From assembly GCA_900546415.1 (NCBI GenBank), contig URCY01000002.1:605-64604 (forward strand): a stretch of DNA of 64,000 bases, in the 5' to 3' direction. Of this stretch, positions 1 through 64,000 are shown one piece after another. A program made the translations under genes and the position numbers. A model generated the notes under the pieces. The model searched no databases. It was given only the letters and a program-made list of their open reading frames with translations, and was not told where the DNA came from. Every line of letters begins with the position of its first letter. Positions within the stretch are counted from its first letter, which is position 1. Origin of the DNA: an uncultured Eubacteriales bacterium. GTDB lineage: Bacteria > Bacillota > Clostridia > Oscillospirales > Oscillospiraceae.

Positions 1-719
1 ACGCCGAGGCGCTCGAGCAGGTCGAGGACGTGCAGGCGTCGACCTATCCGGAGTTTTCCGATCTTCTGACGGCGCTCAAGAGCGGCGCGATTGACGGCTA
101 TGTTGCCGAGGAGCCGACGGCACTGTCGGTCTGCGGCGCGGACGATTCGCTGACCTATCTTCCGCTTAAAAATAACGACACCGGCTTCACGGCGACAGCG
201 GCCGACGTCGGCATTGCAATCGGGCTGAAGAAGGGCTCGGAGCTGCGCGAGCAGCTCAACGCGATTCTGGCCGAGATCACGCCGGAGCAGCGCGCGGAGC
301 TGATGGAGCAGATCGTCGCGCTGGCGGCAGGGAAGTCCGTCGAGGCGTTTGCGCTGGAGATCCCGGAGACGGACGGCGCGAACGGCGTGCTGCGCGTCGG
401 AATGGAATGCGCCTATGAGCCGTATAACTGGACGGAGATGAACACGCCGAGCCTCGGCGCAGTTCCGATCAGCGGCGAGGGCAAGCAGGGACTCTATGCC
501 AACGGTTACGACGTGCAGGTCGCGCGCTATGTCGCCGCGCGGCTCGGGATGCAGCTTGAGATCTACGCAATGAGCTGGGAATCGCTGCTCCCGGCGCTGC
601 AATCCGGGACGATCGACGTGATTGCCGCCGGTATGAGCCCGACGGCCGAGCGCGAGCGCGAGATCGATTTCACCGACACCTATTACGAGTCGAATCTGGT
701 TGTGATCATCAGGAAGTGA
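1..719 (+). CDS. Polar amino-acid ABC transporter substrate-binding protein; 5' end lies outside the window
   Basis: ORF 30..719 continues to the window edge in frame. Two tandem type-3 periplasmic-binding lobes (GYVAEEP, second lobe from residue ~120). Followed by the cognate permease and ATPase. Confidence 0.7.
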   Translation, partial: AEALEQVEDVQASTYPEFSDLLTALKSGAIDGYVAEEPTALSVCGADDSLTYLPLKNNDTGFTATAADVGIAIGLKKGSELREQLNAILAEITPEQRAELMEQIVALAAGKSVEAFALEIPETDGANGVLRVGMECAYEPYNWTEMNTPSLGAVPISGEGKQGLYANGYDVQVARYVAARLGMQLEIYAMSWESLLPALQSGTIDVIAAGMSPTAEREREIDFTDTYYESNLVVIIRK

Positions 720-723
720 CGAT

Positions 724-1488
724 ATGAGCTTTTGGACAGACGTTTGGAATATTTTTCGGAATTATTATCCGCAGCTTTTGCAGGGCGTCGGCAATACGAT
801 GCTCATCGCCCTGACGGGCACGCTGGCGGGGCTTCTGATCGGCCTGCTGACGGGCGTGGCGCGGACGGCGCCGCTTTCACGCAGCTCCGTTCTGCGCCTG
901 CTGCAACGGCTGCTGAACGGCTTGATCGCGGTCTATGTCGAGGTGTTCCGCGGCACGCCGATGATGGTGCAGTCAATGGTGATCTACTGGGGCTATGCCT
1001 TCGCGACCGGCGGAAGCACGCTGCCGCTGATCCCGTCCGGCATTTTGATCGTCTCGATCAACACGGGTGCCTATATGGCCGAGATTGTCCGCGGCGGCAT
1101 CCTCTCGGTCGACCGGGGGCAGTTCGAGGGCGCGCAGGCCATCGGGATGCGCCACGGGCAGACCATGCGGCGGGTGATCCTGCCGCAGGTCATCCGCAGC
1201 ATTTTGCCCTCGGTCAGCAACGAATTTGTTATTAACATCAAGGATACCTCGGTGCTGAACGTGATCGGCGTGACGGAGCTTTACTATTTCGCCGGGATCA
1301 TCAAGCGGCAGAATTTTCAGACCTTCCAGACCTATCTGGTGGTCTGCGCGATCTATTTTGTGCTGACCTTTGCGGTCACGCGGCTGCTGCGCCTGCTCGA
1401 GAAGCGCCTCGAGGGCAAAAACAGCTATACGGTTTTCGGCTCACAGACGGATTTCAACGCCGAAATTCACATTCAAAAGGAGGCCTGA
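724..1488 (+). CDS. Amino-acid ABC transporter permease (His/Glu/Gln/Arg/opine family)
   Basis: 254 aa, multi-TM, with the EAA-like motif region ([12 protein letters not shown]). Located between the substrate-binding protein and the ATPase. Confidence 0.8.
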
Positions 1489-1490
1489 GC

Positions 1491-2225
1491 ATGGCGGTCA
1501 TCGAGCTGGTACATCTGGAAAAGCGCTTCGGCGCGCACGAGGTTTTGCGCGGCGTGGATCTGAGCGTGGAGCAGGGCGAGGTCCTGAGCGTGATCGGCGC
1601 GTCCGGCTCAGGCAAGAGCACGATGCTGCGCTGCATCAATCTGCTCGAGACGCCGACGGCCGGACAGGTGCGCTATCGCGGACAGGCCGTGACGGAGCGG
1701 ACGGTGAACCTGCCGCAGTACCGCGCAAGGGTCGGCATGGTCTTCCAGAGCTTCAATCTGTTTCACAACATGACGGCGCTGGAGAATTGCATCGTCGGAC
1801 AGACGAGCGTGCTCGGACGCAAGCGCCCGGAGGCGCGCGAAAACGCGATGCGTTATCTCGAGCAGGTCGGCATGACGCCCTATATCCATGCGAAGCCCGC
1901 GCAGCTCTCGGGCGGGCAGAAGCAGCGCGTGGCCATTGCGCGTGCGCTGGCCATGGAGCCGGAGGTGCTGCTGTTTGACGAGCCGACCAGCGCGCTCGAC
2001 CCGCAGATGGTCGGCGAGGTGCTTTCGGTCATGCGTGAGCTGGCGTCGCAGGGGCTGACAATGATCGTGGTGACGCATGAAATGGCGTTCGCGCGGGACG
2101 TTTCGACGCGCGTGGCCTTCATGGCCGACGGCACGATCTGCGAGAGCGGCACGCCGGAGCAGATCTTCCAGAACCCGAGGCAGGAAAAAACACGGGAGTT
2201 CCTTGCACGCTTCCGCAGCACATAG
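1491..2225 (+). CDS. Amino-acid ABC transporter ATP-binding protein (GlnQ-like)
   Basis: Walker [10 protein letters not shown], signature [15 protein letters not shown], Walker [12 protein letters not shown]. Confidence 0.9.
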
Positions 2226-2231
2226 GCACAG

Positions 2232-2264
2232 ACGGGAGGATCGAAAGGATTCTCCCGTTTTCGG
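2232..2264 (+). terminator. Rho-independent terminator after the amino-acid ABC operon
   Basis: Hairpin acgggag...ctcccgt followed by tttcgg. Confidence 0.5.
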
Positions 2265-2324
2265 TGATTGTGACACTTTTTGAGCGCTGCACAAAATTTG
2301 GACACCGCTCGTGCGATTGCCCCT

Positions 2325-2352
2325 TTCAAAATTCGACCGTTTCCGCTATAAT
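2325..2352 (+). promoter_or_regulatory. Sigma-A-type promoter upstream of the hgdB-like gene
   Basis: TTCAAA, 16-nt spacer, TATAAT. Confidence 0.4.
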
Positions 2353-2422
2353 ATCGAGTTATAAGGAAAATTGTTGCTTTTTGAAGGATGTGAAGCCGGT
2401 GACGGTTGATTTTACGAAAGAA

Positions 2423-3658
2423 ATGAAGCGCGATTACACGATCATTGCGCCGGATATTTTCCCGACGCATATGGAGCTGATCTCCGAGGTGTTCCGCCTG
2501 TATGGCTATCGGCTCGTGATCGCAAAGTACGAGGGCAAGGAGGTCATCGACACCGGCCTGAAGTACCTGCACAACGACGTCTGTTACCCTGCGATCTGTA
2601 TGCTCGGGCAGCAGATCTATGCCCTGACCTGCGGCGATTTTGACCCGCACCGCTGCGCGCTGATCCAATTCCAGACCGGCGGCGGCTGCCGCGCGTCGAA
2701 TTATATCTGTCTGCTGCGCAAGGCGCTGGAAAAAATGGACATGGCCTACGTTCCGGTCATTTCGCTGAGCTTCGGCGGGTATGAAAAATACAGCGGCTTT
2801 CATATCACGCCCGGCATGGTCGCCTGCGCAATGCGGTCGCTCGTCTACGGCGATATGCTCCTGCTGCTGAAGAATCAGACGCTGCCCTATGAGCAAAACG
2901 CCGGGGACACGCGCCGCATCGTCGAAAAATGGATCGCGCGGCTGACCGACGATTTCCGTCACAGACGCGGCCTGACCTCGGCGGGCATGAAAAAGCGCCT
3001 GCGCGCGATGGCCAAGGACTTTCACGACATTCCGCGCGAAAAGAAAAAGCTGAAAAAGGTCGGGATCGTCGGGGAGATCTATGTGAAATACTCCTCCTTC
3101 GGCAACAACGGGCTGGAGCGATTCCTGCTCTCGCAGGGCTGCGAATATATGGTTCCGGGCGTGCTGGGCTTTTTCCAGTATTGCTTTGCCAACATCGAGA
3201 CCGATCGCAAATACTACGGCGGCAGCCGCGCGATGCTGCTCGTCGGCAGGACGATGGAGCGCATCGCCGACCGCTGGGAAAGCGCCCTCATCGACGCACT
3301 CAAGCCTTATCCGGACTTTGCCGCGCCGGTCGCCTTTGACCGCGTCAAGGAGCTGGCGGACACGATCATCGACCGGGGCGTTAAAATGGGCGAGGGCTGG
3401 CTGCTGCCCGGCGAGGCTGCCGAGCTGATTGAAAAGGGCTATTCCAATGTGATTTGCGCGCAGCCCTTCGGCTGTCTGCCGAACCACATCGTGGGCAAGG
3501 GGACGATCCGCCGTCTGCGCGAGCGTTACCCGAACGCGAACGTTTTCCCGGTGGACTATGACGCCGGGGCATCGCGCGTGAATCAGGAGAACCGCATCAA
3601 GCTGATGCTTGCAATCGCGGAGGAAGAGGAGGCGGAGCATGAAACGGTTAGGGCTTGA
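2423..3658 (+). CDS. 2-hydroxyacyl-CoA dehydratase D-component-like protein (HgdB/DUF2229-like); start uncertain (alternative GTG at 2399)
   Basis: N-terminus MKRDYTIIAPDIFPTHMELI...CYPA. Homologous to the C-terminal third of the downstream 981-aa protein. Purine-rich ribosome-binding site before ATG 2423. Confidence 0.6.
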   Translation: MKRDYTIIAPDIFPTHMELISEVFRLYGYRLVIAKYEGKEVIDTGLKYLHNDVCYPAICMLGQQIYALTCGDFDPHRCALIQFQTGGGCRASNYICLLRKALEKMDMAYVPVISLSFGGYEKYSGFHITPGMVACAMRSLVYGDMLLLLKNQTLPYEQNAGDTRRIVEKWIARLTDDFRHRRGLTSAGMKKRLRAMAKDFHDIPREKKKLKKVGIVGEIYVKYSSFGNNGLERFLLSQGCEYMVPGVLGFFQYCFANIETDRKYYGGSRAMLLVGRTMERIADRWESALIDALKPYPDFAAPVAFDRVKELADTIIDRGVKMGEGWLLPGEAAELIEKGYSNVICAQPFGCLPNHIVGKGTIRRLRERYPNANVFPVDYDAGASRVNQENRIKLMLAIAEEEEAEHETVRA

Positions 3659-6554
3659 CATCGGCTCGACGACGCTCAAATGCGTCGTTCTGGGCGAGAA
3701 CGACACGATCGAGTATTCCGTATATCGCCGCCATTTCTCGCGCATTCCCGAAACGGCGGCGGAGCTGATCCGTGAGCTGCGCGAAAAATTCCCGAAAGAG
3801 ACGTTCTCCGTGACGATCTCCGGCTCGGCCGGCATGGGCATCGCCGAAAAGGCCGGACTGCCCTTTGTGCAGGAGGTCTATGCCGAAAAGCTTGCCGTGC
3901 AGCGCGCCGCGCCGGACGCCGACGTGGTCATCGAGCTGGGCGGTGAGGATGCGAAGATTCTCTTCCTCTCCGGTGGCTTCGAGATGCGCATGAACGGCAC
4001 CTGCGCCGGGGGTACGGGCGCGTTCATCGACCAGATGGCCGCGCTGCTGCACGTCACGCCGACGGAGCTGAACGATCTGGCCGCCAAGCGCGAGAAGATC
4101 TGCACGATCGCCTCCCGCTGCGGCGTGTTTGCAAAGTCGGATGTGCAGCCGCTGCTCAATCAGGGCGCGCGCCACGAGGACATTGCCGCCGGGATCTTTT
4201 ATGCCGTTGTGAACCAGACCGTCGCCGGTCTGGCGCAGGGCAGAAGGATCACCGGCAGGGTGCTCTATCTGGGCGGGCCGCTGTATTTCCTTCCGGAGCT
4301 GCGCAAAAGCTTCGACGATGTGCTGAAAACCACGGGCACCTGCCCGGAGAACGCGCTTTATTTCGTCGCGCTCGGCGCGGCGCGCTCGGGGACGGGCGCG
4401 GAGCTGACGCTTGAAGCCTTGCAGGCCGCGCTCGAGCTGCGTGCGGATTACACGCAGAGCTGCCACGCGACGCCGCTTTTTGCAAACGGCGCGGAATATG
4501 AGGCCTTTCGGCGGCGGCACGAGGCTGCCTCCGAGGGCATTCGGGAGCTGGATGCGCCGCAGGACGAGATGTTTCTGGGCATCGACGCCGGGTCGACCAC
4601 GGTCAAGCTCGTGCTCTGCGACCGCGCGGGCAACCTGTTTCGCCCGTTTTATGCGCCGAACGCGGGCAACCCCGTGCCGCTCGTGCGCGACTATCTGCAA
4701 AAGCTCTATGCGGCCTATCCGAAGCTGAAGATCGCCGGTTCGGCGGTCACGGGCTACGGCGAGGAGCTGATCCGCAACGCGTTCTCCGTCGACCTCGGCA
4801 TCGTCGAGACGGTCGCGCACTATACGGCTGCGAAAAAATTCCGCCCTGACGTCGATTTCATTCTCGACATCGGCGGGCAGGACATCAAATGCTTCCAGAT
4901 CCGCAACGGCGCGATCGACAACCTCTATCTGAACGAGGCCTGCTCGTCCGGCTGCGGCTCGTTCCTCCAGACCTTCGCCGGGGCGCTGGGCTATACGACG
5001 GCCGAATTTGCGAAGCTCGGCCTTTTTGCCAAGGCGCCCGTGGAGCTTGGCTCGCGCTGCACCGTCTTCATGAACAGCGCCGTCAAGCAGGCGCAGAAGG
5101 ACGGCGCGACGATCGAGGACATCGCCGCCGGACTCTCCGTCAGCGTGGTGAAAAACGCGCTCTACAAGGTCATTCGCTGCGCCAATGCGCGCGAGATCGG
5201 CAAGAACATCGTTGTGCAGGGCGGCACCTTCCTGAACGACTGCGTCCTGCGCGCGTTCGAAATGGAGATCGGCCGCGAGGTCATCCGTCCGAAATTCGCA
5301 CCGCTGATGGGCGCTTACGGCGCGGCGCTCTATGCGCTCGAGCGCTCGACGGGCAAGAGCACGATCCTCGATGCGCAGGGGCTTGCGGATTTTCAGCACA
5401 GCATCCGCGCCATGACCTGCAGCGGCTGCACGAATCACTGCTCCCTGACAGTCAACACCTTCTCGGGCAACCGGCGCTACATCGCGGGCAACCGCTGCTC
5501 GAAGCCCTTGGGCAGAGCCAAGCAGGAGCATCCGCGCGATCTCTATGCCGATAAGCAGCGTCTGCTCTCGGCTTATATGCATGACGAGCCGCGCGCCGAC
5601 CGGCGCACCGTCGGCCTGCCGATGGGGCTGAATTTCTATGAGCTGCTGCCGTTCTGGCACGCGTTCTGGACGAAGCTGGGCTTCAACGTGCTCGTCTCGC
5701 CCTATTCCGACCGCAAGCTCTACCGCATGGGGCAGGACACAATCCCGTCCGACACGGCCTGCTACCCGGCCAAGCTCATGCACGGGCACATCGAATGGCT
5801 GCTCGCGCACGAGCCGGACTTCATTTTCTATCCGGATATGAGCTATAACGTTGAAGAAGGGCTGGGCGTGAACCATTTCAACTGCCCGGTCGTGGCCTAT
5901 TATCCGCAGGTTTTGAAGCTGAATATGCCCGGCTTGCAGGGGAAAACGCCGTTCTTGTGCGATTTTCTGTCGCTTGCGGACGAAAAACAGTTTGAAAAGC
6001 GGATGCGCGCCGTGCTCAAGGCGCATTTTCCGGAGATCGATCGCAAAACGCTGCACGAGGCGGTGCGCGCCGCCTATGCCGAGCAGGAGACGTATCGCCA
6101 AACGGTGCGCGACATTGCCGCCGAATATCTCTGCGAGGCTGAGCGCGAAAACAAGCCCGTGATCGTGCTGGCCGGCCGGCCGTACCACGCCGACCCCGAG
6201 ATCAACCACGGCATCGACAAACTGCTGACGTCACTGGGTGCGGTCGTTATCACGGAGGACAGCATCAGCGACCGCACGCAGCCGTTTGAGACGCAGGTGC
6301 GCAATCAGTGGACGTATCACGCGCGGCTGTATGCGGCGGCGAAATACATCGCACAGAGCAAAAAGAAGCTGTTTTTGGTGCAGCTCGTCTCCTTCGGCTG
6401 CGGCGTCGACGCGATCACGACCGACGAGGTGCGGTCGATCCTCGAGGCCGCGGACAGCCCCTATACGCAGATCAAAATTGACGAAATTTCCAACATGGGC
6501 GCCGTGACGATTCGTCTGCGCAGCCTGTTTGCGGTGATTTCCGACAAAAAGTGA
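3639..6554 (+). CDS. CoA-substrate-specific enzyme activase-type protein: two BadF/BadG/BcrA/BcrD-type ATPase domains fused to an HgdB/DUF2229-like domain
   Basis: Two repeats of the ASKHA ATPase N-motif (LGLDIGSTTLKCVVL and LGIDAGSTTVKLVLC). C-terminal region with GLNFYELLPFWHAFW...CYPAK. GGAGG ribosome-binding site before ATG 3639, which overlaps the upstream gene. Confidence 0.75.
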   Translation: MKRLGLDIGSTTLKCVVLGENDTIEYSVYRRHFSRIPETAAELIRELREKFPKETFSVTISGSAGMGIAEKAGLPFVQEVYAEKLAVQRAAPDADVVIELGGEDAKILFLSGGFEMRMNGTCAGGTGAFIDQMAALLHVTPTELNDLAAKREKICTIASRCGVFAKSDVQPLLNQGARHEDIAAGIFYAVVNQTVAGLAQGRRITGRVLYLGGPLYFLPELRKSFDDVLKTTGTCPENALYFVALGAARSGTGAELTLEALQAALELRADYTQSCHATPLFANGAEYEAFRRRHEAASEGIRELDAPQDEMFLGIDAGSTTVKLVLCDRAGNLFRPFYAPNAGNPVPLVRDYLQKLYAAYPKLKIAGSAVTGYGEELIRNAFSVDLGIVETVAHYTAAKKFRPDVDFILDIGGQDIKCFQIRNGAIDNLYLNEACSSGCGSFLQTFAGALGYTTAEFAKLGLFAKAPVELGSRCTVFMNSAVKQAQKDGATIEDIAAGLSVSVVKNALYKVIRCANAREIGKNIVVQGGTFLNDCVLRAFEMEIGREVIRPKFAPLMGAYGAALYALERSTGKSTILDAQGLADFQHSIRAMTCSGCTNHCSLTVNTFSGNRRYIAGNRCSKPLGRAKQEHPRDLYADKQRLLSAYMHDEPRADRRTVGLPMGLNFYELLPFWHAFWTKLGFNVLVSPYSDRKLYRMGQDTIPSDTACYPAKLMHGHIEWLLAHEPDFIFYPDMSYNVEEGLGVNHFNCPVVAYYPQVLKLNMPGLQGKTPFLCDFLSLADEKQFEKRMRAVLKAHFPEIDRKTLHEAVRAAYAEQETYRQTVRDIAAEYLCEAERENKPVIVLAGRPYHADPEINHGIDKLLTSLGAVVITEDSISDRTQPFETQVRNQWTYHARLYAAAKYIAQSKKKLFLVQLVSFGCGVDAITTDEVRSILEAADSPYTQIKIDEISNMGAVTIRLRSLFAVISDKK

Positions 6555-6563
6555 GGGATGGAT

Positions 6564-7259
6564 ATGAAAATTCTTGCGGTTTTGCTTGCGATCGTCGTGC
6601 CCTATCTCGTCGGCGGGATCAATCCGGCGATCGTGCTCTCCAATCTGATCTATCACCGCGATATTCGGCAGTGCGGCAGCAAAAATCCGGGCTTCACGAA
6701 CTTTAAACGCGTGTTTGGCGGGAAAATCGCGTGGCTGGTCTTCGTGCTCGACATCGCGAAATCGGTCGCGGTCTGCCTGCTCGGCGGGTGGCTCTTCGGC
6801 CGCGCCTTCGGGCAGCATCAGCTCGGCGTCGCCTTTGCGGGTCTGTTCGTGATGCTGGGGCACTGCTTCCCGGCGTGGTACGGCTTCCGCGGCGGCAAGG
6901 CGTTTCTTGCCGGGGCGGGCGCGATCTGGTGCATCGACTGGCGCGCCGGGCTGGTTGCCATGTGCGTGCTGATGCTTGTTCTGTTCTCGCTGCATTATAT
7001 GTCGCTGGCGTCCGTCTGCGCCGGGCTTTCCTGCCCGGTCACGCTGGCGATCGTCGGCGTGCAGACGCCGTGGGTGCTGGCGCTGTGTGTGCTGTCCGTG
7101 GCGCTGATGGTCTGGCGGCATAAGGCGAACCTTCTGCGCCTGAAGAACGGAACGGAATCGAGGTTCTATTTCGGGCATAAGGAGGAGACTGCGTCTGGGG
7201 ACGAGACGATGGCCGAGGCGGAGCGTTCCGGAAAAATGGAGCGTGAGCACATTGCTTAA
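6564..7259 (+). CDS. plsY: Glycerol-3-phosphate acyltransferase PlsY (acyl-phosphate:G3P acyltransferase) with a ~35-aa C-terminal extension
   Basis: GSKNPGFTN signature, multi-TM. GAGGG ribosome-binding site 6 nt before ATG 6564. Confidence 0.85.
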   Translation: MKILAVLLAIVVPYLVGGINPAIVLSNLIYHRDIRQCGSKNPGFTNFKRVFGGKIAWLVFVLDIAKSVAVCLLGGWLFGRAFGQHQLGVAFAGLFVMLGHCFPAWYGFRGGKAFLAGAGAIWCIDWRAGLVAMCVLMLVLFSLHYMSLASVCAGLSCPVTLAIVGVQTPWVLALCVLSVALMVWRHKANLLRLKNGTESRFYFGHKEETASGDETMAEAERSGKMEREHIA

Positions 7260-8022
7260 ACAAGATAAGCCGTGCGGCTTTGAAGCGGCGTTCGCCGCGT
7301 GGAACAGGCAGGCGCTGCGGCCGCATGTTTTGCTGGATGCGTCAACAAACGGCACAATGCGCACGCGCTTCGGCGGGGCATCGTTGGGAAAAGCGCCGCT
7401 CGACACGAGCGGCAGGCCGATGCGGATGCTCTGCGCGGTGGATTTTTCGGAGCTTCCGATGCTGCCGGATTTTCCGCAGACGGGACTTCTGCGCATTTAT
7501 GTAAAGGACGATGCACTCTTCGGCATGGACTACGACGAGCCGACCGCGCAGAGAGACTTCCGCGTGCTCTACGATGCGGACGGGAGCGGCCTGATGCCGC
7601 AGGAGGAGCCGGGGGAGAGCGACTATTTCCCGATCCCGCTGTGCTGCCCGTGCCGCGCCGCGACGCTCGAGCAGCAGCCGATCCCCTACGGGAATTACCG
7701 CTTTGACGAGCCGTTTTCTGCCCTGCTGCGCCGCCACGGTGTTGCGGACATCGACGGGGAGATGGAGTGCCGCCTCACGCACGCGCGGGAGCTTCAGCTG
7801 CCCGCGATCGGCGGCTATGCGTGGTTCACGCAGGACGACCCGCGCACATTTGAAAAAAAGTGGCAGCGTTATGACACGCTGCTCCTGCAAATTCCGTACC
7901 GGGATGAGCCGGACGCCATGTTCCGCATCGGCGACGGCGGTGTGATCAATTTTTTGATCCCGCATGAAAAGCTGAAAAAACGCGATTTTTCCGACGTCCT
8001 TTTCTGGTGGGACTGCTATTAA
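7243..8022 (+). CDS. DUF1963 (YwqG-like) domain protein; start uncertain
   Basis: C-terminal FRIGDGGVINFLIP motif typical of DUF1963. ORF overlaps the plsY stop; no strong ribosome-binding site. Confidence 0.5.
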   Translation: MSTLLKQDKPCGFEAAFAAWNRQALRPHVLLDASTNGTMRTRFGGASLGKAPLDTSGRPMRMLCAVDFSELPMLPDFPQTGLLRIYVKDDALFGMDYDEPTAQRDFRVLYDADGSGLMPQEEPGESDYFPIPLCCPCRAATLEQQPIPYGNYRFDEPFSALLRRHGVADIDGEMECRLTHARELQLPAIGGYAWFTQDDPRTFEKKWQRYDTLLLQIPYRDEPDAMFRIGDGGVINFLIPHEKLKKRDFSDVLFWWDCY

Positions 8023-8028
8023 AAAACA

Positions 8029-8068
8029 TCAGGCGGCGTGGTCAAAGCACCACGCCGCCTGTCGTTTT
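8029..8068 (+). terminator. Rho-independent terminator
   Basis: caggcggcgtgg...ccacgccgcctg stem followed by a T-run. Confidence 0.6.
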
Positions 8069-8124
8069 GGAGAATATAAGCATCGCCGCGCTGCAAAAAG
8101 CCGGCGCGGCGATGGGTTCATAAG

Positions 8125-8826
8125 TTATTTGTTTTCGTATTCCGCTGCTGCGGCGTCGGCACGCTGGCAGAACAGGCGCACCTTGTCGATGTCCTTTTCC
8201 ATCACGCCGTCGCTGTATTTATAGCTGGTCTTGGTGAGAGAATCGACGCCGTAGGGGTGAATCTGACGGATGCACTCCTCAACATTATCCGGCCCGAGGC
8301 CGCCCGCGACGATCACGGGGATGTTGACGGAGCGGACGATCTCGGCGTCAATGCTCCAGTCGTGCGTCATGCCGCTGGCGCCGATGCCAGTGTCGGCGGC
8401 GAGGCCGGAGTCGGTGAGCAGGAAGTCGCAGAAGGTAGCGTAGTGCTTGGCGCGGTCAACGGCGGCAGGACCGTCCACCAGAACCGCCTGCATCAGCTTC
8501 ACGCCCGGGCACTCCTTGTGCAGGCGCTCGGCAAAGGCCTCGTCGGCGGTGTAGTCCATACCCGCGATGTGCAGGATGTCGGGCTTCACGCGCTTGGCAA
8601 GGAAGATCATCTCTTCCACATCTTTATTCAGCATGATGGCAACGCATTTCACGCCTCTGCGCCTGGCCTCGGCGAAGATCCGATCCACCACGTCCAGCGG
8701 AACACGGTGGGCGGGCACGCCGCCGCTCTGCATGGGAACCAGACCGATGTGGTCGGCGCCGGCATCCATGGTGGCCACGCTCTCGTTGTAATTCACCAGA
8801 GAATAGATTTGTTTGATCATTGTCAA
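8125..8826 (-). CDS. Phosphoribosylanthranilate isomerase (TrpF)-like TIM-barrel protein; no other trp genes nearby
   Basis: AGADHIGLV, DFLLTDS, GASGMTHDWS and PVIVAGGLGPDNV...PYGVD motifs parallel the PRAI motifs AGAD..GFVF, DxxLLDS, GGTGxxFDW and ILAGGL..A..PxxVD. Confidence 0.65.
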   Translation of the reverse strand: MTMIKQIYSLVNYNESVATMDAGADHIGLVPMQSGGVPAHRVPLDVVDRIFAEARRRGVKCVAIMLNKDVEEMIFLAKRVKPDILHIAGMDYTADEAFAERLHKECPGVKLMQAVLVDGPAAVDRAKHYATFCDFLLTDSGLAADTGIGASGMTHDWSIDAEIVRSVNIPVIVAGGLGPDNVEECIRQIHPYGVDSLTKTSYKYSDGVMEKDIDKVRLFCQRADAAAAEYENK

Positions 8827-8854
8827 TCACAGTCCTTTCGTTGCTTTCGGAAAA

Positions 8855-9769
8855 TCAAATCAGCGCTTCCTCGCAAAGCAGGGGAGACACCGTTTTGGAC
8901 GTTTGCAGGGTCAGGCTCGCGGCCTTCTGCGTCATTTCGCCGATGCGGCGCATGGAGAGGGTCTTGCCGAAGCGGCATCTTGCCCAGCAGATCACGGCCA
9001 TGCTGCAATCGCCCGCGCCGTTGACGCTGACGATCTCGGTCTTGACGATCGGCACCAGAGCGCTTTCGTCTTTGTTGCAGCAGAAGATGCCGTCCTTGCC
9101 CATGGAGATGAACACATTCTGAATGCCGAGGCCGAGCAGCTTGTCCGCTGCCTTTTTCGCGGAGGCCTCGTCGGTGATCTCAATGCCGGTGAGCAGCTGC
9201 GCCTCCAAGGCGTTGGGCTTGAAGCCCTCCAGACGGGGCAGAAGCGGCTTCAGGCGCGGCAGCTTGATCGTGGAGACCGGGTCGGCGTACATCGGAACGG
9301 TGCAGTTCTCGGCCAGCCATTGAATGCTTGCCTCACAGATGTTCGCGTCGACGACGCAAAGCGCCGCACCGTTGATGAGCGCCTTGCGCTCCTCCAGAAA
9401 TTCCGGCGTGACGCAATCGATCAGCGCCATGGCGTTGATGGCGGACATCATTTCGCCGGTGCTGTCGGTGATATAGAGGTAGGTGCAGCTCTTGCCGCCG
9501 GGAACCTTCTGCGCATAGTGCAGACCAATGCCGTCCTTTTCGCACTCCTCTTCGAGGATGCGGCCGAAATGATCGTCGCCGAAAGCCGTGACCAGCTCGA
9601 CGGGGACGCCCAGCTTGGCGATGTTCTGCGCGATGTTATGGCCGACGCCGCCGGCAGACAGCGCAACTGTGCCGATGTTAGAGTCCTTTTCGCGGTAAAC
9701 ATGACCGCAAAGACCGGCAATATCCAGATTCAGGCCGCCGACGACGACCACATAGGGTTGTTTTTCCAT
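8855..9769 (-). CDS. psuK: Pseudouridine kinase-like PfkB-family sugar kinase
   Basis: YVVVVGGLNLDIAG, AGGVGHNIAQNIAKLG, TGEMMSAINAM and NGAGDCSMA closely parallel E. coli YeiC/PsuK motifs. AAGGAGG ribosome-binding site before ATG at complement 9769. Confidence 0.7.
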   Translation of the reverse strand: MEKQPYVVVVGGLNLDIAGLCGHVYREKDSNIGTVALSAGGVGHNIAQNIAKLGVPVELVTAFGDDHFGRILEEECEKDGIGLHYAQKVPGGKSCTYLYITDSTGEMMSAINAMALIDCVTPEFLEERKALINGAALCVVDANICEASIQWLAENCTVPMYADPVSTIKLPRLKPLLPRLEGFKPNALEAQLLTGIEITDEASAKKAADKLLGLGIQNVFISMGKDGIFCCNKDESALVPIVKTEIVSVNGAGDCSMAVICWARCRFGKTLSMRRIGEMTQKAASLTLQTSKTVSPLLCEEALI

Positions 9770-9894
9770 GGGAAAGCCTCCTTGCTGCGACGCGGACAAG
9801 ACGATCCGCCGCTGTTCTTGTGCTACGGACATATTATACCATTCCTTCGACGGAAAAACAAGATTTTTTCTTCTGCATGAACGCAGAAAATGGA

Positions 9895-9923
9895 TTGCAA
9901 ACCGTGTCGAAGTGTATTATAAT
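9895..9923 (+). promoter_or_regulatory. Sigma-A promoter of the Fe-dependent alcohol dehydrogenase gene
   Basis: TTGCAA, 17-nt spacer, TATAAT. Confidence 0.6.
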
Positions 9924-9965
9924 AGCGATGTGAAGGAACTCACAACGAATTTCAGGAGGTTCATT

Positions 9966-11105
9966 ATGCAGTTTAAATTGGAACAAAAGGTTCAGGTTGC
10001 CGTGACCTACGATCTTGCGGGCAGCATTGCGGAGATCCTCTCTGCGCGCGGCTGGCATAAGCCCATGGTGCTTTGCAGCGGCTTCCAGCTCAAGCAGGAG
10101 CCGATCGCGAAGATGGTCGACAGCCTGACCGATTGCACGGTATTTGACGACCTCGTTTCGGATCCCCCCGCGCATTTTATCAACCATGTTGCCGAGCTTT
10201 TCACCGAAAACGGCTGCGATTGCCTGATCGCCATCGGCGGCGGCAGCGCGATCGACACGGCGCGCGGCGTGAACATCGTTCGCACGCTCGGCGGTAAGAT
10301 CGAGGATTATGTCTCGAAGAAAGAGGTTTCGACCTATTGCCACGGTCTGATCGCCGTTCCGACCACGTCCGGCACGGGCAGCGAGCTGTCCAATGCACTG
10401 GTCGTCAGCGACGACGAGACGCACGCCAAGCTGGCGGTGCTGTCGAACAACGCCGTGAGTGAATATGCCCTGCTGTGCCCGCCGCTGGCTGCGTCTCTGC
10501 CCGCGCAGATGACCGCCGCATGCGGCATGGATGCCTTTGCGCACGCTGCCGAGGCTTATACCTCCGGAATTTCCTCGCCGGTCACGGACTGCATCTGCGA
10601 GAAGGTCATGTATCTGCTTGCAAAGTATCTGCCGCAGGCCGTTGCAAACGGCTATGACCTCGAGGCGCGCGAGCGCGTGATGATCGCCGCTTGCCTCGCC
10701 GGCTGGATGCTCAACAATGCGGGCACGCATCTTGGCCATTCGCAGGCGCATATCCTCGGCGCGAAGTTCCGCATTCCGCATGGCTCGGCCTGCGCCTATG
10801 CGCTGCCCGGCACGATGCTTTACACGGCCGAGACCAACGTCAAGAAGGTCAAGGAGATCGGCCTGATTCTGGGCGCGGAGTTCCCCGCAGACCCGACCGA
10901 CCTCGAGGTCGGCCGCATCACCGCCGATCGCATCCGCTATTTCCGCGACACCGTGCTCGGCCTGAAGCCGTGGAGCGAATACGGCATCTCGAAGGAGCAG
11001 GTGCTCGATTGTGCCGCCGAGGTCGCGAAGGAGCGCTTCGCCGGTAACTATCCGCAGCCGGTCACGGAGGAGCTGTGCCGCCGGATGCTGGAGCAGTGGG
11101 GCTGA
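9966..11105 (+). CDS. Iron-containing (group III) alcohol dehydrogenase
   Basis: GGGSAIDTARG motif and metal-binding His region; 380 aa. AGGAGG ribosome-binding site before ATG 9966. Confidence 0.8.
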   Translation: MQFKLEQKVQVAVTYDLAGSIAEILSARGWHKPMVLCSGFQLKQEPIAKMVDSLTDCTVFDDLVSDPPAHFINHVAELFTENGCDCLIAIGGGSAIDTARGVNIVRTLGGKIEDYVSKKEVSTYCHGLIAVPTTSGTGSELSNALVVSDDETHAKLAVLSNNAVSEYALLCPPLAASLPAQMTAACGMDAFAHAAEAYTSGISSPVTDCICEKVMYLLAKYLPQAVANGYDLEARERVMIAACLAGWMLNNAGTHLGHSQAHILGAKFRIPHGSACAYALPGTMLYTAETNVKKVKEIGLILGAEFPADPTDLEVGRITADRIRYFRDTVLGLKPWSEYGISKEQVLDCAAEVAKERFAGNYPQPVTEELCRRMLEQWG

Positions 11106-11141
11106 GCCTCCGCTGAACCGATCGATCCGTCATAAAAATGA

Positions 11142-11177
11142 GCCGATGCAGAACCAGACTTCTGCATCGGCTTTTTA
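11142..11177 (+). terminator. Rho-independent terminator
   Basis: gccgatgcagaa...ttctgcatcggc followed by ttttta. Confidence 0.65.
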
Positions 11178-11228
11178 TAATGGGGAGGGGCGCACTGCAA
11201 AAATGCAGCGCGCTCCATTTATGACTGG

Positions 11229-14200
11229 TTACTTGGTGAAGCTTTCCGCGAAACGCATCAGAAGCGTCGCGACCTGCGCGCGAGTGGCGTTGCCCTCCGG
11301 GTCAAGCACGACGCCCGCGCCGTTGTCGGTGCCCTTGATGAGCTTGGCGGAGACGGCCCAAGCCATTGCGTCCTCGGCGTATGCCTTGACGGAGCCCGCA
11401 TCGGAGAAGCTTGCCAGATCGGCGCGGCCGGAGACGTCATAGCCCCTCTGCCCGGCATAGCGGAACAGAATGGCCGTGAGCTGCTCGCGGGTGACGTCGG
11501 CATCCGGCTCGAAGGTCGTTGCGCTCGTGCCGCGCACGATGTCGTGCTCATAGGCCCATGCGAGCGCGTCGCGGTAATAGCCCTTTGCATCGATGTCGGT
11601 GAAGGGGACAGCCGCGGAGGAGGCAGGCTCACATGCCAGACGCCACAGCACGGTGACGAGCATTGCGCGGTTCATCGCGGTTTCCGGCTCGAAGGTAGTC
11701 TCACTCGTGCCGCGGAACAGGTCGTGTGTCACGGCAAAGTCGATGCCTTCATGCGCCCAGTTGCCAACGGCGGGCATATCGGTGAACCTTGCGCCCGGAC
11801 AGTTGGCGGGGATGACCTCGCCCTGACCGATCACGACGCCGCAGACGGTGCAGACGAGATCGCCGGTGTAGCCGTTCTCGGTGCAGGTGGCGGGCTTTGC
11901 ATTCACAACCTCGGTGGTCGGATGCGTGCAGGCGGCAGCATGGATCACGGTGACGCTTGCAACCTTGCTGACAAGGCGCTTGCCGGCGGCGCTTTTCGCG
12001 TCGAACTGCTCCTGACTGACGCCGTAGGCGAAGCGGATGCTGCCGGTGTTCTTCGCAGTGGCGGCTACCTCCTCAAGCGCGCCCTTGCCGGTGCTCCAGC
12101 TCAGAGCAAGCGCGGCGGGAACCTCGGTCTTTCCGGCGTCGGTGATGTAGTACCGATTCGTCATGCTTTCGGCGTAGGTCAGCCTGCTGCTGAAGCCGTC
12201 GGCCGCTGCGGCCTGAAGCGTGTCGTTCTCGGAGAAGGTCAGACCGGCGTCGGTGAGCAGGCTGTCGATCGTGACATATTCGGTCGCGGCAAGAATGGTC
12301 TCTTCGCCGCCCTTCCAATACTGATAGCCGACGGTGCCGGTGGTCTTGAGCGCGGCCAGCTCGGAGGGCCTATAGGTCTTGACGACCTTGGCCTCGCCGC
12401 CCTCGGTCTGCTCATAGACGGTCAGGACGGCGCGCTCCGGATGCGTGACGGTCAGGGTCGCGACCTTGCTGGCAATGCGCTTGCCGGAGACGTTCTGGCT
12501 GTCATACTGTTCCTGCGTGATGCCATAGGCAAAGCGGAGATTGCCGGAGATGTAAGCGCCCTTGACGATGTCCTCGGGCGTGCCCGTGCCGGAGTTCCAA
12601 GAGATCAGGATCGCTGCGGGAACCTCCACGGCGCCCGTCTCGTTGATGTAATACTTCTTGGTCTTGCTGTCCTCATAGGTGAGGGTGGAGGTGAAATCGG
12701 CCTCTGCCGTGGAGGCGGTGACGGAATCGCCGGTGCCGAAGTCGATCCCGGCGTCAGCCAGCAGGCTGTCGATGGAGGTATAGAGGTTGGAGGCAACCGT
12801 GCCCTCGACCTTTGTCTGATGGTTCCAATATTGATAGCCGACGGTCTTGTTTTCGGCCAGCGCCTTCAGGTCGGACATGGTGTAGGTCTTGACGGTTGCA
12901 GCCGCCTCACCCTCGTACTGCTCCAGAACGGTCAGAACGACCGGCTCGGCGGGCTTTTCGTTGCCGTAGCGGAAGGTCGGAGTTGCACCGGCGCAGAGGT
13001 AGGCGATCGTGTAGCCGTCCTCGGTGATGGTCGCGCCGCCGCCGCCGCAGCCGCCGGATTCACCGGCCTGCGTCAGCCAGACCTTATAGACCGGATAGCC
13101 GGTGCTGTCGGCATCCTGTGCCTCGTACTTGGCAAACAGCTCTTTGTCGTTGAGGTCATAGGCAAAGACGTCGAACGGACTGCGCTGGAAGCGCTCCTCG
13201 GCCACGGCGCAGTCCACGACGAGCGCAGCGTTGGTGTCATAGAGGCAGACCGGAGCGGTCGCGGCGATGTTCTTGCCGAGATAGACATAGGTCAGCGCCT
13301 GGCAGGATTCAAACGTGCTTGCGGGAAGCTCCGTGATCTGAACCTCGTCCGGGAAGATGACCTTGGTCAGATTGCTCCAGTCCTGATAGAACACGCCGGT
13401 TCCCATTTCTTTCAGGCCCTTCGGCATGGTGACCTCACTCAGACCGACACAGAGACCGAAAGCTGCATTGCCGATGGACTCAATGCTGTCAACCAGCGTC
13501 AGATCGGTCAGAGCGCCGTCATAGAAGAACATATAGTCGCCGATTTTTTTGCAGCCGTCTGCAAAGGTGACCTTGGCGAGATTCGCGTTGTTGCAGAATG
13601 CGCCCGTGCCGATGGCCGACAGGGTTGCAGGGACGGTAAGTTCGGTCAGGTTATCGCAATAATAGAATGCGTAGCTTCCAATCGTCTCGACCTGATTCAG
13701 ATCCACGGACGGGAGACCGGTATGGCCGAAGCAGGAGCTTCCAACGGTTTTCAGAGAGGCGGGGAAAACAATCGCGCCGAGGTTTTCGCAGCTCCAGAAC
13801 ATATAGTCACTGAGCGCTTCCACGCCCTCGGAGATCGTGACAGAGGTCAGCTTCTTGCAGATGTCAAAGGCGCTGCTCCCAAAGGTGACGTTTGCGGGAA
13901 GCGTGACAGAGGTCAGATTGCTCTGACGGAATGCGAGACTGTCGATCCGCTTGAGCGTAGAGGGGAAGGAAACAGTGGAAAGCACACTCTTGCCGAGATA
14001 GGTCTGCATGAAGGCCTGCGAGGCAATGATTTCGACGCCTTCGGGAATGTCATAGTGCGTTTCAGGGCGTGCGCTCGGATAACGGATCAGCTTCTTGCCG
14101 TCCTTGGTGAACAGGACGCCGTCCACATCCTTGAAATTCGGATTCTCCGCATCGACATAGATGTATTGCAGAGCATCACAGCCGGCAAAAACGTTTTCGG

Positions 14201-16121
14201 TATAGGTGACAACCTGTGTATTTTCGCCCTCGCCGACGCTGGTCTGGACGTCCTTGCCCATTTTCTCAAGCGTGGCGGGGAGCTTGACAGCTTCGACCTT
14301 TTTGCAGCCGCTGAATGCATCAGAACCGATGGTTTGCAGCTTGGTATCAGAGAGATCAAGCTCCGTCACGCTGCGAAGACCCCAGCAGCCCATGGCAGAG
14401 ATGTATTCGAGCGAATCGGGGAAGGAAACGGCGGAGAAGTAGTAGTCGGACGACGAGCCGGTCATCTGATAGGAATAGATCGCGCTCGCGCCGATGCCGG
14501 TGACGGCAAAGGTCCATGTGCGGCCGACGACCTTGGCGGTGACGGACTCGGGAATGACAAGCGTCTGGGAAGCATCATTATAGCCGACGTATTTCAGCTC
14601 GACCTTGCCGGTCTTGGAGGCGTTGTCGAAGCTCGTGACGTGGAATTCCAGATACTTCGGGTTTTCGGAGGAAGCGGTCGTGCCGTCCACATAGACCTTG
14701 AAGTCCGGAATGGAGGCAACAACAGGCTCTTCGCCCCAAGTCGCAAGCGTGATGTCGCCCTTCTGTTCAACAGGGGCTGCGAGCATATCGCTCCATGTCT
14801 CCTGATAATCCTCGAGGCTCACGGCCGGAACATAGATCGTCAGACTGGAGCAGCCGTAGAAGGGATAGCGCGTGCTGTTGTAGACAGAGTAGGGGACAAC
14901 GCCGGGAGCGGATTCGCCCCGGAACGTCACGGAGGTCAGCCCCGTGCAGTTGCTGAACGCGATCGCGCCAACGGTATTGATCGTTTCGGGAAGTACGATC
15001 GCCGCAAGAGCGGTATCATCGGCAAACATCGAGCTTGAAAGTGCTTCCTGCTTAGCCGGGAGCGTGACCGCCGTCAGGTTGGGGTTTGCACCGAGGGCGG
15101 CAATCCCGAAGGTAACATTTTCGGCCTCAAAGACGATCTCCTTGAGCTGCCACGTTCTGGACATGTAACGGCCGACATAATAGAAGCCCTGCTTCTCGAC
15201 GGTCGTGACGGAAGCCGGAACGGTGATCTTCGTGATCTGCGAGACGGCCTCGGAATCGGTCTTGCCGTAGTAGCTGCCGTTGCCGCAGAACGCGCCCTCT
15301 GCAACACCGACGACGTCGTAGGTCTTGCCGTCGACGGTATAGGCGCTCGGGAGGGTGATCTCGCCGCCGAAGCCAAAATAACCGGTGATCCAGGCCTTGC
15401 CCTCGCGCAGCTCGAACTTATAGAACTCCTGCGAGCTGGGATCGACCTTCGCGCCGCAGACGCAAACGCCCTTTTCATAGGTGTGTGCCTCGTTGGTGAC
15501 GGTATAGTCGCAACCGGCATCGGTGCAGACGGCGCTGTGCGTGCCGTCGCCGTTATCCGTGTAGCTCAGGTTATGGCTGGGCGCTTCGGGATAAGCAGGG
15601 TCGGGCAGCTCGTCTGCAATATCGGCTGAGACACTGACCGCACCGTCTGCCGCCGTTTCAAAATCATCGGCATAGAGGCTCTTGCAGTGAATGATCAGCT
15701 CGCTGTCGGAAATCGCCCTGTCAAAAATCGAGTTTGCAAGAGATTCGGCAAAGTTTGCCGGGACGGCACCGTAAAAGTAGACGTTGGTCAGCGAATACAT
15801 ATAATCAAATACGTAATCGCCGTAAGTCGTGACGGTGCTCGGGATCACAAGGCTTTCGACAGCCGTATTCGAAGCGCCGATGCACATGTCATCCAGCTTT
15901 GTGACCGGCGTGCCATTGATTTTGGCGGGGATCACGACGTCAACGGCGCTGCCGAGGTATTCGGTGATGACACCGTTGGAGAATTTGAAGTCCTCTGCCG
16001 GATTCGGCTCCGGAGTCTTGGATGCGGCATCAGCGGCGAAGGCGGGCAGGACAAGCCCTGTCATCATCGACAGACACAGCAGCAGAACCAGCAGCCGACG
16101 AAGGGGTGTTTTCAGGTTCAT
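11229..16121 (-). CDS. Giant S-layer-homology cell-surface protein (1630 aa): signal peptide, BspA-type leucine-rich repeats, two tandem ~150-aa repeat domains, Cys-rich module, three C-terminal SLH domains
   Basis: N-terminal signal peptide MNLKTPLRRLLVLLLCLSMMTGLVLPAFA. LRR_5-like repeats. Repeated LTV(L/Y)EQ(Y/T)EG...FAYG(I/V)(T/S)QEQ(Y/F)D blocks. Three C-terminal F(T/S)D...(W/Y)A...L..G...FEP...TRA/EQ SLH motifs. Confidence 0.85.
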   Translation of the reverse strand: MNLKTPLRRLLVLLLCLSMMTGLVLPAFAADAASKTPEPNPAEDFKFSNGVITEYLGSAVDVVIPAKINGTPVTKLDDMCIGASNTAVESLVIPSTVTTYGDYVFDYMYSLTNVYFYGAVPANFAESLANSIFDRAISDSELIIHCKSLYADDFETAADGAVSVSADIADELPDPAYPEAPSHNLSYTDNGDGTHSAVCTDAGCDYTVTNEAHTYEKGVCVCGAKVDPSSQEFYKFELREGKAWITGYFGFGGEITLPSAYTVDGKTYDVVGVAEGAFCGNGSYYGKTDSEAVSQITKITVPASVTTVEKQGFYYVGRYMSRTWQLKEIVFEAENVTFGIAALGANPNLTAVTLPAKQEALSSSMFADDTALAAIVLPETINTVGAIAFSNCTGLTSVTFRGESAPGVVPYSVYNSTRYPFYGCSSLTIYVPAVSLEDYQETWSDMLAAPVEQKGDITLATWGEEPVVASIPDFKVYVDGTTASSENPKYLEFHVTSFDNASKTGKVELKYVGYNDASQTLVIPESVTAKVVGRTWTFAVTGIGASAIYSYQMTGSSSDYYFSAVSFPDSLEYISAMGCWGLRSVTELDLSDTKLQTIGSDAFSGCKKVEAVKLPATLEKMGKDVQTSVGEGENTQVVTYTENVFAGCDALQYIYVDAENPNFKDVDGVLFTKDGKKLIRYPSARPETHYDIPEGVEIIASQAFMQTYLGKSVLSTVSFPSTLKRIDSLAFRQSNLTSVTLPANVTFGSSAFDICKKLTSVTISEGVEALSDYMFWSCENLGAIVFPASLKTVGSSCFGHTGLPSVDLNQVETIGSYAFYYCDNLTELTVPATLSAIGTGAFCNNANLAKVTFADGCKKIGDYMFFYDGALTDLTLVDSIESIGNAAFGLCVGLSEVTMPKGLKEMGTGVFYQDWSNLTKVIFPDEVQITELPASTFESCQALTYVYLGKNIAATAPVCLYDTNAALVVDCAVAEERFQRSPFDVFAYDLNDKELFAKYEAQDADSTGYPVYKVWLTQAGESGGCGGGGATITEDGYTIAYLCAGATPTFRYGNEKPAEPVVLTVLEQYEGEAAATVKTYTMSDLKALAENKTVGYQYWNHQTKVEGTVASNLYTSIDSLLADAGIDFGTGDSVTASTAEADFTSTLTYEDSKTKKYYINETGAVEVPAAILISWNSGTGTPEDIVKGAYISGNLRFAYGITQEQYDSQNVSGKRIASKVATLTVTHPERAVLTVYEQTEGGEAKVVKTYRPSELAALKTTGTVGYQYWKGGEETILAATEYVTIDSLLTDAGLTFSENDTLQAAAADGFSSRLTYAESMTNRYYITDAGKTEVPAALALSWSTGKGALEEVAATAKNTGSIRFAYGVSQEQFDAKSAAGKRLVSKVASVTVIHAAACTHPTTEVVNAKPATCTENGYTGDLVCTVCGVVIGQGEVIPANCPGARFTDMPAVGNWAHEGIDFAVTHDLFRGTSETTFEPETAMNRAMLVTVLWRLACEPASSAAVPFTDIDAKGYYRDALAWAYEHDIVRGTSATTFEPDADVTREQLTAILFRYAGQRGYDVSGRADLASFSDAGSVKAYAEDAMAWAVSAKLIKGTDNGAGVVLDPEGNATRAQVATLLMRFAESFTK

Positions 16122-16196
16122 GGTTTTGTCTCCTTTCCTTCGTTGTTTTGTTTTCAGAACAACGGTAACTAAAAAAATTTGGGTTTCCCTGGCAAT

Positions 16197-16225
16197 ATTC
16201 TAGAAGAAGAATAACGCAATGTCAA
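16197..16225 (-). promoter_or_regulatory. Sigma-A promoter for the giant LRR/SLH gene (minus strand)
   Basis: On the minus strand: TTGACA, 17-nt spacer, TAGAAT. Confidence 0.6.
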
Positions 16226-16296
16226 GACCGACTGGAAAAATTCGGCAATATCGAACAGAAACACGCTGTTAATTCCGTGAAAAATAACCGCAGGGC

Positions 16297-16325
16297 TTGC
16301 AATTTTCCCGTCTTCGGTGTATGAT
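16297..16325 (+). promoter_or_regulatory. Sigma-A promoter for the five-gene SBP / ExbBD-like / SLH operon
   Basis: TTGCAA, 17-nt spacer, TATGAT. A near-palindromic atgataagcat overlaps the -10 element. Confidence 0.55.
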
Positions 16326-16408
16326 AAGCATAACGAAATCGGATCGGAGCCGTTTCTTTTTTTGAAGACGGTTATTCTCGTTTGTGTATCACGGGTTCAG
16401 GAGTGCTT

Positions 16409-17491
16409 ATGAAACGAATTCTTGCTATTGTAATAGGTATCGCGTTGTGCCTGTCTCTGACGGCCTGCGGCAGCGGCTATGACCCGCTGGAGGGCGTCGC
16501 GACGCAGCAGTTTACGGACAGCGCCGGGCGGGATGTTATGCTCCCGCAGGAGATCACGCGCGTCGCTGCCAGCGGCTCGACGGCGCAGATGATTTTGATG
16601 ACGATCGCGCCGGAGCTTCTGATCGGCCTTGCCAGCAGTCCGAGCGCGGCGCAGATGCCGTATTTTCCGGAGAATATGTGGTATCTGCCGACCTTCGGCC
16701 AGTTTTACGGCAGCAAGGCAAACCTGAACATGGAGGCGCTGATCGACGCGCAGCCGCAGATCATCATTGACCTCGGCGACGCGAAGGAGAGCGTCGTCGA
16801 CGACATGAACGGCATTCAGAAGCAGACCGGCATCCCGACGGTCTTCATCGAGGCGACGATCGAGACCATGCCGCAGGCCTACCGCACGCTCGGCAAGCTT
16901 CTGAACCGGGAGGAGCAGGGCGAAAGGCTCGCGGAATTCGTCGAACGGACGCTCGATATGGCAGAGGAAAATTCGGCAAGGCTTTCGGAATCGGAGCGCA
17001 AAACCGTAATGTTCGGAACCGGCTCGACAGGCCTTGCCTGCAATGCGGCCGGGTCGGTGCAGGCCGACGTGATCGAGCTGGTCGGCGCGGTCAACGCGAT
17101 TGAGTCCGGCGAGATCAGCAACCGCAACGGCGGCACGACGGTGAACCTCGAGCAGGTCTATGTCTATGACCCGCAGGTCATCATTCTCTCGGCCGGCGGG
17201 CCGTATGAGACGCTGCAGGACGGCGAGTGGTCCGGGCTGACGGCGGTTCGGAGCGGCAATTATTATGAGATCCCGAACCTGCCCTATGACTGGATGTCCT
17301 CACCGCCGTCGGTCAACCGCGTGCTCGGTGTCTGGTGGCTGGGCAACCTGCTCTATCCGGAGCTTTATGACTATGATATGATCGCCGTGGCGCAGGAATT
17401 TTACAGCCTGTTCTGGCATTACGAGCTGTCCGAGGACGAGGCGCGCACGCTGATGGCGCATTCGACCTATCGCGGGGAGGCGACGCCATGA
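16409..17491 (+). CDS. ABC transporter substrate-binding lipoprotein, FecB/BtuF-type (iron-siderophore / heme / corrinoid class)
   Basis: Lipoprotein signal MKRILAIVIGIALCLSLTACGSG; class III periplasmic-binding fold features. CAGGAG ribosome-binding site. Stop overlaps the next gene's start (ATGA). Confidence 0.8.
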   Translation: MKRILAIVIGIALCLSLTACGSGYDPLEGVATQQFTDSAGRDVMLPQEITRVAASGSTAQMILMTIAPELLIGLASSPSAAQMPYFPENMWYLPTFGQFYGSKANLNMEALIDAQPQIIIDLGDAKESVVDDMNGIQKQTGIPTVFIEATIETMPQAYRTLGKLLNREEQGERLAEFVERTLDMAEENSARLSESERKTVMFGTGSTGLACNAAGSVQADVIELVGAVNAIESGEISNRNGGTTVNLEQVYVYDPQVIILSAGGPYETLQDGEWSGLTAVRSGNYYEIPNLPYDWMSSPPSVNRVLGVWWLGNLLYPELYDYDMIAVAQEFYSLFWHYELSEDEARTLMAHSTYRGEATP

Positions 17492-19083
17492 GACGCCGTG
17501 TTCCCGCGCTCCTGACGGCGCTTCTGCTGCTTCTGAGCCTTGCCGCGCCGGGTCTCGCGGCCGGGCAGGTGACCGACACGCTCACGGTCAAGGTCGGCTA
17601 CTTCGGCATGGAAACGGAGCAATATGCGGAGGTCGGCACGTACCATTGGTCGGAGCTTTCGCAGAATCTGCCGATTGTCGAGAACGCGTATTCCTTCTTC
17701 CGCAGCGGGACGGACGGCGTTTACCGCACGGTGATCGATTCTGCGCGCGGCTTTTCCATCAGCGACCTGATGGACTATGTGAACATCAACATACAGGATA
17801 TTCAGTCGATCCAGTTCTATACGAAGGATCAGGAGATCGGCTATTTCACCTCGTTCACCAACGCCGAGCTCTTCGAGACGCCGCGCTATTATTTCAACGA
17901 TCTTTCGTCTCACATTGAGCCGGTCTATAACGACGCGGGTGAGGTCGTGGAATTCAACGCCGATTCGGCGTGGGACGACTGCTGGGAGGTCGCGCCGATG
18001 CTGGCGCTCGAGGACAGCTGGGCAACCTACGAGCTGGGCACGGAGCACACCGCGCCGAACTACGAGAGCATGGGGACGGGCAACCGCTTCCGGCTGTTGT
18101 TCGGGCAGGCGTACCCGACGGAGGTGCGGACGAACCAGAGCGCGAAATACACGCACACCCTGTTCGTCACGCTCAACGGCACGCCGCCCGTGCCGGAGCT
18201 TCCGGAGCTGGACGGGACGATCGGGTCGCATACGATCCAGTTCGATATGTCGCTCAGCAACGGCACCCTGCGCGAGGCGCTCGCGCAGCTGCTGAACATC
18301 TCCTCGTCGGATTCCTCCGTTTTGGAGATCAAGAGCGTGACCGTCACGCCGAGCAGCGAATATGTCGATCTTGCGACGGTCACGGTGACCTATGAGGTGC
18401 ATAAGGAAGGGGCGGCGAGTCTGTCGATCGGGCTTGGCGGAGCGCCCGTGACGAGCAGCCCGACGATCACGACGCACGATCCGACGCCGACCGAGCCTGA
18501 CCCGCAGCCCACGCTGCCGGTCTTGCCGGACACGCCGACGCAGCCCGACAACGGCAATGGGCAGGGGAACGGCAGCGGCAACGATCAGAGCAACGGGAAC
18601 GGCAGCGGCAACGATCAGAGCAACGGGAACGGAAGCGGCAACGATCAGAGCAACGGGAACGGAAGCGGCAACGGGAACGGTTCGATCCCGACCCCGACAA
18701 CGCCCGCTCCGACGACCGCTCCGACCGAGGTGACCGAGGCGACCACCGAGCCGCCGACCGAGCTTGGCGTTCCGGACGGCTTGAATCCGGCCGACACCGC
18801 GCCCGTTCCGCTGCCCGAGCAGATGGTGCGTATGTACGCGCTGGACGATTCCGTTGCGCGGCAGCTGATGCAAAAGGGCGAACAGGCAGTGCAGCCGGAT
18901 GCGCAGAACGGCGGCGCGGCGGCACACGCGCCGACGGTCGCACCTGCGATCGAGGAGCGGGACGACCGTCTGACGCTGCTGCTGGTTGCGCTCGGCGCGA
19001 TCCTGACCGCCGCTGCGGGCGGCGCGGCAGCCTGCGCTTATTATCAAAAACAATTTCCACGAAAAGAAAGAGGTAAGGCATGA
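17488..19083 (+). CDS. Secreted, C-terminally membrane-anchored protein with an Asn/Gly/Gln-rich tandem repeat region and a Pro/Thr-rich linker
   Basis: Signal peptide MRRRVPALLTALLLLLSLAAPGLAAGQ. (NGSGNDQSNG) x3 repeats, PTTPAPTTAPTE linker, C-terminal hydrophobic segment plus KKR tail. Translationally coupled on both sides. Confidence 0.7.
   Translation: MRRRVPALLTALLLLLSLAAPGLAAGQVTDTLTVKVGYFGMETEQYAEVGTYHWSELSQNLPIVENAYSFFRSGTDGVYRTVIDSARGFSISDLMDYVNINIQDIQSIQFYTKDQEIGYFTSFTNAELFETPRYYFNDLSSHIEPVYNDAGEVVEFNADSAWDDCWEVAPMLALEDSWATYELGTEHTAPNYESMGTGNRFRLLFGQAYPTEVRTNQSAKYTHTLFVTLNGTPPVPELPELDGTIGSHTIQFDMSLSNGTLREALAQLLNISSSDSSVLEIKSVTVTPSSEYVDLATVTVTYEVHKEGAASLSIGLGGAPVTSSPTITTHDPTPTEPDPQPTLPVLPDTPTQPDNGNGQGNGSGNDQSNGNGSGNDQSNGNGSGNDQSNGNGSGNGNGSIPTPTTPAPTTAPTEVTEATTEPPTELGVPDGLNPADTAPVPLPEQMVRMYALDDSVARQLMQKGEQAVQPDAQNGGAAAHAPTVAPAIEERDDRLTLLLVALGAILTAAAGGAAACAYYQKQFPRKERGKA
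18571..18680 (+). repeat. In-frame 30-bp tandem repeat (about 3.6 copies) encoding GSGNDQSNGN
   Basis: ggcagcggcaacgatcagagcaacgggaac repeated at 18571, 18601 and 18631, with a partial fourth copy. Confidence 0.9.
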
Positions 19084-19700
19084 GTTCTGCATTTCACGAG
19101 ATTCTGCGCGCGGTCGCGTCGGCCATGGAGCTGCCGGTCGTGCTGCTGCTGGTGCTGCTGCTGGCCTTCGCGGTGTTCACCGTCGGCTGGCTGCTGGTCG
19201 AGTATTTTACAGAGCACCGCCATATGAAGTTCACGCTGCCGGTTCTGCTTGAGACGCTCCGCACAACGGACGACGTCTCGAAGACCTTGGAGCGCAGCCG
19301 CCTGAACCGTCGGCAGAGGGCGCTTTTGGCCGAGCTGGCCGCGCATCCGGAGTTGACGGCCGAGCTGCGCCGCTCTCTGGCGGACAATCTGCTCGAGCAT
19401 GAGCAGGCGCACTATGACCGGCTCATCAAGCTGACCGATCTTGCCGCGAAGCTCGCGCCGATGTTCGGCCTGCTTGGCACGCTCATCCCGCTCGGCCCCG
19501 GCATCATCGCTTTGGGACAGGGCGACACCTACACGCTGTCCGTCTCGCTTCTGACCGCGTTCGACACGACGATCGTCGGCCTGATCGCGGCGGCGGTCTG
19601 CATGGTCGTTTCGACCGTCCGCAAGCGCTGGTACGGCGCGTATATGTCCGATCTGGAGACGCTGGCGGACTGCCTCTGCGAGCGCGAGGCGGCAGCATGA
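19080..19700 (+). CDS. MotA/TolQ/ExbB-family proton-channel protein
   Basis: Three-TM topology: TM1, then a ~90-aa cytoplasmic loop, then TM2-TM3. Conserved motif APMFGLLGTLIPLGPGII. Start ATG overlaps the upstream stop (ATGA). Confidence 0.75.
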   Translation: MSSAFHEILRAVASAMELPVVLLLVLLLAFAVFTVGWLLVEYFTEHRHMKFTLPVLLETLRTTDDVSKTLERSRLNRRQRALLAELAAHPELTAELRRSLADNLLEHEQAHYDRLIKLTDLAAKLAPMFGLLGTLIPLGPGIIALGQGDTYTLSVSLLTAFDTTIVGLIAAAVCMVVSTVRKRWYGAYMSDLETLADCLCEREAAA

Positions 19701-20053
19701 GAAGGCAGAGAAATCGCCGCCGCTTCGAGGACGAGGGCGTCAATCCGATGAACTACATCTCCAACCTGTCCGACGCGATGCTGGTTCTGGCCGTCGGCAT
19801 GATGCTGGCGCTGATCGTCCATTGGAACGTGGACATCGGCTCTGGGACGAAGACAGGGCAGACGAGCGAGCCGACCTCGCAGACGCAGATCGACCGCGAC
19901 AACGCGCCGAGCTTCACGGACGACGATCTGAAGGAGACGGAGCAGCCGTCGGAGAGCGGCGAGCTGGAGAAGCTCGGCGAGGTCTACTATGACGCGGCAA
20001 CCGGAAAATACTACATCATTGAAAACTCGAACGGAACGGAGGGCGGACAGTGA
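19697..20053 (+). CDS. ExbD/TolR-like single-pass protein (possibly DUF2149-type) with a conserved transmembrane Asp
   Basis: N-terminal basic tail RRQRNRRRFEDE. TM segment LSDAMLVLAVGMMLALIV matches the ExbD DxxLVLL motif. Short atypical ~75-aa extracytoplasmic tail. ATGA overlap with the upstream gene. Confidence 0.6.
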   Translation: MRRQRNRRRFEDEGVNPMNYISNLSDAMLVLAVGMMLALIVHWNVDIGSGTKTGQTSEPTSQTQIDRDNAPSFTDDDLKETEQPSESGELEKLGEVYYDAATGKYYIIENSNGTEGGQ

Positions 20054-23000
20054 AACGTTTTTGGAGCATTCTGATCCTGCTTGCGCTGCTGGCGCAGGCC
20101 GGTTGTCTCGGCGCGTCGGCGTCCGGGCAGGTTACGGGCAAGCTGGAGCGGCGCGCAGGCTATGAGCTTGCGAGCGTGCGCTATGTCTTTGCCGACGGCA
20201 GCTACGGCTTTGCCGAGGTGCGCGAGACGGCCGACGGCTATGCCTATTCGTTTGCAGACCCCGGCACGGCGTATACGCTCGTGCCGGAGTATTTCTCCAC
20301 GACCGTCTGGGACGGCGCGGTGGATCTTTCCTGGTACGACGCAGAGCAGACCGAATTTTATATCAGCACACCGGCGCAGCTTGCCGGTCTGGCGGCGCTC
20401 GTCAACGGCCGCGTGGACGCAGACACGTCCGATTACCGCATCCGCGGCGACCGCAGCCAGCTCGTCAGCACCCGCGTGGACGATTTTCTGCTGATCGGCG
20501 CGGGCGGCGGCAACCTATACGGCACGGTCTATGTCGGCGATCAGGATCATGATTTTTCGGACAAAACGGTCTATCTGACGGCCGATCTCGATATGGGCGG
20601 CGAATGCAACTGGACGCCGATCGGCGGCAAATATCCCATGGACGCAGCCAACAGTGACTATGTGATCGAGGCCTTCTTCAACGGCACGCTTGACGGGCAG
20701 GGACATCGCATCACGAATCTGCACTGCGACCGCTACGCGGCGAAGGGCTATGCCTATTCGCAGGCGGTCGGACTCGTCGGCTACCTCGGCGAGCTTTATC
20801 AGGACGAGGCTGCGCCAAAGGCCGCTCCGGCCGTGCGCAATCTCTCCGTCAGCGGCGATGTTTACGGCCGCCGCATGGTCGGCGGTATCGTCGGCCGCAC
20901 GGGCAAGATCCCGACCGGCGTCTATCTGGAAAACTGCGCGAACCATGCGACCGTTCGCAACACGGACTCCAAGGGCATCGGCGGCATTGTCGGAACGGGC
21001 TGGAGCGCGGGAGCGATCGTGAACTGCTATAACACCGGCGTGATCTCCACGTCCTACGCCTGTCCGGCCGGCGGCATCGTCGGCAGCAACGGCGGTCTGG
21101 ATGTTTTCAACTGCTATAACGTCGGCACGATCGATTCCTCCGGCAACGCGCGCGGGCGCGGCATCGGCGGACATGACAGCGGCAGCTACACCGTTTCGGA
21201 CTGCTACTATCTCGACGGCTGCGACGACGACCCGGCCTCGAACGGCTGGTACGTCGGCACGGCGCAGAGCATTCGGGTCTTCGTTGAGCGCCGAAGCTCG
21301 GCCGCGATGCAGACGCAGGACTTGGTCGACGCGCTCAACCGCAACGGTGAGGCCTATGTCGGCACGGCGGGCGGCTATCCGCGTCTGGCCTGGGAGGCCG
21401 GAGCGCAGCGGCCGGACGCCTCCGTCCGCGTGGAGAAGCCGGAGGGCGGCGCGATTTCGGCAGACCGGACGGGAAGCGTTCCCGCCGGGACGGTTTTGAA
21501 GCTCTCCAACGCGCCCGAAACCGGCTGGACGCTCCGCAGCTATACGCTCAGCGGAAAGGAGCTGAGCGGCCGCTATGCGACCGTCACGGGCGAGAGCGTT
21601 CTGAGCGGACGTTTCGAGGCGCTTCAGGCGGGCGCGCTCTATATCGAGCAGCATCCGGCCTGCGAGCTGACCGTGACCAAAACCGGCACGGCGCTGCAAA
21701 ACGGCGCGCTCGTTCCGGTCGAAAATGCGCCGGTGCAGGACGGCGACGCGCTCTATGAGGGCGACGTGCTGACCGTGAAGGCCAAGCTGAACGCCGACGC
21801 GGCGCCGGACGATCTGAACTACGTTTACAGCGGCAGCTTCCGCTATTTCTTTGCCTATCAGGACGGCAGCGGCGAAAAGGCGACTGACACCGGCAGCTTT
21901 ACGGTCGGCTCGCAGATCACGGCCGCGCCGCTGAGCCTGCGCGTCGAGCCGTATACGACGCACAAGGTCTGGACGCAGCTAGCCGAGACCGATTGGTACA
22001 GCGACGGGCGCACGGAGTTCACGCTGACCACGGCGCGGCAGCTTGCGGGCTTGGCAAAGCTCGTCCGCGAGGGCAACCGATTCACCGGGAAGACCGTGAA
22101 GCTCGGCGCGGACATTTCCCTTGTGAACGACGACAAGACCTTTAACCGCAGCGTCCGCTGGTGGGACGGTATCGGCACGAATCAGAACCCATTTTCCGGC
22201 ACGTTTGATGGCGACGGCCACCAGATCACGCAGATGACGGCCGTCTCGTCGGGCAGCGGCGCAGCGCTTTTTGTTGCGGCGAAGTCCGCGACGATCCGGA
22301 ATGTCAGCGTTTATGGCACGGTCGAGGCAAACGGCAGCGCCGCCGGGATCGTTGCGTCGGCCTCCGACACTGTCGTGGAGCGGTGCGACAACCACGCCGA
22401 GATCCGCTCGACCAATGTGAATGCGGGCGGCATTGCCGCCGTGCTGGACGCGGGCAGCAGCCTGCTGAGCTGCACAAATCGCGGCACGGTGAATGGGACG
22501 GACGGCGTCGGCGGAGTGGCCGGCGTTGTGCAGGACGCGAACAGCAGCCTGACGGACTGCCTGAACTATGCCGCCGTCGGAGCAGACGGCGCCAGCATCG
22601 GCGCGGGCGGCGTGGTCGGCCGCATCGGCGGCGCGCTGCTCCGCTGCGCCAACTACGGCCCGGTTTCCGGCGCTTGCTGGTACATGGGCGGCGTTGCGGG
22701 CGTGGCCAAGACGCAGAACGCCTCGAGGCTGACCGATTGCTACAGCGTCGGCGACGTTTCCAACACCCATTCCTATTCCGCAGCCGGGACCGGCGGCCTG
22801 CTCGGCCACGGCGACTTCTGCACGCTCGAAACCTGCTTCTCCTATGCTGCGGTCGCGGCGCAGAGCGGAACGGCCGACGGCGCGATCGGCAAATATATGC
22901 GCCGCTCCACGAACAGCTGCAAAAATGTATGGATCTTGGGCGATGCAAGCGCGATCCCCGGCGTTTCCGGCCAAAGCACGGCAGGCTTTGCCTCGGAGGA

Positions 23001-23781
23001 TTTCTTGAATCAGCTCAATGCGGACCGCTGCTTCGTGCTGAAAAACGGAAAATATCCCGAATTTTCGTCGGTCTACGGCGAGACGGTCTGCGTGCACGCA
23101 CACACCGAGCTGGTGAACGTCCGGCAGGCTGTCTGCGGCACACCGGGCTACAGCGGCGATCTTGTCTGCACGGATTGCGGCGCAGTTTTGCGCACGGGCG
23201 AGGCGACCACGGCGACCTGCCCCGGCGCAAGCTTTGCGGATATGCCCTCGGTCGGCAACTGGGCGCACGCCGGGATCGACTACGCCGTGACGCACGGCCT
23301 GTTCAAGGGCGTCAGCCCGACGAGCTTCGAGCCGGACGGCTCGATGACCCGCGCCATGCTGGTCACGGTGCTCTGGCGCGTCGAGGGGCAGCCGGATCCG
23401 TCCGAGCAGAGCCGATTCTCCGATGTGGAGCGCGGGAGCTGGTATGACAAGGCCGTGCTCTGGGCAGCGGAATGCAAGGTGGTCAACGGCGTCTCTGCCA
23501 CACGCTTTGAGCCGGATTCCAACGTGACGCGTGAGCAGATCGCGGTGATCCTCTATCGCTACGCGCGCTACAAGGGCTTGGATACGCGCGAGCGCGGAGA
23601 TCTTTCTGCCTTCCCGGATGTGGCCGCCGTCAGCAGCTATGCGACAACGGCGTTCTCCTGGGCAAACGGCGCGAGGCTCATCAACGGCACGTCGAACGGC
23701 TCGGTCGCCCTGCTCGACCCGCAGGGCGACGCGACGCGCGCGCAGGTAGCGGCCATTCTGATGCGCTTTTTGAATCGTTAA
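20050..23781 (+). CDS. Giant S-layer-homology cell-surface protein (1243 aa): signal peptide, two copies of a GLUG-motif-like GG(I/V)(V/A)G repeat module, Cys-rich module, three C-terminal SLH domains
   Basis: Signal peptide MKRFWSILILLALLAQAGCLGASASG. Recurring GGIVG, GGVAG and GGVVG every ~35–45 aa in two homologous blocks. C-terminal CxxxGYSGDLVCTDCG...CPG followed by 3 SLH motifs. GTG start with GGAGGG ribosome-binding site; GTGA overlap with the upstream gene. Confidence 0.8.
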   Translation: MKRFWSILILLALLAQAGCLGASASGQVTGKLERRAGYELASVRYVFADGSYGFAEVRETADGYAYSFADPGTAYTLVPEYFSTTVWDGAVDLSWYDAEQTEFYISTPAQLAGLAALVNGRVDADTSDYRIRGDRSQLVSTRVDDFLLIGAGGGNLYGTVYVGDQDHDFSDKTVYLTADLDMGGECNWTPIGGKYPMDAANSDYVIEAFFNGTLDGQGHRITNLHCDRYAAKGYAYSQAVGLVGYLGELYQDEAAPKAAPAVRNLSVSGDVYGRRMVGGIVGRTGKIPTGVYLENCANHATVRNTDSKGIGGIVGTGWSAGAIVNCYNTGVISTSYACPAGGIVGSNGGLDVFNCYNVGTIDSSGNARGRGIGGHDSGSYTVSDCYYLDGCDDDPASNGWYVGTAQSIRVFVERRSSAAMQTQDLVDALNRNGEAYVGTAGGYPRLAWEAGAQRPDASVRVEKPEGGAISADRTGSVPAGTVLKLSNAPETGWTLRSYTLSGKELSGRYATVTGESVLSGRFEALQAGALYIEQHPACELTVTKTGTALQNGALVPVENAPVQDGDALYEGDVLTVKAKLNADAAPDDLNYVYSGSFRYFFAYQDGSGEKATDTGSFTVGSQITAAPLSLRVEPYTTHKVWTQLAETDWYSDGRTEFTLTTARQLAGLAKLVREGNRFTGKTVKLGADISLVNDDKTFNRSVRWWDGIGTNQNPFSGTFDGDGHQITQMTAVSSGSGAALFVAAKSATIRNVSVYGTVEANGSAAGIVASASDTVVERCDNHAEIRSTNVNAGGIAAVLDAGSSLLSCTNRGTVNGTDGVGGVAGVVQDANSSLTDCLNYAAVGADGASIGAGGVVGRIGGALLRCANYGPVSGACWYMGGVAGVAKTQNASRLTDCYSVGDVSNTHSYSAAGTGGLLGHGDFCTLETCFSYAAVAAQSGTADGAIGKYMRRSTNSCKNVWILGDASAIPGVSGQSTAGFASEDFLNQLNADRCFVLKNGKYPEFSSVYGETVCVHAHTELVNVRQAVCGTPGYSGDLVCTDCGAVLRTGEATTATCPGASFADMPSVGNWAHAGIDYAVTHGLFKGVSPTSFEPDGSMTRAMLVTVLWRVEGQPDPSEQSRFSDVERGSWYDKAVLWAAECKVVNGVSATRFEPDSNVTREQIAVILYRYARYKGLDTRERGDLSAFPDVAAVSSYATTAFSWANGARLINGTSNGSVALLDPQGDATRAQVAAILMRFLNR

Positions 23782-23785
23782 ACAG

Positions 23786-23820
23786 AAAAACGCCTCTCCG
23801 ATCTTGGAGAGGCGTTTTTC
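23786..23820. terminator. Bidirectional rho-independent terminator between convergent operons
   Basis: Perfect hairpin aaaaacgcctctcc gatc ttggagaggcgttttt. Confidence 0.8.
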
Positions 23821-23821
23821 A

Positions 23822-24586
23822 TTAATCCAACGGGATCAGAACCGTATGGCCGTCGATGCGCCGCACCTCGGCGCGGATGCCGTAGAGCCGCGCAAGCAGC
23901 TCCGGCGTGAGCGTGTCGGCGGTCGCGCCGTCGGCGATCACGCGGCCGTTCTGAAGCGCCAGAACCTGTGTGGCATAGTGCAGCGCGTGCTCCGGGTTAT
24001 GCGTCGAGAGCAGGATCGTATAGCCGCCGTCGGCCAGCGCCCGCACCTGCTGCATCACGCGGCGCTGGTTGCCGTAGTCGAGATTTGCAGTCGGCTCGTC
24101 CATGATCAGAACGCGCGCGTCCTGCACCAGTGCCCGCGCGATCAGCGCGAGCTGGCGCTCGCCGCCGGAGAGCTGCGCGATGCCGCGCTGCGCTAAGTCT
24201 GAAATACCAAGCAGCTCCAGCGCGCGGGCGCAGCGTTCGCGTTCCGTTCGGGAGGGCGCCTGCAGCGCCGAGAGCGCACCCGTCGTGCCCATGAGCACCG
24301 CATCCTCAACGGTATAGTTGAACACCGGCGTGCTCGACTGCGGAATATAAGCGGCCAGATTGGCCAGCCTGCGCCGGTCGATCGCCGCCGTGTCCTCGCC
24401 GCAGAGGCGTATCGTCCCCGCAGACGGCTTCAGCAAGCGCAGAATGCAGCGAAAAAGGGTGCTTTTGCCCGCGCCGTTCGGGCCAAGCACGGCCACGAGC
24501 GCACCCTGCCGGACGGAGAAGCTGACGTCATGCAGCGTCGGAACGACGCCATAGGAGAACGAGACGTTTTCCAGCTCAATCTGCAT
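23822..24586 (-). CDS. Iron-siderophore/heme/B12-type ABC transporter ATP-binding protein (FecE/FepC-like)
   Basis: Walker A GPNGAGKST, signature LSGGERQLALIARAL, Walker B LIMDEPTANLD. GGAGG ribosome-binding site 8 nt before ATG 24586. Confidence 0.85.
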   Translation of the reverse strand: MQIELENVSFSYGVVPTLHDVSFSVRQGALVAVLGPNGAGKSTLFRCILRLLKPSAGTIRLCGEDTAAIDRRRLANLAAYIPQSSTPVFNYTVEDAVLMGTTGALSALQAPSRTERERCARALELLGISDLAQRGIAQLSGGERQLALIARALVQDARVLIMDEPTANLDYGNQRRVMQQVRALADGGYTILLSTHNPEHALHYATQVLALQNGRVIADGATADTLTPELLARLYGIRAEVRRIDGHTVLIPLD

Positions 24587-25586
24587 GTCTGCCACCTCCG
24601 CTCAGGATCAGATAGAGGAACAGCGGCGCGCCGATGAAGGCGGTGAGGATGCCGAGCGGGATCTCGTTGGTCGTGACGAGGCGCGCGGCGTCATCCACGA
24701 CCAGCAAAAACGCCGCGCCGAGCATGGCCGACGCCGGAATGAGGCGGCGGTAATCGTAGCCGAACAGCATCCGGCAGATATGCGGAATAATCAGGCCGAC
24801 CCATCCGATCATGCCCGAGACGGAGACGCTGGCGGCCGTGAGCAGCGTCGCGCAGATCACGACGATCAGGCGCAGCAGCGTGGTGTTCACACCCATGGCG
24901 CGCGCCTCGTCCTCTCCGACCGTGAGCAGGTTCAGCCGCCAGCGCAGAAGCAGCAGCGGCAGCATCCCGACCGCGAAGGGGATCGACAAAAACAGCAGGT
25001 CGCGCTGCTTGATCGACGTGAGGCTGCCGAGCAGCCAATAGGTGATCGCCGGGAGCTTTTGATCGGTGTCGGCGACGAGCTTGATGAAGGACGTCCCGGC
25101 GGAAAACAGCGAGGAGATCATCATGCCGGCCAGAATCATGGCCGTTGTCGGGTTTGTGCGGCTGACGCGGCTGATGAGATAGGCCACGAAGACCGCCGCC
25201 AGACCGAAGCAGAACGAGGAGGCCGAGATGCCGAAATAGCTTGCGCCGAGCAGGATGGCAAGCGCCGCGCCGAAGCCCGCGCCGGTCGAGGCGCCGAGGA
25301 TGTCGGGCGAGACGAGCGGATTGCGGAACATGCCCTGATAGCAGATGCCCGCGACGGAGAGTGCCGCGCCGACCAGCATCGCCGCGCCGACGCGCGGCAG
25401 ACGGATCTCAAAAAAGACCTGCTGCGCGCCCTTCGGCACGTCGCCGCGCCCGGCAATGAGGTGCGCCAGCTCGATAAGGCTCAGATGAAAGCGGCCGGAA
25501 ACGATTGAGAACAGCACTGCGGCAAGCAGCACTGCGCCGAGGCAGAAAAATCGCGCGGTATAGGATTTTTGTTTCTTGAGCTGCAT
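24576..25586 (-). CDS. FecCD-family ABC transporter permease
   Basis: 336 aa, ~9 TM segments, typical FecCD motifs. AGGAG ribosome-binding site. Overlaps the ATPase start. Confidence 0.85.
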   Translation of the reverse strand: MQLKKQKSYTARFFCLGAVLLAAVLFSIVSGRFHLSLIELAHLIAGRGDVPKGAQQVFFEIRLPRVGAAMLVGAALSVAGICYQGMFRNPLVSPDILGASTGAGFGAALAILLGASYFGISASSFCFGLAAVFVAYLISRVSRTNPTTAMILAGMMISSLFSAGTSFIKLVADTDQKLPAITYWLLGSLTSIKQRDLLFLSIPFAVGMLPLLLLRWRLNLLTVGEDEARAMGVNTTLLRLIVVICATLLTAASVSVSGMIGWVGLIIPHICRMLFGYDYRRLIPASAMLGAAFLLVVDDAARLVTTNEIPLGILTAFIGAPLFLYLILSGGGRHAD

Positions 25587-25638
25587 GACGACTCCTGCCC
25601 TTCAAGCGTAATTCTTATATGAGATAACGCCAAGCACT

Positions 25639-25667
25639 ATTCTAGCAAAATTCGACCGTTCTGTCAA
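25639..25667 (-). promoter_or_regulatory. Sigma-A promoter of the fecCD-fecE operon (minus strand)
   Basis: On the minus strand: TTGACA, 17-nt spacer, TAGAAT. Confidence 0.6.
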
Positions 25668-25687
25668 TGCGCCGGACGGGAAACGCC

Positions 25688-25715
25688 TTGCATTTTTCCG
25701 TTTGCGTGCTATAAT
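25688..25715 (+). promoter_or_regulatory. Sigma-A promoter of the LCP gene
   Basis: TTGCAT, 16-nt spacer, TGcTATAAT (extended -10). Confidence 0.55.
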
Positions 25716-25743
25716 GTAAGAAAAAATGGGTGGTGGTGAGCCT

Positions 25744-26997
25744 ATGAACCAGAACTATAGACCGCAGGATGGGTGGCAATCCTTCTCCGACCCGCAGCAG
25801 CCGGAGGTCGATCCCTATGAGCGCGGCTTTGCCGACAAGCTCTATGAGGATGGCTATGAGCCGGACTATACGGCGGACGGTGCGCAGCAGGAGGCTTGGC
25901 AGGAGCAGCCCCGTCAGGCTGAACCGGGGCGTCGGGAACAGCCGCGCCGCCGCGCGTATGACTACGGCTATTATCCTGAGAATGACCCACGCGACCCGCA
26001 GCAGGGCCGCAGACCCGCCGCGCCGCCCCGCGAGAGGCGGGAGCAGCCGCGTCAGTCCGAGACCGTGCCGAAAACCGGCGGAAAAAAACGCCGCAGCCCG
26101 GTGAAGCGGTTTTTCAAGAGCCTTCTGGCCGTGCTTTTGGTTTTGGTGCTTGCGCTCACGGCCTTTCTTTTCCTTTTTCCGAAGCAGCCGAAGGACGCCG
26201 CCTGCGACTGGGCGCGCAAGAAGGACAACACGACCATTTTGCTCGTCGGCACGGACAAGGCCGCCGACAACACCGACACCATTATGCTGCTCAATATCGA
26301 CCGCGCGTCCCGCGCGATCCACCTGATGAGCATTCCGCGCGACACGCGGGTCGATTCGAGCTACTGGCCGCATAAGATCAACGGCGCTTACAGCGCCAAC
26401 GGCGGCGGAGAGGACGGCATTGAGGCGCTGATGGGCTATGTGACCGACTGCGTCGGCTTCCGCCCGGACGGCTATGTGATGATCGACCTGTCCTGCTTCA
26501 TCGATCTGGTCGATCTGTTCGGCGGCGTGGAATTCAACGTCCCGCAGGATATGTTTTACGACGATCCGGCGCAGGATCTGCACATCGCGCTGAACGCCGG
26601 AGAGCAGACGCTTGACGGCGAACAGGCGATGGGACTGGTGCGCTATCGCTATGGCTACACAATGGCCGACCTCGACCGCGTGAACGTCCAGCGCGCATTC
26701 ATTCAGGCGGCGATCGAGCAGTGGGCGAAGCCGAAAAACGTCCTGCGGCTGCTGCGCGCGCTGTCCGTCGTGGAAAAGCATTGCACGACGGATCTTTCCG
26801 CGCGAAATCTGCTCTGGCTGGCCGAGAGCATGGCGCTCTGCGGCACGTCGAACATGCAGATGGAGACGGTTCCGTATTATCTGGACGATATTTATGTGAA
26901 CATCGCGGTGAACGACGATTATATCTGGATGCTCAACGACCGCTATTGCCCCTATGACCGGTGGATCAGCTATGACGACCTGCACATCGTCAGCTGA
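25744..26997 (+). CDS. LytR-CpsA-Psr (LCP) family cell-envelope phosphotransferase with an N-terminal Pro/Arg/Glu-rich cytoplasmic tail
   Basis: TM segment followed by the LCP core (TILLVGTDKAADNTDTIMLLNIDRASRAIHLMSIPRDTRVD). Confidence 0.8.
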   Translation: MNQNYRPQDGWQSFSDPQQPEVDPYERGFADKLYEDGYEPDYTADGAQQEAWQEQPRQAEPGRREQPRRRAYDYGYYPENDPRDPQQGRRPAAPPRERREQPRQSETVPKTGGKKRRSPVKRFFKSLLAVLLVLVLALTAFLFLFPKQPKDAACDWARKKDNTTILLVGTDKAADNTDTIMLLNIDRASRAIHLMSIPRDTRVDSSYWPHKINGAYSANGGGEDGIEALMGYVTDCVGFRPDGYVMIDLSCFIDLVDLFGGVEFNVPQDMFYDDPAQDLHIALNAGEQTLDGEQAMGLVRYRYGYTMADLDRVNVQRAFIQAAIEQWAKPKNVLRLLRALSVVEKHCTTDLSARNLLWLAESMALCGTSNMQMETVPYYLDDIYVNIAVNDDYIWMLNDRYCPYDRWISYDDLHIVS

Positions 26998-27898
26998 GTG
27001 CGCGGTCGGGCGCTTTGCGCCGAGCCCGTCCGGCCGGATGCACCTCGGGAACGTCTTCACGGCGCTGCTCGCGTGGCTCTCTGTGCGGAGCAAGGGCGGC
27101 CGTCTGCTGCTGCGCATCGAGGATCTTGACCCCGCGCGCTCCAAGCCGGAGTTCATCGACGCCATTTATGACGACCTGAGGTGGCTCGGCCTGACATGGG
27201 ACGCCGAATCGCCGCGCCAGAGCACACGCGATGCAGCCTACGCCGAGGCCTTCTCGCGCCTGCCGACCTATCCGTGCTACTGCACGCGCAGCGAGCTGCT
27301 CGACGCCTCCGCTCCGCACGGCTCGGACGGCCAACGCGTCTACGCCGGAACCTGCCGCGATCTGACGCCCGCCGAGCGCGCTGTCAGGACGCGCAGACCC
27401 GCGTGGCGCGTGCGTGTCCCGGATGAGACGGTCGGCTTTGACGACGGCGTGTTCGGCCATGTGGAGCAGTCTCTGCCGCGCGACTGCGGCGATTTTATCC
27501 TGCGGCGCTCCGACGGCGTCTATGCCTATCAGCTCGCCGTGGTCTGCGACGACGGCGCGTCCGGCGTGACCGAGGTGGTGCGCGGCTGCGACCTGCTCAG
27601 CTCAACGCCGCGCCAGATCTGGCTGCTGCGGGAGCTGGGCTATACCGCGCCGCAGTATTGCCATGTGCCGCTGCTGGTCGCCCCGGACGGCCGGCGGCTG
27701 AGCAAGCGCGAGCGCGATCTGGACATGGCGCATCTGCGCGAATGCCTCACGCCCGAGCGTCTCATCGGCATTCTGGCGCACGCGGCGGGGCTGGTCGAGG
27801 CGCCGCGCCCGATCTCCGCGCAGGAGCTCATCCCGCTGTTCGCCTGGGAGCGCATCGGCCGCACGCCGATTCCGATTCCGGGGCAATTGGCGGTATGA
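26972..27898 (+). CDS. gluQ: Glutamyl-Q tRNA(Asp) synthetase (truncated GluRS paralog)
   Basis: HIGH-region sequence RFAPSPSGRMHLGN. 308 aa, lacking an anticodon-binding domain. Overlaps the LCP 3' end by 26 nt. Confidence 0.8.
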   Translation: MTTCTSSAECAVGRFAPSPSGRMHLGNVFTALLAWLSVRSKGGRLLLRIEDLDPARSKPEFIDAIYDDLRWLGLTWDAESPRQSTRDAAYAEAFSRLPTYPCYCTRSELLDASAPHGSDGQRVYAGTCRDLTPAERAVRTRRPAWRVRVPDETVGFDDGVFGHVEQSLPRDCGDFILRRSDGVYAYQLAVVCDDGASGVTEVVRGCDLLSSTPRQIWLLRELGYTAPQYCHVPLLVAPDGRRLSKRERDLDMAHLRECLTPERLIGILAHAAGLVEAPRPISAQELIPLFAWERIGRTPIPIPGQLAV

Positions 27899-27917
27899 AC
27901 CGCGCGTAATACGGAAA

Positions 27918-27952
27918 TACTTCCCATAAATGCTTTATGGGAGGTATTTTTT
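27918..27952 (+). terminator. Rho-independent terminator whose 3' arm (GGGAGG) doubles as the ribosome-binding site of the next gene
   Basis: tacttcccataaa tgc tttatgggaggta followed by ttttt, then ATG at 27953. Confidence 0.55.
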
Positions 27953-28381
27953 ATGCAGGTCAAGGATTACATGACGAAGGATCTCGTCCGCATCGCGCCT
28001 GAGGAGAGCGCGGCCGTCGCCGCGCGTCTGCTGGCGCGGCATAACGTCGGCGTTCTGCCGGTCTGCTCGAAGGAGGGACGTCTGCGCGGCGTCGTGACCG
28101 ATCGGGATATCGTGCTGCGCTGCGTTGCAGCCAACGAGGACGCCTCGCAGGTCAAGGTGGCCGAGATCATGACGCGCCGCGTCATCAGCGTGGACAGCTC
28201 CGTCTCGCTCGAGACGGCGGCCGGCCTGATGGCGCGGGAGCAGGTGCGCCGTCTGCCGGTCGCGGACGGCGGCAAGCTCGTCGGCATGGTGACGCTGACG
28301 GATATTGCAAAAGCGCCGCACGGCAGCGGTGAGGCTGCGGCGGCGCTTTGTGAGATCGCTTCAAATATTTCGCCGAGATAA
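27953..28381 (+). CDS. CBS-domain pair protein
   Basis: Two CBS motifs (VGVLPV...GVVTDRDI and VRRLPV...GMVTLTDI). Confidence 0.8.
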   Translation: MQVKDYMTKDLVRIAPEESAAVAARLLARHNVGVLPVCSKEGRLRGVVTDRDIVLRCVAANEDASQVKVAEIMTRRVISVDSSVSLETAAGLMAREQVRRLPVADGGKLVGMVTLTDIAKAPHGSGEAAAALCEIASNISPR

Positions 28382-28384
28382 CGG

Positions 28385-29593
28385 TCAGGGCAGGGAAATG
28401 CAGGACATCGGATTGATCGTCTCGCCGTTTTTGAACACGGTGAAGTGCAGGTGCGGACCGGTGGAGTTGCCGGTTGAGCCGACATAGCCGATCACGTCGC
28501 CCTGCGAAACGATCTGCCCCTCGTAGACGTTGAGGGCGGACTGGTGAGCATAAAGGGTGGAGAAGCCGTCGCCGTGGTTGATGACGACATGGTTGCCGTA
28601 GCCGTTGCCCCAGCCGATGCAGGCTGTCGTGACCACGCCGGACTTGCTGGCGAAGATCGGCGTGCCCGTTACGGCGGCGAGATCGACGCCGTTGTGCAGG
28701 CGCGTCACGCCGGAGATCGGGTGCACGCGGTAGCCGTAAGGCGAGGTCATGCACTGATAGCCGTTGAGAGACACCGGGAAAAGGAACCCGGCCTCCGTTA
28801 CGACCGGAACGTAGTTATTCTGCTGCTGTTGGCGGTTCAGCTCCTCCTCACGCGCGGCGATCTCCTTTTCGAGCGCGTCCATGTCGTCCTGAATGCGCTC
28901 CTGCTCCTCGACCAGATCCTGTCGGCTGGCGATCAGCTCGGAAATGGCCTGATCGGATTCGGCGCGCTTATGCTCCAGCGCCTCCTGCGCGGCAGCCTGC
29001 TCGACCTTCTTTTCCTCGAGCATGGCCTTCTGCTCCGTGAGGGATTCCTTCGCCAGAAGCACCTGCTCGGCGTTTTCCCGGATCTGTCCGAGCATCCGCT
29101 GGTCACTGGCGGCGATCTCCTCGACCATGGTCTTGCGCATCAGCATATCCTCAAAGCTGGCGGAGTGAAACAGCACCTGCCAATAGCTGATGTTGCCGCG
29201 CTCTTGTAAGGAGCGCATACGCAGACGGAACTTCTGCATCAGCGTGTTTTGCTTTTCGGTCAGCTCGTCCAGCTCGGCCTGCTTTTCGGCGACGAGAAGA
29301 TTATACTGGTGAATCTGCGCCTCCAGATTTTCAACCTCCTGCCGTGCAAGCTCGAGATCGTTGTCGATCCGCATTTTCTCTTCGGCAAACGAGAGCGTCT
29401 GCGCGTCGTTTTCGTCGATCTGATTCTCAATTTCCTTCTGCTGCTGCTCAATGCGGTCGGCCTCCTCCTTCAGGCGGTCGATCTCATCCTGAATGTCGGA
29501 CGAATTCTCGGCGGAAACGGCCGGAAGCATGGCGCACAGGGCGGCAAGCACGAGCAAAAAGGCGACCATTCGGCGAATTTTTGCAAAATACAT
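28385..29593 (-). CDS. M23-family peptidoglycan metalloendopeptidase with an N-terminal coiled-coil (EnvC-like)
   Basis: HxxxD and HLH motifs (HNGVDLAA ... GSTGNSTGPHLHFTV). Signal/TM segment followed by a long coiled-coil. AGGAGG ribosome-binding site before ATG at complement 29593. Confidence 0.85.
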   Translation of the reverse strand: MYFAKIRRMVAFLLVLAALCAMLPAVSAENSSDIQDEIDRLKEEADRIEQQQKEIENQIDENDAQTLSFAEEKMRIDNDLELARQEVENLEAQIHQYNLLVAEKQAELDELTEKQNTLMQKFRLRMRSLQERGNISYWQVLFHSASFEDMLMRKTMVEEIAASDQRMLGQIRENAEQVLLAKESLTEQKAMLEEKKVEQAAAQEALEHKRAESDQAISELIASRQDLVEEQERIQDDMDALEKEIAAREEELNRQQQQNNYVPVVTEAGFLFPVSLNGYQCMTSPYGYRVHPISGVTRLHNGVDLAAVTGTPIFASKSGVVTTACIGWGNGYGNHVVINHGDGFSTLYAHQSALNVYEGQIVSQGDVIGYVGSTGNSTGPHLHFTVFKNGETINPMSCISLP

Positions 29594-29607
29594 GGAAAAC
29601 CTCCTAT

Positions 29608-29705
29608 GGAACCTCTGAATCAATCGGCAGCGGCGCTCAGCGGGTTTTTCCCCAACTGATCCTTGAAATACACAAAGGATTCCTGCGATTTCATCAGAGT
29701 TTCCC
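29608..29705. repeat. MITE-like repeat, copy A (98 bp, ~19-bp imperfect TIRs, flanked by TA/TA); lies in the 5' UTR of the M23 peptidase mRNA
   Basis: Left end GGAACCTCTGAATCAATCG and right end CGATTTCATCAGAGTTTCC are inverted repeats. TA at 29606-7 and 29706-7. Homologous copies at 42586, 56717 and 58687. Confidence 0.7.
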
Positions 29706-29731
29706 TATCTTTTGATAGACAGATACCTTGT

Positions 29732-29760
29732 ATTTTAGCACAAACGGTCGAAAATTGCAA
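29732..29760 (-). promoter_or_regulatory. Sigma-A promoter of the M23 peptidase gene (minus strand)
   Basis: On the minus strand: TTGCAA, 17-nt spacer, TAAAAT. Confidence 0.55.
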
Positions 29761-29814
29761 GCTCAAGAGGCGCGGAATCCCAGTACACGCAAAAAATTCA
29801 TGGATGGTTCAAAA

Positions 29815-30171
29815 TCATTGCAGCAGCGCGTCGTATTCCGGCTCAGAGCAGAACGTGACCGTCAGGCGGTTCGGCAGACAGACGATCGGCGCTCCGGAGC
29901 TCGCCGCACCGTGCCGCACGCAGTCCTGCGTCGGGCAGGAGGCGGCTGTCACGGATGCCTTGCCGCCGCGCACGGTCACGACGTTCCAGCCGTATTCGGA
30001 TTCGATGCGATACTCACCGTCCACGGATAGGGGAACGGTCCTGACCGGTTTGCCGTCGGAGCAGATCTCGATCGAATCCGCCTCGGGGGCATATTGCGCC
30101 AAGGCCAGCGCCGCAATGCCGCACAGCAGCGCCAGCGCAAGAAACAGCAGAATCCAATGCTTCGTTTTCAT
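29815..30171 (-). CDS. NusG-domain-II-containing small membrane protein (ApbE-associated)
   Basis: N-terminal TM segment, CPTQDC and IVCLPNRL motifs. Overlaps the apbE 3' end. Confidence 0.6.
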   Translation of the reverse strand: MKTKHWILLFLALALLCGIAALALAQYAPEADSIEICSDGKPVRTVPLSVDGEYRIESEYGWNVVTVRGGKASVTAASCPTQDCVRHGAASSGAPIVCLPNRLTVTFCSEPEYDALLQ

Positions 30172-31154
30172 GGTTCGATCACCTGAAATTCACAGCCGCT
30201 CAGCAGGACGGCCGCGCCCTTTGTTGCATAGACCGTGCCGTCCTCCAGCACGAATACGGCCTCAAAGCCGCCGTTCCTGCGCCAGAATTCCGTCGCGCGC
30301 TCCAGTCCCATGACGAAGAGCGCCGTGGAATAGCAGTCGGCAGTCAGACCGTTGCCGCAGAGGACGGTCACGGAGCGCAGGCCGCTCTGCGCCGGATAGC
30401 CGGTCTTGGGGTCGAGAATGTGATGATAGCGCACGCCGTCCTGCTCGAAATAGCGCTGGTAGCTCCCCGAGGTCACGACAGCCATCGAGCCGGAGAAGCG
30501 CAGCAGCGCCAGCGCCCGCGTCGGCTCGTCGGGGTCTGCGATGCCGACCGTCCAGTCTGAGCCATCGGGCTTCTTGCCGAGGGTCTGCACATTCCCGCCG
30601 AATTGCAGCAGGGCGCAGGAGATACCGCGCGCCTCCAGCAGCTCGGCGCACCGTTGCGCGGCGTAGCCCTTGGCTGCGCCGCCAAGGTCGAGCTGCGTGC
30701 CGCCGTCGAGCGTCACGGTTTGCGCTTCCATCTGAACATGCGCCGTGCCGACGGTTTGCAGCGCCGCGCGCAGGGTCTTTTCATCCGGCACGCGCTGCTG
30801 TCCGTCGGGAAAGCCCCATGCCTCCACGAGGGCGCAGACCGTCGGGTCAAAGCAGCCGTCCGTCTCGCGGCTGAGGCGTATGCATTCGCTCAGCAGCGCG
30901 ATCAGCTCGTCGGAGCAGACGGCCGAGCCGTTCTGATTGAGCGCCGCGAGCGTGCCGCTGCCCGTGACGGAGAGGGCGGCGTCGAGCCGGTTGACCTCCT
31001 GCACGGCGGCGGTGAGATCATCCCGCGTGCCCCATATGCGGGCACGCATCAGCGTATCCATTGCAAAAAAATCCTCCGAGACAGGCTCGGACGCCCCGCT
31101 GCAGCCGGTCAAAAGCAGCGGCAGGAGCAGAAGCAGGCAGAAAAGTCGTTTCAT
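30168..31154 (-). CDS. apbE: FAD:protein FMN transferase (ApbE family) lipoprotein
   Basis: Lipobox LLTGCSGAS. ApbE core with VTSGSYQRYFE...HHILDPKTG. Confidence 0.8.
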   Translation of the reverse strand: MKRLFCLLLLLPLLLTGCSGASEPVSEDFFAMDTLMRARIWGTRDDLTAAVQEVNRLDAALSVTGSGTLAALNQNGSAVCSDELIALLSECIRLSRETDGCFDPTVCALVEAWGFPDGQQRVPDEKTLRAALQTVGTAHVQMEAQTVTLDGGTQLDLGGAAKGYAAQRCAELLEARGISCALLQFGGNVQTLGKKPDGSDWTVGIADPDEPTRALALLRFSGSMAVVTSGSYQRYFEQDGVRYHHILDPKTGYPAQSGLRSVTVLCGNGLTADCYSTALFVMGLERATEFWRRNGGFEAVFVLEDGTVYATKGAAVLLSGCEFQVIEP

Positions 31155-31230
31155 GGCAGCCTCGCAGTTCAAAATAGGTCGATTCTTCAAAAATATTATA
31201 GCAAAAACCGAAAAAAATAGCAAATAGTAT

Positions 31231-31259
31231 TTGACAAAACGGATTATGAATGATAAAAT
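31231..31259 (+). promoter_or_regulatory. Sigma-A promoter of the rplU-prp-rpmA operon, followed by an ~85-nt structured leader (possible L21 leader)
   Basis: TTGACA, 17-nt spacer, TAAAAT. Leader region 31260–31343 precedes the rplU start. Confidence 0.55.
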
Positions 31260-31343
31260 AGGAAAGCCGCATTGAAGAGGTTTTCAAGCTGAGCGTGCTC
31301 ACACCTCCAGAGCGAGACTACAAAAAAGGTAGGTGCAAACAGA

Positions 31344-31655
31344 ATGCAGGCAGTTATCGTTACCGGTGGCAAGCAGTACAGCGTCAAGGAAGGCGACATC
31401 ATCTATGTCGAGAAGCTCGGCGCCGAGGCTGACGCAACCGTAACCTTCGATCAGGTGCTGGCAGTCGTGGACGGCGAGAATTCCAAGTTCGGTGCTCCCG
31501 TCGTGGCAGGCGCTTCCGTCGAGGCGAAGGTCCTGAAGAACGGCAAGTCCAAGAAGATCACCGTCTTCAAGTATCGCCCGAAGAAGGACTCCAAGTCCAT
31601 CCGCGGCCACAGACAGCCTTACACGAAGGTGCAGATCGAGAAGATCTCTCTGTAA
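31344..31655 (+). CDS. rplU: 50S ribosomal protein L21
   Basis: [18 protein letters not shown]...; 103 aa. Confidence 0.95.
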
Positions 31656-31984
31656 TGATTAAGGTAGAGCTTTTCGACCAGAACGGAAGAATCAGCGGAT
31701 TCTCCGTGTCGGGGCATAGCGGCTATGCAGAGGCGGGCAGCGACATCGTGTGCGCTTCCGTCACGACTGCAGTTAGATTCGCAGAATGTATCATCAACGA
31801 CGTGCTCGGCAATCATTGCCGCTGCAAGGTCGACGAAAACAAGGACATGCCCCGCGTCACCCTCACACTTCCCGCAGTCTGCGACGATGAGGACGCAGTT
31901 CAGGCGGTGCTCGGCGGCTTCGTGCTGACCGTGTGCGCGCTGCGGGACGACTATCCTGATTATATCGAAGTTATGGAGGTGTAA
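31655..31984 (+). CDS. prp: Ribosomal-processing cysteine protease Prp
   Basis: Located between rplU and rpmA. Motifs SGHSGYAEAGSDIVCASV. Confidence 0.85.
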   Translation: MIKVELFDQNGRISGFSVSGHSGYAEAGSDIVCASVTTAVRFAECIINDVLGNHCRCKVDENKDMPRVTLTLPAVCDDEDAVQAVLGGFVLTVCALRDDYPDYIEVMEV

Positions 31985-31987
31985 CAA

Positions 31988-32272
31988 ATGCTGAAAATCG
32001 GTTTTCAGTTCTTCGCTCATAAGAAGGGCGGCGGTTCCACTAAGAACGGCCGTGATTCCGAGTCCAAGAGACTGGGCGTGAAGCGCGCGGACGGCCAGTT
32101 CGTTCTCGCGGGCAACATTCTCGTTCGCCAGAGAGGCACGCACATTCATCCGGGTACCAACGTCGGTATCGGCAGCGACGACACCCTGTTCGCCAAGGTT
32201 GACGGCCACGTCAAGTTCGAGCGCAAGGGCAAGGATCGCAAGCAGTGCTCCGTCTACGCGGTGGAGCAGTAA
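31988..32272 (+). CDS. rpmA: 50S ribosomal protein L27 with a Prp-cleaved N-terminal extension
   Basis: [24 protein letters not shown]; the FAHKKG cleavage motif. Confidence 0.95.
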
Positions 32273-32284
32273 GATGCAATACGG

Positions 32285-32322
32285 AATCCCGAACATAAGA
32301 CCCTTATGTTCGGGATTTTTTA
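32285..32322 (+). terminator. Rho-independent terminator after rpmA
   Basis: aatcccgaacataag...cttatgttcgggatt followed by ttttt. Confidence 0.7.
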
Positions 32323-32337
32323 TAGAGGAGACGCGAA

Positions 32338-32853
32338 ATGGAACGCAGGATCGAAACTGAGCGGTTGATCCTCCGCCCAATTGGCGTGGAGGACGCACTC
32401 GCTGTCTTTGCGTGGACGAGCGACCCGGAGGTCAACCGCTATATGCCCTATCCGCTGCATCGCGATCTTTCCGAGACCGAGGCGTGGATCGTCTCGATCC
32501 GTCCGGAGGATCTGGAATTCGGCTTTTTCCGTAAGGAGGACGGCCTGCTGATTGGCACGGGCGGCGTCGGAAAGGGCAGCGACGGGTTTCATCATCTGGG
32601 ATATAACCTCCGCCGCGATATGTGGGGCAGGGGCTACGCCACAGAGGCGGCGAAAGCTATGCTCTTGTGGGGACACCGGGAGTTTGGTATCTGCGATTTT
32701 GCCGCGGATCACGCGGTTGCCAACACAGCCTCCGGCAATGTCATCCGAAAATGCGGATTTCAACTTGTCCGCCGCGGAACATATGATAAATTTGACGGCA
32801 GCGAGACCTTTGACGCAGCGTTTTATGAGCTGCATCTGAAAGGGGAACCTTAA
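32338..32853 (+). CDS. GNAT-family N-acetyltransferase (RimJ/RimL-like)
   Basis: 171 aa. Acetyl-CoA binding motif region (GYATEAAKAMLLWG). Confidence 0.75.
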   Translation: MERRIETERLILRPIGVEDALAVFAWTSDPEVNRYMPYPLHRDLSETEAWIVSIRPEDLEFGFFRKEDGLLIGTGGVGKGSDGFHHLGYNLRRDMWGRGYATEAAKAMLLWGHREFGICDFAADHAVANTASGNVIRKCGFQLVRRGTYDKFDGSETFDAAFYELHLKGEP

Positions 32854-34128
32854 ATGTTTATTGATAAAGCGAAGATCACGGTCAAGGCCGGCAACGGCGG
32901 AAACGGCGCCGTGGCGTTCCATCGCGAGAAATATGTCGCGGCGGGCGGGCCGGACGGCGGCGACGGCGGCCGCGGCGGCAACATCGTCCTGCGCGTGAAC
33001 GACAATCTTTCCACACTGATGGACTTCCGCTATAAGCGCAAATACACCGCGCCCAACGGCATGGACGGGCAGGGCAGCCGCTGCTCCGGCAAGCGCGGCG
33101 AGGATCTGGTCATTCAGGTGCCGCGCGGCACGGTCGTGCGCGATTCCGCGACCAACGAGGTCATCAAGGATATGTCCGACGATGCCGATTTTGTCCTCTG
33201 CAAGGGCGGACGCGGCGGCTGGGGCAACAAGCATTTCGCCACGCCGACGCGTCAGGTGCCGCGCTTTGCAAAATCCGGCCTGCTGGGCGAGGAGCACGAG
33301 GTCATCCTCGAGCTGAAGCTTTTGGCCGACGTCGGTCTGGTCGGCTTTCCGAACGTCGGCAAGTCGACGCTGCTGTCCGTCACGTCGAACGCGCGGCCGA
33401 AGATCGCGAATTACCATTTCACCACGCTCTATCCGAATCTCGGCGTGATCTATGTCGAGGAGGGCGTGTCCTTCGTCATGGCCGATATTCCCGGCATCAT
33501 TGAGGGCGCGGCCGAGGGCGCGGGTCTGGGGCATGATTTCCTGCGGCACATCGACCGCTGCCGCCTGCTCGTGCACATCGTCGACGTCTCCGGCAGCGAG
33601 GGGCGCGACCCGATCGAGGATTTTGAAAAGATCAATGCCGAGCTTGCCGAGTATTCACCGGAGCTTGCCGCGCGGCCGATGTTGGTTGCGGCGAACAAGT
33701 GCGACCTGCTGCCCGAGGGCAGCGACAATCTCGAGCGACTGCGTCAATATGTGACGGAGCGCGGCTATGAATTCTATGAAATTTCCGCCGCCACGACGCA
33801 GGGCACGCGCCGCCTGACGCAGGTGATCGCCTCGAGGCTGCGCGACCTGCCTCCGGTCACGGTCTACGAGCCGGAATATGTCAAGCCGCTGCCCGAGGCG
33901 GGCGAGGCGGACGCGCTCACGATCGAGCACATGGACGATCTCTGGGTCGTCTCCGGCCGCTGGCTTCAGCAGCTCATCAGCGACATCAACTTCGCCGATT
34001 ATGAATCGCGGATGTACTTCGACCGTCAGCTCCGCAAGAGCGGTCTGTTTGAAAGGCTGGAGCAGATGGGCATCGAGGACGGCGACACCGTCAGCATCTA
34101 TGACTTTGAATTCGACTACGAGCGATAA
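32854..34128 (+). CDS. obg: GTPase Obg
   Basis: Obg-fold N-terminus (FIDKAKITVKAGNGGNGAVAFHREK). GTPase motifs GFPNVGKST, DIPG and NKCD. C-terminal OCT domain. Confidence 0.95.
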   Translation: MFIDKAKITVKAGNGGNGAVAFHREKYVAAGGPDGGDGGRGGNIVLRVNDNLSTLMDFRYKRKYTAPNGMDGQGSRCSGKRGEDLVIQVPRGTVVRDSATNEVIKDMSDDADFVLCKGGRGGWGNKHFATPTRQVPRFAKSGLLGEEHEVILELKLLADVGLVGFPNVGKSTLLSVTSNARPKIANYHFTTLYPNLGVIYVEEGVSFVMADIPGIIEGAAEGAGLGHDFLRHIDRCRLLVHIVDVSGSEGRDPIEDFEKINAELAEYSPELAARPMLVAANKCDLLPEGSDNLERLRQYVTERGYEFYEISAATTQGTRRLTQVIASRLRDLPPVTVYEPEYVKPLPEAGEADALTIEHMDDLWVVSGRWLQQLISDINFADYESRMYFDRQLRKSGLFERLEQMGIEDGDTVSIYDFEFDYER

Positions 34129-34361
34129 TTATTCTGAAAAATAACGCTTATTTTCAATTTGTTCCGTTTCTATTCATAATCTATTCATAATTATCGAGTA
34201 TACTGCAAATGTAAGGACGAGGTGAGCCGCAACACCCACTCCTTGCAGTCCATCTTTTCATTTATCTCTCTTTTATTTTCTCTCTCTCATTTCTGTTGCG
34301 AATGCCCAGTCTTCCAACCCCCTCGGAAGGCTGGGTATTTGCATATCCATGCAACGAAAGC

Positions 34362-34412
34362 ACCCCGCGCGGTCTGATTGATGCGAGCCGCGCGGGGTTT
34401 CGTTTGCTTTTT
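34362..34412. terminator. Bidirectional GC-rich terminator hairpin between convergent obg and acnX
   Basis: accccgcgcgg...ccgcgcggggt followed by a T-rich run. Confidence 0.6.
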
Positions 34413-34419
34413 GGCGGGA

Positions 34420-34857
34420 TCAGTCCGAAAGCTCGACCACGCCGTTTTCCTTGATCTCGACGGTCATGCCGTCCTTGACCTCGTTGAGGAACCCGTCGCC
34501 CAGTCCGTCGACCGTCGGGATGTTGTTGGGCGTCCAGACGGAGGCGAGGATCGCGCCGGCCGCCGCCAGCGAATCGATCGGCTTGGAGAACAGCAGCGCG
34601 CCGGGATTGCAGTTGATAACCGCCGAGTTATACAGCACCATGCCGCCTGTGGTCGAGCCGATCGTCTGCGGCAGACAGAGCGCCACGCCGACCGTGCTCT
34701 TTCCGTAAAGCTCGGGGTTGTTCTGGTCGGTGCAGATATTTTTGCCCTGCTTGCAGCCCTTATAGGACGCGAGGGTGTTGAAGCCTGCGTGCGAAACGAG
34801 CGCCTTGAGCGTGGCCGTTCCGGGCACGACGACGCGCCCCTGATATTGCTTTTTCAT
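34420..34857 (-). CDS. Aconitase X swivel-domain subunit (AcnX small subunit, DUF126)
   Basis: 146 aa starting MKKQYQGRVVVPG. AGGAGG ribosome-binding site. ATGA overlap with the large subunit. Confidence 0.7.
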   Translation of the reverse strand: MKKQYQGRVVVPGTATLKALVSHAGFNTLASYKGCKQGKNICTDQNNPELYGKSTVGVALCLPQTIGSTTGGMVLYNSAVINCNPGALLFSKPIDSLAAAGAILASVWTPNNIPTVDGLGDGFLNEVKDGMTVEIKENGVVELSD

Positions 34858-36128
34858 CGCTTGGCACCTCCTGTGATCTGGTCGAGAATTTCTGCGTCGG
34901 AATAATAGCGCGAGGTGGTGTAGGTGCGCAGCTTGTTGGAGTTCGTGATGACCGGCATCGTGGCGCACTGCGGATTGTTCATGTACATCAGCGGGCAGAT
35001 ATAGGAGAGCACCACGCCCATGGCGCGCAGCCGTTCAAAGCGCTCCGTCTTGCGGAATTTTTCCAAAACGGCGGGAGCCGTCGTGAAGACGGTGCGAATG
35101 GCGACCTTTTTGCGCCCGGCGGACTTGAGCTTCTGCTCCAGACGGTCCGTCCAGTCGTTGAGCTGGGAGAAGGTGAGGTGCGGACAGCCGATGAAGCAGA
35201 GCTTGGGCTTGGCGTCCGGATTCTTCCAGATCACGGGGTAGCTCTTGCGCACGCGCTCCAGCTCGGCGTCGTCGATGACATAGGTCTGCACGTTTTCCTT
35301 CAGCAGATAGGCGCCCTGCTCGACGGCCTCGGGCGTCAGATTTTCAATGTGGTAGAGGCCGACCGAGCCGTTGGAGGCCGTCGCTGCGCCGAAATCCTTG
35401 AGGTAGGCGCAGGTGTCGTCGTCCAGCTCCGTGCCGAGCCAGCGGTCAAGCCCGCGGATATAGGGCACGTCCTCGAGCACCTTCATGCCGACGGCCGAGC
35501 CGAGCAGCTGCGCCTCGGGCTTTTTGCTCGTTTTGACCTCGACGATCCACGAAGCCTTGCGCCCCTCGTCGGTCAAAAGGCCGAAGTAGGGGACATAGCC
35601 GACGATCGAGCCGAACATCTCGATGATGCCGGAGTTGCGATTGCAGCGCGCGCCGAGCACGGAGTTTGCAAAATTCACCGCGCTGGATTCCGCCCACGAG
35701 AGCACGTCGCCCTTTTTCGGCCGGTTGCCGACCTCGGGGAAGTAGCACGCGCAGGTGAAGGCGTCGTCGCGGAGCAGGCCGATCTGCTCAAGCTGCTTTT
35801 CATAGCGCTTCTGCGGGCCGTACATGATCTTGAAGAACAGATTCTGGATCGGATTGGCCGGGACGTTTTTGTCCACCGGGCGCGGATCGGCGGAGAATTT
35901 TTGCTTCGCCGTCACCCCGGCGTCGACGAGCTGATCCATCAGGTCAAAGACGCCTTGGATCAGAAAAATGCCGAAGCTCGTGACGATGTGACCATAGTCC
36001 GAGGTGATCGGCACCATCTTGGTCGCGCCGAAGGTCTCGCCGTACATGACGAGGGTCTTCATGATCTTGGCCATGACCTCGCCCTGCTCGCCGTCTAAGA
36101 TTGCCTGTTGTTCGTGTGTCAGTTCCAT
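34854..36128 (-). CDS. Aconitase X catalytic subunit (AcnX large subunit, DUF521; cis-3-hydroxy-L-proline dehydratase / mevalonate-5-phosphate dehydratase family)
   Basis: 424 aa with conserved Cys/Ser clusters. AGGAGG ribosome-binding site before ATG 36128. Confidence 0.7.
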   Translation of the reverse strand: MELTHEQQAILDGEQGEVMAKIMKTLVMYGETFGATKMVPITSDYGHIVTSFGIFLIQGVFDLMDQLVDAGVTAKQKFSADPRPVDKNVPANPIQNLFFKIMYGPQKRYEKQLEQIGLLRDDAFTCACYFPEVGNRPKKGDVLSWAESSAVNFANSVLGARCNRNSGIIEMFGSIVGYVPYFGLLTDEGRKASWIVEVKTSKKPEAQLLGSAVGMKVLEDVPYIRGLDRWLGTELDDDTCAYLKDFGAATASNGSVGLYHIENLTPEAVEQGAYLLKENVQTYVIDDAELERVRKSYPVIWKNPDAKPKLCFIGCPHLTFSQLNDWTDRLEQKLKSAGRKKVAIRTVFTTAPAVLEKFRKTERFERLRAMGVVLSYICPLMYMNNPQCATMPVITNSNKLRTYTTSRYYSDAEILDQITGGAKR

Positions 36129-36143
36129 GGATAGCCTCCTTTT

Positions 36144-38198
36144 TTACAGCTTCATCGCGACGTCCCATGCGCGCCAGATGACGGTGCGCAGGTTGCCGAC
36201 GGCGTTGCAGTCGCCGACAAGATGAATGTGCTTGCCCGCAGGGGCAAGCGGCGCGGGCTGATAGCCCACGGAGAGCAGCACCGTGTCGCCGTCGATGGGG
36301 AAGGTCCTGCCGTCCTTGCCGCGCACGAGCACGCCCGTGTCGGTGATCTCGGCAAGCGCGGTCTCAAGGTGCACCTCGACCTCGTGCAGGGCGAAGAAAT
36401 CGCGCAGGTAGGACGAGTTGGCAAGGCAGACGCCCTTGACGGCTATGAGGTCGTTTTTCATCTCGACGATCACGGGCGTCTTGCCCTTTTGATAGAGGTC
36501 GAGCGCGATCTCGCAGCCGGTCAGACCGCCGCCGATGATGATGACCCTTTGACCGACCTCGGCGCGGTCGAGCAGGTAGTCGCAGGCCTCAATGGCGCGC
36601 TCTGCGCCCTTGACGGGCAGGCGGCGCGGCGTGCTGCCGGTCGCGACAACGATCTCGTCGGCCGTCAGCTCGCGCAGGGCGCGGATCTCCGTGTTGAGCC
36701 TGACGTCGACATTCAGGTCGCGCAGCTCTTTTTCATACCAGCGGATCAGGTCGCGATCCTTTTCCTTGAACGAGGGGGCGGCCGCCGCGATAAAGACGCC
36801 GCCGAGCCGGTCGGACTTTTCATACAGCGTGACCTTATGCCCGCGCAGCGTGAGCACGCGCGCGGCCTCCATACCGCCGATGCCGCCGCCGATGACGGCG
36901 ATTTTTTTCGGCTTGTCCGTGCGGCTGAGGAAGTATTTTTTCGACTGCATCGTCTCCGGATTCAGCGCGCAGCGCGCCATACCGGCGTTGTCGGAAAGCG
37001 TCTGGTCGTTGCCGACGCCGTTGTAGTGCGCCATGTTGAAGCAGGCGTTGTGGCAGCAGATGCAGGGACGGATCGCGTCCTGCTCGTCGTGCATCAGCTT
37101 CGTGACCCATGCCGGGTCGGCCAGGAACTGCCGCGCGACGCCCACGGCGTCGATCTCGCCCGAGGCGACGGCCTGCGCGCCGACGGCCGGATCCATGCGC
37201 CCGGCGCAGACGACGGGGATGTCGACAAATTTCTTGATGTGCTTGACCTCGGAAAGATTGCAGTTTTCGGGCATGTAGGGAGCCGGGTGCGCCCAGTACC
37301 ACGCGTCATAAGTACCGTTGTCGCAGTTGAGCATGTCGTAGCCGGCGTCCTGCAAATATTTCGCGGCGCGCTCGCTCTCGGCCATGTCGCGGCCGACCTC
37401 GACGTATTCCTCGCCGGGCAGGGCGCCCTTGCCGAAGCCCTTGGTCTTGGAGACGACGGAGTAGCGCAGCGAGACGGGGAAGTCCTTGCCGCAGACCTTC
37501 TTGATGGCCTGCACGATCTCGACCGGGAAGCGGTAGCGGTTTTCAAACGAGCCGCCGTATTCATCGGTGCGCAGGTTGGTGTATTTCATGGTGAACTGGT
37601 CGAGCAGATAGCCCTCGTGAACCGCGTGGATCTCCACGCCGTCGACGCCTGCGTCCATGCAGAGCTTGGCCGTCTTGGCGAAGGCGTCGACCATCTGGCG
37701 GATCTCCTTGACCGTCAGCGGACGGGAGATGCAGCTATCCTCCCAGCGGTTCGGCGTGGCGCTGGCGCTGGCGGTCAGATAGCTCACATCGAGCACGGGC
37801 TTCATGACCGCGGCGAGCGCCTTGTTGTGCAGCGCCTTGATCATAATGTCGTTGATGGCGAGCGAGCGGCCGAAGCCTGCCGTGAGCTGAACAAAGAGCT
37901 TGCAGCCGGTCTTGTGGAATTCCTGCATGAATTCGCGCAGCTCGTCGAATTTTCCCTTGCCCTGATAGAGCCATTTGCCGAGCAGAATGTCGCGAATGGG
38001 GGCGATACCGGGCAGGATCAGGCCGACGTTCTGCTTCGCGCGGTCGAGCAGGAACTTGGCCGCCTCCTTGTCAAAGTGGTTCGGCTCCATCCAGCCGAAG
38101 ATCGACGTGCCGCCCATGGAGGTCATGACGATGCGGTTTTTGATCTCGACGCTGCCGATCTTCCACGGCGTGAAGAGCGGTTCATAAGCTTGGTTCAT
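36144..38198 (-). CDS. Old-Yellow-Enzyme-type NADH:flavin oxidoreductase fused to an FAD/NAD(P)-binding domain (2,4-dienoyl-CoA / 2-enoate reductase-like)
   Basis: N-terminal OYE TIM-barrel (KNRIVMTSMG..., HAVHEGYLL). 4Fe-4S Cys cluster CxxC..C. C-terminal GGGIGGMEAA Rossmann domain. Confidence 0.75.
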   Translation of the reverse strand: MNQAYEPLFTPWKIGSVEIKNRIVMTSMGGTSIFGWMEPNHFDKEAAKFLLDRAKQNVGLILPGIAPIRDILLGKWLYQGKGKFDELREFMQEFHKTGCKLFVQLTAGFGRSLAINDIMIKALHNKALAAVMKPVLDVSYLTASASATPNRWEDSCISRPLTVKEIRQMVDAFAKTAKLCMDAGVDGVEIHAVHEGYLLDQFTMKYTNLRTDEYGGSFENRYRFPVEIVQAIKKVCGKDFPVSLRYSVVSKTKGFGKGALPGEEYVEVGRDMAESERAAKYLQDAGYDMLNCDNGTYDAWYWAHPAPYMPENCNLSEVKHIKKFVDIPVVCAGRMDPAVGAQAVASGEIDAVGVARQFLADPAWVTKLMHDEQDAIRPCICCHNACFNMAHYNGVGNDQTLSDNAGMARCALNPETMQSKKYFLSRTDKPKKIAVIGGGIGGMEAARVLTLRGHKVTLYEKSDRLGGVFIAAAAPSFKEKDRDLIRWYEKELRDLNVDVRLNTEIRALRELTADEIVVATGSTPRRLPVKGAERAIEACDYLLDRAEVGQRVIIIGGGLTGCEIALDLYQKGKTPVIVEMKNDLIAVKGVCLANSSYLRDFFALHEVEVHLETALAEITDTGVLVRGKDGRTFPIDGDTVLLSVGYQPAPLAPAGKHIHLVGDCNAVGNLRTVIWRAWDVAMKL

Positions 38199-38341
38199 GC
38201 TGTTTCCCAGCCTTTCTTCCTAGATTACGATTCCATTATAACTCCAATCAGCCGAAACGGCAAGCATATCATACGACACAAACCGACTTTTTGCACAAAG
38301 AAGCGTCCCAACGCAGTTGTCCTGCGGCGGGACGCTTCGCT

Positions 38342-39295
38342 TCAAAGCGCAATGCCTGCGGCGATCTCGCGCAGAGTCTGCGCGGAAAAACGCAGCTTCT
38401 CCTGCTCCTCTGCGTTCAGAGAGATCGGGACGGGCGTCTCGATCCCCTCCTGACCGACGATCGCGGGCATACTGAGGCAGATGTCGCGGATGCCGTAGCA
38501 GCCGTGCAGCATGGTCGAGACCGGCAGGATCGACCGCTCGTTGCGCACGATGCACTCGCAGATGCGGCGCACGGACATTGCAATGCCGTAATAGGTCGCG
38601 CTTTTTTTGGATATGATCTCATAGGCGCTGTTTTTGACCGACTGCGCAATGGCCTCCATCGTTTCGTCGTGGTGATAATGCCCGCGCATCCGGCAAAAAT
38701 CCTGAAGCGGAATGCCCGAGATATTTGCGCTGCTCCATGCGGCGATCTCGCTGTCGCCGTGCTCGCCGACGATATAGGCGTGGACGCTGCGGCTGTCGAC
38801 GTGCAGATGCGCTCCGAGCGCATATTTCAGGCGCGCCGAGTCAAGCACCGTGCCCGAGCCGATGACGCGGTGCTCCGGCAGCCCGCTCAGGCAGTTGGCC
38901 GTGTAGGTCAGAATGTCCACGGGATTCGATACGACCAGCAGAATGCCGCTGTAGCTCCGCGCGCGGAGCTCGGCGAGAATGCCGCGATAAATGCCGACGT
39001 TTTTCTGCACCAGCTCCAGACGCGTCTCGCCGGGCTTCTGGTTCGCCCCGGCGGTAATGATAACGATCGCCGCGTCGGCGATGTCGTCGTAATCCCCGGC
39101 GTAGAGCTTCATCGGCCCGGCGAACGGGATGCCGTGCGCGATGTCCTGCGCCTCGCCCTCGGCCTTCTGACGGTCGATGTCCAGCAGCGCCATTTCCGAG
39201 AATAAGCGGCTCTGCATCAGCGTGAACGCGGTCGCCGAGCCGACGAAGCCGCAGCCGATCACGGCGACCTTTTTCGGATTGATGATGGTTCCCAT
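38342..39295 (-). CDS. ldh: L-lactate dehydrogenase
   Basis: VAVIGCGFVGS Rossmann motif. Catalytic IVGEHGDS. AAGGAAG ribosome-binding site before the MGTI ATG. Confidence 0.85.
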   Translation of the reverse strand: MGTIINPKKVAVIGCGFVGSATAFTLMQSRLFSEMALLDIDRQKAEGEAQDIAHGIPFAGPMKLYAGDYDDIADAAIVIITAGANQKPGETRLELVQKNVGIYRGILAELRARSYSGILLVVSNPVDILTYTANCLSGLPEHRVIGSGTVLDSARLKYALGAHLHVDSRSVHAYIVGEHGDSEIAAWSSANISGIPLQDFCRMRGHYHHDETMEAIAQSVKNSAYEIISKKSATYYGIAMSVRRICECIVRNERSILPVSTMLHGCYGIRDICLSMPAIVGQEGIETPVPISLNAEEQEKLRFSAQTLREIAAGIAL

Positions 39296-39349
39296 AGGGT
39301 ACTTCCTTTCCATAGGTTTCCCCGATAGTATGCCGCAGAACGCCTGAAT

Positions 39350-40234
39350 TTACGCGTCCGTCTGCTCCAAAAGCTCCGAAAAGAGCGGGCGCGCCTCCGC
39401 AAGCGGCATCGGCGTCAGCGGAAGGCGCAGCTCGTTTTTGCAGAGGCCGCGCAGCGCCAGCGCCGCCTTGACCGGGATCGGATTGACGCGGCAGAAAAGC
39501 GCCTCGATCAGCGGCAGAAGCGCCAATTGCAGATAGGCGGCCTCGTCTCGGTCGCCCCGCTGCGCCGCGTGCACCATGGCAGCGGTCTGCCCGGGCAAAA
39601 GGTTCGAGAGCACCGAGATCACGCCGTCCGCGCCGAGAGAGAGCATCGGGACGGTCTGATCGTCGTTGCCGCTCCAGACGGAAAACGCCTCGCCGCAGAG
39701 CGCCTTGACCTTCGCGGCCTGCGAAATGCTTCCGGACGCCTCCTTCAGCCCTGCGATACGCGGATGCGCGCTGAGGCGGCGCGCCGTCTCCGGCAGCAGA
39801 TTGACGCCCGTGCGGCCCGGCACGTTGTAAAGGATCAGCGGCAGCGCCGTCGCGTCTGCAATGGCCGTGTAATGCACGGCAAGGCCGTCCTGCGTGCATT
39901 TATTATAGTACGGCGTCACGGCCAGGATTGCGTCCGCGCCGCAGTCGGACGCAAGGTGCGCCAGCCGGACAGACGCGGCTGTGTCGTTTGTCCCGACCCC
40001 CGCGATCAGGACGGCGCGGCTTCTGACATAATCCGCGCAATGCCGCCAGAGCGCGGATTTTTCCTCGGCGGAAAGGGTGCTGGCCTCGCCTGTCGTCCCT
40101 GCCAGAACGAGCGCGGGAATTTTTGCCGCGAGCTGACGCTCCAACAGGCCGTCGAGTGCGCTCCAATCGATCCTTCCGCCGGAAAACGGCGTGACCAGTG
40201 CGGTCGCAACGCCGGAAAATACGGGCTGCTTCAA
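39350..40234 (-). CDS. dapA: 4-hydroxy-tetrahydrodipicolinate synthase; predicted TTG start
   Basis: [17 protein letters not shown] and GLKEASG motifs. GGAGGTG ribosome-binding site 7 nt before the TTG. Confidence 0.7.
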
Positions 40235-40313
40235 GCTGCAACACCTCCGCACTATTCTATGCCGGATCAGGGCGCAAGGTTCCTGCAAATCCATAAAAAC
40301 TTGCCGACATTGC

Positions 40314-40342
40314 TTGCATCTTCCGGACAAATACGCTATAAT
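40314..40342 (+). promoter_or_regulatory. Sigma-A promoter of queA-tgt; the transcript would be nearly leaderless for ATG 40352
   Basis: TTGCAT, 17-nt spacer, TATAAT ending 10 nt before the ATG. Confidence 0.55.
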
Positions 40343-40351
40343 AAGCTTTGT

Positions 40352-41422
40352 ATGGCAACATCCGAATTTTTTCGCAGAAAAGAGACAAAAGCCTTGAAAA
40401 CAAGCGATTTTTACTATGATCTTCCGCAGGAGCTGATCGCCCAGACGCCGCTTGAGCGCCGCGACGGCTCACGTCTGATGGTGATGGACAAGGCGACCGG
40501 CGCTTTGCAGCACCGCCATTTTTTTGACATCGTCGACTACCTTCGCCCCGGCGACTGCCTCGTGATGAACGACTCGCGCGTGATCCCGGCGCGGCTGCTC
40601 GGCCACCGGCCGACCGGCGGCGCTGCGGAGCTGCTGCTCCTGCGCGACAAGGGCGACGGCGTCTGGGAATGCCTTGCCCGTCCCGGCCGCAAGCTGCACG
40701 AGGGCGCAGAGGTCATCTTCGGAGACGGTGCGCTGACCGCGACGGTCAAAACCGTGCTCGAAAACGGCAACCGGCTCGTGCAGTTCCACTATGAGGGCAT
40801 TTTCCTCGAAATTCTCGAGCGCCTCGGCAAGATGCCGCTGCCGCCCTATATCAAAGAGGAGCTGGCCGACGGCGAGCGTTATCAGACGGTCTATTCCCGC
40901 GTGAGCGGCTCTGCCGCCGCCCCTACGGCCGGCCTGCATTTCACAAAGGAGCTGCTTGAGCAGATCGAACGCAAGGGCGTGAAGCTGGCGTATGTCACGC
41001 TGCACGTCGGCCTCGGGACGTTCCGCCCGGTCAAGGTCGAGGAGATCACGGAGCACGAAATGCACAGCGAATTCTGCATGATCTCGGCCGAAACGGCGCA
41101 GATCCTGAACGAAACGAAGCAGAACGGCGGGCGCATCGTCTGCGTCGGCACGACCTCGTGCCGCACGGTCGAGTCGCTGGCCAAGGACGACGGCAGCTTT
41201 GCCGAATCCTCTGCGTGGACGGATATTTTCATCTATCCGGGCTATCGCTTCAAGGCGATGGATGCGCTCATCACAAATTTCCATCTTCCGGAGAGCACGC
41301 TCATCATGCTCGTCTCGGCCTTTGCCGGCTATGAGCACATTATGAACGCTTACCGCGTGGCCGTCCAGGAGCGCTATCGCTTCTTCAGCTTTGGCGATGC
41401 CATGTTTCTGGCGAATCTATAA
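40352..41422 (+). CDS. queA: S-adenosylmethionine:tRNA ribosyltransferase-isomerase; start may be ATG 40352 (leaderless) or TTG 40394
   Basis: [25 protein letters not shown] and GLHFT motifs. 356 aa. Confidence 0.85.
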
Positions 41423-41444
41423 CATCAACTAGAGTGAGGTAACC

Positions 41445-42578
41445 GTGTTTCAATTATTAAAAACCGAAGGCAGTGCGCGGCGGGGCGTGTTCACCTGCGC
41501 GCACGGAACCGTGCAGACGCCGGTTTTCATGAACGTCGGCACGCAGGGCGCGATCAAGGGCGCGCTGAGCGCGGCCGATCTGAAAAACATCGGCTGTCAG
41601 GTGGAGCTGTCGAACACCTATCATCTGCATCTGCGGCCGGGCGACCAGACCGTGCATGATCTCGGCGGTCTGCACAAATTCATGACGTGGGACGGCCCGA
41701 TTTTGACCGATTCCGGCGGATTTCAGGTCTTTTCGCTTGCCAGTCTGCGCAAAATCAAGGAGGAGGGCGTCTATTTTTCGTCCCACCTTGACGGCCATAA
41801 GATCTTCATGGGGCCGGAGCAGAGTATGCAGATCCAGTCGAATCTCGGCTCGGATATGTGCATGGCCTTTGACGAATGCATCGAAAATCCTGCGCCCTAT
41901 GACTACGTCAAGCAGTCCGTGGCGCGCACCTATCGCTGGCTCGTGCGCTGCAAGGCGGAAAATACGCGGCTGAACCGCCTTGAGACGACCGTCAATCCGC
42001 AGCAGATGCTCTGGGGCATCAATCAGGGCGGAACCTACGCCGATCTGCGCATCGAGCATATGAAGATGATTGCCGACCTCGAGCTTCCGGGCTACGCCAT
42101 CGGCGGTCTGGCGGTCGGCGAGAGCACGGAGACGATGTATGAGATCATCGAGGCCGTCGAGCCGTATATGCCGAAGGATAAGACGCGCTATCTGATGGGC
42201 GTCGGCACACCGTCGAACATCATCGAGGGCGTTGCGCGCGGCGTGGACTTCTTTGACTGCGTGATGCCCGCCCGCAACGCGCGCCACGCGAAGCTCTTCA
42301 CGTGGTCGGGCACGCGCAACATGAAAAACGCCAAGTATGCGCTCGACACGCGTCCGATCGACGAGGAATGCGACTGCCCGGTCTGCCGCCGCTACAGCCG
42401 CGCCTACATCCACCACCTGTTCAAGGCCGAGGAGATGCTTGCAATGCGGCTGGCCGTGATGCACAACCTCTATTTTTACAACAAATTGACCGAACGCATC
42501 CGCGAGGCGCTCGACGAAGGACGCTTTGCGGCCTTCCGCGCAAAATATTCCGAGCTGCTGAGCCGCCGCGCGGAATAA
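41445..42578 (+). CDS. tgt: Queuine tRNA-ribosyltransferase
   Basis: TPVFMNVGT. Zn site CDCPVCRRYSRAYIHHL. 377 aa. Confidence 0.95.
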   Translation: MFQLLKTEGSARRGVFTCAHGTVQTPVFMNVGTQGAIKGALSAADLKNIGCQVELSNTYHLHLRPGDQTVHDLGGLHKFMTWDGPILTDSGGFQVFSLASLRKIKEEGVYFSSHLDGHKIFMGPEQSMQIQSNLGSDMCMAFDECIENPAPYDYVKQSVARTYRWLVRCKAENTRLNRLETTVNPQQMLWGINQGGTYADLRIEHMKMIADLELPGYAIGGLAVGESTETMYEIIEAVEPYMPKDKTRYLMGVGTPSNIIEGVARGVDFFDCVMPARNARHAKLFTWSGTRNMKNAKYALDTRPIDEECDCPVCRRYSRAYIHHLFKAEEMLAMRLAVMHNLYFYNKLTERIREALDEGRFAAFRAKYSELLSRRAE

Positions 42579-42585
42579 AAACCTA

Positions 42586-42679
42586 AGGAACCTCTGAATC
42601 AATCGGCTGCGGCGTTCAGCGGGCCTTTTGCCCCAACTGATCGGTGCTGACCGCTCTTGCAATTTAATCAGAGGTTCCC
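42586..42679. repeat. MITE-like repeat, copy B (94 bp, TIRs, flanked by TA/TA)
   Basis: GGAACCTCTGAATCAATCGG...ATTTAATCAGAGGTTCCC. About 85% identical to copy A over its full length. TA at 42584-5 and 42680-1. Confidence 0.7.
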
Positions 42680-42690
42680 TAAAAAACTTC

Positions 42691-42719
42691 TTGCATTCTA
42701 TCGAAAATCCCCGTATAAT
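42691..42719 (+). promoter_or_regulatory. Sigma-A promoter of yajC
   Basis: TTGCAT, 17-nt spacer, TATAAT. Confidence 0.6.
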
Positions 42720-42747
42720 AGGTTCATAACATTCAGGAGGGTATACC

Positions 42748-43128
42748 ATGGGCACTAATTCTTATTCGATGATCATCATGCTCGTTGCGATGGTCGCAAT
42801 TTTCTACTTTTTGCTGATCCGCCCGGAGAAAAAGCGCAAAAAGGAAGAGGAAAATCTGCGCAGCAACCTGAAGGTCGGCGACAAAATCACGACCATCGGC
42901 GGCATCGTGGGCAAGATCGTTGATATGCACGACGAAAACATTGTCATCGAGACCAGCGCAGACCGTGTCCGCATGGAGCTTGCGAAGTGGTCGGTCATGA
43001 CCAACAACACCGCCAAGGAAAACGCGCAGAAGGCGCGTCAGGAGGCGCAGGCCGCTGCGAAGGAACGTGCCGAGCAGCGCAAAAAGGAAAAGGAAGAGAA
43101 GAAGAAGGCTAAGAAGGGTCTGGACTGA
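42748..43128 (+). CDS. yajC: Preprotein translocase subunit YajC with a Lys/Glu-rich C-terminal tail
   Basis: TM segment followed by LKVGDKITTIGGIVGKIVDM. Confidence 0.85.
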   Translation: MGTNSYSMIIMLVAMVAIFYFLLIRPEKKRKKEEENLRSNLKVGDKITTIGGIVGKIVDMHDENIVIETSADRVRMELAKWSVMTNNTAKENAQKARQEAQAAAKERAEQRKKEKEEKKKAKKGLD

Positions 43129-43153
43129 GCTTCCGCTTTGATTTTGCATAAGA

Positions 43154-43188
43154 AAACACCGTCCGATGAGCTCGGGCGGTGTTTTCTT
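43154..43188. terminator. Bidirectional terminator between yajC and the convergent BGC
   Basis: aacaccgtccg...cgggcggtgtt flanked by an A-run on the left and a T-run on the right. Confidence 0.65.
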
Positions 43189-43201
43189 ATGCAGGGAACG
43201 G

Positions 43202-44764
43202 TCAGGCGCGAAGCCTGCGAACGGTGATTTTTCCGAAGCAAAGCGTGCCGTCGCGCGCTTCCGCTTCCGGACGGAGGCGGAGGTAGTTGCGGTGGAAGAA
43301 GCAGGTTGCCGGGTGCTCGCTGCGGATCGCGTAGGTGCCGGACGGTGTCTCGATCTCGATCCGGTCAAGCGGCTTTCCGGAATAGGGCAGCTTCTGATAG
43401 TCGTTGAAGGGAAGCTCCGGGTACATGCTGTCGGCGGGATCGCCGCTCTCCTTTGAAAAGCTCGTTCCGTCCTGCAAATAGACCGTGACGCGGCTTCCGG
43501 ATTGCGGAACGGCCAACTGGAACAGCGGATCGAGCGGCTTCTCCTCCGGATTGGTCACGCGCGTTTCGATTTCAGCCGTTTGCTCGTCCGGGAAGTGATA
43601 ATTCCGGCGGATCGCGACGCCGTCAACGGTCAGCTCGGCAAAAAACTGCCGCCTGCTGACGAACTCATAGCGGATCGTCTTGCTCTCGTTCGGCACGACC
43701 CAGCCCTCCAGATAGGGATAGGTGAAACAGGGCCAGATCACCGTCAGCGCCGGGGCGTCCGTCCTGCCGAAGGAGAGATAGCCCGTCGTCTCGTTGAACA
43801 GGATGTCATCACCGAGCTCGCGGAGCTTCATCTTTTTGCGCACCGGCGCCTGCACATCGTAGCGGTAGGTGCAGAGCTGCCCGTCGATATCGAACCGGGC
43901 GTTCACGCAGCCGGTCGGAGCGGTGAGCTTGAGCGTTTTGCCGACGGGGCAGGTGAGGGTCTGCGTCTTTTCCGAGCCGTCCGGCATCTCGTAGCGTACC
44001 GTGAAATGTCCGGCCTCCGCCGCCTCGGCACAATAGGTGAAGGCGCTGCGGTTGCGCAGGCTCTGGTTCAGGCGGAACACGTTGTCGATGGCCGTGCCGA
44101 CGATCAGAGAGGACGAGCGCTCGACCGTGAAGAGATATTCATAGCCGTTGGCCTTCCAGCTCATGATGAAGCAGCCGCTGCCGTCGACCGGCGTTTCGCG
44201 CAGCAGCTCGGCCTTGCTGATGCGCCGCAGGAGCATCGGCATGATGTTCGTTTCGATCACGTTGTGCGAGCAGACGTGGCGCAGCATCGAGGGCATATAA
44301 TCATAGAGCACATAGTCGCCGTAGACGGTCGGCTTTGCCTCAAAGATCAGTGCGCCGGTCTTCCGGTTGAGCAGCAGGGAGGACGTGTTCGTCGTTGCGA
44401 CCTCGGAGATCAAAACCAGATAGCCCTCGTTTTCCGCGCGGTCAAGCAGCATCCGGAACATATCCGCGATGGAGAACATCGCCGAGCGGAATTTCTTATC
44501 GATCAGCATGACACCGATGATGAGCTGCCCCGCACGGCAAACGCGCTGGCTGCCGTTGCGGTAGCACGCGACATAGGTGACGGCGGTGTCGCCGTCATGT
44601 CCGACGATGCCGAAAACGAAGCCCTTTTTTTCCTGATTCTGAATGAAGCGCTCCGGCGTCAGCTCCGGATCGTATTTGCCCATGCCGAAGGCATTGCGGC
44701 GGAACAGCTCCGTTACGGCCGGGGCATCGGCAGGGGTATAATAGCTGTAAACAATCTTTCCCAT
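43202..44764 (-). CDS. GNAT-fold N-terminal domain (~160 aa) fused to a ~350-aa beta-rich domain of unknown function; last gene of the BGC operon
   Basis: GNAT-like N-terminus (YLVLISEVATTNTSSLLLNRKTG). No recognisable motif in the C-terminal part. ATG 1 nt after the upstream stop. Confidence 0.5.
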   Translation of the reverse strand: MGKIVYSYYTPADAPAVTELFRRNAFGMGKYDPELTPERFIQNQEKKGFVFGIVGHDGDTAVTYVACYRNGSQRVCRAGQLIIGVMLIDKKFRSAMFSIADMFRMLLDRAENEGYLVLISEVATTNTSSLLLNRKTGALIFEAKPTVYGDYVLYDYMPSMLRHVCSHNVIETNIMPMLLRRISKAELLRETPVDGSGCFIMSWKANGYEYLFTVERSSSLIVGTAIDNVFRLNQSLRNRSAFTYCAEAAEAGHFTVRYEMPDGSEKTQTLTCPVGKTLKLTAPTGCVNARFDIDGQLCTYRYDVQAPVRKKMKLRELGDDILFNETTGYLSFGRTDAPALTVIWPCFTYPYLEGWVVPNESKTIRYEFVSRRQFFAELTVDGVAIRRNYHFPDEQTAEIETRVTNPEEKPLDPLFQLAVPQSGSRVTVYLQDGTSFSKESGDPADSMYPELPFNDYQKLPYSGKPLDRIEIETPSGTYAIRSEHPATCFFHRNYLRLRPEAEARDGTLCFGKITVRRLRA

Positions 44765-44767
44765 GGC

Positions 44768-45625
44768 TTATTTTTTGCGTTTTCTGCTCATGTTGAGGAT
44801 GGCGAGCAGGTAGAATACGACGCCCGTTCCGACCAGAATGGCGATGCTGACCCACGCGGGCGCGACCGTGCTGCCGTAGGTGAAGCGCACGCCGAGCGTC
44901 TCATCAAACCCGGCGCGCTGCGCCGCGGGCAGGGCCGCAAAGCTCACGTCCGAGAGGCCGTCCATCATCAGCTGACGGAACAGCGCAGCGGAGTGGGCGC
45001 AGGGGAAATAACGAATGACGTTCTGCACGCCTGCCGGAAGCTGGCCGATCGGGATATACGAGCCGACCAGGAAGCCGATGAGCGTGCCGAGGATGATGCT
45101 GACGGTCGTGTAGGACGCCATTGTGCGCATAAACGAAACAATAAAGCAGACCATTGCGCTCGACGCGAAGGACGAGAGCAGCATCACGCCGAAAATTTTC
45201 AGATAGGTCAGGGCGCCAAGCAGCTCACCGCCCTTGACGCAGATATAGGCCTCACCGATGACGAGCACGATCACGGACATGATCACACTGACAATGAAGC
45301 CGGTGAGCATATAGCTCGCAGTGATCGAGGCGCGGGAGATCGGGGAGGTATAAAAATCCTTGATGATCTTCTGGTCGCGGTCGGTGACCATCTGGGCATA
45401 GGCGCCCATGCTGGTCGTGATAGAGGCCGAGGCCAGCATACCGGCGACGACCCATGCGTTCATGATGCTTTTGGAGTTATCGAGCCAGCCCAAGTCTTCG
45501 ATGATGGAATCGCCGATGAAGAAGATGAACAGGGCGAAGATGATCAGAACGCCCAGCAGCGAGAAAAACACGCCGCCCTTATCGCGGAAGTAAATTTTCA
45601 GTCCGCGCAACGTTAAGCCTTTCAT
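44768..45625 (-). CDS. ABC-2 type exporter permease
   Basis: 285 aa with 6 TM segments. ATGA overlap with the ATPase gene. Confidence 0.75.
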   Translation of the reverse strand: MKGLTLRGLKIYFRDKGGVFFSLLGVLIIFALFIFFIGDSIIEDLGWLDNSKSIMNAWVVAGMLASASITTSMGAYAQMVTDRDQKIIKDFYTSPISRASITASYMLTGFIVSVIMSVIVLVIGEAYICVKGGELLGALTYLKIFGVMLLSSFASSAMVCFIVSFMRTMASYTTVSIILGTLIGFLVGSYIPIGQLPAGVQNVIRYFPCAHSAALFRQLMMDGLSDVSFAALPAAQRAGFDETLGVRFTYGSTVAPAWVSIAILVGTGVVFYLLAILNMSRKRKK

Positions 45626-46533
45626 TCACGAATCTCCTTTCCGGTGATGTTCAGGAAGACGTCGTCCATCGTCCCGTGGAACACCTCAAAGCTCTCCATC
45701 CAGTCCTTGACGTCCTGTAGGATCGGCAGGGCGTCGACGGTGTTATCCAGACGGACGTCGATGCGCTCGGCGGCGCGCACCCACGACAGCTTTTTCTGCT
45801 CAAGGTAGCGCTCCAGCGCCGGCTCGTCCGTCGGATTGATGTAAAGATGCTCACTGCTGTACCGCTGCTTCAGCTCATAGGGCGTGCCCTGCGCCGCGAT
45901 CAGGCCGTCGTCGATGATCACGACGTAATCGGAGTTTGCGGCCTCCTCCATGTAGTGCGTGGTCAGGAAGATGGTCATGTGCTGCTCCTGCTGAAGCCGC
46001 CGCACCGTTTCCCAGACGCGCTTGCGGGTCTGCGGGTCGAGGCCGGTCGTCGGCTCGTCGAGGAAGAGGATCTTCGGCGTGTTCAGCAGGGCACGGGCAA
46101 TGTCCGCGCGGCGGCGCTGGCCGCCGGAGAGCTTGCCGTAGGGACGGTCGATGAAATCGTTCAGGTCCGTCCATTCGATCACGCGGGCGACGGCTTCCTT
46201 CCGGGAAGCGGCGGTTTTGTGATAAAACCGCGCACGGAGCATCAGGTTTTCGCGGACGGTCAGCGTCTTGTCGAGCAGACTGTCCTGAAACACGGCGCCG
46301 ATGCTGTTTTTGATCTGCCCGGCCTGCGTGCGCAGGTCAAACCCGGCGATGGTCGCCTCGCCGGAATCAAAGCTGTTGAGCGTGCAGAGCGTATCGATCG
46401 TGGTGGACTTGCCTGCACCGTTCGGCCCGAGGAAGGAGAACAGCGCGCCCTCCTCGACATAGAAGCTGATGCCCTTGACGGCTTGCAGCTTGCCATAGCT
46501 TTTTTTCAGGTCATGTACTTCGATTGCTTTCAT
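45622..46533 (-). CDS. ABC transporter ATP-binding protein (DrrA-like exporter ATPase)
   Basis: Walker A GPNGAGKST, signature LSGGQRRRADIARAL, Walker B LFLDEPTTGLD. Confidence 0.85.
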   Translation of the reverse strand: MKAIEVHDLKKSYGKLQAVKGISFYVEEGALFSFLGPNGAGKSTTIDTLCTLNSFDSGEATIAGFDLRTQAGQIKNSIGAVFQDSLLDKTLTVRENLMLRARFYHKTAASRKEAVARVIEWTDLNDFIDRPYGKLSGGQRRRADIARALLNTPKILFLDEPTTGLDPQTRKRVWETVRRLQQEQHMTIFLTTHYMEEAANSDYVVIIDDGLIAAQGTPYELKQRYSSEHLYINPTDEPALERYLEQKKLSWVRAAERIDVRLDNTVDALPILQDVKDWMESFEVFHGTMDDVFLNITGKEIRE

Positions 46534-46557
46534 TTTTGTTTCCTATCCTTTCCGGTG

Positions 46558-47640
46558 CTAGACCGGCAGCGGTTGATTGTCAAACGACATCGTTTTGGAT
46601 CGGCCGCTTTTCGCGCACCGCTGCGTCATGGCCACGAGCAGATAAAAATCGACGTTTTTCTTCTCGTTTTTCACGGCTGCCTGCTGCAATGTGCCGCGCG
46701 CGTTGAAAAAGCGGAGCGGCGCAAGCACCTTGAGATCATACGGGACAAACTTGGCCGGATCGTCCTCGAGCGTGCAGCCGCTGCCGTCCATTCGGAACTG
46801 GCAGGCATAGTCGTGGTCGGTCAGGCAGACCTCCAGCACCGACGCGCCGCTGCGCACCCATTCCGGGCGGTAGGTCAGTCGGATCAGACCCATCAGCGCC
46901 CGAATTTTCCGCATCCGAAAGTGCTCGGCAGTCTCATCCGGCTCGCGCATCAAAGTATTGAGGTTCGTGAACTCGAGATATTGCTCCATCGGCAGCATCG
47001 GGCGCTCGAGGATCGCGCGCGTCTCGGGCGTGATCCCGCCCGCGGCATATTCCGCACCGGCGCGCTCCAGCGCCGCGAAATAGGGCGCGGTGTACGCCCG
47101 CATGGCGTCGTGGCGGAAGAGGTCGCCCTCGGTGCAGTAGATCTGCTCGCACTGCGCGCCGTAATACTGCGAGAAAACGGCCTGAATGCCGTTGATGTTG
47201 CCGTCTCGGTTGAACAGGCCGCAGGTGACGAAGGTCAGATAGCGCTGATGCTCCAGATCATAGCGCCGCTTGTGCTTCGTGTGGCTCGAATTGGTCTCGG
47301 CCAGCATGGGATATTCGATCGGCAGCAGCCGCTCGAGCACCATTTTCACAGTGGACGGCAGCCCGTAAAAGTAATTCGGGAACGCCCACGCGACGATGTC
47401 GGCCTGCACATAAGACCGGAACAGCTGCTGCATATCGTCGTTTTGGACGCAGTGACCGTCAACGGTGCTCCAGCAGGCAAGGCAGCCCCGGCAGGGATGC
47501 AGATCATGCTCGGCGCAGACAAATTCTTCAAATTCATAATCGCCGTGCTTTTGCATCCCGGAGATGAATTGCAGCGCCAGACGGCGGGAGCTGCTGCGCG
47601 TTCCGCGCGGACTACCGGTAATCAAGAGAATTTTTTTGAT
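46558..47640 (-). CDS. Flavodoxin-like NAD(P)H-dependent FMN reductase domain protein with a C-terminal extension; apparent ATC (AUC) initiation codon (TTG alternative at 47625)
   Basis: AGGGAGG ribosome-binding site 9 nt upstream of ATC AAA AAA ATT CTC TTG ATT ACC GGT. This restores the canonical (M)KKILLITGSPR flavodoxin-like N-terminus, and no ATG or GTG is in frame. Confidence 0.5.
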   Translation of the reverse strand: MKKILLITGSPRGTRSSSRRLALQFISGMQKHGDYEFEEFVCAEHDLHPCRGCLACWSTVDGHCVQNDDMQQLFRSYVQADIVAWAFPNYFYGLPSTVKMVLERLLPIEYPMLAETNSSHTKHKRRYDLEHQRYLTFVTCGLFNRDGNINGIQAVFSQYYGAQCEQIYCTEGDLFRHDAMRAYTAPYFAALERAGAEYAAGGITPETRAILERPMLPMEQYLEFTNLNTLMREPDETAEHFRMRKIRALMGLIRLTYRPEWVRSGASVLEVCLTDHDYACQFRMDGSGCTLEDDPAKFVPYDLKVLAPLRFFNARGTLQQAAVKNEKKNVDFYLLVAMTQRCAKSGRSKTMSFDNQPLPV

Positions 47641-47661
47641 GGTGGGGCACCTCCCTAAGGG

Positions 47662-64000: not shown

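Follow-up and report, generated by a model that had tools for sequence, protein, structure and literature searches.

A conserved module of kinase, TrpF-like barrel and iron-dependent dehydrogenase that may process pseudouridine 5'-phosphate without PsuG

Pseudouridine is the most abundant modified nucleoside of RNA; it is excreted by mammals and is plentiful in host and dietary material. In Escherichia coli its breakdown is encoded in the psu island, ordered yeiI-nupX-rihB-yeiL-psuT-psuG-psuK, in which the gene of the IndA-family glycosidase PsuG (YeiN) overlaps that of the kinase PsuK (YeiC, EC 2.7.1.83). In our full-text literature search, PsuK/PsuG was the only breakdown route described, and nothing was found on an alternative pseudouridine route or on the pairing of a kinase with a TrpF-like barrel reported here. 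A second relevant system is the cleavage of C-glycosides by gut bacteria, which takes two enzymes, the oxidoreductase DgpA and then the C-C lyase DgpB/C.

The locus studied here lies in a 64 kb stretch of DNA (the window) and can be compared with both systems. It consists of a gene for a PsuK-type pseudouridine kinase of the PfkB family (8855-9769, minus strand, 304 aa), a gene for a PRAI-fold (beta/alpha)8 barrel of what we call the 'KQIYS' clade (8125-8820, minus strand, 231 aa) and a divergent gene for an Fe-dependent alcohol dehydrogenase family protein, Fe-ADH (9966-11105, plus strand, 379 aa). As in the E. coli island, there is a PsuK-type kinase with identical substrate-contact residues, joined in related species by transporters of the NupC family, a pyrimidine nucleoside hydrolase of the Rih type and an HTH-PfkB protein resembling YeiI. 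Unlike in E. coli, PsuG is absent from the module loci, the barrel and Fe-ADH stand in psuG's place, and the YeiI-like protein has no catalytic Asp. The module would resemble the Dgp system in that, in anaerobic gut bacteria, a nicotinamide-dependent oxidoreductase and a TIM-barrel enzyme act together on a C-C glycosidic bond; the protein families differ, being Fe-ADH and the PRAI fold here, and the substrate would be a phosphorylated C-nucleotide.

The kinase gene starts with the ATG at 9769, which is preceded by an AGGAGG site; a longer reading frame to 9832, with TGgTATAAT just upstream of its start, is unlikely to be the real gene. The product scores 153.7 bits against Pfam PfkB, and its top match among solved structures is E. 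coli PsuK (7vkp, 176 bits). Among NCBIfam models PRK09850 (pseudouridine kinase) scores highest, with 194.7 bits against a cut-off of 540; this model is presumably tuned to enterobacterial sequences. PMC9247573 lists 13 residues of E. coli PsuK that touch pseudouridine or take part in catalysis, and in our alignment all 13 are identical in the window kinase (N14, D16, S30', G41, V42, N45, Y97, M114, N143, V166, S167, K170 and D256), the last being the catalytic Asp of the GAGD motif. The resemblance to PsuK, described motif for motif in the first-pass annotation of this DNA, therefore holds residue for residue. The same set is kept in 75 of the 76 kinases encoded directly upstream of a barrel gene, so that the other option raised there, a kinase with a different substrate, finds no support. 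Twelve of the 13 residues recur in E. coli YeiI, a protein of unknown function with Thr replacing Met114; the set may thus be shared by a wider clade of proteins that bind pyrimidine nucleosides. One kinase (locus L090) appears ribokinase-like in the alignment, yet its top NCBIfam model is pseudouridine kinase; we treat it as a putatively divergent or misaligned member.

The barrel gene is real and lies on the minus strand, as had been annotated, although its start is more likely the ATG at 8820 than the TTG at 8826 chosen originally; gene callers give 231 aa on 10 same-species contigs. Its product reaches 51.3 bits with Pfam PRAI (PF00697; gathering score 22.7), and public databases, in which 434 clusters at 90% identity were matched, label it phosphoribosylanthranilate isomerase. 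When its AlphaFold model (pLDDT 90) was searched with Foldseek, the top 12 matches were all TrpF or TrpCF structures, with TM values up to 0.80/0.89 (1nsj). Beyond the (beta/alpha)8 fold, the barrel shares with TrpF (EC 5.3.1.24) the general-acid Asp of strand 6, the GG and GVD(S) phosphate motifs and a GxGxxHDW loop. In the sequence alignment, Asp137 falls at the end of strand 6 in the column of the Thermotoga maritima general acid Asp126 and is invariant, and the phosphate-site motifs AGGLGPDNV and GVDS are conserved.

In other traits the barrel departs from TrpF. Tyr6, invariant in 20 of 20 aligned family members, occupies the column of the T. maritima catalytic Cys7, the general base; strand 1 reads K-Q-I-Y-S against K-I-C-G in TrpF and strand 8 DSLTKTS against DVSSGVE, and the C-terminus carries an additional hairpin and helix. 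Across the broader 'xQIY' clade, Tyr, rarely Phe, fills the catalytic-Cys column in most members, canonical rows reading K-I-C-G. None of the NCBIfam TrpF/TrpCF models (12-13) was reached, the best score being 75.2 bits against 216 and all cut-offs being at least 172. The barrel has no trp context and is far more conserved than TrpF, with 63-93% identity among 80 species of Clostridia, Bacilli and Bifidobacterium and 17-25% to solved TrpF structures. Since the TrpF cut-offs are missed, Cys is replaced by Tyr and trp genes are absent nearby, the barrel is, judged from its sequence, a dedicated separate clade, a relative of TrpF and not the housekeeping enzyme. This agrees with the first-pass proposal that a relative of TrpF acts here in connection with nucleosides, outside tryptophan synthesis, and speaks against a TrpF that merely moonlights.

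Kinase and barrel genes are separated by 34 nt and form a two-gene operon in which the kinase gene comes first. The region shared with the Fe-ADH gene (9770-9965) contains back-to-back promoter-like sites detected by consensus scan: TTGTGA-18-TATAAT on the minus strand (9945-9916) and TTGCAA-17-TATAAT on the plus strand (9895-9923), both being consensus matches. At its other end the operon is closed by a bidirectional intrinsic-terminator-like hairpin (8030-8061; 13-bp stem with 10 G-C pairs, T-runs on both strands), lying between the barrel stop (8125) and the end of a convergent DUF1963 gene (8022). An Rfam scan around the operon for riboswitches or other RNA elements gave two sub-threshold chance matches only. 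In the whole window, tblastn with E. coli TrpA-E and PsuG (E<=1e-3) returned no match, which confirms that the neighbourhood holds no other trp genes. The neighbouring DUF1963, PlsY and surface-protein genes do not accompany the module in other taxa, and we treat them as incidental.

Within the operon the barrel is indeed the kinase's only partner, as first described; overall it is not, because the divergent Fe-ADH is a conserved third member of the module that had been overlooked. Fe-ADH matches Pfam Fe-ADH (PF00465, 113 bits) and ADH_Fe_C (PF25137, 141.9 bits), reaches none of the NCBIfam equivalog cut-offs and has a called length of 379 aa on 9 of the 10 contigs from this species. Across 68 orthologues, conservation reaches 95% or more in IGGGS, G.D.F.HA.E.Y, HS..H and HG; these comprise the nucleotide motif GGGS and the Asp/His motifs of the metal site, as in Fe-dependent (type III) alcohol dehydrogenases.

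Linkage was assessed with one genome per species from Clostridia, Bacilli and Bifidobacterium, a locus being counted as fully flanked when 4 kb or more was available to either side (60 loci). The kinase-barrel pairing recurs in about 76 of the 80 other species checked, and a PsuK-type kinase gene lies directly upstream of the barrel gene in 59 of the 60 fully flanked loci, each from a different species; the pairing is thus, as supposed at the outset, not incidental. In 54 of the 60 an Fe-ADH orthologue lies no more than 6 kb from the barrel, mostly directly downstream on the same strand, and at locus L051 barrel and Fe-ADH stay together without the kinase. About six fully flanked loci, mainly from Clostridium, have no Fe-ADH nearby, and Fe-ADH may be accessory. 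No substitute oxidoreductase was found in these loci, where the neighbours are a CPBP protease, an endonuclease-like protein, AdhE (probably a housekeeping enzyme) and uridine kinase. In an Epulonipiscium MAG, kinase and barrel share one reading frame with no stop codon between them, which hints at a fusion. By tblastn with E. coli PsuG (E<=1e-3), psuG was not detected within 10 kb in any of 90 loci (L001-L090); near the same loci no homologue of TrpA, B, C or D was found, and a single TrpE/PabB-like match was obtained (L077).

The wider surroundings of the module are rich in nucleoside genes. HTH-PfkB accompanies it in 49 of the 60 fully flanked loci, an IU-nucleoside hydrolase in 34 and a NupC transporter in 26. 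In Lactobacillaceae, kinase, barrel and Fe-ADH share an operon with a NupC transporter, the nucleoside hydrolase RihA and an HTH-fused, kinase-dead PsuK paralogue; the order in Levilactobacillus brevis is HTH-PfkB, kinase, barrel, YczE-like membrane protein, Fe-ADH, NupC-type transporter and RihA (517.7 bits versus a cut-off of 433). At a Lachnospiraceae locus, a uridine kinase and a nucleoside ABC transporter of the Bmp/PnrA type are present in addition. Neither these wider operons nor the kinase-dead paralogue had figured in the first-pass annotation. In the HTH-PfkB paralogues the residues that bind the nucleoside are retained, but the catalytic Asp256 is replaced by Ala (44/57) or Ser (11/57), from which we infer that they are probably ligand-sensing regulators responding to a nucleoside.

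Distant members of the barrel clade occur in other settings. Some adjoin a nucleoside-deaminase-like amidohydrolase, and on an Ensifer plasmid the context is non-nucleoside, with an RpiR regulator, a sugar ABC transporter and an aminotransferase. A fusion to a Maf domain is seen in another distant member; Maf pyrophosphatases accept modified pyrimidine NTPs, pseudo-UTP among them.

We give an even chance to the reading that the operon is the core of a conserved, PsuG-independent module processing pseudouridine 5'-phosphate, the chemistry of barrel and dehydrogenase being deduced from gene context and residue conservation. In the first step, which is well supported, the PfkB kinase would convert pseudouridine to pseudouridine 5'-phosphate (psi-MP). 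The barrel may then bind psi-MP and open the ribose ring of this C-nucleotide by TrpF-like acid/base chemistry, for which it keeps the TrpF phosphate motifs and, in Asp137, the presumed general acid for the ring oxygen, with Tyr where TrpF has its general base Cys. This could be an isomerisation of a vinylogous Amadori type, or the ring could open and a retro-aldol step follow; in either case the barrel would stand in for E. coli PsuG. Fe-ADH would carry out a linked redox step in one direction or the other: it might reduce the open-chain carbonyl product, or it might first oxidise a ribose hydroxyl, after which the barrel would break the C-C bond, comparable to the route for plant C-glycosides. 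In other species the trio is co-transcribed with the nucleoside transporters, the RihA-type hydrolase and the HTH-fused, kinase-dead PsuK paralogue as probable nucleoside sensor. By reasoning we arrived at no single convincing scheme in which an Amadori-type product and a dehydrogenase together release uracil. Schemes resembling the pentose-bisphosphate pathway, the DHAP shunt or dihydroneopterin aldolase were set aside, likewise by reasoning, for none of them fits both the conserved nucleobase-binding residues of the kinase and the absence of an aldolase or thiamine-dependent enzyme. The two fusions, of kinase with barrel and of a distant clade member with Maf, are hints in favour of the PsuG-independent reading; we counted against it the kinase score below the PRK09850 cut-off, the 12 of 13 residues in YeiI, the loci devoid of Fe-ADH and the non-nucleoside contexts of distant clade members.

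A farther-reading version, which we offer tentatively as possible rather than probable, is that barrel and Fe-ADH constitute a new system, unrelated to PsuG, that opens or cleaves the C-C glycosidic bond of psi-MP. It would be a second pseudouridine route, spread widely among bifidobacteria and the Firmicutes of gut and food, with the kinase-dead PsuK paralogue controlling it as a pseudouridine sensor.

Three other explanations have to be weighed. The true substrate of the module might be some other nucleoside or ribosyl compound of the pyrimidine type, for example dihydrouridine, a methylated form of pseudouridine or a ureido-riboside with an opened ring. In that case a 5'-phosphoribosyl-amine would undergo a true Amadori rearrangement in the barrel, and the ketose formed would be reduced by the dehydrogenase. 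A PRAI fold with acid residue and phosphate site retained suits isomerisation of a glycosylamine, the amidohydrolase, or the aminotransferase and sugar transporter, next to distant clade members point the same way, and so do the sub-cut-off PsuK score of the kinase and the presence of nearly the whole 'pseudouridine' residue set in YeiI. We nevertheless hold this explanation to be unlikely: all residues facing the uracil are kept, including N143, S167, K170 and Ser30', the last proposed to recognise N1-H; E. coli PsuK is reported to show only about 7% activity on N1-methyl-pseudouridine (PMC9247573); and the module mirrors the E. coli psu island part by part, which favours pseudouridine itself.

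It is also conceivable that a PsuG encoded elsewhere performs the cleavage while barrel and Fe-ADH work downstream or in parallel, for instance on ribose 5-phosphate, with the barrel as a new aldose-ketose isomerase and subsequent reduction to a pentitol phosphate. Our psuG search covered the 64 kb window and 10 kb to either side of each locus, in formal terms PRAI isomerises an aldose to a ketose on a 5-phosphoribosyl unit, and the operons contain RihA, which releases free ribose. Yet central pentose-phosphate enzymes already carry out those steps, which would leave unexplained why 59 of 60 loci tie the barrel so tightly to a kinase of the pseudouridine type; psuG, which overlaps psuK in E. 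coli, has no match within 10 kb at any of the 90 loci, and a barrel so extremely conserved is more in keeping with a specific, demanding substrate. We consider such an arrangement quite improbable. That the barrel is simply the ordinary TrpF of the organism, incidentally adjacent to a kinase, is suggested by its database name and by the Pfam PRAI gathering score it passes. This candidate was rejected, and we assign it next to no probability, because the NCBIfam TrpF equivalog cut-offs are missed by a factor of about three or more, the catalytic Cys is invariantly Tyr, and TrpA-D are absent from the window and the 90 loci, with that one TrpE/PabB-like match; the identity across phyla, far above that to solved TrpF structures, and the nearly constant kinase synteny tell against it as well.

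Taken as a set, kinase, barrel and Fe-ADH suggest an undescribed way of processing pseudouridine in gut and food bacteria. If true, it would mean a new reaction for the well-studied TrpF/HisA barrel fold, and the database name 'phosphoribosylanthranilate isomerase' would have to be corrected for this clade. The module would provide new enzymes for C-nucleoside biocatalysis, relevant to the supply of pseudouridine for mRNA, and the kinase-dead HTH-PfkB would be a candidate pseudouridine biosensor. For the bacteria themselves, it would account for the handling of pseudouridine in many lactobacilli, bifidobacteria and clostridia.

The PfkB kinase and barrel genes form a compact two-gene unit on the minus strand of the window (G+C content about 60%), in agreement with the first-pass annotation, which had placed them in one operon. 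The kinase gene comes first (8855-9769, 304 aa), its ATG preceded by AGGAGG; the start of a longer ORF, reaching to 9832, is probably not used. The gene of the PRAI-family barrel protein (8125-8820, 231 aa) begins 34 nt after the kinase, its start being assigned to ATG (8820) and not to TTG at 8826. Gene callers give these two protein lengths on ten conspecific contigs as well. A bidirectional terminator-like hairpin with a 13-bp stem (8030-8061) marks the end of the operon. Divergently from it runs an iron alcohol dehydrogenase gene (Fe-ADH, 9966-11105, plus strand), and the 196-bp region 5´ of the kinase, common to both, contains back-to-back promoter-like sites. No Rfam elements were found around the operon. 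The neighbourhood had also been described as devoid of trp genes, and indeed neither these nor psuG, encoding the glycosidase that partners PsuK in E. coli, are detectable within the 64 kb window.

Fe-ADH adjoins a gene (11229-16121, minus strand) whose 1630-aa product, a surface protein, combines BspA-type leucine-rich repeats with three SLH domains. Other strains of the species carry in the same position a protein of either 439 aa, with SLH domains only, or 1463 aa; the region is a strain-variable cell-surface locus. Two overlapping genes are located 5´ of plsY (2264-6554, plus strand), one encoding 464 aa (419 aa as called) with a weak DUF2229 match, the other 981 aa (971 aa as called) with two BcrAD/BadFG ATPase domains and DUF2229. 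The pair resembles an acyl-CoA dehydratase activase.

By every sequence test available, the window kinase is a pseudouridine kinase. Its top NCBIfam model is pseudouridine kinase (194.7 bits, below the cut-off of 540) and its closest solved structure is E. coli PsuK (7vkp, 176 bits). In the E. coli enzyme, pseudouridine is bound by N14, D16, G41, V42, N45, Y97, M114, N143, V166, S167 and K170, Ser30´ of the partner subunit faces N1, and Asp256 is catalytic (PMC9247573). All 13 residues are identical in the window kinase, bearing out the motif-for-motif match to PsuK claimed earlier, and all are kept in 75 of 76 aligned kinases whose genes immediately precede that of the barrel in other species.

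The barrel shares its fold with TrpF, yet it is not TrpF. It exceeds the Pfam PRAI gathering score, and its AlphaFold model (pLDDT 90) best matches TrpF structures (1nsj, TM 0.80/0.89, 22% identity). Alignment with T. maritima TrpF reveals that the phosphate-site motifs AGGLGPDNV and GVDS are retained and that Asp137 corresponds to the general acid Asp126. However, the barrel fails every NCBIfam TrpF equivalog model (top score 75 bits versus a cut-off of 216), and an invariant Tyr6 stands in place of the general base Cys7, strand 1 reading K-Q-I-Y-S where canonical TrpF has K-I-C-G. An ordinary TrpF is effectively excluded, even though public sources label all these proteins 'phosphoribosylanthranilate isomerase'. 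For the barrel protein, the window has a 100% match on a contig from an uncultured Clostridiales bacterium (UMGS1116), the next relatives being Faecousia and other Oscillospiraceae MAGs.

All ORFs within 10 kb on either side of the barrel gene were clustered for 80 different species, and neighbours were counted in those 60 loci that extend 4 kb or more in each direction. The kinase-barrel pairing is strongly conserved, with Fe-ADH as its third member: a PsuK-type kinase lies directly upstream of the barrel in 59 of the 60 loci and an orthologous Fe-ADH within 6 kb in 54, followed by an HTH-fused PfkB paralogue (HTH-PfkB, about 365 aa; 49 loci), an IU-type nucleoside hydrolase (34) and a NupC-type transporter (26). 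Fe-ADH, whose nucleotide and metal motifs are intact, is usually located directly downstream on the same strand and is divergent in the window's lineage only. About six loci, mostly from Clostridium, contain just kinase and barrel, and one Ureibacillus MAG has barrel and Fe-ADH together without the kinase. The Levilactobacillus brevis operon comprises, in this order, HTH-PfkB, kinase, barrel, YczE-like membrane protein, Fe-ADH, NupC transporter, small membrane protein and RihA, the last scoring above its equivalog cut-off (517.7 versus 433 bits). Bifidobacterial loci possess an MFS transporter instead of the NupC type, and one Lachnospiraceae locus also includes uridine kinase and a Bmp/PnrA nucleoside ABC transporter. 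The transporters, RihA and uridine kinase near the module therefore indicate a context of pyrimidine nucleoside uptake and salvage.

HTH-PfkB proteins, YeiI-like and absent from the window, occur in L. brevis (locus L073, 7682-8770) and 56 other loci. They retain the PsuK pseudouridine-binding residues, and the catalytic Asp256, present in E. coli YeiI, is replaced by Ala in 44 of 57, by Ser in 11 and by another residue in the rest. Such proteins look like a kinase turned nucleoside-sensing transcription factor; binding residues kept and catalytic Asp lost fit a ligand sensor regulating the operon. In a Candidatus Epulonipiscium MAG contig of 2660 bp (L043, 3-1421), kinase and barrel share one frame with no stop between them, which, in this single MAG, may reflect either a genuine fusion or the loss of a stop codon. 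A single JGI metagenome contig of 2977 bp (L101, 11-1183), with PcrB as neighbour, encodes a distant member of the xQIY barrel clade described below, N-terminally cut at the contig end and continuing at its C-terminus into a Maf-like domain. Modified pyrimidine NTPs, pseudo-UTP included, are hydrolysed to the monophosphate by Maf enzymes.

The barrel belongs to a broad clade (35-49% identity, found among 1.84 billion representative proteins), termed here xQIY, which shares Gln4, Tyr6, Asp81/His84, Asp137, Asp193-Ser194 and Thr198 and is distinct from canonical K-I-C-G sequences. Within this clade, the window's subfamily is, by sequence comparison, unusually conserved (63-93% identity, mean column identity 79%) across Oscillospiraceae, Clostridium, Lachnospiraceae, Enterococcaceae, Aerococcaceae, Streptococcus, Lactobacillaceae and Bifidobacterium. 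For the partner kinases of those genomes, identity is just 42-57% beyond the Oscillospiraceae relatives of the window, and for the dehydrogenase the median is 52%. Near-identical barrels across phyla suggest horizontal transfer. A Limosilactobacillus mucosae plasmid (NZ_CP058956.1, 43.5 kb; locus L100, 8001-9829) carries a truncated, unannotated barrel gene (residues 38-227) and Fe-ADH in two CDS, adjoined by TnpB and IS256 genes; this decayed, mobile version of the module fits such transfer.

More distant members were found in other surroundings. On the Ensifer canadensis plasmid pT173d (L099), a 36%-identical member (7115-8669) follows a MurR/RpiR regulator and faces a divergent operon (1666-6966) of sugar ABC transporter, class I/II aminotransferase and carbohydrate kinase genes; similar genes reside on plasmids of Sinorhizobium, Shinella and Mesorhizobium. 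Phosphorylated sugar amines may be the substrates of the wider clade. A 42%-identical barrel on a 4204-bp MAG contig (L098, 2-2739) lies directly 3´ of HTH-PfkB and amidohydrolase genes, the latter of the MTA/5´-deoxyadenosine-deaminase type, and represents a nucleoside setting of a second type within the clade.

The E. coli island (yeiI-nupX-rihB-yeiL-psuT-psuG-psuK) has an HTH-PfkB protein, NupC-family transporters, a Rih hydrolase and PsuK in common with the barrel loci; where E. coli has psuG, the other organisms have barrel and Fe-ADH. This difference, together with the lack of any homologue of E. coli PsuG in the window or in the 90 loci screened (L001-L090), is the main reason to infer that the barrel, probably together with Fe-ADH, takes over the step following the kinase. 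The HTH-PfkB residues, the one-frame kinase-barrel of Epulonipiscium and the Maf fusion provide further hints. Alternatively, these genomes might carry psuG at some other site, beyond the loci and the window. The substrate could also be another pyrimidine-type riboside, as E. coli YeiI possesses 12 of the 13 'pseudouridine' residues and distant clade members accompany a nucleoside-deaminase-like amidohydrolase or, on the Ensifer plasmid, sugar transport and aminotransferase genes.

By sequence, the genes supply a kinase of the pseudouridine type, a TrpF-like barrel that binds phosphate and has kept the ring-oxygen acid but has a different base, and an Fe-ADH with intact motifs. The TrpF reaction is an Amadori rearrangement via an iminium ion, in which the furanose oxygen is protonated by Asp and the C2´ proton abstracted by Cys. 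Since N1 of pseudouridine is conjugated to C1´ through C6=C5, a vinylogous iminium ion could allow this acid/base pair to open the ring of pseudouridine 5´-phosphate, presumably bound by the barrel. Tautomerisation would then give a 2´-keto (1-deoxyribulosyl) product to be reduced by Fe-ADH; hydration and retro-aldol cleavage would instead yield uracil and ribose 5-phosphate, the products of PsuG. In the reverse order, Fe-ADH would first oxidise a ribose hydroxyl and the barrel would then break the C-C bond, which parallels the oxidise-then-cleave route of plant C-glycosides.

In full-text literature searches, the PsuK/PsuG route was the only one to emerge, with nothing on the kinase-barrel pairing or the barrel clade. 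The module would be a pseudouridine-utilisation locus in which unrelated enzymes take the place of the glycosidase, and this replacement may represent, as we tentatively and with some doubt propose, a new chemistry on C-glycosides carried out by the TrpF fold.

Follow-up and report, generated by a model that had tools for sequence, protein, structure and literature searches.

A putative proton-motor-assisted cofactor importer with wall-anchored giant proteins in an uncultured Eubacteriales bacterium

The locus described here lies in a 64,000-nt stretch of DNA from an uncultured Eubacteriales bacterium, a gut member of the Clostridia lacking an outer membrane (contig URCY01000002.1, positions 605 to 64,604; hereafter the window), and combines an ExbB-like/DUF2149 pair, a type II ABC importer and giant wall-anchored proteins. 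With slightly better than even confidence, it would encode a proton-motor-assisted relay importing a molybdo- or tungsto-pterin cofactor or a precursor thereof, as a representative of a conserved envelope system with which monoderm anaerobes scavenge a large organic cofactor. An initial annotation had proposed a proton-motive-force-driven surface receptor and uptake system or, alternatively, an energised remodelling of SLH proteins; as a whole, this interpretation is partly supported, while no specific support was obtained for the remodelling.

Gene organisation and leader

Five forward-strand genes, each overlapping the next, span positions 16409-23781 of the window (Table 1), and all four junctions are 4-nt overlaps (ATGA three times, GTGA once), just as initially described. 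Pfam matches to Peripla_BP_2, MotA_ExbB, DUF2149 and three SLH domains bore out the expected gene products, and an LCP gene elsewhere in the window was likewise recovered by Pfam scan. The gene of the LRR giant, with its three SLH domains, is indeed divergent and located upstream, while the FecCD and ABC genes converge on the five-gene operon from the opposite strand. Both transcription units are separated by the perfect bidirectional terminator already recognised in the initial annotation, a hairpin found by reading the sequence and absent from the pattern-scan output of the region. The supposedly "split" Fec-type importer turned out to be a local inversion instead: in relatives, all seven genes are co-directional and the FecCD gene resides inside the operon, directly 3' of DUF2149.

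Table 1 Features of the locus (positions refer to the window)
Feature	Position	Strand	Evidence
LRR/SLH giant, 1630 aa, wall-anchored	11229-16121	-	Pfam LRR_5 E 2e-81 + SLH x3
U-domain copy 2 in LRR/SLH giant, residues ~1221-1390	11952-12461	-	HMM + hhalign
U-domain copy 1 in LRR/SLH giant, residues ~1051-1215	12477-12971	-	HMM + hhalign
Promoter-like site, divergent LRR/SLH gene, TTGACA-17-TAGAAT	16225-16197	-	11/12 matches
Promoter-like site, five-gene operon, TTGCAA-17-TATGAT	16297-16325	+	9/12 matches
Short leader, candidate Moco riboswitch deletion remnant	16326-16408	+	leader alignment
Substrate-binding lipoprotein (SBP), Peripla_BP_2	16409-17491 (ORF from 16382)	+	Pfam E 2.4e-19; lipobox LTAC
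531-aa "U" protein, membrane	17488-19083	+	
ExbB-like proton-channel subunit, 206 aa, three TM helices	19080-19700	+	Pfam MotA_ExbB E 1.2e-11, above cut-off
DUF2149 protein, 118 aa, ExbD/TolR-like stator partner	19697-20053	+	Pfam E 4.8e-9, above cut-off
Wall-anchored 1243-aa protein	20050-23781	+	Pfam SLH x3
Bidirectional intrinsic terminator, perfect 14-bp hairpin between A-run and T-run (AAAAACGCCTCTCC-GATCTT-GGAGAGGCGTTTTT)	23786-23819		sequence read
ABC importer ATPase	23822-24595	-	Pfam ABC_tran E 3.2e-34
FecCD/BtuC-type permease, type II ABC importer	24576-25586	-	Pfam FecCD E 2.5e-88
Promoter-like site, FecCD-ABC pair, TTGACA-17-TAGAAT with TG	25667-25639	-	11/12 matches

Pattern scanning of the region revealed four promoter-like sites compared to 1.6 expected, one of them being the promoter initially placed at 16297. 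In a leader alignment, this site aligns with the promoter located 5' of a Moco riboswitch in relatives. In loci L011 and L009, the shared promoter and start region enclose a full aptamer followed by a terminator; L004 has retained a partial aptamer, and only the terminator 3' arm with its T-run is left in L007 and in the window, where RF01055 gave no match. Judged from this alignment, the window leader looks like the residue of a lost Moco riboswitch aptamer and terminator 5' arm. Repression of the operon by Moco has probably ceased in this lineage, as the riboswitch would have been lost.

The motor pair and its recurrence

The profile of the ExbB-like family gave a full-length match to E. coli ExbB (5sv0; E 5.8e-7), and the GLLGT motif and the Thr residues of TM3 are invariant. 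Its partner, the DUF2149 protein, possesses a single N-terminal TM helix; alignment of 36 homologues revealed invariant Asn23 and Asp26 as well as an invariant G-x-V-Y-x-D-x-x-T-G-x-Y-Y hairpin motif, which forms the C-terminus after a variable spacer. Its match to the transmembrane segment of ExbD is only marginal (E 2.2). At the sequence level, the pair has the characteristic features of an ExbB/ExbD-type stator driven by protons, and the TonB-less ExbB-like/ExbD-like module of the initial annotation stands, based on MotA_ExbB and DUF2149 with the invariant transmembrane Asp. In agreement with that annotation, neither TonB nor a TonB-dependent receptor was detected in the window genes examined (28 by Pfam scan, and two large ORFs by comparison of their sequences with solved structures). 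The same pair is known as HmuU/HmuV from the hmu heme operon of Bacteroidota (PMC10434189, PMC11681262), where its role is still unsettled (PMC12094164, PMC12583661), and also from methanogens (PMC9425974). Hence, the original statement that such a system has not been described does not apply to the pair itself, while it holds for monoderms, for which no account of a motor, importer and wall-giant system was found in the literature.

A scan of species-representative genomes confirmed the module in at least 549 places, and the named hosts are all monoderm Bacillota or Actinomycetota, the only exceptions being three bins that bear the label Bacteroidaceae or Hallerella. Of 75 species loci, 83% have DUF2149 3' of the ExbB-like gene and 71% a U protein 5' of it, and the neighbourhood includes an SBP in 57% and a protein at least 800 aa long in 64%, all four percentages being lower bounds as many contigs end early. 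At 38 of the 75 loci, BIG-like homologues of the 1243-aa protein are encoded close to the ExbB-like gene, and seven-gene synteny is kept in two unrelated flanking contexts. The pair is therefore conserved in its association with a Peripla_BP_2/FecCD/ABC importer and with wall-anchored giants, first noticed in the window. As the wall anchor of the giants differs between loci (SLH, CWB2 or dockerin), the link is more likely functional than accidental.

The frequent proximity of giants (64%) would also agree with a motor unrelated to transport, powering secretion, anchoring, turnover or movement of SLH, CWB2 or dockerin giants with the importer as a bystander. Some operons, those of L035 and L078 for instance, are indeed devoid of an ABC importer, and the GldLM and Tol motors of the same superfamily power non-transport processes. 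A cofactor riboswitch, however, is positioned directly 5' of the ExbB-like gene in L078 and L084 (cobalamin) and of the U-ExbB-DUF2149 genes in L035 (Moco), the ligand-binding modules of the giants correspond to the riboswitch type, and an SBP accompanies more than half of the loci despite early contig ends, so that this reading is the least probable of those considered.

Surface proteins, riboswitches and cargo

The 531-aa protein had been taken for a secreted Asn/Gly-repeat protein but is a type-I membrane protein with a folded ectodomain. Following a Sec signal, it comprises a U-domain (residues 31-230), an Ig-like domain (246-328), a disordered linker with Pro/Thr and Asn-Gly (331-449) and a C-terminal TM helix (494-522) with a basic tail. 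Nearest folds of the U-domain are sulfite oxidases, and the ectodomain has this pterin-binding fold. The LRR/SLH giant consists of a signal peptide, LRR_5 repeats, two tandem U-domains, a Cys-rich module and three SLH domains. Its two U-domain copies were matched by the U-domain HMM at residues 1063-1163 (E 2.4e-7) and 1233-1330 (E 1.7e-6), and comparing both repeats by hhalign with the family of N-domains to which the 531-aa protein belongs gave a probability of 99.1% (E 8.7e-19, 166 columns); with single sequences only, the similarity of a giant repeat to the U-domain is weak (E 0.0024).

The 1243-aa giant is composed of a signal peptide, two GLUG-type beta-helix modules with beta-sandwich domains between them, a Cys-rich module and three SLH domains. 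Foldseek searches with an AlphaFold2 model of residues 1-1050 (pLDDT 90.5) retrieved the beta-helix of a putative IgA1 protease (3n6z, E 5.9e-8) and the IgA1 protease of S. pneumoniae (E 6e-6); a peptidase domain was not found in the protein. Its initial description as a GLUG-repeat protein with three SLH domains is sustained by the SLH matches, by GLUG in homologues and by the fold, although the GLUG match of the window protein itself (17.2 bits) stays below the cut-off of 20.5.

PruR, the closest non-enzymatic relative of the U-domain, is a periplasmic binder of small pterins and not an enzyme (PMC11194511, PMC13259868), and it is thought too small for Moco (PMC13259868), which counts against the pterin reading. 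In 39% of loci, DUF2149 is followed by a lipoprotein of about 165 aa; the three scanned all match Pfam Oxidored_molyb (E 2.8e-11 to 2.4e-6), and their family is related to the U-domain. Also speaking against the pterin reading, the U-domain reaches no Pfam threshold and lacks an invariant Cys, and in the small lipoproteins the invariant Cys falls at a different alignment position from the Mo-ligating Cys of SoxC. In favour of this reading, U proteins and small lipoproteins carry Sec or lipoprotein signals, with a Tat motif in none of 76. Since export of cofactor-loaded proteins requires Tat, they cannot be exported already charged with Moco.

This bears on the possibility that both are true extracytoplasmic molybdoenzymes (MsrP- or sulfite-dehydrogenase-like) served by motor and importer, the riboswitch then marking a Moco user. 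The Oxidored_molyb matches and the sulfite oxidase folds would fit, as would the occurrence of Moco riboswitches in front of Moco-using enzyme genes (PMC2408646). Besides the missing Tat signals, however, the Mo-ligand position holds no Cys, the U-domains are PruR-sized without a dimerisation domain, terminator platforms suit an OFF switch, and the parallel B12 clades have binding domains instead of enzymes, which makes this a highly improbable reading.

Clear matches to RF01055 (gathering score 36) were obtained directly upstream of the module, on the operon strand, in L009, L011, L028, L035 and L045 (59-72 bits), the only ones in 1.39 Mb. L009 and L011 fall within the ExbB subclade of the window. 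All five aptamers have a terminator 3', and such platforms fit an OFF switch; the L011 aptamer additionally has a P3 stem, a mark of the Moco type (PMC2408646). Among neighbouring genes, L021 has one for an AOR-family enzyme immediately next to FecCD, L025 and L029 have genes of equal size in this place, and XdhC is encoded directly 3' of the giant gene in these three loci as well as beside the locus in L001-3, L015 and L017. An FmdE-family gene is the last gene of the L028 operon, and 150 neighbouring proteins included four XdhC and three MobB matches. Two observations count against the pterin reading here: Moco riboswitches occur in few loci, 5 (possibly 6) of about 80, and the window holds neither a riboswitch nor a Moco gene among its 28 Pfam-scanned genes.

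Metal chelates are the usual cargo of Peripla_BP_2/FecCD importers, which would be in line with import of molybdate or tungstate complexed by a secreted chelator ("molybdophore") under riboswitch control as for modABC. The documented association of the operon with Moco riboswitches in relatives points the same way, Mo/W uptake genes being classic targets (PMC2408646). Yet, a pterin-binding-type fold in three different proteins of the system and the co-operonic XdhC, a handler of the finished cofactor, are left unexplained, and no chelator-biosynthesis gene was present among the 150 neighbours sampled; a molybdophore is thus quite improbable.

Regarding the importer itself, the SBP matched NCBIfam models for ferrichrome, BtuF and IsdE only weakly, with scores far short of the cut-offs, and its nearest solved structures (4pag, 4ovk) are without a named ligand. 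Best models were heme and corrinoid ATPases for the ATPase and BtuC for the permease, each below cut-off. From their sequences, the three components appear about equally similar to heme, B12 and siderophore systems, an observation against the pterin reading, as are the Shr-like hemoglobin-interacting domains in two giants of related loci, according to which cargo may vary within the family. All three cobalamin riboswitches detected belong to U-less clades (L036, L078, L084), and among the 45 loci scanned none was found in a U-type locus. DUF4430, a transcobalamin-type B12-binding domain (PMC4350170), is present in L078 and L084, in the latter on SLH proteins; the cargo of these sister clades is likely B12.

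Import of an iron chelate, heme or corrinoid also by the present subtype, with the motor stripping cargo from surface receptors, would be consistent with these importer matches, the Shr-like domains and the B12 regulation of sister clades, with the HmuU/V homologues in a heme operon (PMC10434189), and with IlsA of Bacillus cereus, an iron-acquisition protein built of LRR, NEAT and SLH (PMC2777315). All NCBIfam matches, however, are far below cut-off, cobalamin riboswitches are absent from the U-type loci scanned, and NEAT, DUF4430 and HID domains were not found in window proteins by Pfam; U-type loci instead feature Moco riboswitches, XdhC, AOR and FmdE. Such cargo is therefore unlikely, and the iron, siderophore, heme or B12 considered initially is probably wrong for this subtype.

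Known systems and the proposed relay

With the Ton system, the locus shares an ExbB-type three-helix channel subunit, whose family profile gives a full-length alignment with E. coli ExbB, a small partner crossing the membrane once with an invariant Asp in the helix, a genetic tie to the uptake of scarce, bulky cofactors via a BtuCD-type importer and, in relatives, cofactor riboswitch control. In contrast, almost all named hosts lack an outer membrane, neither TonB nor a beta-barrel receptor is encoded in the operon or the window genes checked, and the partner is DUF2149 instead of Pfam ExbD, its short extracellular tail ending in the conserved hairpin. Moreover, the candidate force-receiver has a topology opposite to that of TonB (N-terminus outside, C-terminal anchor) and a ligand-binding-type domain of its own, while the role of distal partners falls to giants with an SLH, CWB2 or dockerin anchor. 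HmuU/HmuV similarly represent an adjacent MotA_ExbB and DUF2149 pair within a cofactor-acquisition operon (PMC10434189, PMC11681262). The Hmu system, however, works with the TonB-dependent receptor HmuR, the hemophore HmuY and HmuS, a CobN-like dechelatase. All three are missing from the present locus, in which the pair is accompanied by a type II ABC importer, a sulfite-oxidase-fold ectodomain protein and SLH giants, and the cargo would be a pterin cofactor instead of heme.

Like the Isd/NEAT relay of Firmicutes, the system carries a repeated small ligand-binding domain on wall-anchored and membrane-proximal proteins and feeds a Peripla_BP_2 lipoprotein and FecCD permease, and the divergent giant resembles IlsA in joining LRR, binding domain and SLH (PMC2777315). 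The binding module is sulfite-oxidase-like and not NEAT, though; compared to Isd, anchoring relies on SLH instead of sortase, and passive transfer is replaced by a proton motor in the operon. PruR of Proteobacteria has a sulfite-oxidase-type fold without Mo-ligating Cys and is Sec-exported as well (PMC11194511, PMC13259868), but it is a soluble signalling protein regulating a diguanylate cyclase, whereas the U-domain sits on a membrane-anchored protein and a wall giant, in a transport operon that is under a Moco riboswitch in relatives. By Pfam, SBP, permease and ATPase are ordinary members of the BtuFCD-type (type II) importers, from which the system differs in being embedded with a proton motor and, in the window, by the inversion that has placed the genes of permease and ATPase outside the operon.

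In the favoured pterin relay, the cargo of the subtype would be Moco, Tuco or molybdopterin, or else a precursor, cPMP for instance; a point against it is that experimental precedent for bacterial Moco uptake was not found in the literature (PMC9026282). The LRR/SLH giant is proposed as outer capture and relay receptor, its U-domains taking up ligand at the wall, possibly from foreign Moco-proteins gripped by LRR or beta-helix parts. The next acceptor of the ligand further in would be the 531-aa protein with its U-domain, proposed as a membrane-tethered receptor coupled to the motor, followed by the lipoprotein SBP for ATP-driven FecCD/ABC import. Driven by the proton-motive force, the ExbB-like/DUF2149 motor may pull on a partner or rotate against it, this partner most likely being the 531-aa protein through its C-terminal helix or juxtamembrane region. 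Tightly bound ligand could thereby be freed, work that lies outside the cell and beyond the reach of ATP. The cluster probably represents an undescribed, motor-assisted cofactor-scavenging machine of monoderm anaerobes.

Gene content of the locus and its channel pair

ORF listing and Pfam searches bear out the gene anatomy of the initial annotation, i.e. five plus-strand genes with a 4-nt overlap at each junction (see table). The locus is surrounded by housekeeping genes according to Pfam, in a window of even GC content (~60%) whose nearest named relatives are Oscillospiraceae. An LCP-family gene is indeed present among the neighbours, and the reported lack of TonB and of a TonB-dependent barrel receptor was confirmed for 28 window genes (Pfam), while two further large ORFs of the window match unrelated solved structures and no TonB or barrel receptor. 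By eye, the -10 region TGATAAGCATAAC might be read as Fur-box-like. Elsewhere in the window, the C-terminal 340 residues of a 631-aa ORF correspond to QueA (S-adenosylmethionine:tRNA ribosyltransferase-isomerase; E 2.7e-133), and its ~290-residue N-terminal extension may stem from an over-called start. Additionally, an 815-aa ORF begins with 400 residues of a ketoacyl-ACP synthase of the FabF type, whereas a PDB sequence search gave no match to its C-terminal half.

Positions of features in the window and in loci of related species carrying the ExbB-like/DUF2149 pair
Feature	Sequence	Position	Strand	Basis
Substrate-binding lipoprotein (SBP; Peripla_BP_2)	Window	16409-17491	+	Pfam
531-aa U protein	Window	17488-19083	+	ORF listing
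Repeats in U protein linker, residues ~350-400	Window	~18535-18690
MotA_ExbB (ExbB-like) protein	Window	19080-19700	+	Pfam
DUF2149 protein	Window	19697-20053	+	Pfam
1243-aa protein, three SLH domains	Window	20050-23781	+	Pfam
Cys-rich module of the 1243-aa protein	Window	residues ~1005-1050	+
Perfect 14-bp hairpin between convergent operons	Window	23786-23819		sequence read
ABC ATPase, convergent	Window	23822-24595	-	Pfam
FecCD permease, convergent	Window	24576-25586	-	Pfam
1630-aa LRR_5/3xSLH giant, divergent	Window	11229-16121	-	Pfam
Cys-rich module of the 1630-aa giant	Window	residues ~1395-1450	-
Promoter-like hexamers	Window	16297	+	hexamer scan
Promoter-like hexamers	Window	16225, 25667	-	hexamer scan
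631-aa ORF with QueA	Window	39527-41422	+
815-aa ORF with FabF-type domain	Window	49349-51796	-
Aligned leader	Window	16290-16412
Aligned leader	L011	3225-3505
Aligned leader	L009	3190-3445
Aligned leader	L004	7310-7505
AOR gene	L021	4007-5611
XdhC-like gene	L021	16046-17104
Lysine riboswitch	L045	2763-2937
Cobalamin riboswitch	L084	8907-9113, 9394-9604, 12600-12828
Cobalamin riboswitch	L078	4693-4892
Cobalamin riboswitch	L036	3716-3885
148-aa protein	L036	11066-11512
MoxR-type ATPase and DUF58 protein	L078	12469-14410

The assignment of a channel subunit is confirmed by a MotA_ExbB match above cut-off (Pfam, E 1.2e-11) and by three transmembrane helices. On the profile level, the ExbB-like family aligns over its full length with E. 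coli ExbB (5sv0, E 5.8e-7), MotA and TolQ giving marginal matches only, and its GLLGT motif and TM3 Thr residues are invariant. The partner had been described as an ExbD/TolR-like subunit, which holds for its architecture (single-pass with a conserved transmembrane Asp) but not for family membership, as Pfam matches DUF2149 only and not ExbD. Hence, DUF2149 is an ExbD analogue by architecture and perhaps also a distant relative; its profile gives a marginal match to the ExbD transmembrane peptide (E 2.2). Its single N-terminal helix contains the invariant residues Asn23 and Asp26, of which transmembrane Asp26 is kept in 36 homologues, while the C-terminus displays an invariant G-x-V-Y-x-D-x-x-T-G-x-Y-Y motif. 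A match of the DUF2149 profile to designed 'Cake' propeller proteins runs via this C-terminal hairpin motif and was taken as motif coincidence. Adjacent MotA_ExbB and DUF2149 genes are known as HmuU/HmuV from the hmu heme operon of Bacteroidota (PMC10434189, PMC11681262), where their role is still open (PMC12094164, PMC12583661), and in methanogens DUF2149 has been linked to TolQ-like genes (PMC9425974).

The U protein and the giant surface proteins

The 531-aa U protein gave no sequence match in Pfam, NCBIfam or PDB, and its family is small, with only 529 representatives in a set of 1.84 billion clusters. Common to all homologues is an arrangement of Sec signal, large ectodomain, variable low-complexity linker, C-terminal transmembrane helix and basic tail. 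In the AlphaFold2 model, a confident N-terminal domain (residues 31-230; termed U-domain) is followed by an Ig-like domain (246-328), a disordered linker (331-449) and the terminal helix (494-522). The linker contains near-perfect GNGSGNDQSN repeats rich in Asn and Gly, and homologues of 85-95% identity are 498 to 519 aa long compared to 531 aa in the window, which suggests that the repeat number varies within the species.

The U-domain adopts a sulfite-oxidase-type molybdenum cofactor (Moco) domain fold. Pfam finds no sequence match between the U protein and PF00174 (Oxidored_molyb), and the link to this family is indirect only, via a ~165-aa lipoprotein encoded 3' of DUF2149 in 39% of loci. 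Oxidored_molyb was matched directly in all three scanned examples of these small lipoproteins, and their family in turn matches the U N-domain on the profile level (90%, E 1.5e-6). Profile comparison also places two copies of the U-domain in the LRR/SLH giant of the window (99.1%, E 8.7e-19), so that one putative ligand-binding fold is displayed both at the wall and at the membrane. As a jackhmmer profile of U residues 1-335 drifted via the Ig-like domain and labelled many surface proteins, it was rebuilt on residues 26-238. A Tat motif is found in none of 76 U proteins and small lipoproteins, the U family has no invariant Cys, and in neither group is the Mo-ligand position occupied by a Cys. 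The small lipoproteins do have an invariant Cys, which was considered as Mo ligand and rejected, because it lies ~9 residues upstream of that position (HMMER, SoxC and PruR); PruR likewise lacks the Mo-ligand Cys (PMC13259868).

The model of residues 1-1050 of the 1243-aa protein (pLDDT 90.5) includes two beta-helix modules, for which the Foldseek matches are 3n6z, with its GLUG beta-helix, and the N-terminal domain found in IgA1 proteases of streptococci; no peptidase domain was found in this protein. It had earlier been designated a GLUG-repeat protein; GLUG occurs in 13 of 33 related giants, but in the window protein itself the repeat stays below threshold. Both window giants have in common a Cys-rich module just N-terminal to the SLH domains (C-x-H...VN...A-x-C-x3-GY-x-GD-x2-C-x2-CG...CPG-x-F-x-DMP; no Pfam match). 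Wall anchors of the giants in related loci differ, comprising SLH, CWB2 and dockerin domains, which argues that wall attachment matters rather than one particular domain. Shr-like hemoglobin-interacting domains (E 1.8e-16) occur in two of 33 giants adjoining ExbB-like/DUF2149 pairs; hence, a heme-type variant of the platform may exist in monoderms. A CobN/HmuS identity was also considered for unlabelled 1100-1400-aa proteins beside the ExbB-like gene in Actinomycetota, which turned out to be surface proteins with CWB2, dockerin or DUF4430 domains instead.

Recurrence of the module and its riboswitches

Proteins 65-70% identical to the window ExbB-like protein are found in two different chromosomal contexts, both with seven co-directional genes encoding SBP, a ~470-aa unknown protein, the ExbB-like protein, DUF2149, FecCD, ABC ATPase and a ~1260-aa SLH protein. 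Of the importer described as split, the FecCD and ABC genes are convergent to the SBP gene in the window but share one operon with it in relatives and, as these keep all seven genes co-directional, the window arrangement represents a local inversion. Scanning one genome per species, the module was detected in at least 549 places, the best 80 of which include Oscillospiraceae, Anaerovoracaceae, Peptococcaceae, Thermacetogenium, Lachnospiraceae and Mogibacterium as well as Coriobacteriia, e.g. Eggerthellaceae and Senegalimassilia. Almost all of these named host lineages are monoderm. Three loci (L048, L049, L069) belong to bins labelled Bacteroidaceae bacterium or Hallerella sp., i.e. diderms, yet are Firmicute-like, L048 with a CWB2 giant and L049 with genes for a U-domain and a small lipoprotein; mis-binning of these contigs is probable.

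In 75 species loci, counted with our own gene calls and profiles, DUF2149 directly follows the ExbB-like gene in 83% and a U protein homologue directly precedes it in 71%, while an SBP (57%) and a protein of at least 800 aa (64%) are encoded nearby. These shares are lower bounds because many contigs stop within the locus; the gene caller, which uses a composition-weighted score, missed the ExbB-like gene at a small number of loci. The neighbourhood check proposed in the initial annotation finds the pair repeatedly linked to SBP/FecCD/ABC genes and wall-anchored giants.

Rfam searches on 45 loci revealed Moco riboswitches in five, cobalamin riboswitches in three and none in 37; one set of 10 loci gave no match at all. 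All five Moco riboswitches (L009, L011, L028, L035, L045) are located on the operon strand directly upstream of the operon and have an intrinsic terminator 3', and the L011 aptamer has P3, the hallmark of Moco-type aptamers (PMC2408646). A covariance model built from the five aptamers gave no further clear copy in 1.39 Mb and a marginal match in L023 (E 0.05). In the window, the Moco aptamer was matched neither by Rfam (RF01055, at gathering score or E up to 10) nor by our own covariance model. The ExbB subclade of the window includes L009 and L011, and the window leader aligns with the promoter and 3' terminator arm of their leaders. Aptamer and 5' terminator arm are absent in the window and L007, while L004 keeps half an aptamer. 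Given the shared promoter, the missing aptamer and the half aptamer, the window lineage appears to have lost the riboswitch through a deletion, and from the aligned leaders its loss within this one clade looks stepwise. In L045, the Moco-riboswitch operon has, just upstream, a distinct cluster of ABC transporter genes with a lysine riboswitch at its 5' side.

The gene adjoining FecCD in L021 encodes an AOR-family tungsto/molybdopterin enzyme, same-size genes being found there in L025 and L029, and in all three loci XdhC is encoded within ~10 nt 3' of the giant gene. Five further relatives likewise have XdhC next to the locus, an FmdE-family gene is the last of the L028 operon, and 150 sampled neighbours include four XdhC and three MobB. 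The L021 AOR gene (AFOR_N/AFOR_C) is unusually short (534 aa), and the XdhC-like gene, which has its two domains in swapped order, is followed by a gene for an HMA-domain P-type ATPase; this arrangement was noted for L025 and L029 too.

ExbB clades without the U-domain display cobalamin riboswitches immediately upstream (L078, L036 and, in tandem, L084) and DUF4430 domains, located on SLH proteins in L084 and on proteins in L078; DUF4430 is a transcobalamin-type B12 domain (PMC4350170). Further downstream, L084 encodes a standalone DUF4430 protein, a CbiQ-type ECF component and an ABC ATPase. In L036, a 148-aa protein 3' of DUF2149 gives a weak NEAT match (E 4e-4, below cut-off) and holds the slot of the small Oxidored_molyb lipoprotein in Moco-type loci. 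In L078, a MoxR-type AAA+ ATPase and a DUF58 protein are encoded 3' of the DUF4430 protein; MoxR/DUF58 pairs often work with vWA proteins in metal-cofactor insertion.

Relation to known systems and proposed function

Its putative mode of action resembles the Ton system joined to an Isd-type relay, although the locus fits the definition of neither. With the Ton system it has an ExbB-type channel subunit and an Asp-bearing single-pass partner in common, whereas the window genes checked include neither TonB (N-terminal anchor, Pro-rich spacer, TonB_C) nor an outer-membrane barrel receptor and ExbD is replaced by DUF2149, which Pfam does not match to ExbD. The likeness to the Isd/NEAT relay is architectural only, as the NEAT domain is unmatched in window proteins and anchoring occurs by SLH domains instead of sortase; Isd and IlsA (LRR, NEAT and SLH; PMC2777315) follow the same logic of one binding fold at wall and membrane. 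Compared to Hmu, the adjacent MotA_ExbB and DUF2149 genes are the sole common feature, while the families of CobN-like HmuS, TonB-dependent HmuR and hemophore HmuY are absent from the window operon and the relatives' large neighbours. All components of a type II ABC importer (BtuFCD/Fhu/Fec) are present, and co-operonic in relatives; all NCBIfam matches remain far below cut-off and give no substrate at equivalog level. SUOX-family molybdoenzymes have the fold in common with the U-domain, which lacks PF00174 sequence membership, the Mo-ligating Cys and Tat export.

Beyond the observed gene content, conservation, folds and riboswitch associations, we infer that what this subtype imports is a Mo/W-pterin cofactor or a precursor thereof. 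From the wall giant, the ligand would pass to membrane U protein, SBP and permease. The ExbB-like/DUF2149 motor would use protons to drive the mechanical work of extracting the ligand or handing it off on the outside of the cell, with the translationally coupled U protein as its best candidate partner. Weak points of this cargo assignment are that riboswitches occur in a minority of loci, that the window shows no riboswitch and its scanned genes include no Moco gene, and that two related giants carry Shr-like hemoglobin-interacting domains; moreover, Moco may not fit into PruR-like pockets because of their small size. The general view is that most organisms do not use Moco as a nutrient from outside, and no experimental precedent for bacterial uptake was found in the literature (PMC9026282). 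Likewise, literature searches returned no description of a bacterial Moco importer, a Moco-riboswitch-controlled FecCD-type importer, the U-domain family or an ExbB/DUF2149 pair in monoderms.

Tentatively, and with slightly more doubt than confidence, the locus may be read as the first case of bacterial uptake of a Mo/W cofactor (or pterin precursor), in which the ExbB-like/DUF2149 pair is a dedicated cofactor-scavenging proton motor without outer membrane, TonB or barrel, and interchangeable ligand modules set the cargo. Ligands would be pulled via a relay of wall-anchored binding domains into the ABC importer, the sulfite-oxidase-like domain serving Mo/W-pterin, DUF4430 serving B12 and Hmu proteins possibly heme. 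We class the system with proton-motor-assisted nutrient uptake, as a novel variant; there is a substantial, though unproven, chance that it represents the first importer of a Moco-type cofactor and a platform by which monoderms in general scavenge cofactors.

The occurrence of the pair in monoderms under both Moco and B12 riboswitches shows that it can do without TonB and an outer-membrane receptor, which points to its general function being to energise the handling of cofactors outside the cytoplasm. DUF2149 and a family of ~500 uncharacterised membrane proteins thereby gain a functional hypothesis, which also covers some of the giant surface proteins (SLH, GLUG, LRR) found in gut Firmicutes. 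A riboswitch-marked candidate for Moco import in Clostridia that are abundant in the gut would allow cross-feeding of Moco within the microbiome to be tested.
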